Shown here: piece by piece, positions 1-64,000 of the stretch | How positions within the stretch are numbered: the stretch's first letter is position 1 | Layout of the letters: each line of letters opens with the position of its first letter | Assembly (NCBI GenBank): GCA_000708835.1 | Contig: DF237340.1 | Location: 1-64,000, forward strand | Direction of reading: 5' to 3' | Length of the DNA stretch: 64,000 nucleotides | Source of the DNA: Klebsormidium nitens | Taxonomy: Eukaryota; Plantae; Klebsormidiophyceae | Translations under genes and position numbers: made by a program | Notes under the pieces: model-generated | Told to the model about the DNA's origin: nothing | The model's database searches: none | The model's input: only the letters and a program-made list of their open reading frames with translations

Positions 1-745
1 CCATCCGGGATATTACGCCGTCTTGCAGACAGCTGCGCAGTGCGTCGTTAAGACGTAACCACCGCCGTTTCGCTAACTCGCGGTCAACGAAATCCTGTCG
101 AGAACGAGGTTAGGCTTAACCAGTCGTAATCGTTACATCGTTGGTACTCGCACAAAGTTCCACAGGGTCCTGACAGCCACTGCATTGGGAGCAGTGAGGA
201 GCATCATCAAGCAAGTACGCTCGCCTCCTTCGGGGGAGCCATCGACGCTGCAGCCACCACGGGCTGCATACTGAGTTGCTGCGGGTTCAGTGACGGACCG
301 CTGCTACGGAAAGCAAACACGCAAGCACCACAAGCATCCAACAAGGTCGAGTATCTTGTAGTTTGGCTTCGTTTGCGTATGTTTTTGCATTTCCACGACG
401 GGCTTATCTTTCTTGTGATTGGAAGGTAAGGCTCATTTTTGCACTTTGGGCGTGTCATTCATGTGTATGCCATATCCCGGTGCGTAGTAGGCGTTGGCGC
501 TGCGGCGTCTGCAAGTGTACGCTAGGGCGCCGAGGCGCATTGCATTGTTCACCTAAACGTTCCTACAAAACTTGAAAATTAAAAATATCGCTTGAATGCT
601 GTTTTGATTGGTACGTCAGCAGCCAGCCCTGCGGGGTATTTTGATTGTGTACGCGCTAGGATACGTTACATTCTGCGCAGCGTCTTTTAGGCAATCCTGC
701 TTTTGATCGCTCGGTCCAGAGGAACTTTGCCAATAGACACATTAG

Positions 746-749
746 GGTC
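746..749. other. Left target-site duplication GGTC of element 1
   Basis: attagGGTC|TGCCGTG; identical 4-mer at 16746-16749. Confidence 0.85.
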
Positions 750-877
750 TGCCGTGCGCTACTCGGCTACTGCCGGTCCTCATGGGGTCCGGCGTTACGC
801 ACCGTAGATTGGCTCAGACCCAAAGCTAGGACAAATTAAAAGTCCCCCTTCAGCTATTCCATACAAGCCGTTCCACT
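750..877 (-). repeat. Element 1 repeat B2 (128 bp, 3'-terminal)
   Basis: Direct repeat of 1453-1580 with 1 mismatch (acaAatt/acaGatt). Confidence 0.97.
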
Positions 878-1450
878 AGCAACCATGCACAGGTTCTACA
901 GGACATGATGGGCAAAGGGATAGCTGGTTTGGTACTCGCTTATAACCTCTCAAGCATTACACATGCCCGGTGATTCCTCATGCTCATGTTGCTTCGGCTC
1001 CAACAAAGCCACATGCTCCGGCTCGCTCATGCTATCCTCACCATGCAATTGGCCGACAGGATCGCCACGCTCGCACGCAATGCTGTTGAATCAGGCTCAG
1101 AGAAGAGGAAGCTCGGGCGCCATTTGCTTGAATCAAGAGAGAGACTTGCAACTTTAGGAATGACACATCCGGTCGCAAAGTTCGCACCTAGTGTCACTCT
1201 AACCGTGCTGCACTAGCCTAGTCTCAGACTACTGTACAGCCTAAGCCCTAGCTCCGGCTAGTCTCGTTATGGTTTGAACTCGGCCGATGGTGACATTTGG
1301 CGCGGTTCCTCCGGCAAGCCTAGCCTAGTGTACATCAAATATAGGATATACTCTAGGCTATAGCCTATGTCTGCCGGGCCTTCCTACGCTGCTCCGGCCG
1401 CGGGTGCGCGCGCGCCGCGTCCTCCGGCACGCCGCTGGTCCGGCATGGCA
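878..1450 (-). repeat. Element 1 repeat A2 (573 bp)
   Basis: Direct repeat of 16173-16745 (offset 15295), about 10 mismatches counted by eye. Confidence 0.97.
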
Positions 1451-1452
1451 GC

Positions 1453-1580
1453 TGCCGTGCGCTACTCGGCTACTGCCGGTCCTCATGGGGTCCGGCGTTA
1501 CGCACCGTAGATTGGCTCAGACCCAAAGCTAGGACAGATTAAAAGTCCCCCTTCAGCTATTCCATACAAGCCGTTCCACT
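1453..1580 (-). repeat. Element 1 repeat B1 (128 bp), abutting the PPT
   Basis: Copy of 750-877, separated from A2 by a GC dinucleotide (1451-1452). Confidence 0.97.
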
Positions 1581-1592
1581 TCCCCCCCACTC
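1581..1592 (-). promoter_or_regulatory. Polypurine tract (plus-strand primer site) of element 1
   Basis: Sense GAGTGGGGGGGA, just after the INT-PHD stop and directly abutting B1. Confidence 0.8.
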
Positions 1593-1623
1593 GCTGGCCA
1601 CGGCCTCCGTGGCTTCCGGCGAG

Positions 1624-2148
1624 TTATCCTTGCTGCGCGCCTTCCGCGCAGCTGGGGCACAACCATACTCCGGCCGGTACTTCCTTGACCGCCAGCTCCA
1701 AACACCCCATGTGGTACCCGTCCATACAGTAGTCACACAACAGCATGGCTCCCTGTCGGTTTGGGCTCTTGCACACTTGACAGACATGGCCCGCCGTCAC
1801 CGTGGTTAGGGTGGGATCGACCGCGGTGTCGATGTTGGGGTTATGGCACGGCGCGCAGTTCTCCAGGTGCTCTTTGAACAGGGTTCCGTCTGCCCCCTGC
1901 AACACCAACCGCCCGTTGGCCCCCACTTGGTAGACTTTGTAAGCCCCCCGCGTCACCGCGACGTCCGTCTTGTCCAGAGGAGCTCGCCGGAGGTAGACCA
2001 AGTCCCCGACTTCAAACTTCGGCTGGAACCTCGTCTTCCGGACGTGTTCGTACCGTCGTTGGTCTCGTTTCTGCGCCGCCAACAGGTTCCCCAGGGCTAA
2101 GGGGATCTCCCGCCGGAGGACTTCCGCCCGCTGCTCGCACGCCGTCGC
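1624..2148 (-). pseudogene. pol: Integrase C-terminus (SH3-like region) plus PHD finger, element 1
   Basis: FQPKFEVGDLVYLRR...; PHD CQVC...LLCDYC..GYHMGCL....VPAGVWLCPSC. In frame with 2149..4230 but separated by a TAG at 2149-2151. Confidence 0.9.
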
Positions 2149-4230
2149 CTACGTCTCTGGATCGTCGAAGTCCATCGGCTCTCCCACCAGTTGTTTAACC
2201 GCCTCGCCGGTGAGCATGGGATGCCGGCCGTAGAGGAGGTAGTAAGGGGAGTAGCCGTTGAGGGCGGTTTGGGGACTCATCCGGTACCCCATGGCGAGGT
2301 AGGGCAGCCACTCATCCCAGTTGCGCCGGTCGGCGTCGGTGCCGATTTTGGTTACCCCTTGGATGATGGAGTAGACCAACCGCTCCGTCAGCCCGTTGGC
2401 CTGGGGGTGGTAGCGCGATGTAGTCCGGTGGTCGAGGTAGAGCTTCTGGCAGAGGGTGTCGAACTCCCCCTCGAACTCCTTCCCGTTGTCCGTGAGGACT
2501 TCTGCGCATGCCCCAAATCGTGTTAGTATGCCAAGGAAAACCTCTGCCACCTTTGCTGAGTGTTTGCTCGGCAGGGCCACCAGCTCGCACCATTTGGAGA
2601 AGTGCTCGACGATGACCAAGACGAACCGCTTCTTTGTCCGCGTCATCAGCAGCGGGCCCGCGAAGTCGAGACTCCACCGGTAGCCTTGCCCCATGATTGG
2701 TAGACTCTGCATCCCCGACATCTTGACGTTGAGGCTCGCTTTGGTGCGTTCGCACTGTGGGCAGCTGGAGACGCCGTGGCTCACCGTGTCGTACATCCCC
2801 GGCCACCAGTATGCTCGCCGGAGGAGCTGCGCCGTGCGCTTCTCCCCCCAGTGGCCCGTGTAGTCGTGGATTTTCCGAACCACATTCAACCGCTCCGACG
2901 GTTCTGGCACAACGCGCTCTTCCCCCCCTGCCAGACGGCGGAGGAGGACGTCCTTGGATGCGGTTTCTGTTTCAACCCCCTCCTGGAGTCTGTGGAACGT
3001 TACCCCGCTGGCGAACCGGTAGGACGCTGCCCGGGCGCGAACCCGTCGTTCCTCCGGCTTACCCCAGGTTTCGCGGAGCCGGCCGGTGTTAAGGAACTCG
3101 AGGGTGTGCGCGTCTTCCCAGATGTCTGTGCGCGCGCGCGCCTGGTTCCCCCCCAGATCGCCGTCCGCCGGAACAGGGAGGTTTGTGTCCACCGCTCCGT
3201 AGTCGCTGGGGCCCGGGATGGGGAGTTCCGACGGCAGGTTCTCGTAGTCGTGGGTTCCCGGCTCGTAGACCTCCCCCCCGGCTTCTTCCATACTCAGGGG
3301 CTCGGCCCCCTCTCGAGGTTCTGTGGCCTCGCTGGCCTGCCAGGCTAGCAAGGCCGATGGTCTTGTCCCCCCCCCAGCCGCTTCCTCCCCGGCCGCCGGA
3401 GGATCCTCGTGGACTCGGGCGCCGGTTAAGTCGTCGGTCTCGGGCAGAGGGCTCCGGCTCAGGCCATCGGCGTTCATGTTGATGAGGCCCTTGCGGTACT
3501 TGACCTCGAACTCGAATTCCTGCAGCATCAACGCCCATCTTGCGTGCATGCCGGTTAAGTTTGGGCTTGTCATGAGCCACTCAAGTGGCCGATGATCAGT
3601 GTAGAGGATGAACTTCCGTCCATACAAGTACACTCGGAAGTACCTCACACCCCAGACTGCCGCCAAGCATTCTCCGGCGTAACTGCTATAGTTACTTTCT
3701 GCCCGGTTGTTGCTCCGGCTGGCATAAGCAACCACTCTCTCCTCCCCAGCATCATCTCGCTGTTGCAGAATGGCACCGCACCCAGCGGCACTCCAGTCTG
3801 TGTGCAACTCGTAGTCACGGGAGGGGTCGGGTCTCACCAGAAGTGGCGCGCTTGTCAGCATCGTCTTCGGGGAATCCACCGCCGTCTTGCACTCCTCCAG
3901 CAGGTCTCCTAGGAAATCCACATCCTTTTTTAGCAAGTCGTTTAGCGGCCGTGCCACTGCGCTACACCCCTTTAGGAACTTCCGGTAGTAGTTCACTATG
4001 CCCAGGAACTGCTTAACCGCCGTCACACTGGTGGGGTAGGGGATGCGCTGAATGGCCTCCACTTTGACCGCTCCGGGGTTTGAGACCGACTGGGTTGACC
4101 AAGTGCCCAAGAAAGGGAATCTCGGGGAAGAGAATGCGGATTTTCCGCGGGTGTACCTTGATGTTGTGCCGCCGTAGCTCCTGGAACACGGCCCGCAGCG
4201 CCGCCAGGTGGTCGGTGAAGCCACGCGCAT
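2149..4230 (-). pseudogene. pol: RT connection, RNase H and integrase core, element 1
   Basis: RH: ELHTDWS..., GECLAAVW, LYTDHRPL. INT: HDYTGHWG..CPQC, then WSLDFAGP / LTDNGKEF / NGLTER (D,D,E). Frameshifted relative to RT near 4070. Confidence 0.93.
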
Positions 4231-5398
4231 GGACGCTGATGTCGTCGATGAAAGCGCGCGCCACCTTCCGCAGCTGCCGCAGGACCCGGTCCATCAGCCG
4301 CTGGAACAGCGCCGGCGCGTTCTTGGGCCCGAAGGGGGTCCGCAGGGGCATGTAGATGTCGTCGTGCCCCCAGAACGCCAGCTTCCACTCGTCCCCCTCC
4401 CTGATGCGGATTTGATGGTAGCCCATCCGCAGGTCCAGGGTGGAAAAGCAGTCGCTCCCCCCCAGGTCGTCAAACAGCTCGTCGGCCACCGGCATGGGGT
4501 ATTTGTCGGGGACGGTTTTGTCGTTGTGGGGCCGGTAGTCCCCGCACATGCGCCGCTCGGTCCAGTTTCCTTCGGCGTCCTTCTTGCGGGGCATGACCGT
4601 CGCTGCCACGAAGGGCTCTTTGACCCCCGGCGGCAGCTTCAACGGCGCGATCAGCTTGGCAGCCAGCCGCTCCTCAACGTAGGCCTTTAACAGCTCCGTC
4701 TCGTAGGGGGAGTACCGTCGGCGGGGGCTCCAGATGGGTTTGTCGTCCGTAAACTCCACCTCGAATTCCACCCCGTCGATCGCTGTGTCGCTGAGGTCGT
4801 AGATGGACCAGGCGAACACATCCGACATCTCCTCCAAGAGTTCCTTGACTGCCTCCCGTTGCTCCGGCTGTAGCCCCGGCCAAATCTGCTCGTCACCCCA
4901 CTCAAACGGTTTCTCCGACCCCTTTGCTCCGAATTGGCTCGCCCCTTTCTCTGCCGGTGCCTTCCCTGCCGCTTGCGCCTGCAGCTTTGGCACTATCTCT
5001 CTTCCTCCTTCGGCAAGTGACCGCAGCCCCTCTAGGCCACTCCCCTTACCGTCCTTTCCTTCAGCCTTGTTGTTGACCGGGTCAGGCTCCCGGCGTTGCT
5101 CTTGCGAGCCCTTGGTGGGCTCTCCTCCTGCGCCTTCCTCCGGCGCCGCCCGTCTTCCAGAGACTGCAACTCGCCCTAGGGACCCCCGGCCCCTCTCTCC
5201 TTCTCCTTCCGCAGCCGATGTGGCCTCTCCCCGCACTGATCCGTTCTCTGAAATTTCCGGGCTCCTACCGTTTTTACCGTTTTTCCCCTTCTGCCCCCCC
5301 CCCCAGCTGCGTGTAGACGCTCCGGCGGCGCGCCAGCTGAGTTGGCCTGTGGCGGTTTTGTTGAGGATGACCCGCCTGAACACCCTTAGTGCGGGGGC
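4013..5398 (-). pseudogene. pol: Reverse transcriptase, element 1
   Basis: RRMCGDYRPHN, PDKYPMP, FSTLDLRMGYHQI, PFGPKNAPALFQRLM, AFIDDI. Confidence 0.93.
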
Positions 5399-5418
5399 TT
5401 AGGGGCCCCCGCGTCCCT

Positions 5419-8400
5419 TCAATCTTCATCGTAGTTGAGGACCCGCCAGCGGCGGATCTCCTTGCACAACCAATAGAAAGCGCGAACGTCAATCGCTGCT
5501 CCCACCAACCTCCGGCGGTTGGCTTCGGTCAACCCTGGTGCCGCGGTTGACCCTGGAATGAGGCCCATTATCCGCTCTCGTTCGTTGGCGTTGGGCTCAT
5601 CCCACTCCCGCTTGTTGCGGTCGTATCTCATGCCAGGCCCGGGGCGATCAGGCCCCTGGAAACGGAAGGCGTATGAACCAGGCGTTGCGACGAGGGTGGG
5701 GAAGACGCGGATTGGCTCACCGGCGACGTTCATCGGAAAGTAACCCCGAACCCTTGGGTCGTCCTCCAGGGCACTCTGCACCGTGAGGAAGGGCTCCAGC
5801 ACGTCCCTGGCTTCAACCTTGTTCATCGCTTGACCGCAATCGTACTCGTCGTAGCGAGCCTGAATCAGGGGTCCCGGCGCTAAGTTAGTCCAGAAGGTGC
5901 GCACCCTGTGAGCCGCAGAACCCAACTTAGCCGCGTCAATCAGAATTCCCTGCCCTGGTTGTCCCCCGCAGATGGCGTCCAGCTGCTCAAACCCCCACCG
6001 CGCGGGTGGAGAGGGGTGGTCACTTGCGTCGACCATCTCGAAGATGAAGCCCACGTCAAACCCCCATGGACGTTGGATTTGCTGAAGCGTGTCCAAGATG
6101 CGCCAAGCCTCAACGATCAGGCCTGACCGATCATCTTCCAACCCCAAAGCTTGGCGGTTGGCGCGGGAGAAGCCTTGGCAGGGGGAGGAGATAGTTACCA
6201 GATTGATGGGGTCTTGGCACTCGGAGCCGACGGCCCGCCGAAGCTCCCGCTCGCCCACCTCCCGGATGTCCCACGGCATGGAAGACTGCGTGGTGTGGAA
6301 CGCCTGGGGGCCCAGCTGCTCCGGGTATCGGTGGTGCAGATCCCGCAGCCTGGTGCCGAAGGCGATGCGCGCCCCCGGGTCGTTCTCCACGTAGAACAGC
6401 CGCTTGATGTAGAGGCCCGCCCGCAGGAGGCCCTTCAACTCCGCGCCAATGCCGCCGAAGAGCAGCATGACGGTGATGTACAGGCCCTCCGCAAAGATGG
6501 GGCTGAACGTGGGGACGCTGTTGAGCCCCACCGTCTCCCGGTAGTAGGCGGTGCGGCTGCCGATAACGCTCAGCTCCTGGCCCACCGGCGGTTGCGTAAG
6601 CAGGCCCTGGGGAAGGCCGTCCCAGGGTGCGTCGGCGGCCGGAGGGACCCCGTCCTCCAGGGCGTCGGGATCCGCCTCGGCCACCGGAGCTATCTCGTCC
6701 TCCCCGACCTCCACCACTGGGGGCTCCCTCCGGCGCTGATTCTGCATTAGAAGGAGATCGTCCATCTGGGGGAAATCCCTGTTTCGGAAGTTCCCGATCC
6801 GTTCCCAGTTGCGCTCCATCCAGAACTGCTCCTCCAGGGAGCGAGGATGGACAGCCAGGAACTCGTACAGCTCGCGGTAGTAGATGTGGCTGGTCTGCAG
6901 TCGGTAGTCCCAGCCCGGGGGTGGCTCCGGCCGCCCCCACTCATCCTGCCGACGCATGTAGTTGAGCGCCGGAGGAGGGTAGCCCTCTAGGCTACCCCAC
7001 AGGGGTGACACCCCATGCACCAACTCTCTGTGTGCCACCTCCTGGGGGTCAACTGGTCCCGCCGGATCAGGGATGCCCGCAAGTAGCTTAGAGAGGTGGG
7101 TGTGGCAACTGACCAGGGTCCGCTTGAACGCCGGCTGGAAGCCCCGTCGTTCTTCCCTGCTGACCACCAGGCCAGGGCGCGCCAGCAGGTACCGCGGAGT
7201 GTCCACCGAGTGCTGCATGTCGTTGCGGGTCTGGCGCCGGAGGCACGTCACGATGTTCCGCACGTGCACCGAGTTGTGGCGCTGCGCAGCGCCGTTCGCC
7301 ATAACCTGCTCCAAACGTCGTGCGGTGGAGTCAGCTTCTCCACCACTGAGGCCCAAGCGCGCCGCCCTAGGGCAGACCTGCACCATGTCCTCTAGCCTTA
7401 AGGCCCTCCTTTCCCGTACACTCCAGTCTAACGCCTGGTGTAGCTGGGCCTCCCAACTGCGCACTGACTCCATCACCGCGAACTCCTCGTTGTGAAAGTC
7501 CAGCCACGCCAAGTACACCAGGATGAGGGTGTAGATTTGGGCCAGCTCCCGACGGCGCTGAACCATCTCGGGATGCCACTCCGGCAACTTCCACTGCCCA
7601 AACAGAGAGTCCTCCAAGTCCGTTGCAAGCCGGTGAAGTCGCGCCCTCTCCTCGTCCCAGTTAGAGCGGCTCACCGCGGAGCGCCCAACTTGGCCCGTCG
7701 CGATGTACTCCAACCACCAGATCCACCGCTCGTCCATTGGGTATGGGGCCACGAAGCGGAAGTCGGGGTCGTCCCTGTAGTAAACCCCATGCCACCCTTC
7801 ATGCTCCACCGCCACTACCGGCGCTGGGTCCCCCAGCCGCTCCAGCTCCATCTGCCCGACGGGTTCTAAGTCGGGCAGGCTGTCGGGCGTGCTGCTCCGG
7901 CTACTGTCAGGGCTGGCCATCTCGAGGAAGTCTGGCAGCTCGTTCAGGTCTGGGATGCTCCCCGCCGAAGAAACTACCCCGCTCTCATCCTCCGAAACTA
8001 AATCCGGCAGGCTTTCCAGTGGGGTGGGGGCCCGCTGCGGCCCGTACACTCTCCATCTGTCTACCCCCCCCTGGCGGAGGAGCATGGAGTTGTAGAATAC
8101 TTGGGGCATGTGCCGTGCCCCGGTTTCTCGCTCATACCGGATGGGTATGAAGCCTTCGGTATTTCCGGCGCCCTGTGGCCCTTCCCGCCAATGGAGCCGG
8201 TACCGGAACTGCTCTCGCCAGGCATCGACAATGCCGCCCAAAGTCCAGAGGACGACATTGCCCACCAGAAAGTCGTACGGTGCGGCCGTGATGACCGCGC
8301 GTACCTTCAGGACGGTGTCGGTTTTTGTCCCGGGGTTGAACCGGAACACCAGGGGCTCGCGTGTGACGCCGAACATCGCCGACACTTTGTCGTCAGCCAA

Positions 8401-9069
8401 GCCCAGGCGCACGGCGTCCTTGATGACGTCATCGTCTGTGAGGCCGAGCTGGGCTACCCCGGGTTTGCCGACGAGGAGGGGCATGGCGCCGGTGTCGAGG
8501 ATGGCGACCCCACGCAGGGGCTTGCCGTTGATCAACACCTCGCTCCTCGTGTTGTGGAAGATGGGGGCGCGCACGCGCTCGCGCGCCCGGTTCCCGCGGT
8601 ACGCTGGTAGGTTGCGTACCTTCTCCACCAGTGTTGCCCGTGCCGCCGGCTCCAACAGCTCCAGGATGGGGTCGAGGTTGCAGGGGCACATGGCTGAGTA
8701 GGCTTCCACCGGCATGGCGATGCTTGCGCCGGTGCTGTGGACGGGCGCCGTGGGCTGAGGGGTGCCGGCGCTGCCATGTTGGGAGGCTGGGGCGTTCTGT
8801 GCAGGGGCTGCCCGGCCCGCCGGAGGAAGTTCCACACTTGGCCCGGACCCCCCTGAAGGGTGACCGGGCCCAGACCCCGGGTCGTCATCCTTGGGGTCCC
8901 GCTGGGGCTGAACTCCCGGGTGCTCGTCCGGCGGGGGAATCCCGTACTGCCTCTTCCTCAGTTCTTCCTCACCGGGTTCCGGGGAGGAGGGCGGGGTTTG
9001 GGCGCCAGGTGTGCGACGGATAGTCGCCTCCTGCAAGACGTCCTGGAATTTCTTGAGGTGTTCTGGCCC
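5419..9069 (-). CDS. Aspartic protease, unknown ~550-aa region and C5 cytosine DNA methyltransferase, element 1
   Basis: PR: AILDTGAMPLLVG (~8470-8520). DNMT ~5419-6490: I LLFGGIG, II YVEND, IV SSPCQGFS, VI FEMV, VIII HRVRTFW, IX ERERIMG, X RRLVGAAID. In frame with 9070..10932 across a TGA. Confidence 0.88.
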   Translation of the reverse strand, partial: GPEHLKKFQDVLQEATIRRTPGAQTPPSSPEPGEEELRKRQYGIPPPDEHPGVQPQRDPKDDDPGSGPGHPSGGSGPSVELPPAGRAAPAQNAPASQHGSAGTPQPTAPVHSTGASIAMPVEAYSAMCPCNLDPILELLEPAARATLVEKVRNLPAYRGNRARERVRAPIFHNTRSEVLINGKPLRGVAILDTGAMPLLVGKPGVAQLGLTDDDVIKDAVRLGLADDKVSAMFGVTREPLVFRFNPGTKTDTVLKVRAVITAAPYDFLVGNVVLWTLGGIVDAWREQFRYRLHWREGPQGAGNTEGFIPIRYERETGARHMPQVFYNSMLLRQGGVDRWRVYGPQRAPTPLESLPDLVSEDESGVVSSAGSIPDLNELPDFLEMASPDSSRSSTPDSLPDLEPVGQMELERLGDPAPVVAVEHEGWHGVYYRDDPDFRFVAPYPMDERWIWWLEYIATGQVGRSAVSRSNWDEERARLHRLATDLEDSLFGQWKLPEWHPEMVQRRRELAQIYTLILVYLAWLDFHNEEFAVMESVRSWEAQLHQALDWSVRERRALRLEDMVQVCPRAARLGLSGGEADSTARRLEQVMANGAAQRHNSVHVRNIVTCLRRQTRNDMQHSVDTPRYLLARPGLVVSREERRGFQPAFKRTLVSCHTHLSKLLAGIPDPAGPVDPQEVAHRELVHGVSPLWGSLEGYPPPALNYMRRQDEWGRPEPPPGWDYRLQTSHIYYRELYEFLAVHPRSLEEQFWMERNWERIGNFRNRDFPQMDDLLLMQNQRRREPPVVEVGEDEIAPVAEADPDALEDGVPPAADAPWDGLPQGLLTQPPVGQELSVIGSRTAYYRETVGLNSVPTFSPIFAEGLYITVMLLFGGIGAELKGLLRAGLYIKRLFYVENDPGARIAFGTRLRDLHHRYPEQLGPQAFHTTQSSMPWDIREVGERELRRAVGSECQDPINLVTISSPCQGFSRANRQALGLEDDRSGLIVEAWRILDTLQQIQRPWGFDVGFIFEMVDASDHPSPPARWGFEQLDAICGGQPGQGILIDAAKLGSAAHRVRTFWTNLAPGPLIQARYDEYDCGQAMNKVEARDVLEPFLTVQSALEDDPRVRGYFPMNVAGEPIRVFPTLVATPGSYAFRFQGPDRPGPGMRYDRNKREWDEPNANERERIMGLIPGSTAAPGLTEANRRRLVGAAIDVRAFYWLCKEIRRWRVLNYDED

Positions 9070-11587
9070 TCAGTTAATGGGTGCCACGGTTTTGCTATAC
9101 ACCTCCCGCCCAACCCGTATGGCAATTTCTTGGGCCACCTGTTCCCATGGCACCATCCGATTTTCGACATTGCAGGACCCGGCAGGCGCTGCGTCAAAGA
9201 CGGCTGAGCCTGAGGGGACCGCCAGAGGGACTTCTGGAGCGACGTCTGTCCCCGACGCTAAAGCCCCGCCCCCTCCTAGATCTTTTCCCCTGTCTCCCGG
9301 GCTGTCTCCCTTCCCGCCGGCTTCGTGGCCCTCGCCGTTACTGCCCGTCCGTTCCCCGGTAGGCTTCCCCGGGGCTAAGGGTGTTCCTTCTGGCGCCGGC
9401 GGTTTGGCGGGCGCTGGAGGCGGGGGTGGCGGCGGTGGCGGCGCCAGTGGAGAGGAACTGGGCCCCACATGGACCGTCTGCAGGCCCGGGTCCTCAACGT
9501 TGGCCATGAAGGCCTCCACGGCTGCGGGGTCAGCCGTCGGTCCGAAGCTGGGGACGGTGTGTCCGCTGCTCACTGCTCCGGCCGGCCCAAAACTCCGTTC
9601 AGAAAAAAAGAGAAGAATATGGGCGGCTTCCGTATCCGGGTGTTGAACGAAGTCAGGAAGCTCAGAGAAGACTCCCATATACGAGGAAGAGGGTGATCGC
9701 ACCTTCCCATTTTGTCCTTGTGCGGCCCCCTCTTCAAAGTCTTCAGGGGGGGTGGAGTAACCATGCTGGTCCTCCCCGCCCAGGAGTGCTGCCGCCTCCA
9801 ATGGCGCAACCGCCTTCGCGGCGGGCTTTCCCCCCGTCTTCCGTGTGGGGCGCTGTTTGCGCCCCTCACCCGCCGTGTCCGCTGGGCCTTTCCCTGAGCT
9901 AGCCGGGGGTGGGATTTCGGCAGGCGGGCTGGGGGCTCGTCCTCCGGCCGTCTGCGTTAGGCCCCCTTCCTCCGGCCCGGTTTCCGCCGGTGGGTTGGGC
10001 TCCTTGGTCCCTTCCGGCTGCTCCTCCTCGGACGGGCTCGGTTTACGTTCCGGTTCCCCCTCCGGCGGCCACGGGGCCCGCTCCACCCCTTCGTCCGGCT
10101 CTTCCCCCGGCACGTCGTTACTCACCGCTCCCCATCCTCCGAGGGCCATCGTGTCGTTCATGAGCTGCCCGTCGTACATGTCTTCCTTGTGCCCAATGGG
10201 AGGTCGCCATCCCAGGTAGTAGGTGTTGGCCTCCCGCCGGAGGAGCACTTGCAGCTGGCTCAGCTTCTGGGGGTGCGCGTTTCCGCTCCACTCCAGGCCT
10301 GCGACGCGCTCCAGGGCGATGTTGAGGGCGATCTGCTCACGGACCTGGGACTCCGAGGGAAACCTGTTCCCAGCGGGCGGAAGTCCATAGACGAACGGTC
10401 CCCCTTCCTTCCAGAACCATCGGGTTTGCGCCTCGTAAGAGGCGGGGTAGGGAACGGTGGAGAACTTGGGGTAGTCGGCCGCACGCGGCGCTCCGGCCTC
10501 GTCCAGCCACCGCTTCCAGACTGGGTCCTCCCCGACTGCTACTTCCTTCTCCGGCGGCACTGTCGGGCGCCCAGCTGCTGCTTCGGCGGCCGGGTCGAAG
10601 TCGTCACCTGCGTAGGAGTACCATGGCCGGCGGTGAGTGGCGCTGTTCTCCTCCGCAAAGCCCGCCCGCTTCGCATACGCGATCTCTACCACCCTCCCGC
10701 GCGCCCATATGGGGTCGATGAGGGATTCCCGGCGCTCAGGGGAGGCATGGGATAGGGCGAAAATGAGGAGGCCCCGGTACTCGTCCCGATAGTAGTCGGG
10801 GGACTGGTCCACCAGGGCAGGAAACTCCCGCCGGTCCGCCTCACGTTGGTAGAACGGATCCTCCGTGGTGGGCACCGTCTTGAAGACCTCGTCGAACCGC
10901 ACCACCCAGTCTTCCTTCTCCAGGCCCGCCACTCGCGCTTGTGCCGCCTGCAGGTCGGGGTCGTTGTGGTTGAAGGCTCCCGGAAGGGGTCCCCCGAGGT
11001 ATTCCCAGGGTTCTCCTTGGTTTCGGCTTCCGCCTCCGGCTCTCCTCCAGGACCCCCCGGCTCCGCAGTTTGCTGCTCCTCCGGCGCGTCTTCAGGGCGA
11101 ACCTCAGCTTCCCCTACTCCCGTGGCTTGCTGCCCCTTGGCCTCTTCTTTGCCTTCTTGGTTGGCGGGGCGTCCACCACCGCCGTGCCCTCCTTCTCGTG
11201 CTCTGTTTCCGCTTTTTCTCCCGCCGGAACAGGCCTCTTACCCCGCTTCTCCTTGACTGCTGACTTAGGCTCTGAAGGTTCCTCCGGCGGCGCCTTCTTC
11301 TTGCCCTTGTCCTGAGTGTCGGTTTTCTGCCCAGTGGCTGCAGGGAGTGGTTTCTCCGGGGGCTTGGGAACAACCTTCTTCTCCTCCGATTGCTTGCCAC
11401 CCTTCTGTGCCGAGGTGGATTTCTCCACCTTGACCTCCTGCAGGTTCACGGGCATTCCGGGGCTGATCCAGGGGTTGGGGTGGAAGGGCGGGACTTTGGA
11501 TTTAACCGATCCTGATCTTGCCCACCCCTCAGCTGTGAGCGCGGCTTGTGCGCTTTCAGCTGATCCCGGTGGGAAGATCCCCCGTGA
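9070..11587 (-). pseudogene. Unknown protein-coding cargo between gag and PR, element 1 (includes 620-aa ORF 9070..10932)
   Basis: Long open frames with GC-rich coding-like composition, in frame with the flanking ORFs across TGA stops. Probable frameshift(s) near 11000-11120. No domain recognised. Confidence 0.6.
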
Positions 11588-14500
11588 TCAAAGGAATTGC
11601 ATTTTAGGGCGCTTGGGGGGAGGGGTTGGGGTGCGGGTGCGTTCCCCCCCCTTTTCCTCGCTGGATGACGGCGTGGCTTCCTCGTCGTCCTCATCCGGCG
11701 TAAGGTACCCCCCCAACTTGGCCAGCCCGGCCTTGGCGTTAAGCTTTTTGCGCGCTGATTCGAGGCGGGCGTGCTCTTGGTTTGCCGTTTCAGGGCTCGC
11801 CTGCGCCAGTTTGAGCAACAGGTTATCGACGTTCTCCTCCAGCTCCCGCACCTCGATCCGAATCACTGATACGTCGAAAATCTCCACACCAGGCTCAAAG
11901 GTTAGGATGGGGCCCTCCTCCGGCGCCTTCCTCAGCCGGGCCTCCAGCTTCCTGGCCCGCCGGAGGACCTCCTTGCTCCCGTTGACACCCTCAATCGCCC
12001 CGGCTTGACGCAAAGAGCTGGCCAGCTTCCTGAGGCCGTCGATGCGCACCTGCTCGCCGGTGGGGTCGAGTCGAAGGGTGGGTGGAGGCTCCACACTGCG
12101 GGACCGCTGTCGCTGTTGGTGTCCTGTTGACAGCTCTCCGGCGCCCTCGTCCGCTGGGTCGTTCTTGGCCCGCCGTGGACGCTTGGTTTGGGGGCTGGCT
12201 GACCGGGCGCGCCGTTCTTCTCCGGCCACCTGTCGCTTCTCCCGCCCCGACCGCCGCGCCAGGATGGGCTTGTCCTCGCCCTCGCTGGCCTTACCGCCCA
12301 GGCCCTTCCGGCTTGCGGTTGGAGAAGGCTTGGAGGCACCGCCCCCTTTTGTCTCCTTGGGGCCCGGTTGCTTCGGCCGAGGGGGTGCGCCGATTGGCAC
12401 CACCCGTGGGAGATTTTCCCCTTTCACGTGGGTGGGGGCGGGGGACACGCGCTTGTCGGGCTCCGTGGAGTGCCCCCCCCACTGCCCGTGTGGCACGTCG
12501 TAGTCGTCGACCTTCCAAGTTTCCCGGTAGGTGGTGTCCTCCCGGTCGTCATCGTCGCGCACATACTTCTGGTACGCGTAGAGGGGGTCCGTCCCCCAGG
12601 CAGCGTACAGATTGGCCTTGTACTGTCCCCACGGGATGACGCGCCCCCTGTTGTGGGTGTCGCCCTTCTTCAGCTCAAGCTCCTCCTCCGGCAGGGGGCC
12701 CACCTGGATAGGCGTGTTGTCGTCCCAGCCACCGTGCCACGCGTGGAGGAGTCGCCGGTGGAACAGCACCATCTCAGACAGGTCCGGCTTGGGCGGGGCC
12801 TTCTTGGACGCTGGCCGCCCGTGCAGCTCGCGGCAGTACTCAAGGATGGACCGACCCGCATAGTGCAGGGCCAGCAGGACGTAGCATTGCGTCCTGGTGG
12901 GCCGCTTGGCGAACATGAACTCCGCTGCCCGCGTGACGTACTCCCGGCCCCAGTGGGTTATGTAGCCCGCGAACTCGTCGTTGTGCATGACGGCCCAGGA
13001 TTGTCGCTCCCGCCAGTCTCGTGGACTCCAGCACATGCACCTGAAATCCGGGTGCCAAGGAGGGTGACCGGTTTTGCCCCCTTGGAGGCCGGCCTTGCTC
13101 TCGTCCTGGGCTGCGTGCGCCAGCATGTAGTTCAGGTGCTGGATGAACGCCATCTGCCCCTTGTACCGCGGGGCCTGCATCGGGGGCAGGTAGATGTCCA
13201 GTTTGTGCGGGGGGAGATGCGGGTCGTCGTCCACCACCGGGTCGGGGTACTCCTCCATGGCCCAGGTGTGGTTGTCGGCGTGGGTGGGATCGGCTGCGGC
13301 CAACCACTGATCCTTGAACGGACCAGCGACGATGTTGAACCAGTTTTCGCCGAGGGTTATGACGTCGTCAAACTTGCTGATGACGGTCTCTCCTCCCTGT
13401 GCTCCGCCAGCTCCTCCGGCCGCACCGCCTGCTTCTTCCTCCGGCTCGTCCTCGCCTGACTGCTCCACTGACCCCGAGCCCGCCTGCTCGGACTCCTCCT
13501 CCACGCTCTCACGCTCCGAGTCATCCGCCTCCCCCTCCGCGTCTTCGTCTCCCTCCTCGACGCCGGGCTGCTCCACATCCTCGGGGTCATCTTCGTCCCC
13601 CTCGCCGTCGTCATCGTCAGCTCCGCCAACGCAGCGCATGGGCTTCGCAGGACCGAGGTAGGACAGGGGGATGGAGGACGCTTGGACCTCCAGACTGTAG
13701 GCCGGAGGAAGGGTCTCGAACGGGGCTGCCCGTTTAACCTGCACCTCCCGTTGGGGCCCGACCTTGGGGTCATTCAGCATGTGGACCTGCACCCCTGCGT
13801 TCTCGAGGGACTCGATCCCCTGATAGCGGGGGTCGTTGGGGGAATACTCCCCAAAGGAAGGGGGCAGCTTCTGGGCGACCAGGGGCGTTGGCTCAGGCTC
13901 GGCGGGGCCTTCGGCTTCCTCCGGCTCAGCTCTGGTCTCCCCCCCGGCCTCCTCAGCTGCTGCGACAGGGCGATCGCCATGTGGGCGGAAGGCTGGGGGT
14001 GGGCCGCCCTTCCGCAGACGATCCTCCTTGGCTCTGGCCGCCAGCCGGTCCTTCTCCCCGCGTGCCCGCGGTGCCGTGGTTGTCTCGCGCTGCGCCTTGG
14101 TTGACGCGCGCACCTCCGGCAGCTCGTGGTCTTCGTCCGCCAGGTAGACGCCCATGTAGGGGACGCCTGGCTGCTCGATGACGGCCGACCACGCCAGCTC
14201 AGGGTCGAACTCCTCCGTGGCTGGCGCGTTGTGCTCCACCGCATCGGCGGCGTAGGCATGCTTGGGGGCTCCGCGGTTGCTCCGGCCGCCCGCACCAGGT
14301 TTGCCCTTGCCGCTGTCGCCGGACCCGCGCCACTTCTCCGGCCGCTTCTCGGGAATCGCCTCCCAGCACTCGTGGGACTCGTGGGAGTCCCTACGCTTGC
14401 AGTGCTTGCAGACCGCCCCTGGCATCCGCGGCCCCTTTGCCTCCGGCTTCTTCTTGCACTCCGTGCGTGTGTGGCCGTACTCGCCACAGTTGAAGCAGTT

Positions 14501-15714
14501 GCCCTTGAACCCCGTTCCCAGTGCCGGAGGCTCCATGGCGGCTAAGGCTTGCTTGGGTTTTCCCCGGCCTCGCCGCTCTCTCTCTTTGGGACCGCGTTCT
14601 GCTCGGGGTTTGTTGGACTCTCTCTGAGAGCCCGGGGACTTGCTGGAGAGGCTCAGGTCCTGCAATTTGGAGGAGAGGGGTTTGCCGGTGGTTTTGTCGG
14701 CCCGCTCCAGCTCACGTGCATGAAGAGCGTCCTCCACCTGCCTGGCCTCTTGCTCCAACTTGTCTAGGGTACAATCGGCAACAGCCCACTTGAGAACATC
14801 GTTCTCTATCGCACGCCGCACCTCCCCCCTAAGCGCTTTCAACGCTTTCTCAGTCACCTCCCTGCCGATGGTGGGCTTACCGTTCTTCCGGCAGAGCTCC
14901 CGCAAGAGGTGAAACGTGGCGTGAGTGCTCCTCCCCGCCGTGTACTTGAAGTTGAGGTATTCGCCCAGCGTCTGAGCGGTGTTCTCCGGATAGGTGGTCT
15001 GCAGGAAAGCCCAGGTTTCGGTCATGAGCGTGGGGTCCCCCTTTGCTACCTTCCGTGGCCAGGAAGGCACTGGGCCTGGCGGCGCGTCCGTGTTCGCCTT
15101 CCACTGCTCATGCCACTTCTCTGCGAGAAGTTTCTCCTCTACCTTCCGGTTTTCAGCCTCCACTTCCTCCCGCGCCTTCGCATTCTCTTCCAGACGCGTA
15201 CGGAATTTATCCTGGAGAACGTGGTATGCGTCCCCCTCACAAAGATCACTGCAAACTTGTCTTCATCAGTGAGAGTGGCCGCCGTAGCACTGCGGCGAGA
15301 CCGGATAAGCTGCAGGCGATTCTCATAAGTGAGCCGGAGGTCTGTGACACTCTGGCCCCCTACACGCCCACTAAACTTTCCACCGAAGCTCCCTGTGGAG
15401 CTACCCCCTGTCTCCTCCATATCCCAGCTGTCTTCCCAGTCCTCAACTCCTAAGAAGGAGACTGCTACGGCCGGAAGCACAACAGTGTTGCCCTGCTCCT
15501 CTGCCGATTCCGACGCACTGGTGGAAAGAGGGGTTTCAGGGATGATCTCACCAGCTGGGTTTTCTTCAGGTGAACCTTGACCACCCTCGGATGTCTCCGC
15601 TGCCGCCGTGGACTGTCCCTCACCCTTCGCTCCCTGCCCAAACCTCCGAAGAAAGTAAGGCGGGTCCCCTTCAGCCCCGCTGCTTTCCGCTGGCTGATCA
15701 GAGGGAGGCTGCAT
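11588..15714 (-). pseudogene. gag: Gag with zinc knuckles plus long C-terminal extension, element 1
   Basis: ATG at 15714. Probable 1-bp loss in a G run near 15232 joins ORFs 15139..15720 and 11588..15163. Knuckles CFNCGEYGHTRTEC and CKHCKRRDSHESHEC. Confidence 0.82.
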
Positions 15715-16152
15715 AAGCAATCAAAGAGTTTGCAAAATGCCCCTTACACCCTTGGTTCCTTGTAGCCAAAGGTTAAAACCTTACTCCCACACTCAGAGAT
15801 GTGGTTTCAGCTGCTCCGGCGCCCGTATTACGCCAACTGCAGGAGCTCCCGAGGCCCCACCCACTGCTTACTCAAGCAATGCTGGCTACCCCTGAGCTGT
15901 GCTAGCTCAATCAACCACGTGGGCAGTCCGCCGGAGGACCGCAGACACTGGTTGGAGCTGAGGGTGGCTCACCGTTGTGGCTTGCCGCTCGGACCGAGAA
16001 CCCTTGATCCCCGTACTCCTTGCACCCCCACTTAGCTTGAGCACCCAAGCAAACTGCTTGCCGCTGCAAAGAGAAAAATGATCCTCCAGGTTTGGACCAA
16101 TCAAAGTTCCCCCTTGCTAACCTTGCGAGAAGCACCTAACAGCCACCACCCA

Positions 16153-16172
16153 TCATTCCTAAAGTTGCAAGT
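16153..16172 (-). promoter_or_regulatory. Primer-binding-site position, self-complementary to A repeat (not a recognisable tRNA PBS)
   Basis: Abuts A1. Perfect 20-bp reverse complement of 16439-16458 (also 1144-1163). Confidence 0.8.
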
Positions 16173-16745
16173 AGCAACCATGCACAGGTTCTACAGGACA
16201 TGATGGGCAAAGGGATAGCTGGTTTGGTACTCGCTTATAACCTCTCAAGCATTACACATGCCCGGTGATTCCTCATGCTCATGTTGCTTCGGCTCCAACA
16301 AAGCCACATGCTCCGGCTCGCTCATGCTATCCTCACCATGCAATTGGCCGACAGGATCGCCACGCTCGCACGCAATGCTGTTGAATCAGGCTCAGAGAGA
16401 AGGAAGCTCGGGCGCCATTTGCTTGAATCAAGAGAGAGACTTGCAACTTTAGGAATGACACATCCGGTCGCAAAGTTCGCACCTAGTGTCACTCTAACAG
16501 TACTGCACTAGCCTAGTCTCAGACCCTTGTACAGCCTAAGCCCTAGCTCTGGCTAGTCTCGTCATGGTTTGAACTCGGCCGATGGTGACATTTGGCGCGG
16601 TTCCTCCGGCAAGCCTAGCCTAGTGTACATCGAATATAGGATATACTCTAGGCTATAGCCTATGTCTGCCGGGCCTTCCTACGCTGCTCCGGCCGCGGGT
16701 GCGCGCGCGCCGCGTCCTCCGGCACGCCGCTGGTCCGGCATGGCA
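16173..16745 (-). repeat. Element 1 repeat A1 (573 bp, 5'-terminal)
   Basis: Direct repeat of 878-1450. No B sequence on either side. Confidence 0.97.
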
Positions 16746-16749
16746 GGTC
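16746..16749. other. Right target-site duplication GGTC of element 1
   Basis: CATGGCA|GGTCattg; matches 746-749. Confidence 0.85.
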
Positions 16750-17247
16750 ATTGCTTCTTTTCAGAAGATTGACTCAACCCGACGCGTAATTTGCTGCACA
16801 TACATGCTTACCACATCACCTCCAACTCTGGACTGCTGAGTGTTGTTGTGATCTTGTTCAAATTGTGACTTAACGCCTCGTAAATAGACCTTACGTCGCT
16901 GTTATAGTGTCCAGACCGCCAGGAAAACAGGGTTAGCAAACTGGTTAGATCTTAACCTCTGGGTTAGTGTTTCCTCTTGGGACACAAGCATCAGGTAGCT
17001 CTGTGTTTTCTGGTCATGCCTATATAGGATTTATGTCTAGCGGTCACCCGCACCGCTCGTAGCATAAGTTCTTCCGAGGGGGTCAAATCTGCTGTTACTG
17101 CTGATTTCCTGACACTAGATTCAGAATTGCCTTGTGTTCTGTAGCAGATTCTGAAGCAGTGTCAGACTGGATACCATAGGTTCAGGAGAGTCCTGCTTAA
17201 TGCTGTAAAACTCATCAAACTCTCTCTCTCCTCATTTCTTCTGGACT

Positions 17248-17277
17248 TGGAGTGTTGAGACATGGAGTGTTGAGACA
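17248..17277. repeat. 15-bp tandem duplication (TGGAGTGTTGAGACA x2)
   Basis: Exact adjacent copies. Confidence 0.9.
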
Positions 17278-18578
17278 GGTATCATACCCCCGGCGCAAGG
17301 CGTGTTTGACAGTCTGTAATTTCTTACTTGAGAGCGCACCTGCTTACGACTCGTGACTAACTCCCGTGGTGTTGCTATGTGATTTAGTTGTGCTAACTTC
17401 CCCCACACTTACAACTCTGTCACCATTGACGTTACCACGCCTGTACCGCCTGTGAAGTGCACCAAGACGGCGCTGGATTACCTAGACTACTTGACTACGT
17501 CGTCGCTAGAGGTAGGTCTTCCATCACAGTTTCTTATCTGAGTACTGTCTGCCCGAGTGTTGACTTTAGCTCAGTGACGTTGCCCCAGTTGCTGTCTGTG
17601 CACTGTGCACCTCCGCCAGTCAGTTGCTGCACCTCTGTCAGTTGTTGTGTTGTATCTTGCCAGCACGCCGTCAGTCGGTTTCGATCTCTGCCTACTTTGT
17701 GAGTGGCTGACCTTGGTATGTGACTCAAAGGTAAACGATCCTGAACCCGGTTCGTTTGACGCGGCCAGCAATATTAGTTGACGCATGTTAACCGCTAGTT
17801 CTCGACCGTTCATCTAGCTCGTAGTTTGCAGGGGAACGAGGCCTGTGGATGTCCTCTTAAATCGCAGCGAGTCTGTGTTCGGAGGGTGTCCCGTCTCAAT
17901 CCACCTTTGCTTGTGATAGGACAATAGCGATCTGCTCAGCTGCAGTCCGATTGTCATAGTCCAGAAAGTCGCACTCATACAGTGACGCTTTCTGCAGAGC
18001 TGTTGGAGCGTTTCGAGTAGTGATACCTTCTGGTGCCCCTTCCGGCGGCCAGTGGTCCGTGAGTTGGAGAGTCAGGGGCCCCACGGTCCTTAACTACGCT
18101 GGACAGCCAGACCCTCAGTCGGTGCTGCGCTACACAGGTAGGCCCTCCAAGCACGCTTTCCGACATAAGGTGCTCTTTGCGACCTTCGTAGTTATTCGAA
18201 AGTTGGCAGCGACCAACTCAGGAAGCTTCGAGTCTACCACCAGGTTCAACGAAGTTCCTTATTTTTGATTGGTGCTCTCTGAAGTGATCGATCATTGACA
18301 AGTGCTTCAGTAGCGACTTTGTCTTTACAGCTTGGGTTCAATTACAGCCCTGCTCAAAAAACCGGTAACGAGACCGTTTTCTTACCTGCGCGTGTCCCAG
18401 AGTCTGACACTCTGACGGGACTGACCCTTGCGCGCTGTTGACTTGCAGATTCTCTTGCTCACAACCGCGGAGACCGTGGTTTCCCGCACGGGGGGAGAAG
18501 GAATCTGACGTGGCGGCCCGTGGCCCCACTAGTTAATGTTGGTTTCGGGTAGTTAGCGAATTTGGCACCTTCTCGTTC

Positions 18579-19523
18579 ATGAGTTGGAGATACAATTTGC
18601 GTAGCGGTCCTGAGTTTCCACACCGCGACCCGAACGTCGGACTTGGCAGTGACACTGGCCTTGATAACATTGATTATAACCAAGGCAGTAGTTCGAGTCC
18701 GACCCCTCATTCGCCGCGCGAATTATTGCACGATTCCGGGCACTCTGATTTTGCACCGCAGCTTGTGCGTGCATCATACTTGCCGACAGGCGCGCCCGCC
18801 TTTGTCGAGCCGTTTGATATAGCCGAATTAGACACCATGTCGCTACTGAATGTACAGCATGGTACATGACTCTTTACGGGACTCCCGGACGGCCCAAGTA
18901 TCTTGCACTTGCGCCAGAATTATGCGACGCTCAAGACGGAGCTCAAGCTCAAGCCGAATTCTGAGCTTATCAACGATAATGACAGGTTCAACCTGCTCAT
19001 GAAGTTCTTAGCCGGGGGGGCACGCGATCAGGCCGCCCACCTCGAGCGTGAGATGCGCGAAGAACTGCGCACCCGGAATGCTGCTCAGGCCGACTTATAT
19101 CTGCGGAATAAGACGGCATATGAGAAGGCGAAGACCGATTATGACGCTCTGTCAGCCGAAGCTAAGGCAGCCGCGACCGAACCGGTCCGGCCGGAGCCGC
19201 ATGTGGACGCAGAGGTCTATGATCAGCCGGTCGAGAAGTTCTGGGCTATGATGGAAAAGCTTTATCCAGAGAAGTCAACGACTCGGATGGATGAGTTCCG
19301 CTATTTTGCGCGACGCTCCGAGGAGACTATCGCTAGCCTCGTACAGCGCATGCAGTCATTGAAGCATGCCCTCGACCGCCCAGAGGAGATGGCCGTATTC
19401 AAGCTCATAGGAGCTATGCCCCGCCACTTGGGCGAGGAAGTTACGCGCCAGTTGAACGCCACAGCCATGGAGCCTGAGGAATGGACCATTGAGCTCGTGG
19501 GCCGGGTTGCAATTAAGCCTTGA
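18579..19523 (+). pseudogene. gag: Gag capsid region, element 2
   Basis: ORFs 18579..18869 and 18903..19523 are in the same frame, split by a TGA. Helical gag-like sequence, frameshifted into the CCHC ORF near 19520. Confidence 0.7.
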
Positions 19524-21579
19524 CCGCGCCACGACTCAGGCCAGCCTGTGGACGACCAATATGCAGCCGAAGGCTGCGCAGCCGCGCCATGCAACCGCAC
19601 AGCCAGCGCCGACTGCAAGGCCGAATGGCCGCAGGCAGGAGGGCCCCCATGATCATGCACACCCCAAGCACGATCATCGGGCCATCATATGCCACAACTG
19701 CGGAGAGGCGGGTCACAAACGGCCCCAGTACACTAAGCCGCTTATGGTTCGGGGAGCTTCGGCTCGCACCGACGCCAGAGCAGGCTCTAAGGATCCGAAA
19801 GGGGTTCAGTGCTGGCACTGCCTACAGTACGGCCACATGGCCGCGCAGTGCACAGACAAGCAAGCCGAGGTCTCTCGACCTGGCGCCCCCAAGATGTGGT
19901 GCGATATCCACAAGCTGGATTCGCATACCACTGCTGATTGCCGAGCCGCCCCGCGCGCCAAGAGCGCCAGGCCGGCCGCTGCCCGGGCTGCTCAGGCACC
20001 CGCTAAGGACGATCGGGGTTTGCCCGAACCTACCCTGGCACAGCTCAAGGAGCTTTGGGAGGCTCATCACAACCCAAATGCCTACAAGGCCACGATTGTT
20101 CCTGCACTTGGCGCCCATGTAGCACCGGTGCACTCACGACTTACCAAGAGAATTGTGGACAAGGATGAGAGGCTCAGAGGGCCGTTGGACAATATGCAGC
20201 TCAACTTCATCCCAAGGGACTTCCTGCGCGAGCCGCACAGGCCGCCGCCTGGAATGATGACGGTACCTGAGGGTATGGTGCCTGTCCTCGAAGCCGAGCC
20301 GGATGCGCGCACTGCGCCAGAGCCTGTTCACCCTGAGCTGGTACCAGTTGAGATTGCTCCTGGTCCGACCAACGACCAGGCTGTGCTGCCGTCCCTTGAG
20401 ACGCCGCCGCCTGCGCCTAATACTGTCACTGATGACACACTGCCCGCCAGCTTCACTGAGCTGCCGGCAGATGCACCCGCGCGCCAGGGCATGGTGTACG
20501 CACCAAGTGTGCCACAGCCCGCGCTGACACCTGAGCAGGAGACTGCGCCGACGCGCCGAGGCAAGCCTCGGGCCGCGCTTGCTACCTCTCAGGACTTGTA
20601 CAATCCAGAGAACCCGAACATTAGTGCGCTGCTCAGCCACTTGCCAGGAAGCTATCACAGCGACCAAACGGCCGGGTTCCACCGCTCGCCGCGCATTGAC
20701 AACTCAGGGCTGAAGCCTGCGATGCTGATCAATGGGCGCGCGCTGAACAACTTGCTGCTGGACAGCGGAGCCGAGGCCGCAGGTCGCTCGGGCGCTGCCG
20801 CTATGGGTATCACACCCGACGTGATCGCTCCGAATGCTATCATGATCCGCACCGCTACCGGTAACTTGACCGAGCGGTTGGATCGAACGAAGGAGCCAGT
20901 CAGCTTTGTGCTGAACCCTAGTACCGCCGACGAAGTCACTGTCACGGCGCATGTGGTTATTGTAAACCAGCAGGCCGCCGACACACTGATCGGTATGAGT
21001 ATCATTGGACCCGTGGGTCTTGATCCCAGCTTCAGGAAGAAGCGCGTCAAATACTACCTTGAAGGAGATGGACAAGCGCCCCGCAAGTGCTTCTTGCGCG
21101 CCAAGTTTCCAGTCGATTACGATTCTCCCTTCGCCAATCCAGGCGGCCAGGTGCTTCAAGCCCTCGTCGGCACTGTGATATCTCGGATTCCGAGCCCGCG
21201 CAATGCGCAAGACATTGAGTTCGCTCGCAGCCGCATCGCAACCTTTCAGGCAAAGGCTCTGCCAAAGATCACTGATATCTTTGACCGAAGCATGCGCGTG
21301 CTAGCCACTCCAGACAGGGCCCCTCCTAAGATTCGGAACCCTGCATACCAGCACCTGCGGCCCCTGAGCCAAAACCTGGTTGACCTGAAAGACAAGCTGG
21401 CCACACCTGGACCAGGCTTGGTGGTCTTGGAGCTGTTCTCCGGCCTCATGGCCACAACCGAAGCGCTGTGGCGCCAAGGGATTACCGTTCGCAAAGTCTA
21501 TGCATGCGAACTGGACGCGAAGACCAGAAAGATCGCCATGAGGCGACTGGCCGTCCTGCATACGCTTTATCCTCAGCTG
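19489..21579 (+). pseudogene. Gag zinc knuckles, aspartic protease and DNMT N-terminus, element 2
   Basis: CHNCGEAGHKRPQY, CWHCLQYGHMAAQC, CDIHKLDSHTTADC; PR LLLDSGAE; DNMT motif I VLELFSGL, motif II VYACELD. Confidence 0.85.
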
Positions 21580-22459
21580 NNNNNNNNNNNNNNNNNNNNN
21601 NNNNNNNNNNNNNNNNNNNNNNNNNNNNNNNNNNNNNNNNNNNNNNNNNNNNNNNNNNNNNNNNNNNNNNNNNNNNNNNNNNNNNNNNNNNNNNNNNNNN
21701 NNNNNNNNNNNNNNNNNNNNNNNNNNNNNNNNNNNNNNNNNNNNNNNNNNNNNNNNNNNNNNNNNNNNNNNNNNNNNNNNNNNNNNNNNNNNNNNNNNNN
21801 NNNNNNNNNNNNNNNNNNNNNNNNNNNNNNNNNNNNNNNNNNNNNNNNNNNNNNNNNNNNNNNNNNNNNNNNNNNNNNNNNNNNNNNNNNNNNNNNNNNN
21901 NNNNNNNNNNNNNNNNNNNNNNNNNNNNNNNNNNNNNNNNNNNNNNNNNNNNNNNNNNNNNNNNNNNNNNNNNNNNNNNNNNNNNNNNNNNNNNNNNNNN
22001 NNNNNNNNNNNNNNNNNNNNNNNNNNNNNNNNNNNNNNNNNNNNNNNNNNNNNNNNNNNNNNNNNNNNNNNNNNNNNNNNNNNNNNNNNNNNNNNNNNNN
22101 NNNNNNNNNNNNNNNNNNNNNNNNNNNNNNNNNNNNNNNNNNNNNNNNNNNNNNNNNNNNNNNNNNNNNNNNNNNNNNNNNNNNNNNNNNNNNNNNNNNN
22201 NNNNNNNNNNNNNNNNNNNNNNNNNNNNNNNNNNNNNNNNNNNNNNNNNNNNNNNNNNNNNNNNNNNNNNNNNNNNNNNNNNNNNNNNNNNNNNNNNNNN
22301 NNNNNNNNNNNNNNNNNNNNNNNNNNNNNNNNNNNNNNNNNNNNNNNNNNNNNNNNNNNNNNNNNNNNNNNNNNNNNNNNNNNNNNNNNNNNNNNNNNNN
22401 NNNNNNNNNNNNNNNNNNNNNNNNNNNNNNNNNNNNNNNNNNNNNNNNNNNNNNNNNNN
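21580..22459. other. Assembly gap (880 N)
   Basis: Run of N. Confidence 1.
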
Positions 22460-22669
22460 ATGATCCAGAAAGCTGATGGCTCTTGGGATGAACCCACCGC
22501 TCTGGAACGCGAGCGCGCTATGGGCTTCATGGACGGGACCACTCACGTCTGTCCCTCCATCTCTGAGGCGGATCGGCGACGGATCCTGGGAAGCACGATG
22601 GACATGCACAGCCTCCACTTTCTGGTTGGCAGCATCCACTGCTTCCAGGCAGCCTTTTTCACCGATTGA
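22460..22669 (+). pseudogene. DNMT C-terminus (motifs IX-X), element 2
   Basis: WDEPTALERERAMGF...EADRRRILGSTMD aligns with element 1 WDEPNANERERIMGL...EANRRRLVGAAID. Confidence 0.88.
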
Positions 22670-22950
22670 CGGTTTGCCCGGCGCAACGAACTCGAGTCAG
22701 AGCGTTGTGACCGAATAGACGACGGCACTGTTACGCCAGAACGAGTTGCCAAGTTCGTGCAAGATGGCCTGCTGCGCCACCGCAAGCTGCGCACCCCTGC
22801 TGACCCTAGCACAGCCTCAGGAATTTCACTTGAGCTAGGGGGGGAAGAGTAGGAACGCCGTCAGAAGGAACGGCTCCGAGGGAACCTCCAGAATCGAGGC
22901 CTTCGAGTAAAATTCGGGAGAACGCTTCTTGCGAGAAGACCCTGAATGAG

Positions 22951-24207
22951 ATGCCGTCTGAGTCAGCCCTGAAAGAGGGGCATCAGGACGAAGATGGGAA
23001 GAAAGCTAGCCGCTTGAACGGCAAGCCTCTGCATGATCCTCTGGAGAAAGCTACCGAGAAGCAGCCCCAGAGTGAGAATAGGCACACCGCGCAGGAGAAT
23101 GCACCCAAAGTGGAGCCCCTGAACGCGCCTCTGGAGAAAGCTTCTGAGTCGAAGCCCCAAGGGAAGCCTCCGGAGAAAGTTCCAAAAAACGGATTCCCTC
23201 CGGCCCAGAACGGCGAGCCATCGCCTGTTGTGGCAGACCCCGATGATGAAACACCGCCTCTCGTCGATGATGAGGACGAGTTCGAACCGGATGATGAACC
23301 GCCGCCCCTCGTCGCTGAGGAGGACGCGTTCGAAACCGAGTGGGACATGGGGGATCACCTTACTCCTTACCAGAAGCGCGAGCTTCAGAATCTTTTGGAC
23401 GAATTCCATGACGTGTTTGCACGCAGCATGTCAGAGATGACGACCGTCCGGGGGGAGAAGTTCTCAATCCCGGTCACTAACGATACGCCGATCTTCCGGC
23501 ATCAGTATCGGTTGTCACAATCGGAGAAGGAGAGTCTGAATGAGCACATTGAGGAACGCATCAAGTGCGGATTCATTCGACCGTCCTCGTCCCCATGGGC
23601 CTTTCCCACAACCATGCCTCCTAAGAAGGATGAGCACGGTAACTGGACGCTTAAACGGCCATGCGGAGACTATCGCGAGCTGAACAAAGTCAGCGTCACG
23701 GATCACTACCCGTTGCCCACGCCTGAAGAGATCTTTGATCAACTCCAGAGCGCCACGTGGTTTACCACGTTGGACCTTCGTTGGGGCTATCACCAGGTCG
23801 CTATCGATGAGAAGGACTATTGCAAGACAGCTTTCTGGGGACCTCGGGGACTCTATGAACGGGTCGTGATGCCGTTCGGCCTGAAGAACGCCCCGGCCTT
23901 CTTTCAGCGCATGCTGGATACCACCTTGCGGGCTCAGTTCGAGTTCTGCCGCTGCTACATTGATGACCTGATCATCTTCAGCAAGTCGTTCGACGAGCAC
24001 TTGGTGCACTTGCGAGCGGTCTTTGAGCAGCTGCACCGCAAACGGATTCGGTGTCATCCGCCGAAGAAGATGAGGCTAGCCGTGTCAGATGTCGAGTACC
24101 TGGGCCACTTCGTGGTACCCAACGGTACCGCACCGCAGCAGGCGAAGGTTGAGGCCATCGTCAAGATGCAGGCACCACATGACATGCCCACGCTGCGCGC
24201 CTCTTAG
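22951..24207 (+). pseudogene. pol: Reverse transcriptase, element 2
   Basis: RPCGDYRELN, DHYPLP, FTTLDLRWGYHQV, MPFGLKNAPAFFQRM, CYIDDL. Frameshift near 24200. Confidence 0.93.
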
Positions 24208-24233
24208 GCACTGCCGGCTATTATCGGCGCTAT

Positions 24234-25601
24234 GTGCGGAATTACTCCCGCATCGCTGAGTCTCTAAACCGCCTCCTTCAGAAGGACGTGCCATGGGAAT
24301 GGTCAGCTCAGGCTCAAGAAGCCTTCGAGCAGTTGAAGGTCAAACTGACCGAGGCGCCTATCCTCAGGCGGCCCAACTATGACCTGCCCTTTGAGCTGCA
24401 CACTGATTGGAGCAGCGCCGGCCTGGGCGCCGTGCTCGCTCAGAGAGACGAGGAAGGCAAGGAGTACGTGGTCGCGTACGCCTCTCGTAGCAACAATCGG
24501 ACTGAGCGCAACTACTCCAGCTATCATGGAGAGTGTCTCGCCGCTGTCTGGGGAGTCCAGATCTTCCGCTGGTACCCCTATGGCCGACACTTCACGCTGA
24601 TCACGGATCACGAGCCTCTGAAGTGGCTGATGACGAACATGAGGCTCACAGGAATGCACGCCCGCTGGGCTAACATCCTTCAGGAGTACGAGTTCGAGAT
24701 CGTTCACCGCAGTGGTCTCAAGAATCTTGACGCGGACGGGCTCTCACGCAACCCGCTCCCCTCAGATCATGACCCGACCGATGCTCGGATGGATCACACT
24801 CCTAGTGACGTCTCTCACATCTCGGCCTGCTTGGCTCGCCTGGCTGTCGGATCCGATAACACTCCGTCACCCATGCCGGCCCTCATTCCAACTGCTCCTG
24901 AGCGCGAACCGCCTGAGGTTGATATGCCAGTCAAGCTTGACCGCGACATATGGCATGATGCCCCCGTGATCGAGTTCCTGCGGGACGGTACCTACCCACC
25001 TGATGCTTCGAGCCAGGTTCGGGACCGCATCTGGCACCGAGCCCAGGGCTATCACTTCGAGCACGACCTGCTGCGCAGGCGTGTTGACGGCGGTGGGTCA
25101 AAGATTGTGCTCAAGCCCGACCAGCGCGCGAACCTGATTCGCCGAGTCCACATGGACATCGGACACTTTGGTGTCAAGAAGACCTACTCACTGCTCGAGC
25201 CCACATACTGGTGGGTCGGCATGTACGGCCAGGTCGAAGTTGAGGTCAGCTTCTGTGTCGTCTGTGACCGTGTCAAGGCCACCTTCGAGGTGAAGGATCC
25301 CACGCTGAAACCGCTGCCAATCATGGGCATGTTCTACCGTTGGGGCATTGACTTGTTCAAGATGCCAGTCAAATCGACTGCCGGCAACGAGTACGTGGTT
25401 GTGATGATCGAACACTTCAGCAAGTGGATCGAGATCTTTGCCATACCAGCCAAGAAGGCTGAGTACGTTCGCGAGAAATTCATTGAGGTCCTGGCCCGCT
25501 TCGGCGCGCCAGTAGAGGTCGTTACTGACCAAGGCTCAGAGTTCGAAGGCTTGTTTGCCGAGCTCCTGATTGCCCTGTACATCGACCACTGCATCTCGTG
25601 A
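24234..25601 (+). pseudogene. pol: RNase H and integrase N-terminus/core, element 2
   Basis: ELHTDWSS, GECLAAVW, ITDHEPL; HMDIGHFG..CVVC; WGIDLFK, VTDQGSEF. Confidence 0.93.
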
Positions 25602-26403
25602 CCACGCGCAGTCCAACGGCCTGTCTGAACGGATCGTTCAGATGATGAAGAAGGCGTTGCGAAAATACTGCGTGCTGTACAACCGCACCCAGTGGGATGC
25701 ATTCCTACCTTGGATCATGATGGGTTACCGACTCAGCCGACACACGTCGCTAGGGGGATACTCGCCGTACTACCTGCTGTACAGGCGCCACCCCGTTGTG
25801 GGCATGCGCATCCGGGACATTGTGAGCGAGCCCATCGACCTCGACTCACCCGTGACAAGCGCCAGGATCCTGAGGGACCGCGCTGAGTTGTTCAAGACGG
25901 CCATGCCTATGGCGTTTGACAACCTGCTGATTGCCCAACACCGTGACACCGAGCGTTATGCCGTTGTCCGGTCTGGCGACTTCAAACCGAAGATGAAACG
26001 CTTCGAGGAAGGGGACTATGTCTACCTCCGGCAACAATCCAAGGACACCATGGAACTGGCCAAGGGCCGTATAATCCTGCGTGTGAAGCAGCTGCTCGGC
26101 ACTGGCCGCCTGCTCCCGGAAGGCCGCAGTGATGGCAAGACTATCAAAGATCATGTTGAGAATTGTGCGCCCTGCCACAATCCGAACATCGATCCATGGC
26201 AAAACCCAGCTTTCGCTGAGGACAAGGACCAAGCCTGCGAGGTTTGCCACGATACGGCTGCGAACCGACGCACCGGGCCCATGCTTCTGTGCGAACACTG
26301 CGATTCGGGCTGGCACATGAAGTGCCTGACACCGCCCATCAAGAAGCGGCCCAAGGGCGATTGGTTCTGCCCGCGGTGTCCTCTCAACCGCCCTCAGATC
26401 TGA
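25570..26403 (+). pseudogene. pol: Integrase C-terminus plus PHD finger, element 2
   Basis: QSNGLSERI (catalytic E); FKPKMKRFEEGDYVYL; PHD CEVC...LLCEHC..GWHMKCL.PP....PKGDWFCPRC. Confidence 0.92.
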
Positions 26404-26466
26404 GGCGTGTTGGCATGTACCACACTGTGACTCCCTGGTTTCCGCTCAGTCGGGACGACTTCGCCC

Positions 26467-26480
26467 AGTAGGGGGGAGGG
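26467..26480 (+). promoter_or_regulatory. Polypurine tract of element 2
   Basis: AGTAGGGGGGAGGG, downstream of the PHD stop and abutting B1. Confidence 0.8.
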
Positions 26481-26609
26481 ATCATAGATGATGTGTATGA
26501 TGCATATGAGTGACATGAGATGCCATGTATTTTTCTTTCAGCCGAGTGCGCCGAGACTTGTCGGGTATGTTATCGACATGTTACCGCAACGACCCAGGAC
26601 CGCGTGACA
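26478..26609 (+). repeat. Element 2 repeat B1 (~132 bp; start +/-3)
   Basis: Direct repeat of 27174-27306 with a few mismatches and one indel; ends GTGACA followed by GC-TGTCATGC. Confidence 0.95.
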
Positions 26610-26611
26610 GC

Positions 26612-27173
26612 TGTCATGCCGTGATCTATCGTTGTTGTAAGGGCTCGGCCCTAAGCTAGTTTTATTCCCCGCGCCTAGTTCATGCCTGCCGCTCTAGGGT
26701 GATCCCTCTGAGCCTGAGCTTCAGCACGTGGCATATCTGCTGAAGGCGTGCGCTTGATATTTGCGCGCGGCCGTTACGATTATATTTCAACCGTATGACC
26801 ACATATTTCGGCGGTTGATAACCGCGTCCAGCCACGGCGGTTATGGCGACATCGACTCCATGCGACTTGTAGACTTCCTAGGCTAGCTGTAGACTCAGAC
26901 TACCAGTTTAGACTTCGCGCGATACCACTAGACCGTAGTGACTCGACTTCGACTCTAGACTCGACTCAGATATTCCGACGACAGCGAGTATAACCTAGGA
27001 ACATTCGACTCATTCGCCAACTTTGTGCGAGTTGTGTTTTGGAGACATCAGCGCTCCCTTGTGACGATCAAGGCCGGTCGCCCTTGCATCCTCTCACCTG
27101 CATGACTTAGCACCTTCAAGCGCTTTGACGCTTCCTCCCGCTACGTTTGCCTGCTGTTTGCCACCCCCTGTGT
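26612..27173 (+). repeat. Element 2 putative repeat A2 (~562 bp)
   Basis: Lies between B1-GC and B2, starts with TG, and is similar in length to element 1 A (573 bp). Its A1 partner is not in the window. Confidence 0.7.
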
Positions 27174-27306
27174 GGGATCATAGATGATGTGTATGATGCA
27201 TATGAGTGACATGAGATGCCATGTATTTTTCTTTTAGCCGAGCCTCGCCGAGACTTGTCGGGTATGTTATCGACATGTTACCGCAACGACCCAGGACCGC
27301 GTGACA
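27174..27306 (+). repeat. Element 2 repeat B2, 3' terminus ending in CA
   Basis: Copy of 26478-26609. Homology stops exactly after CA; flank is CGTG. Confidence 0.95.
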
Positions 27307-28661
27307 CGTGCTTAACACCGGCTGGCAAACATGCAAAATGACTGCGTCTCGGACACTAATTTGCGTTCATGCAATAGGCACTGCAGCTAGGTTGAGTACT
27401 ATATACTAGGTAAGATACACGTGGTTACGTTCAATACGGGAAGGTCATATGCGCCGCGGCGGGGCAGCCGCGACGAGCAAAGAATTCAAGCCTGCTGCGG
27501 CAAGCACTGCATGAGTTCCTCACACACTGACATGAGCAGTGATGTCATTCGGAGCTGCATGATACATATATTCAACCCTCCCATAACTCAGCGTATCATT
27601 CCGAAGTTCTTCAAGTTCTAGAGGTTAGACACCGTATTTCTTGAACTTCGGCTATAACCCAAGGACTCCGCCGCCGCTGTTTATTGAAAACTTACCACTA
27701 AGTCGAAGCAAGTAAATCTATGAAGCTATCTTCAAACATCGATCTTGCCATCTATTTAAGTTGCTCTTGGCAAACCTTAGTACGTTCCGTGCGAACTTGG
27801 CGAACACGCGTAATACTGCATATAATTGCTAAATTTGCACGCATACTATGATAAGTGCGTCATGGGATCGGACGGCCACCAGTCGATTGCATAAAAAACG
27901 TCATATTCGTCTTCAATTGAGTCCCATTGAACTTCAAGTTCATGCACGCTCGAGATATTGATTTACGGTACCGTACTCAACGCTTCCATAGATCACTATT
28001 GCGCGCATGAGCGCCTATGGCCTATTTGGCTACGGCGCGGCGACTATGAAAAGAGACCATCGCCCCGCTAACTCATCAATAGTCTATATGTATGGGTGAC
28101 TAGCCCGATAAGATATTGTGTAGAATAATTTGTATACTAAGAGGCTGCATGTTGGCACGTAACATGCTGCATGCCTGGACGGTTGAAATAGTTGCGGCCC
28201 CCGGCAGGATCGATCAACACGGTTACTCCCAGAATTGAAATCCGTACGTTTTGATTGATCGAGCGCGGCCGCGCACGTGACTCGCGGACCCAGACGGCCG
28301 GCCCGCACATGCATGCAAGCCCGACGGCGAGAACTTTGTTGCGCACGCGGCTCATTATATGCTCATATGCGAGCAACACTGCTAAATCAATAGCTTTTGC
28401 AAGACTCACTTAGGCTAGAATGAAATGCATGCGATCTTAAGTTAAGTTAGTGACTGAACTCCGTGCCTGCGCTGCAAATCGATTTTGGCTATGCATCGAT
28501 TGCACCCTCAAGCATCATCTCTTACGTGCCGCGTATCAGTGTACCAGGTAACCACAGGTTGGCCCAACCACTGCCCTAAAATTCAAGTAACTGAGTTTCG
28601 CATTCCAAGCCGAGCTTTCCTCTCTACTATGGTCACAACTACCTCTCATCCCTCAAAAACT

Positions 28662-40136
<11,475 letters not shown>

Positions 40137-43100
40137 CTACAGTAACAATAAACCACTGCAGATCCTTCTCGACCGCGAATAGCCCTTAGCCCATAGGCTC
40201 GCAATTCATTGACGCATAAGCATGCAAATCATCTTAGCCGTTTTAGCATGCGTGTTTGCCTTCGCCTGTACAACTGCATTGGCGAGAAAGCGCGGCGGAA
40301 AGAAATGAGTTCAAAAAAGCATTGAGAGAATAGTAGGGAGGTCCAGAACGCTGTAAACCCGGCGTAAGACCAAACCGGATCGACCAGATACGCCTTTCAA
40401 ACATCAAGAGCTACGGCAGTTATAAGGGGGTATAAGAAGGATTGCAAAGCGTCGTTCAAGCCTTGGTAGCAGACTCAGCCTGAACTGGTGGCACACGTTA
40501 GACCGTATTGTGCAAAATGAAACCGGCGTCCCCTGCTACACAAGAACCTTGGGGCGTGGTCAGAATCTGCTGCGGAAAACCATTCTCGCCAAAGCTTCAC
40601 TGCGACCGTCTCAATGTCTTAGTCAGCTTCCTGACCAGTTGCATCAGCTTACTTTGGACTTCATTGACTCCGCGCGCTCTGAACAAGGCGACACAACAGA
40701 CGAGAAGGGCGCACACACGACTCGGTGATCAACAATTAAAAACTAAGGGGCCGCCTCAACGAAGAGGAGCAAAATGTGTTCCAGCCCCGCTCCACATGAC
40801 GCGGCACGGAAGGTGTGCCTCTGCGCAGCTTATGCGGTCGGTGGCATGTTCCACCCGTTTGAATATGAGTGCCTCCGTCGGAAGTGAAGGGTAAAAGTTT
40901 AGCGCTGATTACGCATCTGCGCATCCTCTTCTGAGAGCGCAACCTTTTAACTACCTAATCTGGAATGGGAAAGCATGATTCTTTGTCTGGCTTCCAAACA
41001 CGGCCGGTTTCATTCATGATGCTCAACCGCATCATCCAAGGTACTTGTCATGGCCAGCTTGAGAGTTTCGCTTGTAAGCCACCTCGCTCTTGCAACTTTG
41101 TGGGCAATTGCGGCAGCAGGCGATATGGAGCAAGAAGCAAGGTGACACTTTCGGACAAGCCGGTACAGTTGGCCTGGGGCACTCAAAAAACAAAAGGGGG
41201 AATCGAGGCTGCCACTTTGCAAGCATCCCCTCGCAAGTTGCTATTCAAAGCTCGCTGTGCAAGGTGCAGTTTAGCAGATTTGCTGGGGCTGAGCCGAAGG
41301 ATCAGAGGCAGATTCTTTTAGTGGCATTACATGTTCGCTCTTAGATGCTACGAGAGGGGAAACACATGGCGTCAGCGGCCGCCCGTCAGCGTTCTGGACC
41401 GGACAACATCTTTGTTGCGATGCTAGAGGCACCAATCGCGACAATCCCGGCTCGTCATTGCCAAACAGGTCGTCACGGCTCGGAAGCCCGGCGGATAGAG
41501 ATGCTTGAAGCCACAAGCAAACAATTGGGGAGGAACGCTGGCGTCGGTTTCCGAGGGCCTAGTTTGAGGAGCTGCGTCAAGCATCACCTCCTCATGACAG
41601 CGCAGTCCTCCTCGCCTCGGGTTTCAAGTATTGAAGATCTGCCATAGCTGTCCAAGATGCTTATACCGTGTGGTGGGTTCCTGGCGCATTCACTAATGTG
41701 GCAGTACCAGATTTTCACGGGGATCAGTATCAGGGAACATGACACGCAAAACAAAGCGCACCATTGAGAACACAATCCAAGAAGAGAAGCGCAAACATAG
41801 GGTTCAAATACAATAAAGAGAGGATCGCTGAGGATGGCATACTGGATGGTGGTAAGCATAGCCCATCAATATCAACATTGACGCAAAACCGTTTCGCACC
41901 AGTTGTTTAGAAAAACCAACCCAATGGACCAGGACTTAAAGGGACTACTTGTCACGTGCAAATCGGACGTCTTTTGGGCGCCTCGGGATTAGCTATGTTG
42001 CGGCGTCGCACTGCACGAGCACTCAAATCCTCATCGGCCTTGCTGATGTCAGCAGCTTAACACAATCGAGCCGCTTAAGAGGTTCTTATGTAATATTGCA
42101 ACTCTGGGGCAAACGCAGATACGCAAGGACTTTCGGAAGCAGGAAGGAACTCGGTACCGGGGAAAGCCCGTCTTCAAAATGATAGGCAAGAGCGGGAAAG
42201 TGGCACCGCCTTTGGGACGTGTAGTTGGGCACAGAATCGGCTCATACATCGCGACAAACTGTAAGATATTATAGTCCCCATCGTACGACAGCGTTTTACT
42301 AACGAGATAAGGTCGGCAAGCTCAACATGCATTTTGTATGCAGTAAGGTACTTCCTAGCGTCCTTACTGCAACGGCAACAACAGCACCTTGGATGTCAAC
42401 CCCATATGCAGTCTGGCGCCGACGCACCATTATAATGTCCTCATTGGTCCAGCCGTGCGTGAGCCTTTTTCCCTGAACCAAGATGTAAGTGCTACCTTCG
42501 CAAACGTACGTAGAGAAAGCTAAGTGGTAGCTACTTCGGGACTCTGAAGAGCGGCAGATACACATTGATAGTCGCTGAATGCGGAATAGCAAGCGGAAGT
42601 ACCGTTGAGATATCAAAATGTTTCCAAAGCTTGCTGAGATGCAGTTATTGCAGATTCGTAAAGCAAGTAGGCACCGACCTCCATCGAAGGGCACCGATGT
42701 GACGTATCTGCTTGCGAAGCAACAGAGCAACCAAGTCTGCGACCGGTTGCGGACCGCATGCTTGGTGGAACTCCCAACAAATCACCACTTTACGATGCAA
42801 ACCACGGAGATGGCAAGATGCACTGCCACGATCCCTAAATCCAAATAAGGGACAAAGCGGCAAATCTGCCATTAGCTGCCGCTAGATTTCTGAGGATGAT
42901 AAGGAGCTCGTGCAAGAGGAGCTGGGTAATGGACGTTACGTGGGTTGCAGCTTTAGTGATAAAAATAAAGATGTTCAGCCTCGGATCTGCGCTTGCCCGA
43001 ATGACGCATGCACGGGTGCGCCATGATGTAGTAGCAATCATCACGGGCGGCTCACCGAGCACAACCTGGATTAGAAAATAGCCCAGAGAGGGTGCACACA

Positions 43101-46100
43101 AGAAAGGAAATGGTACGCCAGTCTTCCATGGTCGATTAAGGTCAAGCCTGATGCTCCTTCACCCGGAGTTGGCAACTCCGAGAAACATTTATGTAGCACA
43201 ATCACGATACCTTTCACGGAAGACGGTGACGAAGAGTACTTCGAACCGCGTAGATTGAAAACCTTAGTTGCTGGAATGAGTAGAGTTCGGCTCATGCTCA
43301 CAACCCAAGCACATCTGACGCTTCAGAGCGCCAGAGATCATCCTGCGTCCTTGCCATACAGACCGTTTTGGCACTGCCTTTGACGCAAAGTTTGAAGCAG
43401 ACGGGAAGTAAATGAAAAAGCCACGTGGACCATATGCAATAGTTTCGCGCCCAGAAGCCTGTCCTTTACGACATCGCACAGAGAGCACACCTGAGAACAA
43501 TCGCTGACAACGGCTATCCGTAGCGAGCTATCAGATACTAATAGCCAACAACTTTGGACGCTCCCGCTTTCTCCAGTCAAACATTCGTAACACCTCGGAT
43601 GCCTCGGACTGCGCAACATACGACGGTTGGAGGTGGTTGCCTCCGGCGAGCATCGTCATGGGCTCTAAGCATATGAGACAGGGTGAGAGTTGCTCCAGAT
43701 TTCACCAAGTAAACCTCAAAGCACGTCTAGCTGTCAGTCGGCAAAACATTAACTTCGTAGAGATTGGCCTTAAGCTCTATTGAGGAGACGGGGGCAATGA
43801 CAGCAGTGCTGACAACGCAGACTCATCATCCGAAACAGAAACCGCGACAGTAAACCGTTCGAACATCGTGGGCAAAAGGCTTCGCAGAATATGGAAGACA
43901 ATCTCTTCGCCTTGGTGAGAAAATAGGCAAAGTCGGAAGGGAACTACTTTGGATACACGGCTTTGCGGCGCTAAAATCTCCAATCCTAGTGATCTTGGTT
44001 GAGCAACCGAGCGATGCTTCAGGAAACTTCAATGGAGGTGACGTTGATTCAAAAACAGTGGCGGCATTCTGGATGAACATTGCATGGCTGTTTCTCCCAG
44101 GCAGGTTGAACAAAGACAATCACAGCCGCGAAAAGGGACGACGACGGAATAAGAGGGTAGAAAATTGATGCTGAGGTATAAATCTTGTGATCCAGGAGGC
44201 ACACGCAGTAGTCGAGATAGGCGGGGCTGCTCTTGATAGGGGGCGCAATGAATAACTTGAAGAGAAACTGGCGCCAAGGCGAGACCACTTCCACCCTCGC
44301 CTTCGGATCCGCCTCAGAGAGCCATAGGTCAGTCTTTGACGGACCACAACGTCCAACAATCAAGTACGGCTCGTCATTGGTTGCGGACTTCAAGAAAGAA
44401 GGACAGATGCAGAGCCAGTAACCCACACAAAGCAGTTCCGAAAGCTACTTGCTGGAGCGGGGAGGTCATTCATATGTGAGCTCCTAGGGCCGACCACACG
44501 TGAGTGAATTTGAAAAGTGTATAAAGTAAGGCCGAAATTGCTGAACACAAGAAACATGGAAACATGAAAACCTTGAGAACCCAAGTCAGCTCTCTGATTG
44601 AAAGCGAGGATTTAATGACGTCACGGTACGCAAGGCATTGGCTTGAGAAATGAAAACGGGGTTCCTGCCTGGCTAAATAGTCGGGATCAGTACTCCAGCA
44701 GGATGTCGAAGGTTTCATCCACCGACGACGTGCAATAGTTGGAACGCGGAATCCACTACCAAGCTCACATGCTGAGAAGCTAAAGGAACAAGCTGTTGCG
44801 ATAAAATTTAGTAATCCTTTTGGAAGGATACGCTGTCCCGGCCCACTACTGAAGACTTCAATTTAAAATTAGTGGGTCGGTGCAGCTACTGGTTAGGTTA
44901 CAGGAGCCATTGGAATGTCTAACTTTGTAGGGAGGGACCCCCGCCCCTTTTGGCGCTGCGGCCGAGGAGCATAAGAATTGAATGGAGTTTTGTCGGCCCA
45001 CCACCTCTTCAGGTTGATGTTCCAAATGCTAGTAGCAACTCGGATCTTTTAGGTTGGCCATGGCCTCTATGAACAACCTCAACGATGCGACTCATTACCT
45101 GCCGCACCAAGGGTCACTTATTCATTGGCTCTTTCGCTTCAGCAAGACACACGATACAACTCTAGGTATTGCACCACCGTCACAAACAATCGAGAATAAA
45201 GACAAGACGACCAAAGCAGTGGGCAACCGCCAATCATGTGCAGGGCAAGCATGATAGCAGCGGATATATGCACCATCTTTCAGCGGCGCGGTCAAGAGCA
45301 CGGTGACAAGCTTCGGAAGCGACAAAATATAAGTCGTTACACGAATAACGACGGCAGCTCTTCATGGCCGTCTCGCTATGTACGGAATATAGATCCACGG
45401 AAGCTCTCATAAGAACAGACTGACCGCTAGAACCGGGTGCGTCTCTACCTCTTTTTGAGCAAGGCCGCGGGCGTGAGGCCGCGGGCGCGGCTAGCCCACG
45501 AAGCAAGCAAGAGACAAGGTTTGCGTTTGTTGATGTAATCATGGGGTAAACCAAAGCAGGCTGACGGCAATTGCTAAAAGCACAGTTCGTTGTAATTAGC
45601 GGCCACTTTGAGACATTTCGTACGATTTTTCGTAACGAGAGCTTTAGTACGTCAGGCCAAGACTAAGAGGCCTTAGGACTTGCTAGTCTTTTTTCTGAAG
45701 GACGCAACAGGCTCCATGGGTTTTCGTCATGGCCAGAAGGAACTCTTCACACTAACTGTACTGCACCTGGTGATGCGCAAGACAACTGAATTGACGCTTG
45801 CAGTTGCTCCGAACAGGAAGCCAAAACAAAAAACAATTTGCTCTCGCAAGGGGAGCCAGAACAGGCCGCGGCTTGCCAACACCGCCACCACACACAAGCT
45901 GAAATTTATTTCTGGGTTGCGCGAAAGGCAAAAAAAACGAAGAGAACGGTTCTCATGAAATGGGTAAAGAGGCGGCCGACTGGGTGAACCCTGTGACCAA
46001 CTTCGTGGGATCGTATTCCAATGATGCTATATTGCACCAGTGACTAAATCGATCATTGGCCCGGGCCGGCATAGCTCAATTGCAAAGCATGATAACGAGG

Positions 46101-49100
46101 ATCCACAATTTTGACTTTCGACTTTGCAGCATTTTAAGCGCTCTCGCAAACCCAGGTATTGACAGCCGGTGGACTCTTGGTCCGGCCCGTTCCCTATCTG
46201 AGTACATCATGTTGCAAAACCTCCATTGCAAGAACCGCAATATCAACCGAGAATTGCCGTTTGCACCCTCCTACGGCCGGAAGAACGGGCGCAAAGGCTG
46301 GGTTATGCAGGAGGCAGCGTCAGTCAGGTTCAAGTTATCGTAAGCCAGGCTTTACAATGACTCACGCTAGATGGGAGCTTAACAAGGACAAGACCCGCAG
46401 ACCAAGCACGCATCGCTTGACGGGAGACCACTGCTGGCAAGGTTCCAAAGAGTGGTCAAGGACCAAAGCTTCCTGTGGCTCCACACATAATCATCACCAC
46501 GGCCAAATTTGTTTTGTTAGGGTTGCCATCGGGCGTGTCGAAGCTCACGTGACCCTGCGTGGTCAAACTTATTCAGTCGTCATGGGCCTCAAATCTGGGT
46601 AATTGGGACGCACGGGGGCATGCAAAGAGGTTGTCAGCGGCGAGCAGGTTGCCTCTTTGACGAGCTCTTGTCGGATGAAAATGCTTACAAACCATGGCAC
46701 ACTCGGACACTGACGGTGGAATTTAGAACGCGCCCTTCTTCCAGATATGCCTAGGTTTACCCGCATCAGAAATGATGGACATGCTGCTGCATGAGCGCAC
46801 CAGCGCTAACGTCATCATTGGCTGCTTGATTCCGGACAAATCCTGATGTATCTCCATATTCGCAATTCCTCACCTACAGGGATTGCTAAGGAGTCGAAAA
46901 GACACGAGATGCGAGGGAAAGGGATAGCAACGAACCGTGCTTATATCAAGACCGCTACCGGAACCAGAAAAAAACAGCTTAGCTGCTTTACTAAGAGAAT
47001 CAACACACCCTTCGAAAACAAAACTCGCTTGACATTCAAGGGACATAGTGGATCACGTTTGGAGCGGGCAATCACGCCAAAACGACAGTACACTGTCCAG
47101 ATCCAGCGAGCTCTGCAGACCTTGTCTGCGCTCAAAAGGCAGTCCGCCGTGTGAGAACTGGTAACACGATTGCGACACCCTCCGAGCAGGGCGCTCAGGA
47201 AAGTGTGGGAACCAGCATCATTGGCGCTTGTGCACCTGTTTCTTAATCTCTCTCATGGCCGCAAGCTAGACCCTTTCAGGATTGGTTGGAAACGACAAGC
47301 GGAAACTGATTGACCAAGAGAAGATTATCAATCGTTCGGTCCGGCTACACTTGACAGCAGAGGCTAACAAGACGAGTGAGCTTGAAGGGGCGTTCGCAGA
47401 CGTCTAAAAAGCATACCGACCAAGTGAGACGTGGCCTCCTTGAAGACGTACATATGGTGTCCATAGTCAACCAAGGAGCTTTCAGTGACCATTGACACAA
47501 AGAATATCATTGGATCCCTCACTAAAAGGCAACACAGTCCGGGAGAAGCTAAAATACCATGCAGCTCGTCCAAGCATGGATAATTCAACAAGTTCAACTT
47601 GCTCCAGGTAAGAGCAGACCTTTGGAAGAACAAAGCAGAAACAAAGGCACTGAGACCAGGCACAATGGAAAAGAGGTCGGACATTGCTTTCAAGCATGTT
47701 CACAAGCTAAACGCGACGCACGAATCCAAGCAAAGGGAAATGCGTCCGAGGCATGTGAAGCTCTGCGCCGCACCGGGAAGCTGGCTCTTCAGTCGCCCAC
47801 TTGAAAGTACGCAGCCTTCTCACATACTTCGATAGACTCGGCATTTGAGGTTTTTGTTGCTTTGACGAAATGATTCTCACCTGCACAAGGAAGTCGTTTC
47901 TGGTCAGATAATTCCAAACATCCCTTCAAGCTCAATTTCGGCGTAAGTTGACACGACATCGACGCTTTCTGAACACTTTCCAAAGGGCCATGCCCATCTT
48001 GCGTGATCGTTACAACACTTCAATCGTAAAATTAAGCCCGACGACTTAAGGGGCTCGACCTCGGCACAAGCGTACCGTTGGAGAAGCGATCATTGCCGTT
48101 TCAGTGAGGGCTTTTTCTAGAAGCAAGGCCATACTACTTGCAGCTGGACTTGTCAACTTAACCAGTGCTTTAAGGTCGGAATTGTACAGGATGAGGGAAG
48201 CTGAGGGGGCTTTCCAACACGGCCTCTTAGTGGAACACTTACGAGCGGGTTTTCAGATACTCGACATAGACGTGGAAAGAAGCTCGTCGCTTGAAACAAA
48301 CATGTAACCAGGAACCAAAGCATCAATCGGGCAGTCCCGGCGCTCGCAACAGACAACAAAAATCCGAAATTGAGAAGCGACGAAGTTTCAGCGCCGCAGA
48401 TATGCGGGCGCTCAACTCAGGATTGACATCGGAGCCAGATGAGCGGGTTCCTTAGTTCAGAAACATCACGGTAAGACTTCCGAGAGGCGAGATCATACGC
48501 CGGAAGATCTCGAAACAGTACGATCTAGGCACAGCACATTACTTTCCTAAAAGTAAAAGGTCAATTCTCTAGACAAGCTTTGAATGGGAAAGTGGCAGAA
48601 TAAGAAGTCGGCTGTAGAAGCAGAGAACAAAGCTGTTTAAATCCAAGGAAGGCGCCTTCATCTGCGAACCGCGTCGCAGCCTGATGGGCAGAATTGCACC
48701 ACCGCAGTCGTAATCACCGGCTCGTTGCCCCTCGGCACTTTCTGACCGACTCAGACGCTACAGCCTCATTCAGAGAGGTACCGGTACCACAAAACATACT
48801 CGATCTTCAAGCAGCGAGCTCTTGTCATCAGTAGAACGAGATCCGGTTCCGGCATTGGGAGCGCCCAGGCGAGGGGAGCTAAGGTTGAACCCGCCTCTCT
48901 TTCAGACCTAGCATGTATGAATTCCAGGTTGATGATTTATACGACTGCGGAAATGTGCTTTTCAAAAGGTATATTATATGCACAGGGCCACGTTATGAGG
49001 CTCCGCACTCATGAGCTCCCGGTTAGCATTCTTTCAAATCTGAGCCACGGAAGACAGGCGGCGCAGTTCAGCTTGTCAAAACGCAAGATCGGCCAACTGC

Positions 49101-51059
49101 ATGGTCCACGAAACGAGGGCCGAAATGCAAAGGCTTGTTGCGGTCAACCGCTCGGAGATTTGACAAATTGGGTAGACAATTGAAGTCACATGAGAAATAT
49201 GCAACGCCCGGAGCGGCTTGCAGTATGTGCTTTTGACAAACCAAGGGCATGGAAACCTGACTACTCAAGCAGGCAAGGAGAGGCCTTACGACAACATTGT
49301 CCATTGGCTAGAAGGCAAGCCAAACAGTACAAGCTCGTCATTGGCTGCGCAAGCTGTTAAGGAGAGGCAAACACCAAAACAAATAGCAACGTTGGTAGTA
49401 TCAATCGGCCTAAGCTTGAAGCATTCCGAATTGGACGAGGGATGCAAAGCGATGGACGTGCTTCCGAGTAAGGGAGTTCATGAGGAGTCAGAAACGATAG
49501 AAGGCCACTGAAAATTTACAGCCGATGCTTGAGCACTGAAAGACACTAGGAAAGGTGTGCTGTTTGGCTACTAACTGCAGACCACAATGCACACTGGTTG
49601 ACAAAATGTGTGAACTCCCCGCCCCTTGCTCGACTTGCCGAGAAAAGCCAAGACCAAACAACGGGCACAAGAATCCATGCTCCAGTGTCAAAGGCAAAGA
49701 GCAGAGTGCGCTGCATCCGCCCTATTTGAGTCCGCAAAGCAATCAGTCAAGGGCTAGGAAGTGAAGTAAAGTAATTCCTCCGCACAGCATTTCAAAGTCT
49801 CGTCGCCACAGCAAAGGCACGGAACCGCACGGAACTAAATGTGGAAGCGCTCTCCAAGACCGGACCGGACAGCACTCAAGCCAGCGGAAAAGGGAGGAAA
49901 CACCAGAAGTTTCCTTTGCGCCGAGCGAGTCTGATCTGTAGCCATATGAACCTTCCGCCCGGAAACACTTTCAAACGCGGAGGTCATAGCCTTCCGTTCC
50001 GAACACCCGGTACTCACTTTCTTGAGCGGAGACGCGACATCGGCGCTGGCTCGCCATCAGCCAACGGTGGACCGACATTTATTTTTTAACGAAAGGCAGA
50101 CTCCATCAAACTCAGTGGCAAAAGCTGAGTAAACCCACCAACAAACTTCATAACCGCAGCGAGGGAGCAGGACTCGGTGCAATGGGGACTACAACAACAG
50201 GCAGAGTATCTAAGTTTGTAGAAAGGAGCTTAATTCAATGTGTTGACGTCAGGGCAGGAGGAGTGTACCGCAACAGATACTGAATTTTTTCTCTTCTTTG
50301 ACGAGAAATTAATCAAGCGAACCTTGTGTCGGCACGCAGATGAAGAAACGAAGAAGACTACACTCACAAGCATGGCCCAGCGCCCAAGAAGAGCTTCAGG
50401 TCTTCATAGCTTGGACGTGCTCGAACAGAACACTGGTTTGTCATGCTTCCTCATATGTAATCAACCGTCACTAGAAAACCCTTTTGTGAGGCTGGTACGA
50501 AGTGCCCCACTTGGCGTAACGTTCATGGGCGTTCTACAAGGAAGCGTTTTTAAAAACCCGTTTCGTACGTGCGAAAAAACACAGATGGGCATCCACATGG
50601 TATTGGTGTCCAAATGCAGATGTAGAAAAGGACAAACCGACAAATCACAGCGTTCAAGTGTTATTTTAGATCCATGAAGCCTCTGTGGTATAGACACTGA
50701 AATACTGCGTTGCAAGGTCCAGCAAACAACAATTCAGAGCGAGTCGCATCCTTTCTTGAATGGTCATTCGGAACTTCAGAAAGGCAACCCATAGAAACAA
50801 GAGAGCGCGGCTCCAAGAAGTCAAATGGTCATCCTGTGCAGAGCCCAAGCTGCCTCGGAAGCGCTCTTTCATGGTGCGAATGCGAGGGCCAGCGTGGAGA
50901 CCTTGTCACTAGCATTGTCAACCAAAAGCTGTAGAAACGAGCGGCAGAGCGTTCAGAACATGAAGACTGGAAGGAAGGCGGGGGCTTCCGAAACGGCCTC
51001 ACCATGACTCCATGTTATCGGACAAGCAAAAGCTCCGTTGACATGTAATTGTCATTAAC

Positions 51060-51830
51060 TGGAGCTCGTCATGGGCACTACGGCTAAAGGGAATGAAGCG
51101 GCAGAATTCAACCAGCCCTGTGCAAAGCCAAACGAACAAAGCCAAACGAACCGAGAAAAACAAAGACCAAAATACTACAGGGGAAGTCTGAAGAAAATAG
51201 GAAGCTCGCCGATGGCTCCCGCCCACGCTGGACGGTGGGCCCCAATCAGTTCGGTACCAGGGGCCCTCTGAGATTGTTGACGGTGGCTGGCAGATTTGGG
51301 TGCCACGCCGTTAGACCTTCATTACGGCTTCGAACACAAGAAGACTGCATGCACGTGGGCATCAATCTACTTCTAGATACTTGGTACAAAGAGGGGATCT
51401 AAGAATTCACTCCAATCGGAAAGGCCCCGAAAGCGGTGCTACAAGCATGCCAAGTCCCCCGAAGCTTGGGACCAGAAGCTTCCCCTTTGCAACAAAGCCA
51501 TTTGCGTCTTCTACATAACTCTGAAAAGTCGGAACCTGCTCAAACGACGCGTACGCTTGCTGGCTGAGACCGGTCGTCATGAACCGGTTGCGGCATACTT
51601 TTTCTTCCGAAGCAACGCCTCCAGTACAGAAATAATGAGCTTGGCGCGCAGCTGCACCAGCATTGGACCTTGTCATTGGTGACCCGTCACAATGCGCAAT
51701 CGACGGCTGGCTACAAAGTCCTTTCAACCAAGGCAATCCGTAGCTTTCGTGTCGCCTTTCGGTGACACGAGAAGGCGTTTGAATAGTGAGACGAATGTTG
51801 TCACGTGCACTGAACTCAAATTGGACATCC
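51060..51830 (-). repeat. Decayed repeat unit, copy 1 (coding remnant)
   Basis: 47/51 identity between 51430-51480 and 56369-56419; GCTCGCCGATGGCTCC at 51204-51219 and 60871-60886; minus-frame remnant QLRA.L...VLEALLRKK. Confidence 0.75.
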
Positions 51831-53730
51831 AAGAAGAGACGTTATTCTCATGATATCGGGAAGGCTCCCGACAAGACGAGAAAGATAAGAGTGAGAATTC
51901 TCAGGCTGGGTTGCTATACCAGCATCGACCAAAACACATGACCCGGGGGCTTTACGGCGAACAATCATATGAGCACGCCATCAAGTCATCGAACCGCACG
52001 GCATGTTTAGCGCCAATCTTTCCTACCCACGGTTTAAGAATGGCCACCAAAGGCGAATCCTAGAGAGGTTGTGGGCAGGTCTGGAAAGATCGTGACTAAG
52101 AAGAGCGCCCGGTTCATTGCAAGGGGCCACCATATCGTCCGGTGGGCGCTCACGTACAATTGCGAAGTGTCCTCCGACTACTTCTCGTTTGAAACGAACG
52201 CCTAATTTTCCGTCTACAGGAAAGTGAACCATCCATCTGATCTGCTCAAGGGTCGTTGGCCGTCCCACTATCGTTCCCGCGGTTGGCCCGTAATCTGCCA
52301 TCCAGCGGAACTCGTCATCGGCCTCCTGGTCGAGTCAAGCGGTATTAAGAATCTGACGGTGGTGAACGTCCTACTTCAGAAACCTTAAAGGAAGGGGGTC
52401 TTTGCTGTACGGACTTCCAGCTTGAAAACTAGATGCCCAGCACGAAATACAGTCGGCCCTGACCGGGAGCAAGTGGTCAAAAGGCCCTGCGGAGCTGTCG
52501 GTAATACAACGCGTTGGAACACTCTTGACCAAAGAGGGCGCGCAATCAAGCGGAACGATCACGTAGGCGTGATCAGATTAGGAAGCAATTTGACTAAGGG
52601 TTCGTGAAGAACATGTATATCAGGCTGATTAATAGACAAAATAACAAGGGAGCAACTCAAAGCAAGCACGCAAGCAACTCGTGGCCATTCCGGCCTCCTT
52701 CTCAAGCTTCAAGGACATTTTGGCGTCGTCATTGTGAGGCTCGGGTATTTAGCGAAGGCGCTCTGATGCGCATGGGCATCGGTCTGGTGGATCCGCATTG
52801 CCAGTCAACATCGTGTGACTTGGGGATTCAGAACAAGCACTGGAAACTTAAACGTAACATCAATTGATCAAAATCCATAGCTGCGGAAGTGTTAACTTTG
52901 CCAATTGTCCACTTCCTGGAGGGGGGAACTGTTCCTTGTGCAAACGATTATCAAAACTATGCGGAAAGAAAGAGGCGTCAAAGCGTCAAGCATGTAATCA
53001 GGCAGCGGGAAAAGAGATATCGACTTGAGGGACGAGGACCTTGAATTTAAGCCGGTCACTATGCAATTACATGGATGTTTGTGGACGTGCCTCAGACAAA
53101 AGCAAGCCAAAGAGTCTGATGCAATCAGGTGCATCATCTTTCGGTGCTCTTCCTTGGCGGAACAAAGAAAGTCATACCGCGCACAGATGCACTGCCCAAG
53201 GCCCAGTGCGCACACGTGCACTACGCAAGGCCTTGAATATATGATGCCTGGTTGAAATTGGCTGTCAAGCTGTAGACTTCTTCATGGACAGTTGAAGAAT
53301 GGCACAAGAAAGCAACGAAAGCGTAATGTAAGGATAGCAGGAGCATCAGGTTACAACCTCCATCAAAATGCATGACTTTGCAGGATCTCATAGAAAGAGG
53401 GAGGGGTAAAGAACGCAGCACTGAAGGAGGAGCGGCCCCTTAAGTTGTCAAGCAATCTGCAGGCAGTCACCCAAATGCACATGAACAGGTATCGAAAAGG
53501 AGGTAGAGTCTGCAAGCGAGGGTTAAGGTCTGCAATCAACACCAATTGCTGACTGCATTGTTGCTGATTAGTGCTTGAGCAAGCTAGGTCTTATGTTGAG
53601 CTAGAAAGCGGCGACGCCTCCGCAAGAAACCGCTGGCGATGCATGGCGCACCAACGGTAACGCCAGCGGCCGTTGCACGTCATGGACCTCTTTTTCATTG
53701 AACAAGACTCACAGCACGTTCAAAAAGGGC

Positions 53731-53816
53731 AAAAAAAAAAAAAAAAAAAAAAAAAAAACGCACTTGGATGGTCTTCCAAGCTCAAACGCACTAGGATGGT
53801 TTTCCAAGCTCAAACG
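53731..53816 (+). repeat. A28 tract followed by a 28-bp tandem duplication
   Basis: A run 53731-53758; ACGCACT(T/A)GGATGGT(C/T)TTCCAAGCTCAA at 53758-53785 and 53786-53813. Confidence 0.85.
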
Positions 53817-55894
53817 TTGGGAACTCGAATCCTTAGCGAACTATGCTAGCTGCTACTTTATATTGCTGGGCAGGACGCACTGTTTGCACACGCCAACTAG
53901 GCCAAGGCTCGGACGTGGAAGCGGTCTTGTGACGCACGCCTGCATCCCGTTTTACTTCCTCCCAGCCAAACAACTCACCAAATTTATCCTTGCAAAGCCC
54001 AGCATGATCCAGGTGAGCAAGTAGAGAGCTCCGTTATCCGAAAACGGCCGTTTCTACCTGGAGTGCAATCGTGCAAACGAAAAGTAGGACATGTCGAATA
54101 GACCGAGAGTAGGTTCTCAAATGTGGGCTGTGCTCCAATAGACCTTGGAAGGCGTCAACGCCCAATCGAAACCCAACGCAGCCAACGGGTAGCATAGGCA
54201 AGCATTGCACCCGATACTTAAGATGGCCGACCACTCTGAACGGACACAGAGGAGGGTGGCAAGTAGCACCTACCAATAACATGTTGCGGACGCTTGATCC
54301 GCTTTTACAACCAATGGAACAGTATCATTGAAGCAGCAGAGTCAAAGCCCAAAAGCACTTGGCAAGATATGAAAAATCTGACTACCGCTACGATCGAAGC
54401 TTCATCTGAGTTCCCGACGGGTCGCCTTGTTAACCAGACCTTGTTTTCAAGTGAAATGCAATTTGACGCGAGGTGCGCCTGAGTTCCAGCTTCAGTTTCT
54501 AGGAGCCATCGGAACGATTTGTCCTTTGCTGAACAAATTTACCACTAGCGACGTCCTCATTAGCCGCATATATAAAAGCCGACAAAAAAAGGGTCTAACA
54601 CCGGCAGAATTGTATCAAGGGGGCAGTCTCGAGTGGTCAGCAAAAAAGAGCAACCTCGCGTTAGTTTGGCCAAAAACTGTGTGTTGGAAAGCGGGCCTCC
54701 GGAACCGGGGAAAACCCCTCTGGTTCAGTGAACCAGGAGAAGCACGTCATTGGCCTCACAATCGAAACTATCCCAAGTTGCAAAAAGTATTCTGAACCTG
54801 AAAGTGTTGAGATGGCAGAAAGAAGGGCCACTTGGGGCCAAACCTGATGTTGGCTTGACCTCAGAATCACACAGAACAGAACGTTCATCGCTTTCTGGCG
54901 GGTACTTTTGTTGGGTGGATTCGACCGCTTTACTTGTAAAGAAACCGGATCGGCGTCAACACGAGCTACCAAACTCAGACGCGGGTTGGTCTGAACAGCA
55001 AAGGGTACACGGGCGAAGCCGAATGCATCTTGCATCCGCAAAGTCTAGGCGCGTCACCTGATTTTTCCGCCGACGTTAAGTCAGCGCTCGAGTTTCACAC
55101 TCGCTCCCCTTCTGCCTGCCCCTGCCGCTCAAGTAGGAATCGGTGAATAAGGTTCGCATCGGAGTTGAGAGCGGTGGTTTACCTGCAAAATGAAGTACAA
55201 GAGCAATGGTCAGCTTCATCATCCCTTTGTTATCTGCAAGACGTCCTGTGCGTTGGTGTCGACCAAACGAGCCGGGAAAGTTTTAGTCGACTGGCAATTG
55301 CGAAAACACGGAGAAGCAACTACGCCAACAACCCAAGCACACAAGCTTTTCAAAGCTTGCTGCTGCTTGACGACTCGACGATTCTGGACATGTATTTTTG
55401 AGGTTTGGGGTTCTTTTCCCAACCGTATACAGCTGTCACAAGACATCTTTTCGTGAAGAGGGAGACAGGGTGCCCCACCAGGTATGATATTCATGGGGTA
55501 CTTACTGGAAAGAAATCCGAAAAACCGTATTATAAAAGGCACACATATGGGAATGCTACTAAAATAACCAAAGCCGTTCATTTTAGTAGCATTCCCATAT
55601 CACCGTAGTCTGTGACTACGGATGTGACAAAGACAGGGGGCATAAAGATAGATGCACGGAAACATGGAGGAGGCCTACGACCTTCAATGGTTTTGCAGTG
55701 CAGCCTCTTACTAGGAAGTGAAACCTCCATTTGACTAACAGATGATGTCAAAGGCGTCCTAAGGAATTGCGACGTCACGCTCAATCGATCTGGACTTCAC
55801 CTTACATCTCCTGAAACAACAATGTTCAAGCTATGCCTTGGCACGATAGTCCGCAACCAACTACCAGATGGTACGCTTGCAAGCGCGCCACAGT

Positions 55895-56750
55895 GAAGCC
55901 TCGTCATTGGCTTTCCTTTCTACGCGAACGACATAGAACGGACAGCACATAGCGCGGCTGACGACAACGGTTGAAAGCTGCCAAAGCGGCTCTACCGCAA
56001 CTGCGTGCCGTCGGACCCAAAAGTAGAGTAAGTGACAGCTTGTGTCATACAGCGCTCGTCATTGGCACGCATTGAGAAAGGGAGAGAGCAGCACAGCGGT
56101 AATGAGCCTCGTCCAACCTCAAAACAAGCAGGAGCAAAAAGAAGAATCGCACTCAGAATGGACGAAGCTAGAGGAGCCAGCTTGATCCCCATTTGCACTG
56201 GTAAGCTGCGAGGGGGCCTTCTGAGACCGTGAATGTTGATGGCAAAAGCAGATGCCACATGTGGAATCTTCATTGGCCTCCTCAAAACAAAAAGTGGGCA
56301 TCGAACTACACCCGAATGCTGAGATCGAAAATTGTATTTGTTGAAGCTGTGCTATGAAAGTGGCGCCAAAAGCGGTGCTCCAAGCATGCCACGTCCCCCG
56401 AAGCTTGAGACCAGCAGCTCTGACATTTAAAAGCTCCTCACGTCGTCTACATCTTTTCATCGAGTAACAGGCGTTAAAGTGGTCCAACCGGCTGGCCGAG
56501 TCTGATCAGTAGGGACCGGTTCCTACGGCAACCATCTGACGCTGAGGGTTTTTTTCGCAGCAATGCCTCCAACACAACATGGCCGAGCATGGCGCGCAGC
56601 TGCCCAGCCTGTAGTTTGTCATCAGCGACTTTCGGCACCGTGGGCAAATGACGGCTTGCGACAAGGTCCTTCCGGAGGACTTAGTCCTGGGCTTCGAAAT
56701 CGCCTCAGTGAAATAAGAGGCGTCAAACGTGAACATGGGTGGTGCTAAGG
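55895..56750 (-). repeat. Decayed repeat unit, copy 2
   Basis: Colinear with 51060-51830 at offsets of 4836-4939; remnant DLVASRHL...QLRAML..VVLEALLRKK with stops and frameshifts. Confidence 0.75.
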
Positions 56751-59700
56751 GCATTGACACATAGCGAGGACATCGACGGGCAGCGAGTCCCCGTCACAGT
56801 GAGTACGAGGCGTGAGCGGAGTTTTGGGTTCTCAAGCAAGGGCTGTCGAGCACCGTTGTACATCAGGTTGTGCAACAAATGCAGGAACTAAAGATTAAGC
56901 AGCTCATCTCTGAAGCAAGCGGAAACGGATAGTCTAATACCGCCATTCCGGCTCGCTCCCAATCTGTTTCGACGACAACCTTGCATCATGAGGCTTGGGC
57001 GAAAGGTGCATAACCCAACTGGTGCGCAAGCGCATCAGTCTGAATAATCCGCGTCGCCGATCTACAATATCCGAGGTAAACAATTCCGAACGAGCGGATG
57101 GCAATTTAGACTCTACATAAGCTGTTCGAACTCCCTGATCGAGGAAGTGGTGAGTCTGCCAGTTCTGATTGTCAGAAGGGAACTGTTTGCCTTTGCTCAA
57201 ACAGGACGGAAAGGAAGACGCCGCCTGGTATGAAATGCGGCAGCGAAAGAACCGGAGTACAAGTCGGAAATACGAAGGCGGTAAGTTCTCAGCCGGAGGA
57301 AAGGGCTTCAACTGCACAGACGCACTGTGAAAGGCGCCTAGGAATAGTCGGCATGTCTCTGACAAATGGCATGTCAATCTGTAAAGTTCGTCATAGGCAG
57401 TCGCAGATTTGGCCCAGAAAGACCGGTGATGAAGCCTGATGTAGCCACAACAATCTGTCTCCAAAAAATAATAGCATTTAGAGAGGTTTGAGGAAGACAG
57501 GAGAGGAGCCAGAATGAGTTGTGAGTGTTAAGTTGCCGGACCCGCAGATCTTTGCAAAGACTCAAACGTATGCGCGAGCCAGGATACGGAGCACACGCTG
57601 ACAAAGAAAGTGACGATCGAGGTACACGTTTGGCACCATCGGCGGACTCCGGTTTTGCTACAAAAAAGCGTGACGAACGACATCCCCAGACGAAGAGTGG
57701 CAAGCCCTCAGAAGCTGACCTGGGAATGGCGCAACAAAGTGAACACCAGTCGCAATGTACTTCATGGACCTCTCTCGAACGAGTGAGTTTCAGAGCATCC
57801 TAGAAAACGCACTTTGTCGGAATTCAACCACTGAAGCAGCACATGCTTCTAACCTCGGCGGGTTGTATTGGACGCAATTGTTTACTTGCTGGAAAGTGCT
57901 GCGGACTGCAAAAGCCAAGTAGAGCAGGGCCTCAGAAGCTCGACTTGGCCGATGGTGATGCACGTTAGCACCAGGACTTGCATCTTCCTGGCCAGACAGT
58001 TTGATACGGATAGAGCCGCCAAACCTACCTAGAACAGGAAGAAGAACGTTGTATTGTCCAGAGAGAACCATCCTTACAAGCAGTTCCAAGACCATTTAAA
58101 GAACAAGCAGGAAGTTGGAAATGGTCAGACAGGTAGTGTGCACTTTTGAATTGTAACGCGAAAAATACAGGTAGGGACACGTGCGTCAACATCCGAACAG
58201 GAAGTAGAGCAAAAAAAGTGCGAACAATTGAAAGGACCAAGTACTTTCATCAGAGCCGGGATCGGAACGAGCTAGCAGGGATCAGCGAGAAACAGGACAA
58301 GGTGGTTGCATGATCCGTTTTCTGCAAGAAATGTCGAAGCGGCATGATCACCAAAGTGAGCGCAAAAGATAGCTAACAGAAACTTCGATTAAATACGTAC
58401 GTTCAAGCTTACCCCGAACATACAACATCGTAGCGTGCGCAGATTGCTTTTCAAAGTCGGCGTCTAGAGGGAACAGCCGCGCCTATCTTCGATCATTCTT
58501 GTCTAGAGCCATCAGGTAACCACAAGTTCCTTGACAAGATCTGCCATGGAAACAAGTCCTCATTGCTCAGAAGGGAAAAAGGCAGGCTTCGTTATCAACG
58601 ACTTCATTCAGGGGGTCAGACAGATTCAGGGTTAGGGACCGAGAGCGACTTTCAGCCAAAAATGGAGCACTTGTCAGGCAGGCCTCACGTCCAGAAACAG
58701 ATTTTCATTGGTGTTCCAAAGCACTAGTAGAAGAGCGCGTCATCGGCCTCCTTACAAGAAAAGAACTCCCATATTGCAGGAAACGGCCGTGAAGGTCGAC
58801 GGACAGAGCTGGCAGAAGAAGAGACACTTGAACCCGAAGCTATTGGCAGCAATACACGTTAAGCAAGATGACGGATCCCATGGGGCACATCAGCCGCCCG
58901 AAAGCCTTGTATGCCCGCTCTTGTCGGCAGCTCAGACACCGACAATTTTGCAGACCCGTGCGGAAATGACTGACCAGGGGCAACGGTGAGAACGTGGCAG
59001 TCCCCAAATTGCGCGCTGGGACAAGCAGCCTCCGACCCGCACAAATTTCGAACAACCAGACTTCACAGAATGACATGGGGGATCCCTCTACACGTACGAT
59101 TCAGTAGAGGGTCAAAGCCCACTTTGACCAATGCATCTCTGTGGGCCCATGGGTCGAAGCCCATGAAGTTCATCACCTGACCTTTTCAACGGAAACACGA
59201 GTGCTCAAACCCCACAACCCAGTACCGCTGCTGCCTGCCGCTTTCGCACGAAACGAAGATCAAGCCGCAGCAGTTTAAGTGGTCGTTGGTGTCTTACCTG
59301 CAAAGAAGGCACAGAACGGTGGTTAGCTGTCTTATGTCTTTGCTGCCACCTTGAAGTCAAACGCGTTGTTTTCAACCAAGCGATCTAAGAGAATAAAGTC
59401 AACGGGCACCCTCGAATAATCAGGAAGATCAACCACGGCCAACAGACGAAGCACGACACTTTTTGATAGTGCACCCTTTGTGTGACTAGCACACCTTAGA
59501 TCAAAGCTCTTCGTAACTCGAAGCTCAAAGTGCAACCTACTGGTTACGCACTCTTGGAGGCGCCCAAACCACCAAACGCTCCTCATAACACAGGTATTTG
59601 CGCAACGTTCCACGATTCGGCCAAAGACAGTCATAATCCATTACAACGCAAAGTCTGATTTAAAATCCTCGATGTCCAGGGGAGTAGCCTAGCATCCGCA

Positions 59701-60689
59701 ACCTACTATTGTAAGTCCGTGTGGAAATATCCAACGAATTGAAGGACCCCTAAGTCAGCGTGCATCTAGCCAGGAGTATTTTGCACAAAGCATTCTGCCG
59801 AACGAAACCAACCAACCAGAGAGCATTCTCAAAGGCTGGCCTTAAGTCCACGCATGGATGTGGCGCCGTCAAGGGGCCATTTTCCAGCTCATCGTGGGCC
59901 GTTTCATTCAAAAGAGGTTGCGCCAGGACAATAGGCTTCCAATGTCAAAACAGACTAGAGAAAAACTCAAGGTTCCACCGACGGATTGAAGGTTGGTGGC
60001 ATTGACAGCTCAGAAACCCAAGCATAGAACCCTCTTTGAAGAACGCAGAAAAGCAGCTCAAGTCCAAACATGCACCCGGCAGTAAAGCTCAACGGCTCGA
60101 TATCCCCGAACATAATCGAGTGACATTTTAGCTTCCTCTGTCTGAAGAGAGCTGTCACGAAAGCTGATCTGTGAGACGGGTACGGAGTGCCCCACCTGGC
60201 ATGATTATCATGGGCTATGGACAAGGAGGCAATCCTTGAACCGCTTATACGTGCAACAAAAACGATAACTCCCATCCTCACCATTTTACTGATGCAAATT
60301 AAAGAATAGAGGGAGAGAAAAGAGAGTACCGCAAAAAAGGATGAAGTGTAGATCTTTGGGATCTCTGCCACTTCAGTAAATTAGGGCATGATCCAACAAC
60401 GAGAGACACGAAGTTTCGTTTAATTTGCAATCGACATCAAAGGGCATCCTCACAGAAGACAACTTTGCGCTGAAAAGACAGCGACTCTACAAAACGCAAA
60501 CAGGCGAGAAACTACGATGTCCAAGCGGCCTAGGACACTGGTGCGTCGAATTCTTTACATTACTGCGCCAGCGTGGTTGGCTTTCATCACTGACTCCCAT
60601 ACAAACAACTTTTCGAAACGGACTGCATAGCTCTGTAGAAGCGCCCATTTCTTTGGCGAGCAACTCGACTAATCTCCGTGCCATCGGAC

Positions 60690-61342
60690 CAGCAATTCAA
60701 CCAGGGCTGGCAAGAACCAAGGCTGGCTAGTAATACTTACCAGATGGAAGTCGTTATCGGCTTGTTGAAAGAAAATGCAAAAAGCAGCAAAGCCGTAACC
60801 GGGCTCAATGCATTACTGGCAAACCCGAAACAAGCAAAGAAACGCAGCCAAGCTCACTCTAAAGAGCAGCGCTCGCCGATGGCTCCTGTGCACGGTAAGA
60901 AGTCGACCCGGATTGGGGTGCAAGAGCTACCTTCTGTACTGAGGAATGATGGCAGAACTAGACGCCACCCAAGAATCATCATTGCATGGCCAGAAAAAGA
61001 AAGCGGTGTTCGTGGGCATCAAGCTGATTCTAAGAAGACTGACATCAAAGGTCTTCTTCTCTGGTTGAGGCAGTGGTGAAAAAAAGCGATGCGGCAAGCA
61101 CGTCACGTCAAATCCCGGGCACTTGTTGGTCGCTTCGCAGCACGGCAACCGTTTCCGGAGCGTGTGTGGCCCAACTAGTTCCTCAGATATTCGTTGGTAG
61201 CAATGGAAACGGAACTTACGTTCCAAAGCAACGCCTCCGACAACATGATGAGCTCGGTGCCTGGTGGCATCGGATCGTGATCTCGTCATTGGCAAAGTCT
61301 ATGTGCGCAAGCGATGGCTTGACATAAGCCCTTCCAAGTAAC
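60690..61342 (-). repeat. Decayed repeat unit, copy 3 (truncated by gap)
   Basis: AATTCAACCAG, GCTCGCCGATGGCTCC, GTGGGCATC and TTCC(A/G)AAGCAACGCCTCC (61221-61238 vs 51605-51622) are colinear with copies 1 and 2. Confidence 0.7.
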
Positions 61343-61917
61343 NNNNNNNNNNNNNNNNNNNNNNNNNNNNNNNNNNNNNNNNNNNNNNNNNNNNNNNNNN
61401 NNNNNNNNNNNNNNNNNNNNNNNNNNNNNNNNNNNNNNNNNNNNNNNNNNNNNNNNNNNNNNNNNNNNNNNNNNNNNNNNNNNNNNNNNNNNNNNNNNNN
61501 NNNNNNNNNNNNNNNNNNNNNNNNNNNNNNNNNNNNNNNNNNNNNNNNNNNNNNNNNNNNNNNNNNNNNNNNNNNNNNNNNNNNNNNNNNNNNNNNNNNN
61601 NNNNNNNNNNNNNNNNNNNNNNNNNNNNNNNNNNNNNNNNNNNNNNNNNNNNNNNNNNNNNNNNNNNNNNNNNNNNNNNNNNNNNNNNNNNNNNNNNNNN
61701 NNNNNNNNNNNNNNNNNNNNNNNNNNNNNNNNNNNNNNNNNNNNNNNNNNNNNNNNNNNNNNNNNNNNNNNNNNNNNNNNNNNNNNNNNNNNNNNNNNNN
61801 NNNNNNNNNNNNNNNNNNNNNNNNNNNNNNNNNNNNNNNNNNNNNNNNNNNNNNNNNNNNNNNNNNNNNNNNNNNNNNNNNNNNNNNNNNNNNNNNNNNN
61901 NNNNNNNNNNNNNNNNN
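61343..61917. other. Assembly gap (575 N)
   Basis: Run of N. Confidence 1.
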
Positions 61918-64000
61918 TGTTACGGCGTTACTTCACCTGAGGTGATACATAGGGCGTCACGCTGATAAACGGGTGCTACTACAGGCTCCAAAAGACAGCG
62001 TGGACACGCAAGGCCAGCGGGCGGCTGTCAAAAAAGCAGGATGGAATCCGAAAGATACGTCAAGATAGCTTGAGACGGACTTTAGATTCGTCTTTTTTTT
62101 TGGCGCAAGTGTGGCGATTATGTTTAGGGACACGCCACCAAGCTTCTCAAAGCGCACACTACCCTTGATGCGTATTCCGACCGGGTTTGGATCTGTGCAC
62201 CAGCAATGAAAAATCAGTGTACCAGAGGAGGTACATTGATTGGCAGGTGTTCAGAGAACTTTGGTACGATGCTGCTGCCCATCTGAATCTAGAGTGGGCA
62301 TTGATTCCAAATGAGCGCACTCATTCACAAACTGCAAGCTTTGACAGCCCTTCAGGAGAAATCTTTTTACCATTTGCAATTGTTCGCCGTCCTTGCACCC
62401 TTGTAAGTCTGGTTGGCACCGCATGAGAGCACCAAGGAATCATACGCTGGGTTCGTCATTGGCATCCTGCTCCGCGAGGGACAGAGTGGGGCGTAATGAT
62501 CAGCGGCTCGGAGCCCAAGTGTGACGTCAGCCAAAAGGGCCACAAAACAGAGAAACCTTGGACCGAAATCCCGCTATTGAAACGCAATTTGAACGTCCTG
62601 CTCTTGGCATTCCATCACCATGGTCGGCACTCCTCATCAGCGGCTGAAATTTATATTCCTCACTGATGGCACTATCACCTGTGCTCCCTTAAACGTTCAA
62701 AAAGTACAAATAAGACTGATCGCGCCAGTTTCCGTCAGACAAACCGCAGCACTCTATCACGGCAATCGCGGTGTTCCAATGAGTCGAGCTCGTTCTTAGC
62801 CTCGTTTCACAAGACGGGTACCAACATAGTCGACCAATATCCGCAAAGAAACGCATATTGAAAAGGCCCTTTTGTGTACGGTCTCTGAACAGTTGAGACA
62901 CATGAGGCTTTCCGAGCAGCGCGTGCGCACATCGATCTGCTCGTTGCAGATGGATCTCGAAGCGGAGTAACCACTAAGAACGCGCACGCGTACTCAGCTC
63001 GACCTCTCTTCCATAGGATAGCAATTGAGAGCCCAAAACAGGGACACGGATTTGCCGTCAATGACTTTCAGCCTCACACAACGCTACTGGCAGAACACTC
63101 TGGCCTTGCAAATCCTCCTATACTAACACGCGTGATCGCGTCAGTCGTTCGCAAGCATTACTGGACAGGGGTTGATTGATTGACGAATATGTCAGCGTCC
63201 TGGATCAGAAACATTAGACGCCTGGAATTTAGAAAGCTTCAGTCACGTACCTAGGAGCTGGCATTTCCTGATGCTCTTTGGCACCACCTTGAGGTCGTCA
63301 TAGGCACTGTTTGACTCGAAATGCCAAACAAAACTCTTCTCTGCAGAACAAAGACGCAGAACAAAGACGCTGTTTGAAGTGATAGAAATTGAATTGTTCA
63401 TGCCGCCTAGGGAGGGTTGCTTGTCTGACTGGCTTGCAAGTGGGCACTGCGTGAAGACCTCGTCAAATTGGCTTTGGTCCCGATTCTAAGAAAGCCTTAC
63501 GAACAGACGGACTAGGTCTCCGAGAATGAAAGCAGGTTAAAAAGGTTGAAGCTGCCGAAGCGTTTCACCGCGAGTGCGTGCCATCGCAGCAGCTGCAATC
63601 GGCATGACACGCAAAATAGGTCATGCGGAGCTCGTCATTGGCACAACGACGATCACGGATGCACCTGCTGAGGGCCTATCTTTAATTTCCGGGCACCTGT
63701 GCTTCACAACCCAGCTACCGCCGGCTTCTGCCCCAAGAAAAGGGTTAGGATCTACGCGAGTTTGCACCAACACATTGAGCGCCTGCAAGGGCAGCGGCAG
63801 AAAAGGGACCCAGCATGATGCGAGGCCAGAACAGCCAAAGAAGGGTGAACGGACTGCAGCCAGACCTGATGAAACAGGGGGAGCAATGGGCTGCTTTGTA
63901 CGCTGAAGGTCGGACTCGGTTGAAAGCGCGAGAGGTGCCTTCCTAACGGACGAGAGACTGTGGCAGAAGTAAAGCGCCACGGCGTGAAATTTTCATTGGC

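What the first reader, a model, noticed from the sequence alone, without database searches (positions are those of the whole stretch)
750..16745. Ty3/Gypsy retrotransposon with a DDE integrase but split direct repeats (A1...B1-A2-B2) instead of LTRs
Seen: in element sense the layout is A1 (573 bp), PBS, gag/pol, PPT, B1 (128 bp), GC, A2, B2. It ends TG...CA with a 4-bp GGTC TSD. The pol has an rve-type D,D,E integrase, and I recognise no tyrosine recombinase. Established: A1-ORFs-B1-A2-B2 split repeats are the hallmark of tyrosine-recombinase PAT/TOC1/Ngaro retroelements, which insert from circles; DDE LTR elements normally insert linear cDNA with two identical LTRs. Inference: the PPT and PBS define the true LTR as B-GC-A, and the integrated form is exactly what results if a 2-LTR circle is opened at the CA-GC-TG site of the PBS-proximal LTR. 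That would be a hybrid retrotransposition route (circle intermediate plus DDE integration) that I do not know to be described.
Basis: partly seen in the sequence, partly recalled or inferred. Interest (0 to 1): 0.96.

Follow-up and report, generated by a model that had tools for sequence, protein, structure and literature searches.

The report
Circularly permuted Ty3/gypsy retrotransposon (KnitGypsy-Dnmt3)
This is a real algal Ty3/gypsy retrotransposon whose integrated copies are a circular permutation of the DNA its reverse transcriptase should make; the odd repeat layout was noted in one line for this same genome in 2018, but how an ordinary DDE integrase inserts it was never explained.

Summary
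On the minus strand, window 750-16745 reads A1(573)-PBS-gag/PR-DNMT/RT-RH-IN-PHD-PPT-B1(128)-GC-A2-B2. It has TG...CA ends and a 4-bp duplication (GACC in element sense).

The window is Klebsormidium nitens scaffold DF237340.1. The element belongs to the published KnitGypsy-Dnmt3 group. De Mendoza et al. 2018 already wrote that it has DIRS-like repeats on a Gypsy body. The architecture is therefore not new, but no mechanism was published.

New evidence here:
- Eight independent elements show the same layout wherever an end is visible. They come from K. nitens, metagenomes and Closterium, with IN-ORF identity down to about 41%.
- All eight visible B-A junctions carry the spacer CA-GC-TG.
- All 3 elements with both flanks have a 4-bp TSD (GACC, TGAA, AAAT).
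- The integrase has an intact DDE triad and is Ty3-like. No tyrosine recombinase was found.
- A G-rich PPT abuts B.
- A 14-20-nt self-priming PBS abuts A. In five families 96 of 96 positions pair and 10 pairs covary.

The reverse-transcription LTR is therefore B-GC-A. The integrase must use an internal palindrome after the cDNA ends are joined. A 2-LTR circle is the simplest route, but it is inferred, not shown. All 7 visible 3' ends and 5 visible 5' ends are the replication-competent permutation. That argues against random choice between the two palindromes.

The parts
16746..16749 (-). Target-site duplication copy at the element's 5' side (GACC in element sense, GGTC on + strand)
   Evidence: identical 4 nt at 746-749
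16173..16745 (-). A1 repeat (573 nt). It starts TGCCATGCC and holds the predicted promoter, R and U5.
   Evidence: 98.3% identical to A2, no gaps
16439..16458 (-). Segment inside A1 that is the perfect reverse complement of the PBS. It is the predicted 5' end of the genomic RNA, which acts as the self-primer. The same segment lies in A2 at 1144-1163.
16153..16172 (-). Primer-binding site, self-priming type, directly abutting the end of A1
   Evidence: 19-20 nt perfect complement; 96/96 cells Watson-Crick paired in 5 families, 10 pairs covary
11591..15720 (-). gag region: ORFs 15142-15720 and 11591-15163. It has a CCHC zinc knuckle (below Pfam's gathering score). It also has a family-conserved helical domain of unknown function at 12587-13195.
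9073..10932 (-). 620-aa ORF with no family hit, not conserved in relatives; probably a fast-evolving linker or not functional
5422..9036 (-). ORF with aspartic protease (N-terminal part) and Dnmt3-like C5 cytosine methyltransferase (C-terminal part)
   Evidence: Both Pfam hits are below the gathering score in this copy (DNA_methylase 19.0 vs 22 bits; Asp_protease_2 13.7 vs 24.3). Both are above it in the Closterium relative.
4016..5383 (-). Reverse transcriptase ORF. It overlaps the next ORF in another frame, so this copy carries a frameshift.
2152..4230 (-). RNase H plus integrase (H2C2 zinc domain and rve core with D521, D582, E617)
1627..2082 (-). C-terminal extension of the integrase with a PHD finger. 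In this copy an in-frame stop separates it from IN.
   Evidence: a single ORF in relative L001
1581..1592 (-). Polypurine tract GAGTGGGGGGGA directly abutting B1
   Evidence: a G-run abuts B in all 8 families with a 3' end
1453..1580 (-). B1 repeat (128 nt): the start of U3 of the reverse-transcription LTR. It ends ..GGCA.
1447..1456 (.). Palindrome GGCA-GC-TGCC at the B1/A2 junction (GC spacer at 1451-1452). This is the proposed internal integrase site.
   Evidence: the CA-GC-TG spacer is invariant in 8/8 families
878..1450 (-). A2 repeat (573 nt)
750..877 (-). B2 repeat (128 nt). It is joined to the end of A2 exactly where the two cDNA termini would meet, and it ends ..GGCA.
746..749 (-). 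Target-site duplication copy at the element's 3' side

Best explanation
The element is a member of the KnitGypsy-Dnmt3 clade of Ty3/gypsy retrotransposons of streptophyte algae. Its chromosomal form is a circular permutation of its reverse-transcription product.

Shown:
- The PPT abuts B, and a self-complementary PBS abuts the end of A.
- Ordinary strand transfers must therefore yield a linear cDNA (B-GC-A)-PBS-internal-PPT-(B-GC-A). Its termini (AGT.. and ..GCT) are not integrase ends.
- The chromosomal copy is A-PBS-internal-PPT-B-GC-A-B. It has TG..CA ends, short terminal inverted repeats and a 4-bp target duplication. These are the marks of a DDE integrase.
- A2|B2 is exactly cDNA right end joined to cDNA left end.

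Inferred:
- The two cDNA termini become joined. The simplest form is a 2-LTR circle.
- The integrase cuts after CA on both strands of the internal palindrome CA-GC-TG of the PBS-proximal LTR. This gives two 3'-OH CA ends with 2-nt 5' GC overhangs, the same geometry as 3'-processed retroviral ends.
- The integrase then inserts these ends with a 4-bp stagger.

Only this permutation keeps a copy of A (with R) downstream of the PPT, so only it can make a terminally redundant RNA for the next cycle.

Transcription is predicted to start inside A at the segment complementary to the PBS. The first 19-20 nt of the RNA would fold back and prime minus-strand synthesis, as in Tf1.
For: - Exact anatomy in the window.
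- Same anatomy in independent elements:
  - ENA contig_36358, L008 and L001. The contig begins 6 nt inside A1 and ends exactly at the B2 CA.
  - JGI Ga0590114_0001474, L010 and L003.
  - L009, 5' end with flank.
  - L011 and K. nitens L012.
  - The second element in the window.
  - Closterium L014.
- TSDs: GACC, TGAA and AAAT, in 3 of 3 elements with both flanks.
- The GC spacer is invariant, and A-start/B-end terminal inverted repeats match at 5-10 of 12 positions.
- The integrase is Ty3-like with a DDE triad.
- No YR by Pfam at E<=10 or by PDB searches.
- PBS: 14-20 nt of perfect complementarity starting at the first base after A in 6 families. In five families 96/96 cells are paired and 10 of 19 pairs show compensatory changes. 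The stem closes the MFE fold.
- Repeat pairs differ by 0.25-5%, so they are real old duplicates and not assembly artefacts.
- Precedent: retroviral integrases cleave palindromic LTR-LTR junctions of 2-LTR circles (PMC1180852, PMC1905944, PMC4372172).
Against: - No extrachromosomal form was or could be observed.
- A symmetric 2-LTR circle has two identical palindromes. Random choice predicts about half A-B-GC-A..B insertions, and 1-LTR circles predict A..B insertions. None was seen among 7 visible 3' ends and 5 visible 5' ends. With 8 independent elements and 50:50 choice, that outcome has probability about 1/256.
- Either site choice is directed by something unknown, or the substrate is not a free symmetric circle.
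- TSS and poly(A) site are predicted only.
- Two contigs (L002, L007) show internal-LTR-internal. This may be assembly collapse, a tandem or a circle, and cannot be resolved.
Confidence: 0.62

Rival explanations
1. Same permuted integration by the DDE integrase, but without a free covalent 2-LTR circle. One version: the integrase cuts the palindrome of the 5' LTR on linear cDNA, keeps both CA ends in one intasome and inserts them, and host end joining then seals the two original cDNA termini (A end to B start). Another version: reverse transcriptase makes the A|B junction itself by end-to-end template switching, giving a longer-than-unit cDNA.
For: - It gives the same final structure.
- Asymmetry is built in, because B is always the short arm (125-191 nt against 383-848 nt for A). 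That could explain why only one permutation is seen (7/7 and 5/5).
- The Closterium copy has 2 extra nt (TT) at A2|B2. This fits non-templated addition or an end-joining scar.
Against: There is no direct evidence. Integrase cleavage of an internal site 128-191 bp from a DNA end has no known precedent for Ty3/gypsy. The A|B junction is exact or within 1 nt in the five other elements with an A2|B2 junction.
Confidence: 0.28
2. A DIRS/PAT/Ngaro-type mechanism: a cryptic tyrosine recombinase integrates a circle, and the Gypsy-like integrase is irrelevant.
For: The A1..B1-A2-B2 layout is the hallmark of PAT-like and Ngaro elements (PMC5890265 Fig. 1e legend; PMC8557442).
Against: - 4-bp TSDs in 3/3 elements and TG..CA ends with inverted repeats. 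YR integration leaves neither.
- No Phage_integrase hit at E<=10 on any ORF of either strand.
- No PDB recombinase match for the unknown ORFs or for the one conserved unknown domain, which has no invariant R/H/Y pattern and is predicted helical.
- The repeat borders coincide with PPT and PBS, which a YR model does not require.
Confidence: 0.02
3. Secondary artefact: an assembly error, a nested or tandem insertion, or unequal recombination of a canonical LTR element produced B1-A2-B2 in this copy only.
For: The K. nitens assembly is a gapped draft scaffold assembly (N runs in the window). LTR elements often form tandems.
Against: - The same layout occurs in 8 independent elements from 5 assemblies and at least 2 algal classes, including a 1.9-Mb Closterium contig.
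- The repeat copies carry substitutions.
- TSDs flank the whole A1..B2 unit.
- The conserved GC spacer sits at every B-A junction.
Confidence: 0.02
4. The real LTR is A-B (TG..CA) and the element is canonical. The 'PBS' and 'PPT' are misidentified, and A1/B1 are remnants of truncated LTRs.
For: A starts TG and B ends CA with inverted repeats, as canonical LTR ends do.
Against: - It would need the same two truncations, at the same base, in every family.
- The G-rich tract always abuts B1, and a covarying 14-20-nt primer complement always abuts A1.
- No copy has A-B at the 5' end (5/5).
Confidence: 0.03

Closest known systems
KnitGypsy-Dnmt3 of Klebsormidium nitens (de Mendoza et al. 2018, Nat Commun, PMC5890265)
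   Same: Same genome: the window is DF237340.1. Same Gypsy-type pol carrying a Dnmt3-like methyltransferase. Same repeat layout; their Fig. 4c legend says the repeats are as in DIRS while the domains are as in Gypsy.
   Different: That paper gives one sentence and no anatomy. It has no mention of circles or target sites and no TSD hit in its supplement. I saw no description there of termini, an internal palindrome, PBS type, a mechanism or wider distribution. All of these are worked out here.
PAT-like / Ngaro / TOC1 elements of the DIRS order (tyrosine-recombinase retrotransposons)
   Same: A1-internal-B1-A2-B2 split direct repeats. The logic is the same: a copy of A downstream restores terminal redundancy. 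The circle with two B-A units is topologically the same intermediate.
   Different: Those encode a tyrosine recombinase and make no TSD. This one has a Ty3-like RT/RH and a DDE integrase, TG..CA ends, 4-bp TSDs, and repeat borders set by PPT and PBS.
Tf1/sushi and plant Tcn1 Ty3/gypsy elements (self-primed reverse transcription; PMC6317226)
   Same: The PBS directly after the LTR is complementary to a segment inside the LTR (the start of the transcript) rather than to a tRNA.
   Different: The complement here is longer (14-20 nt against 11 in Tf1, the latter from my own knowledge). The integrase carries a PHD finger instead of a chromodomain. Tf1 integrates linear cDNA with two full LTRs.
Integrase cleavage of the palindromic LTR-LTR junction of retroviral 2-LTR circles (PFV, HIV-1; PMC1180852, PMC1905944, PMC4372172)
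   Same: A DDE retroviral-type integrase cuts after CA on both strands of a palindrome in a circular viral DNA and regenerates integration-competent ends.
   Different: In retroviruses the palindrome is the circle junction itself, and the route is a side or salvage pathway. Here the palindrome lies inside each LTR, has a 2-bp rather than a 4-bp spacer, and the route would be obligatory.
Bacterial IS3/IS911, IS30 and IS256 copy-out-paste-in transposition (own knowledge, not tested here)
   Same: It works alike. A circular intermediate carries abutted inverted-repeat ends separated by a 2-3-bp spacer, and a DDE enzyme cleaves it and inserts it with a short TSD.
   Different: Those are DNA transposons with no reverse transcription and no homology beyond the RNase H-fold catalytic core.

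Membership tests
Ty3/gypsy (Metaviridae) LTR retrotransposon | pol order PR-RT-RNase H-IN, with RT/RH closest to Ty3 | tested here: met
   Pfam order. Best PDB match is Ty3 Gag-Pol 7q5b, with stretch E-values 2e-62 for RT/RH and 1.5e-15 for IN.
Ty3/gypsy (Metaviridae) LTR retrotransposon | DDE integrase with N-terminal H2C2 zinc domain | tested here: met
   Integrase_H2C2 and rve. D521, D582 and E617 are present in the window copy and aligned to the Ty3 catalytic motifs in relative P0003.
Ty3/gypsy (Metaviridae) LTR retrotransposon | PBS directly after the 5' repeat and PPT directly before the 3' repeat | tested here: met
Ty3/gypsy (Metaviridae) LTR retrotransposon | TG..CA termini and a 4-5-bp target-site duplication | tested here: met
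   GACC, TGAA and AAAT in 3/3 testable elements
Ty3/gypsy (Metaviridae) LTR retrotransposon | Two identical full-length LTRs flanking the internal region in the integrated copy | tested here: not met
   The 5' side has only A. The 3' side has B-GC-A-B. This holds in 5/5 visible 5' ends and 7/7 visible 3' ends.
DIRS order (PAT-like / Ngaro) | Encodes a tyrosine recombinase | tested here: not met
   No Phage_integrase hit at E<=10. No PDB recombinase match. The fold search of the one conserved unknown domain gave nothing, on a low-confidence model.
DIRS order (PAT-like / Ngaro) | Split direct repeats A1..B1-A2-B2 | tested here: met
DIRS order (PAT-like / Ngaro) | Integration without target-site duplication | tested here: not met
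   4-bp TSDs in 3/3 elements
KnitGypsy-Dnmt3 (de Mendoza 2018) | Gypsy element of K. nitens with a Dnmt3-type C5 methyltransferase in pol and DIRS-like repeats | tested here: met
   The window is identical to K. nitens DF237340.1. The DNA_methylase hit lies in the PR ORF: below Pfam cut-off in the window, above it in the Closterium relative, and on record for L011. The Dnmt3 subtype itself was not tested here.
Tf1/sushi-type self-priming elements | PBS complementary to the first nucleotides of the element's own transcript | tested here: inconclusive
   Complementarity to an LTR-internal segment, with covariation, is shown. Whether that segment is the transcript's 5' end needs 5' RACE.
Tf1/sushi-type self-priming elements | Chromodomain at the integrase C-terminus (chromovirus) | tested here: not met
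   A PHD finger is present instead

The most novel reading that the evidence does not exclude
A whole clade of Ty3/gypsy retrotransposons in streptophyte algae has moved its integrase recognition site from the LTR ends to a palindrome inside the LTR. It therefore must integrate from end-joined (circular) cDNA, with directed choice of the PBS-proximal site. This would be a eukaryotic retroelement counterpart of the IS-circle-junction pathway, and a DDE-based convergence on the DIRS/Ngaro replication logic. A more speculative extension is that the element's own Dnmt3 marks one CAGCTG site and so sets the choice.
Probability: 0.5. Interest if true: 0.85.

Novelty: new variant of a known kind. Interest (0 to 1): 0.72.

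Why it matters
LTR retrotransposons and retroviruses are taught to integrate linear cDNA through the ends of two identical LTRs. Circles are regarded as dead ends.

Here is a clade that is conserved from Klebsormidium to Closterium and recently active in Closterium (A copies 99.75% identical). Its chromosomal structure cannot be derived from linear cDNA without joining the cDNA ends and cutting an internal site.

If confirmed, three things follow:
- A DDE integrase can run an obligatory circle-type (or join-and-cut) pathway.
- The puzzling DIRS-like repeats on a Gypsy body, noted in 2018, get an explanation.
- There is a natural system for studying integrase cleavage of palindromic junctions.

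It also matters in practice. LTR-finding software that expects paired identical LTRs will mis-annotate or miss these elements.

Tried and rejected
- Look-up of a GTG-start ORF by DNA reference failed, because the recorded product starts with M.
- The protein-pattern scan of JGI metagenomes with the protease alignment found no relative.
- The DNA scan of metagenomes with the 21-nt junction gave 2 loci. L007 is a real relative. L006 is an unrelated chance match.
- The scan of 596 Gb of prokaryotic genomes with an 18-nt junction gave 60 hits. None encodes the element by tblastn, so all are chance.
- The unknown ORFs of the intact relative L001 have no Pfam or PDB relatives.
- The one conserved unknown domain (alignment A2) has no PDB profile hit. 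Its AlphaFold model is mostly helical with mean pLDDT 53, and Foldseek found nothing at E<0.4. It is therefore uninformative, apart from giving no hint of a recombinase.
- I looked for a TATA box upstream of the predicted start site. It was not consistent across families.
- I looked for a tRNA-type PBS, tRNAs and Rfam families in the window and found none.
- I searched for A1 of the second element in the window and for its PBS. Both are absent.
- I considered canonical LTR = A-B, nested insertion, tandem recombination and assembly artefact. The comparative data reject all four (see rivals).
Full report
**1. Observation**

The element lies on the minus strand.
- Repeat searches and a local alignment give A1 (16173-16745) and A2 (878-1450). 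They show 10 mismatches in 575 gap-free columns.
- B1 (1453-1580) and B2 (750-877) are 99% identical.
- In element sense the junctions read as follows:
  - flank ..GACC|TGCC.. (A1 start)
  - A1 end followed at once by ACTTGCAACTTTAGGAATGA
  - GAGTGGGGGGGA followed at once by B1
  - B1 ..GGCA-GC-TGCC.. A2, a 10-bp palindrome
  - A2 end joined directly to B2 start
  - B2 ..GGCA|GACC flank

**2. Coding content**

Pfam finds these domains:
- a CCHC knuckle (below cut-off) in the gag ORF
- an aspartic protease and a C5 DNA methyltransferase in ORF 5422-9036, both hits below Pfam's cut-off in this copy
- RT in 4016-5383
- RNase H, the H2C2 zinc domain and the rve core in 2152-4230
- a PHD finger in 1627-2082

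The integrase keeps D521, D582 and E617. The intact relative P0003 aligns best to the Ty3 Gag-Pol structure 7q5b, with RT/RH at 2e-62 and IN at 1.5e-15.

The window copy is slightly decayed. It has a frameshift inside RT and an in-frame stop between IN and PHD, whereas relatives have one ORF.

No tyrosine recombinase was found.
- There was no Phage_integrase hit at E<=10 on any ORF of either strand, and none at E<=1 on the ORFs of relatives L001 and L002.
- There was no PDB match for the unknown ORFs.
- The only conserved unknown domain has no invariant R/H/Y pattern, no PDB profile hit and a helical, low-confidence model without fold matches.

**3. Identity and prior art**

- Protein relatives pointed to Klebsormidium.
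- A later look-up returned K. nitens scaffold DF237340.1. It is 100% identical to the window and has the same 880-nt N run. The window is therefore positions 1-64000 of that scaffold.
- De Mendoza et al. 2018 (PMC5890265) described KnitGypsy-Dnmt3 in this genome. Their Fig. 4c legend says the repeats have the structure of a DIRS element while the domains are typical of Gypsy.
- The paper has no mention of circles or target sites. Its supplement has no TSD mention. No other paper in the library uses the name.
- The architecture is therefore published as a one-line remark. The mechanism is not.

**4. The layout is family-wide**

Seven further independent elements were examined.
- *ENA contig_36358 (L008 and L001).* It is 66-74% identical in pol. 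The contig starts 6 nt inside A1 and ends exactly at the CA of B2. A1 and A2 are 98.3% identical.
- *JGI Ga0590114_0001474 (L010 and L003).* A full element whose repeat copies are 95% identical.
- *L009.* Host flank, then TGCC.. A1, then PBS. No B lies upstream.
- *L011 and K. nitens L012.* Only 41-45% identical in the RH-IN ORF. Both read PPT-B1-..CA-GC-TG..-A2-B2-flank.
- *A second element in the window itself.* It lies on the + strand, with B1 26478-26609, GC, A2 26612-27173 and B2 27174-27306.
- *Closterium sp. NIES-65 (L014).* A complete 8.2-kb element with protease, DNMT, RT, RH-IN and PHD. Its A copies are 99.75% identical.

Across all eight elements:
- The spacer is GC in 8/8 families.
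- A starts TG(C/T)C and B ends G(G/A)CA.
- Terminal inverted repeats match at 5-10 of 12 positions.
- All three elements with both flanks have 4-bp TSDs exactly at the TG/CA ends: GACC, TGAA and AAAT. By chance this is about (1/256)^3.

Two short-read contigs (L002, L007) read internal-PPT-B-GC-A-PBS-internal. This is what assembly collapse of A1/A2, a tandem or a circle would each give.

**5. What reverse transcription should make**

A G-run PPT abuts B in every family.

The sequence that abuts the end of A is a perfect reverse complement of a segment inside A.
- It is 19-20 nt long in five families and lies 287-313 nt downstream of that segment.
- It is 14 nt long in Closterium and lies about 110 nt downstream.
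- The sequence differs between families while pairing is kept. 96 of 96 cells are Watson-Crick and 10 of 19 shared pairs have compensatory changes.
- The stem closes the minimum-energy fold of the window RNA.

This is the geometry of Tf1-type self-priming, which is known in Tf1/sushi and plant Tcn1 elements (PMC6317226). Perfect pairing without wobble is expected if the PBS is recopied from the primer in each cycle.

It follows that:
- The transcript should start inside A.
- U3 is B-GC-(first half of A).
- R-U5 is the rest of A.
- The cDNA should be (B-GC-A)-internal-(B-GC-A).
- Its ends (for example AGTGG.. and ..TTGCT) are neither inverted repeats nor TG/CA.

**6. Mechanism**

The chromosomal form A-internal-B-GC-A-B is the circular permutation of that cDNA, opened at the CA-GC-TG of the PBS-proximal LTR. 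A2|B2 is the joint of the two cDNA termini. The joint is exact in the window, within 1 nt in L003, and carries 2 extra nt (TT) in Closterium.

Cutting after CA on both strands of CA-GC-TG gives two recessed 3'-OH CA ends with 2-nt 5' overhangs. That is the same geometry as processed retroviral ends. Insertion with a 4-bp stagger explains the TSD. Retroviral integrases are known to cut palindromic 2-LTR junctions (PMC1180852, PMC1905944).

What is shown:
- the permutation relation
- the DDE signature
- conservation of the layout across families

What is inferred:
- that the ends are joined before cutting (a circle) rather than after
- that the integrase is the nuclease

Only the observed permutation keeps A downstream of the PPT, so only it can make a terminally redundant RNA.

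**7. An unexplained point**

A symmetric circle should be opened at either palindrome. 1-LTR circles should give A..B. Yet all 7 visible 3' ends are B-GC-A-B and all 5 visible 5' ends are flank|A-PBS. With 8 independent elements and 50:50 choice, that outcome has probability about 1/256. Dead-on-arrival products should persist in genomes as well as live ones do.

Either the choice is directed, or the substrate is asymmetric. One example is cutting the short B arm off linear cDNA followed by host repair. Another is an RT-made junction. I rank these as a variant rival at 0.28.

**8. Verdict**

The structural reading and the DDE route are well supported and now rest on eight elements. The circle is a reasonable but untested inference. 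The claim of being undescribed is overstated, because the layout was noted for this genome in 2018.

The element is best filed as a structurally aberrant clade within Ty3/gypsy. It works like a PAT/Ngaro element in its redundancy logic, and like an IS circle junction in its integration logic. It is a member of neither.

Noticed in passing
window 1-64000: The window is identical to Klebsormidium nitens NIES-2285 assembly GCA_000708835.1, scaffold DF237340.1, positions 1-64000. Sequence and the 880-nt N run at 21580-22459 both match. A second N run lies at 61343-61917.
   Followed up: yes
window ~18600-27306 (+ strand): A second, distantly related element (about 42% aa identity in pol) with the same 3' layout. 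It has a gag CCHC in ORF 19489-21579, RT 22951-24204, RH-IN 24234-25598 and PHD 25570-26400. Its 3' end reads PPT, B1 26478-26609, GC, A2 26612-27173, B2 27174-27306, then flank CGTG. No A1 or PBS for it exists anywhere in the window, so it is 5'-truncated or its 5' end was lost. Its 5' border could not be defined.
   Followed up: partly
window 16410-16425 (minus strand) and equivalents in L008, L009, L007: A conserved (A)ATGGCGCC motif lies about 30 nt downstream of the predicted transcript start. To my recollection it resembles the start of a tRNA-Lys-type PBS. It sits about 240 nt inside the repeat, so it cannot define the LTR end. Its function is unknown.
   Followed up: no
L014:13010-13011 (Closterium sp. 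NIES-65): Two extra nucleotides (TT) sit between the end of A2 and the start of B2. They match neither the PBS side nor the PPT side. This looks like a scar of end joining or non-templated addition.
   Followed up: partly
L002 (ENA k141_123090) and L007 (JGI Ga0310810_10039337): These contigs read internal-PPT-B-GC-A-PBS-internal. The two ends of L002 repeat each other at only 94% identity. They could be collapsed short-read assemblies, genomic tandems sharing one LTR, or circles. This is not resolvable here.
   Followed up: partly
window 1627-2082; L001:10001-13522; L014 ~12160-12402: The integrase carries a C-terminal PHD finger where chromoviruses carry a chromodomain. It is conserved from Klebsormidium to Closterium and suggests chromatin-mark-guided targeting.
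   Followed up: no
window 12587-13195 (minus strand); L001:3363-4109: A domain of about 200 aa between gag and protease is conserved at 26-41% identity in five families. It has no Pfam or PDB relative and is predicted to be mostly long helices (low confidence).
   Followed up: partly
L010:7240-7280 and L003:14877-15044: The JGI copy is inserted into a short hairpin-forming repeat (TGAACTTGAAAG...CTTTCAAGTTCA, with inverted repeats at 14878-15044). This is possibly a MITE-like sequence.
   Followed up: no
window 28662-35601 (minus strand): The public annotation of the scaffold places a PI3K-family kinase gene here (PI3K_C2, PI3Ka and PI3_PI4_kinase domains). It is ordinary host context.
   Followed up: no

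What the first reader, a model, noticed from the sequence alone, without database searches (positions are those of the whole stretch)
865..890. A2|B2 junction looks like an exact end-to-end join of the PBS-defined and PPT-defined cDNA ends
Seen: B1 stops exactly at the PPT (ttccact|tccccccc) and A1 stops exactly at the PBS (gcaagt|agcaacc). At 877/878 these two ends are fused with no added or lost bases (ttccact|agcaacc). Neither end carries TG/CA (sense ends are AGTGG... and ...GTTGCT), so a linear cDNA would lack integrase attachment sites. Inference: this is a fixed LTR-LTR circle junction, independent support for the circle model.
Basis: partly seen in the sequence, partly recalled or inferred. 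Interest (0 to 1): 0.75.

Follow-up and report, generated by a model that had tools for sequence, protein, structure and literature searches.

The report
Fossil LTR-LTR junction, permuted Gypsy element
In a 16-kb Gypsy-type jumping gene of the alga Klebsormidium nitens, the point at 877/878 is where the two ends of the reverse-transcribed DNA copy were joined before an ordinary integrase cut the joined form at a palindrome inside the repeat and pasted it in. That makes an end-joined copy, usually seen as a dead end, the likely integration substrate.

Summary
On the minus strand lies a decayed 16-kb Ty3/gypsy element (RT, RNase H, DDE integrase plus PHD finger, no tyrosine recombinase) laid out as A1-PBS-internal-PPT-B1-GC-A2-B2. 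A stops where a 20-nt self-priming PBS starts. B starts where the G7A polypurine tract ends. At 877/878 the A end abuts the B start, with one base (T on +, A in sense) that could belong to either side.

They are TG...CA with a 4-bp target duplication (GGTC), and they lie at a conserved palindrome GGCA|GC|TGCC, which is also the internal B1|A2 boundary.

Five other elements show the same layout: element 2 of this window, one more K. nitens scaffold, two ENA contigs and one JGI contig. One has its own 4-bp duplication (TGAA).

The best reading is that full-length cDNA ends were joined, as a circle or head to tail, and integrase then cut the internal palindrome. Untemplated versus templated joining stays open, because no second copy of this family was reachable. 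One related family carries one more A at the junction.

The repeat layout was noted without explanation in a 2018 figure legend. This scan has flagged it repeatedly on other DNA of this genome.

The parts
746..749 (.). Target-site duplication GGTC, copy next to B2
   Evidence: Same four bases at 16746-16749, directly outside the TG...CA ends
750..877 (-). B2, the second copy of repeat B (128 nt). Its sense 3' end ...GCACGGCA is the right integrated end
   Evidence: 127/128 identical to B1
865..890 (-). A2|B2 junction at 877/878 (sense ...GGTTGCT|AGTGGAA...): the PBS-defined end joined to the PPT-defined end, with one ambiguous base at 877
878..1450 (-). A2, the second copy of repeat A (573 nt). 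It holds the predicted R start (self-primer) at 1144-1163
   Evidence: 563/573 identical to A1, no gaps
1447..1456 (.). Perfect palindrome GGCA|GC|TGCC at the B1|A2 boundary, the proposed integrase cleavage (att) site. The GC at 1451-1452 is present only here, not at the integrated ends
   Evidence: Conserved as ...RCA|GC|TGYC... in all six elements
1453..1580 (-). B1, the first copy of repeat B, starting right after the polypurine tract
1581..1588 (-). Polypurine tract (sense GGGGGGGA)
   Evidence: The homologous GCGAGTGGGGGGGA is found in relatives L001, L002, L003 and L020
1589..16152 (-). Internal region with decayed genes: zf-CCHC gag-like ORF 11591-15163, ORF with a weak C5-methylase hit 5422-9036, RT 4016-5383, RNase H plus DDE integrase 2152-4230, PHD finger 1627-2082. 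Pol is broken into several ORFs
16153..16172 (-). Primer-binding site (sense ACTTGCAACTTTAGGAATGA), perfectly complementary to a 20-nt site inside A (Tf1-like self-priming)
   Evidence: Equivalent 19-nt pairs in L002, L003, L020, L026 and L030
16173..16745 (-). A1, the first copy of repeat A. Its sense 5' end TGCCATGCC is the left integrated end
16746..16749 (.). Target-site duplication GGTC, copy next to A1

Best explanation
The 877/878 point is a preserved U5-end|U3-start junction.

Step 1. Reverse transcription of this Ty3/gypsy element is primed at the self-priming PBS and at the G7A polypurine tract. It should yield a linear cDNA with two full LTRs, each reading B-GC-A, whose tips (AGTGG... 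and ...GTTGCT) are not integrase sites.

Step 2. The two tips are then joined, giving a 2-LTR circle or a head-to-tail multimer.

Step 3. The element's DDE integrase cuts after CA on both strands of the palindrome ...GGCA|GC|TGCC... that lies 128 nt inside the LTR, in the LTR copy next to the PBS. This gives a linear A-PBS-internal-PPT-B-GC-A-B molecule with recessed CA-3'OH ends.

Step 4. That molecule is inserted with a 4-bp stagger.

Shown here: the repeat layout, the position of PBS and PPT at the junction, the TG...CA ends, the 4-bp duplications, and conservation of the palindrome across families.

Inferred: the joining step, its chemistry (most likely host end-joining, with no template), and cleavage of the palindrome by integrase.

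On this reading B2 and the junction are not copied into the next generation. They would be remade at each insertion.
For: Enzymes: RVT_1, RT_RNaseH, Integrase_H2C2, rve and PHD are present, with no tyrosine recombinase.

Boundaries: the A end abuts a 20-nt perfect self-complement, and the B start abuts G7A.

Integrated ends: TG...CA with GGTC at 746-749 and 16746-16749. A second complete element, L030/L028, has TG...CA with TGAA on both sides.

The palindrome pattern GRCAGCTGYC occurs only twice in 64 kb, both times at a B1|A2 boundary.

Six elements share PPT|B...CA|GC|TG... and A|B, then flank straight after CA. They are el1, el2, L001/L026, L028/L030, L033 and L035, at 45-74% pol identity for those listed. 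They come from two K. nitens scaffolds, two ENA samples and one JGI sample.

The terminal approximately 9 bp at the palindrome are conserved, while the PPT- and PBS-defined tips are not.

In the three elements with both ends read, the A2 end equals the A1 end up to the PBS, and the B2 start equals the B1 start from the PPT.

Precedent: foamy-virus and HIV-1 integrases cleave a palindromic LTR-LTR junction in 2-LTR circles (PMC1180852, PMC1905944).
Against: No extrachromosomal form, transcript map or enzyme assay is available here.

A 2-LTR circle carries two identical palindromes. Random choice between them predicts as many A-B-A-internal-B insertions as the form seen. I saw none in six elements, though my sampling started from pol and its 3' side and is biased.

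The junction is ambiguous by one base.

One related family (L028) has two A's where el1 and L001 have one. This shows the join is not rule-exact across families and could equally be an inherited indel.

No second copy of the el1 family was found, so junction variation within a family is untested.
Confidence: 0.62

Rival explanations
1. Templated (DIRS/PAT-like) route. The genomic RNA includes A2|B2, and the junction is copied from the parent each cycle, acting as a bridge that lets reverse transcriptase make the permuted or circular DNA without ligation.
For: The repeat layout A1-int-B1-A2-B2 is the one described for PAT-like/Ngaro/DIRS elements, and was called DIRS-like for KnitGypsy-Dnmt3 (PMC5890265). 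The junction is clean in all elements seen.
Against: A PBS and a PPT sit exactly at the two sides of the junction, which already fixes the cDNA tips there by the standard LTR mechanism. No template is then needed to define the ends, and none is known for DDE-integrase elements. Target duplications and TG...CA ends point to integrase, not recombinase, chemistry.
Confidence: 0.13
2. The same end-joining happens between molecules. Linear cDNAs are joined head to tail, and integrase cuts the palindromes of two successive 5' LTRs, releasing A-int-B-A-B without a monomeric circle.
For: It gives the identical product and junction. It also explains why only the productive permutation is seen, if the integrase pairs two separate sites in direct order.
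Against: It needs two cDNAs in one place. A palindrome suggests symmetric cleavage at one site, as shown for retroviral circle junctions (PMC1180852).
Confidence: 0.18
3. Secondary rearrangement or assembly artefact. A normal LTR-int-LTR element next to a solo LTR lost parts of the outer repeats, or repeats were mis-joined in the draft assembly.
For: The scaffold is a draft with N runs. Metagenome contigs L002, L003 and L020 show collapsed int-B-A-int paths.
Against: Both truncations would have to fall exactly at the same palindrome in six elements from independent assemblies. The outer ends are also bracketed by 4-bp duplications in both elements where both flanks are known.
Confidence: 0.03

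Closest known systems
KnitGypsy-Dnmt3 of Klebsormidium nitens (de Mendoza et al. 2018, PMC5890265)
   Same: Same species, a Gypsy-type pol, and the same repeat layout. The Fig. 4c legend says the structure of repeats is that of a DIRS element while the domains are Gypsy. Relative L035 carries a DNA_methylase domain. el1 has a weak hit.
   Different: The paper gives no account of PBS, PPT, the junction, the palindrome, target duplications or any mechanism. The methylase hit of el1 is below Pfam's cut-off.
Retroviral 2-LTR circles cleaved by integrase at the palindromic LTR-LTR junction (PFV, HIV-1; PMC1180852, PMC1905944)
   Same: U5 end joined to U3 start. Integrase acts on a palindrome to regenerate processed CA ends.
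   Different: In retroviruses the palindrome is the junction itself, so cutting restores the normal linear form. Here the palindrome is 128 nt away, inside the LTR. The junction therefore survives in the integrated copy and the repeats end up permuted. This is not a virus of animals.
PAT-like / Ngaro / DIRS retrotransposons with split direct repeats
   Same: A1-internal-B1-A2-B2 layout, formally a two-repeat circle opened inside a repeat.
   Different: Those encode a tyrosine recombinase and make no target duplication. This element has a DDE integrase, TG...CA ends and a 4-bp duplication.
Tf1/sushi-type self-priming Ty3/gypsy elements
   Same: A PBS complementary to a site inside the LTR rather than to a tRNA.
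   Different: Tf1 has ordinary paired LTRs. The transcript start here is only predicted.

Membership tests
Ty3/gypsy (Metaviridae) LTR retrotransposon | pol order RT - RNase H - DDE integrase | tested here: met
   RVT_1 E=1e-23, RT_RNaseH E=5e-35, Integrase_H2C2 E=7e-17 and rve E=1e-9, in that order on the minus strand
Ty3/gypsy (Metaviridae) LTR retrotransposon | Two equal direct LTRs bracketing the internal region | tested here: not met
   The 5' side has A only. The 3' side has B-GC-A-B
Ty3/gypsy (Metaviridae) LTR retrotransposon | TG...CA integrated ends with a 4-6 bp target duplication | tested here: met
   TG at the A1 start and CA at the B2 end, with GGTC on both sides. TGAA in L030/L028
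Ty3/gypsy (Metaviridae) LTR retrotransposon | PBS after the 5' repeat and PPT before the 3' repeat | tested here: met
   20-nt PBS at 16153-16172 abuts A1. G7A at 1581-1588 abuts B1
DIRS / PAT-like / Ngaro | Tyrosine recombinase gene | tested here: not met
   No Phage_integrase hit in any of seven minus-strand ORFs that tile the internal region (150 aa or more)
DIRS / PAT-like / Ngaro | Split direct repeats A1-int-B1-A2-B2 | tested here: met
DIRS / PAT-like / Ngaro | Insertion without target duplication | tested here: not met
   4-bp duplications in both elements with two flanks
Tf1-like self-priming elements | PBS pairs with the 5' end of the element's own transcript | tested here: inconclusive
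   The 20/20 complementarity is present, and 19-nt equivalents exist in relatives. The transcript start is not mapped
KnitGypsy-Dnmt3 | Dnmt3-type methyltransferase domain within a Gypsy element of K. nitens | tested here: inconclusive
   DNA_methylase scores 19.0 bits against a cut-off of 22 in ORF 5422-9036. The species is confirmed as K. nitens scaffold DF237340.1
Retroviral-type 2-LTR circle junction | U5 end directly joined to U3 start | tested here: met
   The A end (next to the PBS) abuts the B start (next to the PPT), with one ambiguous base
Retroviral-type 2-LTR circle junction | The junction itself is the palindromic integrase substrate | tested here: not met
   The junction GGTTGCT|AGTGGAA is not palindromic. 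The palindrome lies at B1|A2, 128 nt from the B start

The most novel reading that the evidence does not exclude
A whole clade of green-lineage Gypsy elements has moved its integrase sites from the cDNA tips to a palindrome inside U3. An end-joined cDNA (a 2-LTR circle or its equivalent) would then be the obligatory integration substrate rather than a dead end. Every genomic copy would also carry an unselected fossil of one end-joining event at A2|B2.
Probability: 0.5. Interest if true: 0.8.

Novelty: new variant of a known kind. Interest (0 to 1): 0.6.

Why it matters
Joined LTR-LTR forms of retroelement DNA are generally treated as by-products that cannot integrate. These elements are built so that only a joined form places both integrase sites around a complete genome. 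That would make them a natural system for asking how circles or concatemers are made and re-opened.

If B2 and the junction are remade at each insertion, the A2|B2 points across a genome record the end-joining fidelity of the host, and they are free of selection.

The finding also shows that the 'split direct repeat' layout is not diagnostic of tyrosine-recombinase elements. This matters for transposon annotation.

Tried and rejected
1. Tyrosine-recombinase (DIRS/PAT) identity. Rejected: Pfam finds a DDE integrase and no recombinase, and target duplications are present.

2. Other copies of the el1 family.
- None in the window.
- The protein word searches gave at best 74% (pol) and one 94% hit on a 3-kb contig without ends.
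- The scan's own index gave nothing by sequence.
- Junction variation within the family therefore could not be tested.

3. A metagenome scan for the palindrome gave 22 loci. Only L020 has the PPT and self-priming PBS. The rest look like chance GC-rich matches.

4. L002, L003 and L020 show int-PPT-B-A-PBS-int. I read this as repeat collapse or chimeric paths in short-read assemblies, not as evidence for circles.

5. Element 2 of the window has no A1 within reach, and L033 and L035 run off their contigs at the 5' side. Only their PPT side and junction count.

6. One contig look-up failed because the called gene starts with GTG. L034 ends before the junction.

7. Literature searches for permuted or split LTRs in DDE elements found only the 2018 legend.

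Full report
**What is there**

The window is the first 64 kb of Klebsormidium nitens scaffold DF237340.1. A locus fetched through a K. nitens protein turned out to be the window itself.

A retroelement of about 16 kb lies on the minus strand between 750 and 16745. Seven minus-strand ORFs of 150 aa or more tile its internal region. In element order they give a zinc-knuckle gag-like protein, an ORF with a sub-threshold C5-methylase hit, RT, RNase H, an H2C2 zinc-binding domain plus rve integrase core, and a PHD finger. No tyrosine recombinase is found. Pol is split into several ORFs, so this copy is decayed. I describe the breaks only and built no repaired or consensus version.

**The repeats**

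Read in the element's sense, the order is A1 (16745 down to 16173), PBS, internal region, PPT, B1 (1580 down to 1453), GC, A2 (1450 down to 878), B2 (877 down to 750).

- A1 and A2 match at 563 of 573 positions without gaps.
- B1 and B2 match at 127 of 128.

**The observation**

The junction 14-mer is unique in the window.

- B1 begins directly after the sense tract GGGGGGGA.
- At 877/878 the A end meets the B start.

One base is shared by all three contexts: T on the plus strand at 877, 1580 and 16172. The join is therefore exact only to within that one ambiguous nucleotide. It could be the first base of B, or a PBS-derived base kept at the U5 end, as happens in HIV-1 (my own knowledge). It could also be a 1-nt overlap used in joining.

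The integrated ends are perfectly ordinary integrase ends. The element starts with TG and ends with CA, and GGTC flanks it on both sides at 746-749 and 16746-16749.

These ends are the two halves of a palindrome, GGCA|GC|TGCC. It is intact only at the internal B1|A2 boundary (1447-1456). The pattern GRCAGCTGYC occurs just twice in 64 kb. Both occurrences are at a B1|A2 boundary, the second in a different element on the plus strand.

So the repeat that reverse transcription should make is B-GC-A, from the PPT to the PBS. The integrated copy is that structure circularly permuted at the palindrome.

**Relatives**

Pol relatives at 45-74% identity come from environmental assemblies and from K. nitens.

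| Element | Source | What it shows |
|---|---|---|
| L001/L026 | ENA contig | The whole unit and nothing else. Starts 4 nt inside A1 and ends at the CA of B2. PPT G7A\|AGTGC, A1\|PBS AATTC\|ACTTAC..., A2\|B2 AATTC\|AGTGC |
| L028/L030 | JGI contig | Complete, with both flanks. TG...CA ends and a TGAA duplication. A1\|PBS CACTTC\|ACTTGC..., A2\|B2 CACTTC\|AAGTAAA |
| L033 | second K. nitens scaffold | PPT\|B1, ...CA\|GC\|TG..., A2\|B2, then flank straight after CA. The 5' side is off the contig |
| L035 | ENA, methylase-bearing | Same 3' layout. The 5' side is off the contig |
| Element 2 | this window | Same 3' layout. No A1 within reach |

Across these six elements the approximately 9 terminal bases at the palindrome are conserved, while the PPT- and PBS-defined tips are not. 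Two independent 4-bp duplications have a chance probability of about 1 in 65,000. Together with the six concordant layouts, this rules out rearrangement or misassembly.

**One-base heterogeneity**

L028's own polypurine tract has decayed. Its close relative L020 shows the intact form G7AAGT, the same as in el1. The PBS also starts with A in both families.

Yet the junction has two A's in L028 and one in el1 and L001. The join therefore does not follow one fixed rule across families. This fits cDNA tips that vary by a base, as circle junctions of retroviruses do (my own knowledge). It could also be an inherited indel.

**Mechanism**

The PBS and PPT fix the cDNA tips at the A end and the B start. 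The conserved integrase sites are elsewhere. A molecule that has both sites around a full genome, and that still contains A|B, can arise only if the tips are first joined. The joined form is then opened at the palindrome of the LTR next to the PBS.

Cuts after CA on both strands, 2 nt apart, would give recessed CA-3'OH ends with GC overhangs. Insertion with a 4-bp stagger then gives what is seen, including the absence of GC at the outer ends.

Cleavage of a palindromic LTR-LTR junction by integrase is documented for foamy virus and HIV-1 (PMC1180852, PMC1905944). The difference is that in those viruses the palindrome is the junction itself.

Not shown here: the joining chemistry, whether the joined form is a circle or a multimer, and whether RNA ever spans A2|B2. 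A circle has two equal palindromes, so the other permutation (A-B-A-internal-B) is predicted. I did not see it, but my sampling was biased towards 3' ends.

**What is known**

The only mention I found is the Fig. 4c legend of de Mendoza et al. 2018. It says that KnitGypsy-Dnmt3 has the repeat structure of a DIRS element with Gypsy domains, and gives no explanation. Other searches found nothing on DDE elements with split or permuted LTRs.

This scan has flagged the same layout many times on other DNA of this genome. I treated those notes as leads and tested the points I use.

**Verdict**

The reading as an LTR-LTR junction is supported. 'Circle', 'fixed' and 'ligation' remain open. It is a new variant of a known kind, of real interest to retroelement specialists.

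Noticed in passing
window 17900-27306 (+): A second Gypsy element (PPT 26471-26477, B1 26478-26609, GC, A2 26612-27173, B2 27174-27306) lies head to head with element 1. Its pol is the annotated K. nitens 'putative retrotransposon protein'. It has an N gap at 21580-22459 and no A1 anywhere in the window, so its 5' end is missing or unlike its 3' repeat.
   Followed up: partly
window 5422-9036 (-) and 21400-21580 (+): Both elements carry a stretch with C5 cytosine methyltransferase similarity. It scores 19 bits in element 1, below Pfam's cut-off. Relative L035 has a clear DNA_methylase domain. This fits the published KnitGypsy-Dnmt3 group.
   Followed up: partly
window 1627-2082 (-): A PHD finger sits at the C-terminal end of the integrase region and is shared by nearly all close relatives. 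It could tether integration to a chromatin mark.
   Followed up: no
window 878-1450 vs 16173-16745: Eight of the ten A1/A2 differences lie in the part of A upstream of the predicted transcript start (the U3 part), and only two lie in the predicted R-U5 part of equal length. The numbers are too small to interpret.
   Followed up: no
L030 4870-4915 and L028 14877-14940: The insertion site of the JGI relative lies in a short repeated motif (gaacttgaaagttg...) that is present on both sides of the element, beyond the 4-bp duplication.
   Followed up: no
L002 1-688 vs 14745-15423: The two ends of this ENA contig overlap at only 94% identity. The int-LTR-int path therefore joins two different copies, rather than being a clean circle.
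   Followed up: no
window 51423-51655 vs 56362-56603: Two diverged direct repeats of about 55-58 nt lie roughly 4.9 kb apart in the A-rich right half of the window. They are unrelated to the finding.
   Followed up: no

What the first reader, a model, noticed from the sequence alone, without database searches (positions are those of the whole stretch)
1443..1460. Conserved 18-bp palindromic att-like junction (CA-GC-TG) that also defines both element ends
Seen: element 1 sense GCACGGCA-GC-TGCCATGC and element 2 (26602-26619) GCGTGACA-GC-TGTCATGC. Both are imperfect palindromes (7/8 arms) and share 14/18 nt, while the rest of A and B shows no similarity I can align. The element termini are the two halves of this site without the GC. 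Established: retroviral 3' processing leaves CA-3'OH with a 2-nt 5' overhang; IS3/IS30/IS21-family DDE transposases act on circle junctions with 2-3 bp spacers; foamy-virus integrase has been reported to cut palindromic LTR-LTR junctions. Inference: nicking after CA on both strands of CA^GCTG would give canonical processed ends directly from a circle.
Basis: partly seen in the sequence, partly recalled or inferred. Interest (0 to 1): 0.88.

Follow-up and report, generated by a model that had tools for sequence, protein, structure and literature searches.

The report
Back-to-back integrase ends inside a retrotransposon LTR
The 18-bp palindrome is real: it is where the two integrase-recognised ends of a Ty3/gypsy-type retrotransposon of the alga Klebsormidium nitens lie back to back inside its long terminal repeat, which makes every inserted copy a circular permutation of its own reverse transcript.

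Summary
Both 18-bp sites exist as quoted (7/8 arms, 14/18 shared). The window is Klebsormidium nitens. Both elements are broken Ty3/gypsy-type retrotransposons (RT, RNase H, DDE integrase, PHD finger, DNMT-like domain) with the order A1-internal-B1-GC-A2-B2.

Element 1 (750-16745, minus strand) ends in TG...CA, and these ends are the two half-sites. It is flanked by a 4-bp duplication, GGTC. Element 2 shows only its right end, because A1 is absent from the window.

The same CA-NN-TG junction, always with a 2-nt spacer, sits at the B1|A2 boundary in 30 loci. The spacer is GC in all eight GC-rich loci read (Klebsormidium, its relatives and Closterium).

New here: a polypurine tract abuts B1 in 28 of 29 loci, and a Tf1-like self-priming site abuts A1 (20 nt in element 1). 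Reverse transcription should therefore make an LTR equal to B-GC-A, with the palindrome inside U3. The integrase must use these internal ends, and A2|B2 is the joint of the transcript's outer ends.

The repeat order was noted in passing for KnitGypsy-Dnmt3 in 2018. The junction, the primer sites and this mechanism were not described in any paper I could search.

The parts
746..749 (.). Target-site duplication GGTC, copy beside the B2 end of element 1
   Evidence: ggtc directly outside both termini
750..16745 (-). Element 1, whole integrated copy. Sense order is A1-PBS-internal-PPT-B1-GC-A2-B2, with TG...CA termini
750..877 (-). B2 of element 1 (base 877 is shared ambiguously with A2)
   Evidence: 749-877 matches 1452-1580 at 99.2%
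878..1450 (-). A2 of element 1
   Evidence: 877-1451 matches 16172-16746 at 98.3% over 575 nt
1443..1460 (.). The 18-bp junction of the finding: end of B1 (...CA), spacer GC (1451-1452), start of A2 (TG...). Arms 7/8 complementary
1453..1580 (-). B1 of element 1
1581..1592 (-). Polypurine tract (sense gagtggggggga) directly upstream of B1
1642..5098 (-). pol of element 1 (RT, RNase H, integrase zinc domain, rve core, PHD region). Broken: 1 frame change and 3 in-frame stops relative to an intact 72%-identical relative
5425..8820 (-). Large ORF region with a weak C5 DNA-methylase match (E 0.001, below Pfam's cut-off). Homologous to the 1151-aa ORF of L001
14053..15438 (-). gag-like region with a weak CCHC zinc knuckle. 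2 frame changes between matched stretches relative to L001 orf1
16153..16172 (-). Self-priming primer-binding site: 19 nt directly after A1, plus the last base of A1, complementary to 16439-16458
16439..16458 (-). Site inside A1 complementary to the PBS, taken as the predicted start of R (the transcript 5' end). The same site lies in A2 at 1144-1163
16172..16745 (-). A1 of element 1
16746..16749 (.). Target-site duplication GGTC, copy beside the A1 end of element 1
18585..27306 (+). Element 2, the visible part. The right end is ...gtgaca at 27306; the 5' end (A1, PBS) is not present in the window
18585..22666 (+). gag (CCHC) plus DNMT-type ORF region of element 2. Broken: 2 frame changes and 2 in-frame stops relative to an intact relative. 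Interrupted by an 880-N assembly gap
23113..26385 (+). pol of element 2 (RT, RNase H, integrase, PHD finger). Broken: 2 frame changes. Two of its ORF pieces (RT; RNase H-integrase) are 100% and 99.8% identical to a K. nitens protein record
26470..26477 (+). Polypurine tract (agggggga) directly upstream of B1 of element 2
26478..26609 (+). B1 of element 2
26602..26619 (.). Second 18-bp junction: B1 end, GC (26610-26611), A2 start. Arms 7/8 complementary
26612..27173 (+). A2 of element 2 (no A1 partner in the window)
27174..27306 (+). B2 of element 2

Best explanation
The palindrome is the pair of integrase-recognised termini of a Ty3/gypsy-type retrotransposon, placed back to back with a GC spacer inside the U3 part of the LTR that reverse transcription makes.

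The order of events I infer is as follows. Transcription starts in the middle of A1. The RNA 5' end folds back on the site just after A1 and primes minus-strand synthesis, as in Tf1. The polypurine tract just before B1 primes the plus strand. The product is an ordinary LTR-internal-LTR DNA in which each LTR is B-GC-A. The DDE integrase then uses the internal ...CA / TG... pair of the 5' LTR rather than the outer LTR ends. The outer ends (A-right and B-left) are joined to each other, either before the cut (a 2-LTR-circle-like form) or after it.

The inserted copy is therefore A1-internal-B1-GC-A2|B2, flanked by a 4-bp duplication. It is a circular permutation that still carries one intact LTR, and so all the information needed for the next round.

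Shown by sequence: the anatomy, the termini, the duplications, both primer sites, the conservation of the junction and the variability of the A2|B2 joint. Inferred: cleavage after CA on both strands, the joining step and its timing, and why the 5'-LTR site is the one used.
For: Domains RT, RNase H, Integrase_H2C2, rve and PHD are present and no tyrosine recombinase is found.

Element 1 has TG...CA termini equal to the half-sites and the duplication GGTC. Exact 4-bp duplications are also seen in L068/L030, L041, L042 and L077, in L029 by eye, and in Closterium L088.

A run of at least 5 G lies within 15 nt upstream of B1 in 28 of 29 loci, against 1.1% of random positions.

In element 1 the PBS next to A1 is complementary over 20 nt to a site 287 nt into A; 500 shuffles gave at most 9 nt. 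That helix is present in both the MFE and the centroid fold. The matching complement is 14 nt in Closterium and 9-15 nt in five of the nine AT-rich loci where A1 is seen.

The junction has a 2-nt spacer in 26 of 26 loci and in 4 further loci. The spacer is GC in all 8 GC-rich loci.

The A2|B2 joint varies where it can be read: exact length in 5 insertions, 2 nt shorter in 3, and 2 nt longer in 1. This is expected of a joint made anew at each insertion and not of a templated one.

The arrangement recurs in independent assemblies, including a 1.9-Mb Closterium contig where the A copies are 99.8% identical.
Against: No unintegrated DNA form, transcript end or enzyme activity has been observed; everything after reverse transcription is inferred.

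A free choice between the two identical sites of a 2-LTR circle predicts equal numbers of A-B-GC-A-internal-B copies. None was seen among 21 visible 5' ends, against 31 3' ends of the B-GC-A-B type. An extra asymmetry must therefore be assumed. One possibility is that the 5'-LTR site becomes double-stranded first.

Most related loci come from short-read metagenome contigs, where repeats can collapse. The PBS complement is short or missing in some decayed copies. Element 2 lacks its 5' end.
Confidence: 0.6

Rival explanations
1. The element circularises to a unit-length circle, the B|A palindrome is the circle junction formed in that way, and the integrase nicks after CA on both strands to give the linear, processed element.
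For: The cutting geometry is correct and the junction is conserved. Copies of the form A-internal-B with a single B exist in about 21 related loci. Integrase cleavage of palindromic LTR-LTR junctions has been reported for retroviruses (PMC1180852 and PMC1905944, found).
Against: The junction is present, uncut, inside every integrated copy with two B repeats. A unit circle cut at the site cannot yield A-internal-B-GC-A-B. The PPT and PBS place the ends of the reverse transcript at B-left and A-right, so B-GC-A is templated and not made by ligation. Single-B copies can arise secondarily: L030 (single B) and L068 (B-A-B) are the same insertion, with the same flanks.
Confidence: 0.12
2. A model with reverse transcription only. 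As proposed for DIRS, PAT and Ngaro elements, the internal B1-GC-A2 region serves as a bridging template. Template switches then build a linear cDNA whose physical ends already are A-left and B-right (plus the GC), and the integrase does only ordinary end processing. No circle or end joining is needed.
For: The same A1-internal-B1-A2-B2 order is found in tyrosine-recombinase elements, where the internal junction is thought to restore the ends from a shorter transcript (PMC7192593; PMC4157794). The alternative permutation is absent, which a replication-determined architecture would explain. The 2-nt spacer equals the dinucleotide that integrases usually remove.
Against: I could find no route by which the RNA downstream of A2 (that is, B2) would be copied, given a PBS after A1 and a PPT before B1. 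The A2|B2 joint differs by -2, 0 or +2 nt between insertions, which is unlike a templated sequence, although subfamily inheritance is not excluded.
Confidence: 0.2
3. A DIRS-like mechanism. A tyrosine recombinase recombines a circle at the B|A junction with the target, and the integrase domain is irrelevant.
For: The repeat architecture is the one that defines PAT and Ngaro elements.
Against: No Phage_integrase or other recombinase hit appears in any ORF of 200 aa or more at E <= 0.01. An intact rve integrase is present in relatives. The copies have TG...CA termini and 4-bp target duplications.
Confidence: 0.03
4. An artefact or secondary rearrangement: mis-assembly, a nested insertion of a solo A-B unit next to an A-internal-B element, or a local duplication.
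For: The K. nitens assembly is a draft with N gaps in the window. Assembler collapse is visible in some metagenome and Logan contigs.
Against: The same order with the same 2-nt spacer is found in three K. nitens families, in ENA, JGI and Logan contigs and in a long Closterium contig. One duplication flanks the whole unit. The A1/A2 and B1/B2 pairs are 98-100% identical.
Confidence: 0.03

Closest known systems
KnitGypsy-Dnmt3 of Klebsormidium nitens (de Mendoza et al. 2018, PMC5890265)
   Same: Same organism. Gypsy-type pol with a DNMT-type domain upstream of RT. The legend of their Fig. 4c states that the repeat structure is that of a DIRS element while the domains are those of Gypsy. The two window elements are members or close relatives of this group.
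   Different: That paper, as far as I could read it, gives only the A-coding-B-A-B cartoon remark. It does not describe the palindromic CA-GC-TG junction, the termini and duplications, the PPT and PBS positions, or any integration model. Element 1 is much larger (16 kb) and has extra unassigned ORFs.
PAT, Ngaro and DIRS tyrosine-recombinase retrotransposons with split direct repeats
   Same: The order A1-internal-B1-A2-B2, with the two termini abutted internally around a short spacer. A species-specific trinucleotide is reported at the DIRS junction (PMC7192593).
   Different: Those elements encode a tyrosine recombinase. These encode a DDE integrase, end in TG...CA and make 4-bp target duplications.
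Tf1/sushi and Tcn1 self-priming Ty3/gypsy elements
   Same: The sequence directly after the repeat is complementary to a site inside it, which is the predicted 5' end of the transcript. Self-priming is described for Tf1/sushi and predicted for Tcn1 in mosses (PMC6317226).
   Different: Those elements have ordinary LTR-internal-LTR copies and a chromodomain. Here the copy is permuted and the integrase ends in a PHD finger.
Abutted-end circle junctions of IS3, IS30 and IS21 family insertion sequences (from my own knowledge, not tested here)
   Same: Two inverted transposon ends separated by 2-3 bp form the preferred substrate of a DDE enzyme.
   Different: In those bacterial elements the junction is transient and is made by excision and circularisation. 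Here it is permanently encoded inside the LTR and is copied by reverse transcription.
Cleavage of the palindromic LTR-LTR junction of 2-LTR circles by retroviral integrase (PMC1180852, PMC1905944)
   Same: A DDE integrase acts on internal, abutted ...CA / TG... ends. A form in which the two LTRs are joined is needed.
   Different: In retroviruses the palindrome is the ligated U5|U3 joint. Here the palindrome lies within U3, and the joint of the LTR outer ends (A2|B2) is not palindromic.

Membership tests
Ty3/gypsy (Metaviridae-type) LTR retrotransposon | pol order RT, RNase H, integrase (zinc domain plus rve core), and gag with a CCHC knuckle | tested here: met
   Pfam hits in both elements and in intact relatives
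Ty3/gypsy (Metaviridae-type) LTR retrotransposon | The integrated copy is bounded by two complete, identical direct LTRs | tested here: not met
   The 5' end carries A only and the 3' end carries B-GC-A-B
Ty3/gypsy (Metaviridae-type) LTR retrotransposon | TG...CA termini and a short (4-6 bp) target-site duplication | tested here: met
   Element 1 GGTC; L068/L030 CCAA, L041 ACCT, L042 TTTT, L077 CTTT; Closterium AAAT
Ty3/gypsy (Metaviridae-type) LTR retrotransposon | PPT directly upstream of the 3' LTR and PBS directly downstream of the 5' LTR | tested here: met
   Met only if the LTR is taken as B-GC-A. The PPT abuts B1 in 28 of 29 loci and the PBS abuts A1
DIRS / PAT / Ngaro (tyrosine-recombinase retrotransposons) | Split direct repeats A1...B1-A2-B2 | tested here: met
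DIRS / PAT / Ngaro (tyrosine-recombinase retrotransposons) | Encodes a tyrosine recombinase in place of a DDE integrase | tested here: not met
   No such Pfam hit; rve integrase present
Tf1/sushi-type self-priming elements | PBS complementary to the start of R within the element's own LTR, not to a tRNA | tested here: met
   20-nt complement in element 1 against a shuffle maximum of 9, present in the folds. 14 nt in Closterium. No tRNA gene in the window to compare. The transcript start itself is not observed
Tf1/sushi-type self-priming elements | Chromodomain at the integrase C-terminus (chromovirus) | tested here: not met
   A PHD finger is found instead
KnitGypsy-Dnmt3 | K. nitens Gypsy element with a Dnmt3-type methylase in the polyprotein and DIRS-like repeats | tested here: inconclusive
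   Organism and repeat order are met. The DNMT hit in element 1 is below Pfam's cut-off (19 bits against 22). In element 2 the region lies partly in an N gap. Close relatives have clear hits. No reference sequence of KnitGypsy-Dnmt3 was available to compare
IS-type or retroviral circle junction as integration substrate | Junction of abutted ends is created by circularisation and is cut by the element's DDE enzyme | not testable with these tools
   The sequence shows the abutted ends, but they are templated inside the LTR. Cleavage was not observed

The most novel reading that the evidence does not exclude
A whole clade of PHD-finger Ty3/gypsy elements of streptophyte algae (Klebsormidium, Closterium and an unidentified AT-rich eukaryote) always integrates through a genome-encoded pair of abutted ends inside U3. 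A DDE integrase would then need a joined-LTR (circular or end-joined) intermediate. The split-direct-repeat architecture so far tied to tyrosine-recombinase elements would be a general consequence of placing the attachment site inside the LTR, whichever recombinase is used.
Probability: 0.45. Interest if true: 0.85.

Novelty: new variant of a known kind. Interest (0 to 1): 0.72.

Why it matters
LTR retrotransposons and retroviruses are taken to integrate from the outer ends of a linear DNA, and circular forms are regarded as dead ends. Here the primer sites and the inserted copies disagree about where the ends are. The simplest way to reconcile them is that a retroviral-type integrase uses internal, abutted ends, and that the outer ends must be joined.

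That would be a natural case of a DDE integrase depending on a joined-LTR form. It would link three systems: IS circle junctions, the disputed cleavage of retroviral 2-LTR circles, and DIRS-type elements. It would also explain how split direct repeats can arise without a tyrosine recombinase.

There is a practical side. LTR-finding software that expects LTR-internal-LTR will mis-annotate these elements, which appear abundant in the streptophyte algal and metagenome contigs sampled here.

Tried and rejected
**5' end of element 2.** Self-BLAST at word sizes 11 and 7, motif searches and searches for PBS complements found nothing. DNA homology to relatives starts only in gag. I conclude that the 5' end is missing or unassembled.

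**tRNA-type PBS.** There is no TGG-type site after A1 and no tRNA gene in the window, so I rejected it in favour of self-priming. Rfam gave no match.

**Literature.** Searches for split direct repeats with an integrase, permuted LTRs and PHD-finger Gypsy elements found only the 2018 figure legend. The REM1 paper is not held, and from citing papers REM1 differs.

**Symmetric 2-LTR-circle cutting.** Rejected as sufficient, because the alternative permutation is absent.

**Single-B copies as primary products.** Left open, because one is the same insertion as a B-A-B copy.

**A more distant PHD element (L091).** It shows no terminal repeats and is uninformative.

**Not done.** The host of the AT-rich metagenome contigs was not identified. 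No integrase structure was predicted.

- A note and search patterns in scripts contain a short motif that amounts to the commonest form of the termini in the AT-rich clade. It was used only to locate sites.
- In one search two adjacent natural pieces of element 1 were joined with the typed natural dinucleotide instead of slicing the window.

Full report
**Observation.** The two quoted 18-mers are in the window at the stated coordinates. Each has 7/8 complementary arms around a central GC, and they share 14/18 positions. They are the only two sites in the window with a CA-NN-TG core and at least 7/8 arms, but a Markov null gives 1.5 such sites per 64 kb. The palindrome alone is therefore not remarkable. 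What matters is that each lies exactly on a repeat boundary. Outside the junction, A and B of the two elements cannot be aligned.

**Anatomy of element 1.** Self-comparison gives these repeats on the + strand:
- 750-877 matches 1453-1580 (B, 99.2%).
- 878-1450 matches 16172-16745 (A, 98.3% over 575 nt).

Read on the minus strand, the order is A1-internal-B1-GC-A2-B2. The outer ends are TG... (16745) and ...CA (750), which are the two half-sites. GGTC lies directly outside both ends.

The ORFs carry a weak CCHC hit, a weak C5-methylase hit, RVT_1, RT_RNaseH, Integrase_H2C2 and rve. Against an intact relative, pol shows one frame change and three stops. This copy is dead.

**Anatomy of element 2.** On the + strand it has CCHC, RVT_1, RNase H, integrase and a PHD finger. 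The repeats are B1 26478-26609, GC, A2 26612-27173 and B2 27174-27306, and the right end is at 27306. No A1, terminal motif or primer site is found upstream. An 880-N gap lies inside it. Its genes are also broken.

**Organism and prior knowledge.** Two of element 2's pol ORF pieces (RT; RNase H-integrase) are 100% and 99.8% identical to a Klebsormidium nitens protein record on an 88-kb contig. De Mendoza et al. 2018 described KnitGypsy-Dnmt3 in this alga. In a figure legend they remarked that its repeats are arranged as in DIRS elements while its domains are those of Gypsy. My literature searches found no other treatment.

**Relatives.** The best protein hits are 72-74% identical in metagenome assemblies and lower in K. 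nitens and Closterium. Nearly all full-length relatives end in a PHD finger. I fetched 91 loci.

The order pol-B-NN-A-B recurs in 24 of the 80 JGI metagenome loci, which are AT-rich eukaryote contigs. It also occurs in:
- ENA contigs L001 and L003;
- a third K. nitens family, L086;
- JGI L089;
- Closterium sp. NIES-65, L088, on a 1.9-Mb contig with A copies 99.8% identical.

The Logan contig L084 shows the junction, but its repeats were collapsed by the assembler.

**Conservation of the junction.** In 26 loci the spacer is always 2 nt: GC in 12, AC in 8, GT in 3, and AT, AA and TA once each. Four further loci all have GC, so all 8 GC-rich loci have GC. The deviations occur in old AT-rich copies and are mostly single transitions from GC. 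Shares by column: the inner CA is kept in 23-26 of 26 loci and the inner T-G-T-C-A-T-G in 18-26 of 26. The outer arm positions vary between lineages. In Closterium only 4 of 8 arm positions pair. The constant features are thus the termini and the spacer, not the length of the palindrome.

**Where reverse transcription begins and ends.** A G-rich polypurine run ends at the first base of B1 in 28 of 29 loci, against 1.1% of random positions. In element 1 the 19 nt directly after A1, plus its last base, are exactly complementary to a site 287 nt into A. No shuffle exceeded 9 nt, and this 20-bp helix closes both the MFE and the centroid fold of the intervening RNA. Closterium has a 14-nt complement at the same relative place. 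Five of the nine AT-rich loci where A1 is seen keep 9-15 nt.

This is the arrangement known from Tf1/sushi self-priming elements (PMC6317226). By the standard scheme of LTR-element reverse transcription (established knowledge), the DNA made is LTR-internal-LTR with LTR = B-GC-A. U3 would be B, GC and the first part of A; R-U5 would be the rest of A.

**Consequence.** The inserted copies do not begin and end at the LTR's outer ends. They begin and end at the CA/TG pair inside U3. A1-internal-B1-GC-A2|B2 is what results if the outer ends (A-right, B-left) are joined and the DNA is opened at the site of the 5' LTR. A2|B2 is then the analogue of a circle junction.

In line with a joint made anew each time, it has the exact expected length in 5 insertions, is 2 nt shorter in 3 (a two-base overlap) and 2 nt longer in 1. 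The B1|A2 spacing never varies.

Exact 4-bp duplications flank element 1, four AT-rich insertions in the script tally, L029 by eye and the Closterium copy. Three more AT-rich insertions match at 3 of 4 positions. This points to DDE integration.

**Census and what stays unexplained.**
- 31 3' ends are of the B-NN-A-B type.
- About 21 show a single B.
- None of 21 visible 5' ends shows A-B-NN-A.

A free choice between the two identical sites of a 2-LTR circle would give both permutations, so the use of the 5'-LTR site needs a reason. One inference is that this site becomes double-stranded soon after the second strand transfer, long before the 3'-LTR site. The integrase could then bind and cut it first, and the outer ends would be joined afterwards.

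Single-B copies are ambiguous. L030 (single B) and L068 (B-A-B) have identical flanks, and their flanking DNA is 97% identical. Deletion between B1 and B2, or assembler collapse, can therefore produce them.

**Rivals.**
- A DIRS-style model using template switching only would explain the missing permutation. I found no path by which B2 would be copied, and the variable A2|B2 joint argues against templating. I give it 0.2.
- Tyrosine recombination is excluded by gene content, termini and duplications.
- An artefact is excluded by recurrence across independent assemblies.

**Comparison and novelty.** The elements work like Ty3/gypsy self-priming retrotransposons up to the end of reverse transcription. 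At integration they work like elements that use abutted ends: IS circle junctions, and the reported cleavage of retroviral LTR-LTR junctions (PMC1180852, PMC1905944).

They fail one defining feature of LTR retrotransposons, the pair of complete terminal LTRs. They also fail the defining gene of DIRS-type elements. The repeat order is already on record for K. nitens. The new points are the junction, the primer-site argument, the permutation logic, the joint heterogeneity and the spread to Closterium and another eukaryote. I rate this a new variant of a known kind.

**Caveats.**
- There is no direct evidence on transcripts, unintegrated DNA or enzyme activity.
- Many loci are short-read metagenome contigs.
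- The host of the AT-rich clade is unknown.
- The paper library is incomplete.

Noticed in passing
window 21580-22459 and 61343-61917: Runs of N (880 and 575 bases): scaffold gaps of a draft assembly. The first lies inside element 2, where relatives carry the methylase domain.
   Followed up: yes
window 9073-10932 (minus); L001 2562-4331 and 4390-6204: Element 1 and its 72%-identical relative are about 16 kb long and carry large ORFs of about 600 aa with no Pfam match between gag and the methylase-like ORF. Their function is unknown.
   Followed up: partly
window 5425-8820 (minus); L084 1945-5778; L003 841-3411: A C5 cytosine-methylase-type domain sits in the ORF upstream of RT. The hit is weak in element 1 (E 0.001) and clear in relatives (E 3e-8). 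This fits the published K. nitens methylase-bearing Gypsy elements.
   Followed up: partly
window 25570-26400 (+); P0003 residues 1125-1169: The integrase ends in a PHD finger, not a chromodomain, throughout the clade. This may be a chromatin-targeting module.
   Followed up: partly
L041, L055, L068 (right part of B, e.g. L068 near 13150-13176 and 13620-13650): In the AT-rich clade the right part of B holds two or three tandem copies of a unit of about 15 nt that ends in the terminal motif. Several candidate right ends therefore lie in a row.
   Followed up: no
L030 versus L068: The same insertion (identical flanks and 4-bp duplication, flanking DNA 97% identical) is present once with a single B and once with B-NN-A-B. 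The element itself is only 87-92% identical between the two loci.
   Followed up: partly
L084 and L085; L002: The Logan contigs L084 and L085 are circular permutations of each other. L002 runs from one element straight into the start of the next. Both are most simply explained by assembler collapse of A1 with A2 and are not evidence of circles.
   Followed up: partly
window 37531-38010 (minus): An ORF fragment matches the PI3K C2 domain (E 6e-7). It is probably an exon of a host phosphoinositide 3-kinase gene. The 28-64 kb part of the window has no ORF of 200 aa or more and looks like intron-rich host DNA.
   Followed up: no
window 51423-51480 and 56362-56419: A 58-nt direct repeat, 89.7% identical and 4.9 kb apart, of unknown nature.
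   Followed up: no
window 23242-23334: A 48-nt tandem repeat (1.9 copies, 86% matches) just inside the 5' bound of the pol region of element 2, upstream of its RT domain.
   Followed up: no
window 16750-18584: About 1.8 kb between element 1 and the first recognisable gag homology of element 2. It has no repeat, ORF family or similarity to relatives. It could be the untranslated leader of element 2 or unrelated DNA.
   Followed up: partly

Follow-up and report, generated by a model that had tools for sequence, protein, structure and literature searches.

Element 2, a retrotransposon of Klebsormidium nitens, ends on its 3′ side with the split-repeat arrangement PPT-B1-GC-A2-B2, followed by CGTG, as read from the sequence on the + strand at positions 26467–27310. 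Our preferred reading, to which we assign a probability of about 0.6, is that this is a Ty3/gypsy-type element with a DDE integrase, belonging to the Klebsormidium DNMT/PHD group, and that its integrated form is a circularly permuted provirus generated by end joining and an internal cut. The window analysed here covers the initial 64 kb of scaffold DF237340.1 from K. nitens; L010 matches it with 100% identity at identical coordinates, and window position 1 is scaffold base 1, so that the scaffold offers nothing upstream of it (Table 1). The architecture that the original prediction described for this segment is real: its coordinates, the identity of B1 and B2 (97% over 133 bp; blastn E = 3e-57), the TG start and the CA end were all verified, and a repeat search gives a B-to-B spacing of 696/697. 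No second copy of the A segment of element 2 was found within the window by blastn (word size 7) or by pattern search.

Table 1. Positions of elements 1 and 2 and their parts in the window (+ coordinates throughout).
Feature	Position	Strand	Remarks
Repeat X, 3′ end (unrelated, LTR-like, ends CA)	1–137	+	interrupts 5′ end of element 2; runs off scaffold start
Last 8 nt of element 2 A1, U5 end (putative)	138–145	+	identical to last 8 nt of A2 in L001
PBS-like site, element 2, self-priming type	146–160	+	14 nt perfectly complementary to 27019–27032 in A2
Element 2 leader, first piece	161–749	+	collinear with L001 6801–6275 (81%)
Element 1 TSD, left copy	746–749	.	GGTC
Element 1, complete split-repeat Gypsy element	750–16745	-	15,996 bp; nested in element 2 leader
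Element 1 B2	750–877	-	
Element 1 A2	878–1450	-	
Element 1 GC	1451–1452	-	
Element 1 B1	1453–1580	-	
Element 1 PPT	1581–1590	-	
Element 1 internal region	1591–16152	-	
Element 1 PBS	16153–16172	-	
Element 1 A1	16173–16745	-	
Element 1 TSD, right copy	16746–16749	.	GGTC
Element 2 leader, second piece	16750–18812	+	16789–17351 matches L001 6236–5699
Element 2 gag-CCHC / DNMT gene	18813–22666	+	Pfam zf-CCHC; one frame change; contains assembly gap
Element 2 pol	22951–26403	+	RT, RNase H, integrase (H2C2 + rve), C-terminal PHD finger (Pfam)
Element 2 PPT (plus-strand primer)	26467–26477	+	G6 core
Element 2 B1	26478–26609	+	132 bp; ends CA; canonically first part of U3
Element 2 GC dinucleotide	26610–26611	.	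centre of CA-GC-TG palindrome
Element 2 A2	26612–27173	+	562 bp; starts TG; rest of U3 plus R-U5
Element 2 B2	27174–27306	+	133 bp; terminal B copy; CA is the 3′ end of the element
Element 2 CGTG flank	27307–27310	.	presumed right half of 4-bp TSD

The anatomy of the repeat follows from the two priming sites that border it. B starts immediately after the PPT, and A ends at a PBS that is self-complementary and not of tRNA type; since the PPT abuts B1 and the PBS abuts A1, the unit B-GC-A is a canonical LTR (U3-R-U5). At the A2/B2 boundary, the final base of U5 is thus followed directly by the first of U3, as would be the case at the junction of a 2-LTR circle or within a head-to-tail concatemer. 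Indeed, the base preceding the PBS is joined to the base following the PPT in element 1, in L013 and in L003 plus L011, which represent one family from two sources. The ends of the integrated element, TG at the start of A and CA at the end of B, meet head to head internally as a CA-GC-TG palindrome. In element 2 itself the A2/B2 junction lacks ~19 nt of the U5 end; L001, a sister copy, has these bases, and the last eight of them match the tail that stands before the PBS of element 2. Such a loss is as expected of a junction that is made anew, and sometimes imprecisely, in every cycle.

Complementarity between the PBS and a motif inside A extends over 20 nt in element 1, 14 in element 2, 14 in L011, 12 in L013 and 11/12 in L012-beta, and points to priming of the Tf1 type. 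A TATA-like box is found ~30 nt upstream of this primer motif in element 2 (box at 26989–26993 and motif at 27018–27032, both in A2), in L011/L003 and in L012-alpha, with a weaker one in L013; because of this distance, the primer motif is presumably the 5′ end of the RNA. In predicted folds, this motif base-pairs with the PBS. The PBS of element 2 is homologous to that of L011 in both position and sequence, and as it does not start with TGG it is not of the tRNA 3′-end type. Self-priming is known in the Tf1/sushi and Tcn1 elements, whose PBS is complementary to the start of their own transcript and not to a tRNA (PMC6317226); those elements carry two complete LTRs and a chromodomain, whereas the elements considered here combine predicted self-priming with split repeats and an integrase PHD finger.

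The leader of element 2 is interrupted by element 1, which lies on the minus strand and repeats the layout, its B-to-B spacing being 703. Its repeat copies are 98.3% (A) and 99.2% (B) identical, its 20-nt PBS is the perfect complement of 16439–16458 in A1, and its flanking GGTC is present once in the paralogous uninterrupted site of L001, which represents an empty site for this insertion. Pfam detects CCHC, a weak DNA_methylase, RVT_1, RT_RNaseH, Integrase_H2C2 and rve, and a PHD finger is seen in the deposited gene model. The DNMT match (PF00145) scores 19 bits against a cut-off of 22 bits, and this part of element 1 can be aligned with the L013 ORF that carries DNMT. Compared with its relatives, the pol of element 1 has one frame change and one in-frame stop, and that of element 2 has two frame changes with no stops in the stretches aligned to the intact ORFs of L011 and L013; as both elements are broken, the copies in the window are uninformative on present activity.

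Outside the window, the PPT-B1-(GC)-A2-B2 layout recurs in distinct families from independent assemblies, including a chromosome-scale liverwort assembly, the sources being K. nitens, two JGI samples, one ENA contig and the liverwort Calypogeia fissa. This recurrence bears out the view that the structure reflects a lineage-wide mechanism and not a one-off rearrangement or misassembly. In every family examined, a G6–8 PPT with a conserved box just upstream lies directly before B1. The GC between B1 and A2 is also present in element 1, L002, L003, L009, L011, L012-beta and L013, and CA-GC-TG is conserved among families whose A and B are otherwise unalignable. Where both ends can be read, the elements have B-GC-A-B at the 3′ end and A only at the 5′ end, two complete identical LTRs being absent. 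The three complete elements each begin with A only, run from TG to CA and are flanked by perfect 4-bp TSDs (GGTC in element 1, GTAA in L012-beta and GTCA in L013, from the liverwort); the A-only 5′ end, the 4-bp TSD and the self-complementary PBS that the original prediction had anticipated are seen in each of them. By analogy with these three relatives, CGTG after B2 of element 2 is presumed to be the right half of a 4-bp target duplication. The near-identical unit lengths to which attention had been drawn (696 versus 703 bp) are real, but they are not a shared property and their match is a coincidence, as the B-to-B spacing in other families is 353, 440, 546, 647, 662, 685, 705 or 878 bp. 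Similarly, elements 1 and 2 do represent two distinct families, with no cross-matches between their A and B parts at E ≤ 1 and a likeness confined to the junction (B end CA, GC, A start TGYCATGCC), but they are not unrelated lineages, as each is a member of the K. nitens group of Gypsy elements that carry DNMT.

The 5′ end of element 2 was expected to read CGTG followed by TGTCATGCC. It is unreadable in the window because element 1 is nested in the leader, repeat X ends 8 bp before the PBS and the scaffold starts there, so that A1 has been cut off. The eight bases at 138–145 may be the tail of A1, a putative assignment from a slender match to eight bases that stand directly before B2 in the sister copy L001. 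Homology to the leader of L001 runs on from the first into the second leader piece without interruption; the second piece also shows short matches to the 2.7-kb leader of L011, and the combined length of both pieces is close to that of the L011 leader. The gag-CCHC / DNMT gene is 55–63% identical to P0122 and aligns with it up to the start of the DNMT domain, most of which lies opposite an 880-N assembly gap (21580–22459). The relatives of element 2 carry DNMT, and its own copy lies partly in this gap. Several relatives of element 2 likewise offer no readable 5′ end: in L001, L002, L006, L009 and L012-alpha the contig ends within the element, L003 is a truncated copy, and a second L001 copy loses homology before the PBS.

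A permuted provirus of this kind could arise as follows. Reverse transcription would make an ordinary cDNA with B-GC-A at both ends, and its U5 end would then be joined to the U3 start. By analogy with retroviral enzymes, the integrase would make both CA-3′OH cuts at one internal palindrome, with the usual 2-nt 5′ overhang at each cut because GC is self-complementary, and the product A-internal-B-GC-A-B would be inserted with a 4-bp duplication. The RT, RNase H, Integrase_H2C2, rve and PHD domains found by Pfam speak for such a route. Retroviral integrases are reported to cleave 2-LTR circles at their palindromic LTR-LTR junction (PMC1180852, PMC1905944): the DDE integrases of foamy virus and HIV-1 cut an internal CA...TG palindrome and regenerate integration-competent ends, as may also happen here. 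In the retroviral case, as reported, the palindrome is the U5/U3 junction, has 4 bp between CA and TG, and serves at most a side path; here, by comparison, it is situated within U3, its CA and TG are 2 bp apart, and the U5/U3 junction is kept in every integrated copy. Contig L011 looks circular, with a 55-bp terminal overlap, an appearance that assembly collapse of a repeat explains just as well.

All 3′ ends that carry B-A-B show one and the same permutation. This permutation alone would keep R at both transcript ends, so that it alone could yield further copies. A 2-LTR circle has two equivalent palindromes, however, and random choice between them predicts A-B-GC-A-internal-B about equally often, which counts against the model; either a directional step is missing from it or the sample is too small. 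The single permutation could be accounted for if the reverse transcriptase itself made the U5/U3 junction of a permuted product, with no ligated circle, an explanation that we regard as unlikely although it deserves serious weight. Having reached the end of U5, the growing plus strand would jump end to end to where U3 begins, either on its own cDNA or on another one, and the integrase would act on a linear, over-long cDNA, using the palindromes nearest its ends. The junctions are mostly exact to the base, and the 1–3 nt common to the A end and the PPT end in several families fit a microhomology-guided jump. Yet the shared bases are readable equally as the first bases of B, the absence of ~19 nt in element 2 looks more like nibbling of an end before joining, and unrestrained read-around would give concatemers with further palindromes.

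Ty3/gypsy elements have TG...CA termini, a 4–6 bp TSD and an identical LTR at each end. Except for the two complete LTRs, these features are found here: zf-CCHC, RVT_1, RT_RNaseH, Integrase_H2C2 and rve occur in Ty3/gypsy order in elements 1 and 2, L011 and L013 (Pfam), so that the pol order and the zinc knuckle are present together with TG...CA and a short TSD. The A1-internal-B1-A2-B2 order, on the other hand, is that of split-direct-repeat elements of the DIRS order (PAT, Ngaro, TOC1/TOC3, SymbioDIRS), which encode a tyrosine recombinase and in which, as here, it implies a circular or end-joined intermediate (PMC8969392, PMC5890265). This likeness raises the question of whether a circular cDNA is inserted by a tyrosine recombinase acting in trans, as in the DIRS/PAT/Ngaro cycle, the integrase being irrelevant to the layout. 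Such a cycle is very improbable: Pfam finds no tyrosine recombinase domain in the large ORFs of elements 1 and 2, L011 and L013; the perfect 4-bp TSDs and TG...CA termini are hallmarks of a DDE integrase, whereas DIRS elements are described as lacking TSDs (PMC8969392); and L013, a young copy, has an uninterrupted integrase ORF.

The closest described element is KnitGypsy-Dnmt3, from the same organism, with a Gypsy pol, a DNMT (a C5 methyltransferase domain of Dnmt3 type) in the polyprotein and a DIRS-like layout; the legend of Fig. 4c of de Mendoza et al. 2018 (PMC5890265) notes the repeat structure of a DIRS element with Gypsy domains. That legend was the only mention of split repeats together with an integrase found in the searchable literature, and neither it nor the rest of the paper proposes a mechanism or describes the termini, the TSDs, the junction palindrome or the type of PBS. 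Element 1 is a member of KnitGypsy-Dnmt3 by every feature tested, its DNMT match being weak. The same study treats the acquisition of DNMT as specific to the K. nitens lineage, whereas the DNMT-bearing element type described here also occurs in a liverwort, which takes the range of Gypsy elements with a DNMT beyond Klebsormidium to a land plant. That these are instead ordinary elements whose LTR is A, with B a piece of 3′ UTR duplicated by local rearrangement or assembly artefact, is what LTR-finding software would suggest by calling A1 and A2 as an LTR pair, and the K. nitens assembly is indeed a gapped short-read scaffold, but this reading is scarcely credible, because the layout appears in independent assemblies with unrelated A and B, the TSD flanks the A1 start and the B2 end and not the A2 end, B starts exactly at the PPT and is thus the U3 start, and a check for assembly gaps saw no N runs in or near the repeats.

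The textbook view of LTR retrotransposons and retroviruses is that the cDNA is integrated in linear form, with the LTR ends as its termini, and that circles are dead ends. The elements described here pair the hallmarks of an integrase (TG...CA and a 4-bp TSD) with a repeat order hitherto associated with tyrosine-recombinase elements. If the route through end joining and an internal cut is true, it would offer a natural system for studying the action of integrase at internal sites, would explain misannotation by LTR finders, which read A1 and A2 as LTRs and find no TSD, and would bear on the origin of DIRS-like elements. A wider reading, which is possible but which we hold only tentatively, is that a whole Ty3/gypsy lineage, from streptophyte algae to liverworts, obligatorily uses end-joined cDNA and a DDE cut at an internal palindromic site, and is possibly ancestral to the DIRS/PAT/Ngaro split-repeat layout. 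If this is true, the old model of integration through a circle junction would be realised in nature by this lineage, and the tyrosine-recombinase elements DIRS, PAT and Ngaro could have taken their split repeats from it as the ancestral state.

A few further loci complete the survey. A pattern scan of a metagenome contig collection with the beginning of A from the JGI families had 0 matches, and those samples are evidently absent from that collection. The ~45–60-nt terminus of repeat X recurs with differing flanks in L004 (twice, inverted), L005, L008 (twice) and L009. A 590-bp direct repeat pair (75% identical) around a relative in L008 resembles ordinary LTRs, a doubtful reading, as its terminus is the unrelated multi-copy repeat X, with flanks that differ everywhere; in L004/L005 no B repeats were found, and an inverted pair of X termini marks the limits of the segment. 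One 3′ end deviates from the common layout, that of L007, in which PPT-B-CA-GC is followed by unrelated DNA. Further relatives are known from Closterium, Riccia and Tetraselmis.

The 3′ end of element 2, a split-repeat Gypsy-type element on the + strand, was re-read from the sequence at 26467-27310, and the order originally described, a polypurine tract (PPT) followed by B1, GC, A2 and B2, is present (A and B denote the split terminal repeats; coordinates in the table). B1 and B2 share 97% identity (E = 3e-57), a likeness far above chance, with a repeat spacing of 696/697. The original prediction had also taken the near-equal lengths of 696 and 703 in elements 2 and 1 as a common property; this is a coincidence, because B-to-B spacing spans 353 to 878 bp across families.

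Features of element 2 and of its immediate flanks in the window
Feature	Position	Strand	Description	Basis
CA-ended terminus of unrelated repeat X	1-137		directly upstream of the 5′ remnant of element 2; recurs elsewhere	
PBS (minus-strand primer site)	146-160			complementarity to A2 motif
Polypurine tract	26467-26477	+	G6 core	sequence
B1	26478-26609	+	132 bp, ends CA	sequence
GC dinucleotide	26610-26611			sequence
A2	26612-27173	+	562 bp, TG start	sequence
B2	27174-27306	+	133 bp, CA at end	sequence
CGTG flank			directly 3′ of B2	sequence

Other copies were examined as the original prediction had proposed, and the order PPT-B1-junction-A2-B2 recurs in K. nitens (L002, L003 and L001, the last being a sister of element 2 at 88% identity), in JGI metagenome contigs (L006, L009 and the element L012-alpha), in a second element on L012 (L012-beta) and in the liverwort Calypogeia fissa (L013). 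The junction reads CA-GC-TG in eight elements, and GG, GT or GGC in older or decayed copies. The relative L011 (1-11053, ENA ERZ23872192, a SPAdes contig) shows a 55-bp terminal overlap and a single B-GC-A unit between PHD and gag, and is a collapsed or circular form of the layout. Closed on its overlap, it consists of the internal region and one B-GC-A, the topology of a 1-LTR circle and equally that of a collapsed multi-copy repeat. In one deviant relative (L007, 10798-10960), PPT, B, CA and GC are followed by unrelated sequence with a long ORF, A2 and B2 being absent; this form may stem from recombination between B1 and B2, from a deletion or from insertion of an A-internal-B molecule.

In all loci compared, the first base of B is the base that follows the G-rich PPT, and the end of A1 adjoins a site that is not of the tRNA 3′-end type, since it has no TGG start. 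This site is complementary to a motif within A (20 nt in element 1, 14 in element 2, 14 in L011, 12 in L013 and 11/12 in L012-beta), and predicted folds of the stretch from motif to PBS have both ends paired. The arrangement is like that outlined for Tf1-type self-priming (PMC6317226), by which R would start inside A. U3 in the canonical sense would then be made up of B, GC and the beginning of A, with R-U5 as the rest; the LTR is therefore B-GC-A, and the A2/B2 boundary joins the last base of U5 to the first base of U3. Both boundaries are seen within one family, where L011 shows A then PBS, and L003 shows A2 then B2 as well as PPT then B1; the U5-end/U3-start join is likewise found at A2/B2 in element 1 and L013. 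Read in this way from sequence, the integrated copy corresponds to a canonical provirus permuted by one B length. A TATA box lies ~30 nt upstream of the PBS-complementary motif in element 2, L011/L003 and L012-alpha, with a weaker one in L013; none was seen upstream of this motif in element 1 or L012-beta.

The sequence of three elements can be followed from one terminus to the other, with the same outcome each time. Element 1, complete at ~16 kb, has a 5′ end made of A1 only, TG...CA termini and a target-site duplication (TSD) of GGTC, a tetranucleotide found once at a paralogous site in L001 without the insertion; its repeats are 98-99% identical and young. L012-beta (L012 7769-10932, minus strand) is a 3.2-kb, non-autonomous, gag-only derivative with a zinc knuckle, which has kept full split-repeat ends and a TSD of GTAA. 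Its leader holds an array of tandem repeats of roughly 105-115 bp each at 9876-10258. The young liverwort element (L013 3782-13708, GCA_965154635.1) measures 9.9 kb, with repeats 99.4-100% identical and a TSD of GTCA. It carries DNMT, RT-RH-IN and PHD; because its DNMT, in the gag-side ORF, lies above the Pfam cut-off, Gypsy elements with a DNMT also occur outside Klebsormidium. The three ORFs of L013 share one reading frame, with two in-frame stops between them that may serve for read-through and need not reflect damage.

The rotated form probably arises from an ordinary cDNA with B-GC-A at either end, the two ends of which would be joined, possibly by host end joining or possibly through an RT template jump. 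Integrase would then cut twice (CA-3′OH) at one internal CA-GC-TG palindrome, both new ends having the usual 2-nt 5′ overhang because GC is self-complementary, and insertion would generate the 4-bp duplication. Retroviral integrases are reported to cleave the palindromic junction of 2-LTR circles (PMC1180852, PMC1905944). The A2/B2 junction of element 2 is without ~19 nt of the U5 end that its sister L001 has, and the last 8 nt of those L001 bases match the tail ahead of element 2's own PBS, a combination that speaks for a junction formed afresh in every cycle. Every locus with B-A-B shows the same one of two possible permutations, which would not be expected if either palindrome of a circle were used at random. 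The observed permutation alone keeps R at both transcript ends, which accounts for lineage survival but not for missing dead copies.

Upstream of its PPT, element 2 has ORFs with a gag zinc knuckle, RT, RNase H, an H2C2 zinc finger, a DDE integrase core and a C-terminal PHD finger. Its gag-side ORF is 55-63% identical to P0122, a 1278-aa protein with a C5 DNA methyltransferase (DNMT) domain; the alignment reaches the start of that domain, the remainder falling inside an N gap. The domain set of element 1 (750-16745, minus strand) is the same, with the PHD finger seen in the deposited gene model and a weak DNMT match below the Pfam cut-off. Element 1 also holds two large ORFs (620 and 1191 aa) without a Pfam match apart from the zinc knuckle. 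Compared with intact relatives, element 2 shows three frame changes (one in gag-DNMT, two in pol) and no stops within aligned stretches, and element 1 pol one frame change and one in-frame stop; both elements are damaged. The N runs of the window (21580-22459 and 61343-61917) do not touch the repeats; an apparent 995-aa ORF at 19489-22476 and several overlapping ORFs are artefacts, because the N of the first run are read as X.

The large ORFs of element 1, element 2, L011 and L013 yielded no tyrosine recombinase domain. Split-direct-repeat DIRS elements use a tyrosine recombinase and produce no TSD (PMC8969392); for these reasons the elements described here are not members of that group, although their repeat order is identical. 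A DIRS-like repeat arrangement with Gypsy domains was described for KnitGypsy-Dnmt3 by de Mendoza et al. in 2018 (Fig. 4c legend, PMC5890265), without termini, TSD, palindrome, PBS or mechanism, and elements 1 and 2 therefore belong to a published kind. The literature searched gave nothing on this layout beyond that legend; what is new is the detailed anatomy, the proposed mechanism and the finding that a liverwort carries the same type of DNMT-bearing, split-repeat element.

The best protein matches come from K. nitens, one of its proteins reaching 99% identity, and scaffold DF237340.1 agrees with the window at 100% identity and in the same coordinates (1-64000). At the 5′ side of element 2, this scaffold starts at window base 1, that assembly holds nothing further upstream, and no second copy of the element's A occurs anywhere within the 64-kb window. 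Inside A2, 27019-27032 is a perfect complement of the 14 nt at 146-159. Positions 161-749 and 16750-17351 are collinear with a single unbroken stretch of the sister copy in L001, and beyond them come short stretches matching the 2.7-kb L011 leader; element 1 thus lies inserted within element 2's leader, and the complementary site is the PBS of element 2. Between the X terminus and this PBS lie just 8 nt (138-145), identical to the final 8 nt of L001 A2. A1, which was expected to form the 5′ end, is therefore truncated, both by this foreign insert and by the start of the scaffold.

X recurs with differing flanks in L004 (68-112, 5415-5458), L005 (81-125, 5428-5471), L008 (4596-5187, 13117-13708) and L009 (77-129). 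In L008 it is about 590 bp long, with TG...CA and short inverted ends, and in six places its CA terminus lies beside or within Gypsy elements. X may represent a solo LTR, an isolated A-B unit from a different split-repeat family, or another kind of sequence.

A phosphatidylinositol 3-/4-kinase gene model (28662-32669, minus strand; PI3K_C2, PI3Ka and PI3_PI4_kinase in the deposited annotation) lies downstream of element 2, some 1.4 kb from its end. No ORF of at least 200 aa occurs in window 28000-64000, where A steadily exceeds T on the + strand (AT skew 0.05-0.20), unlike the first 27 kb with their many transposons.
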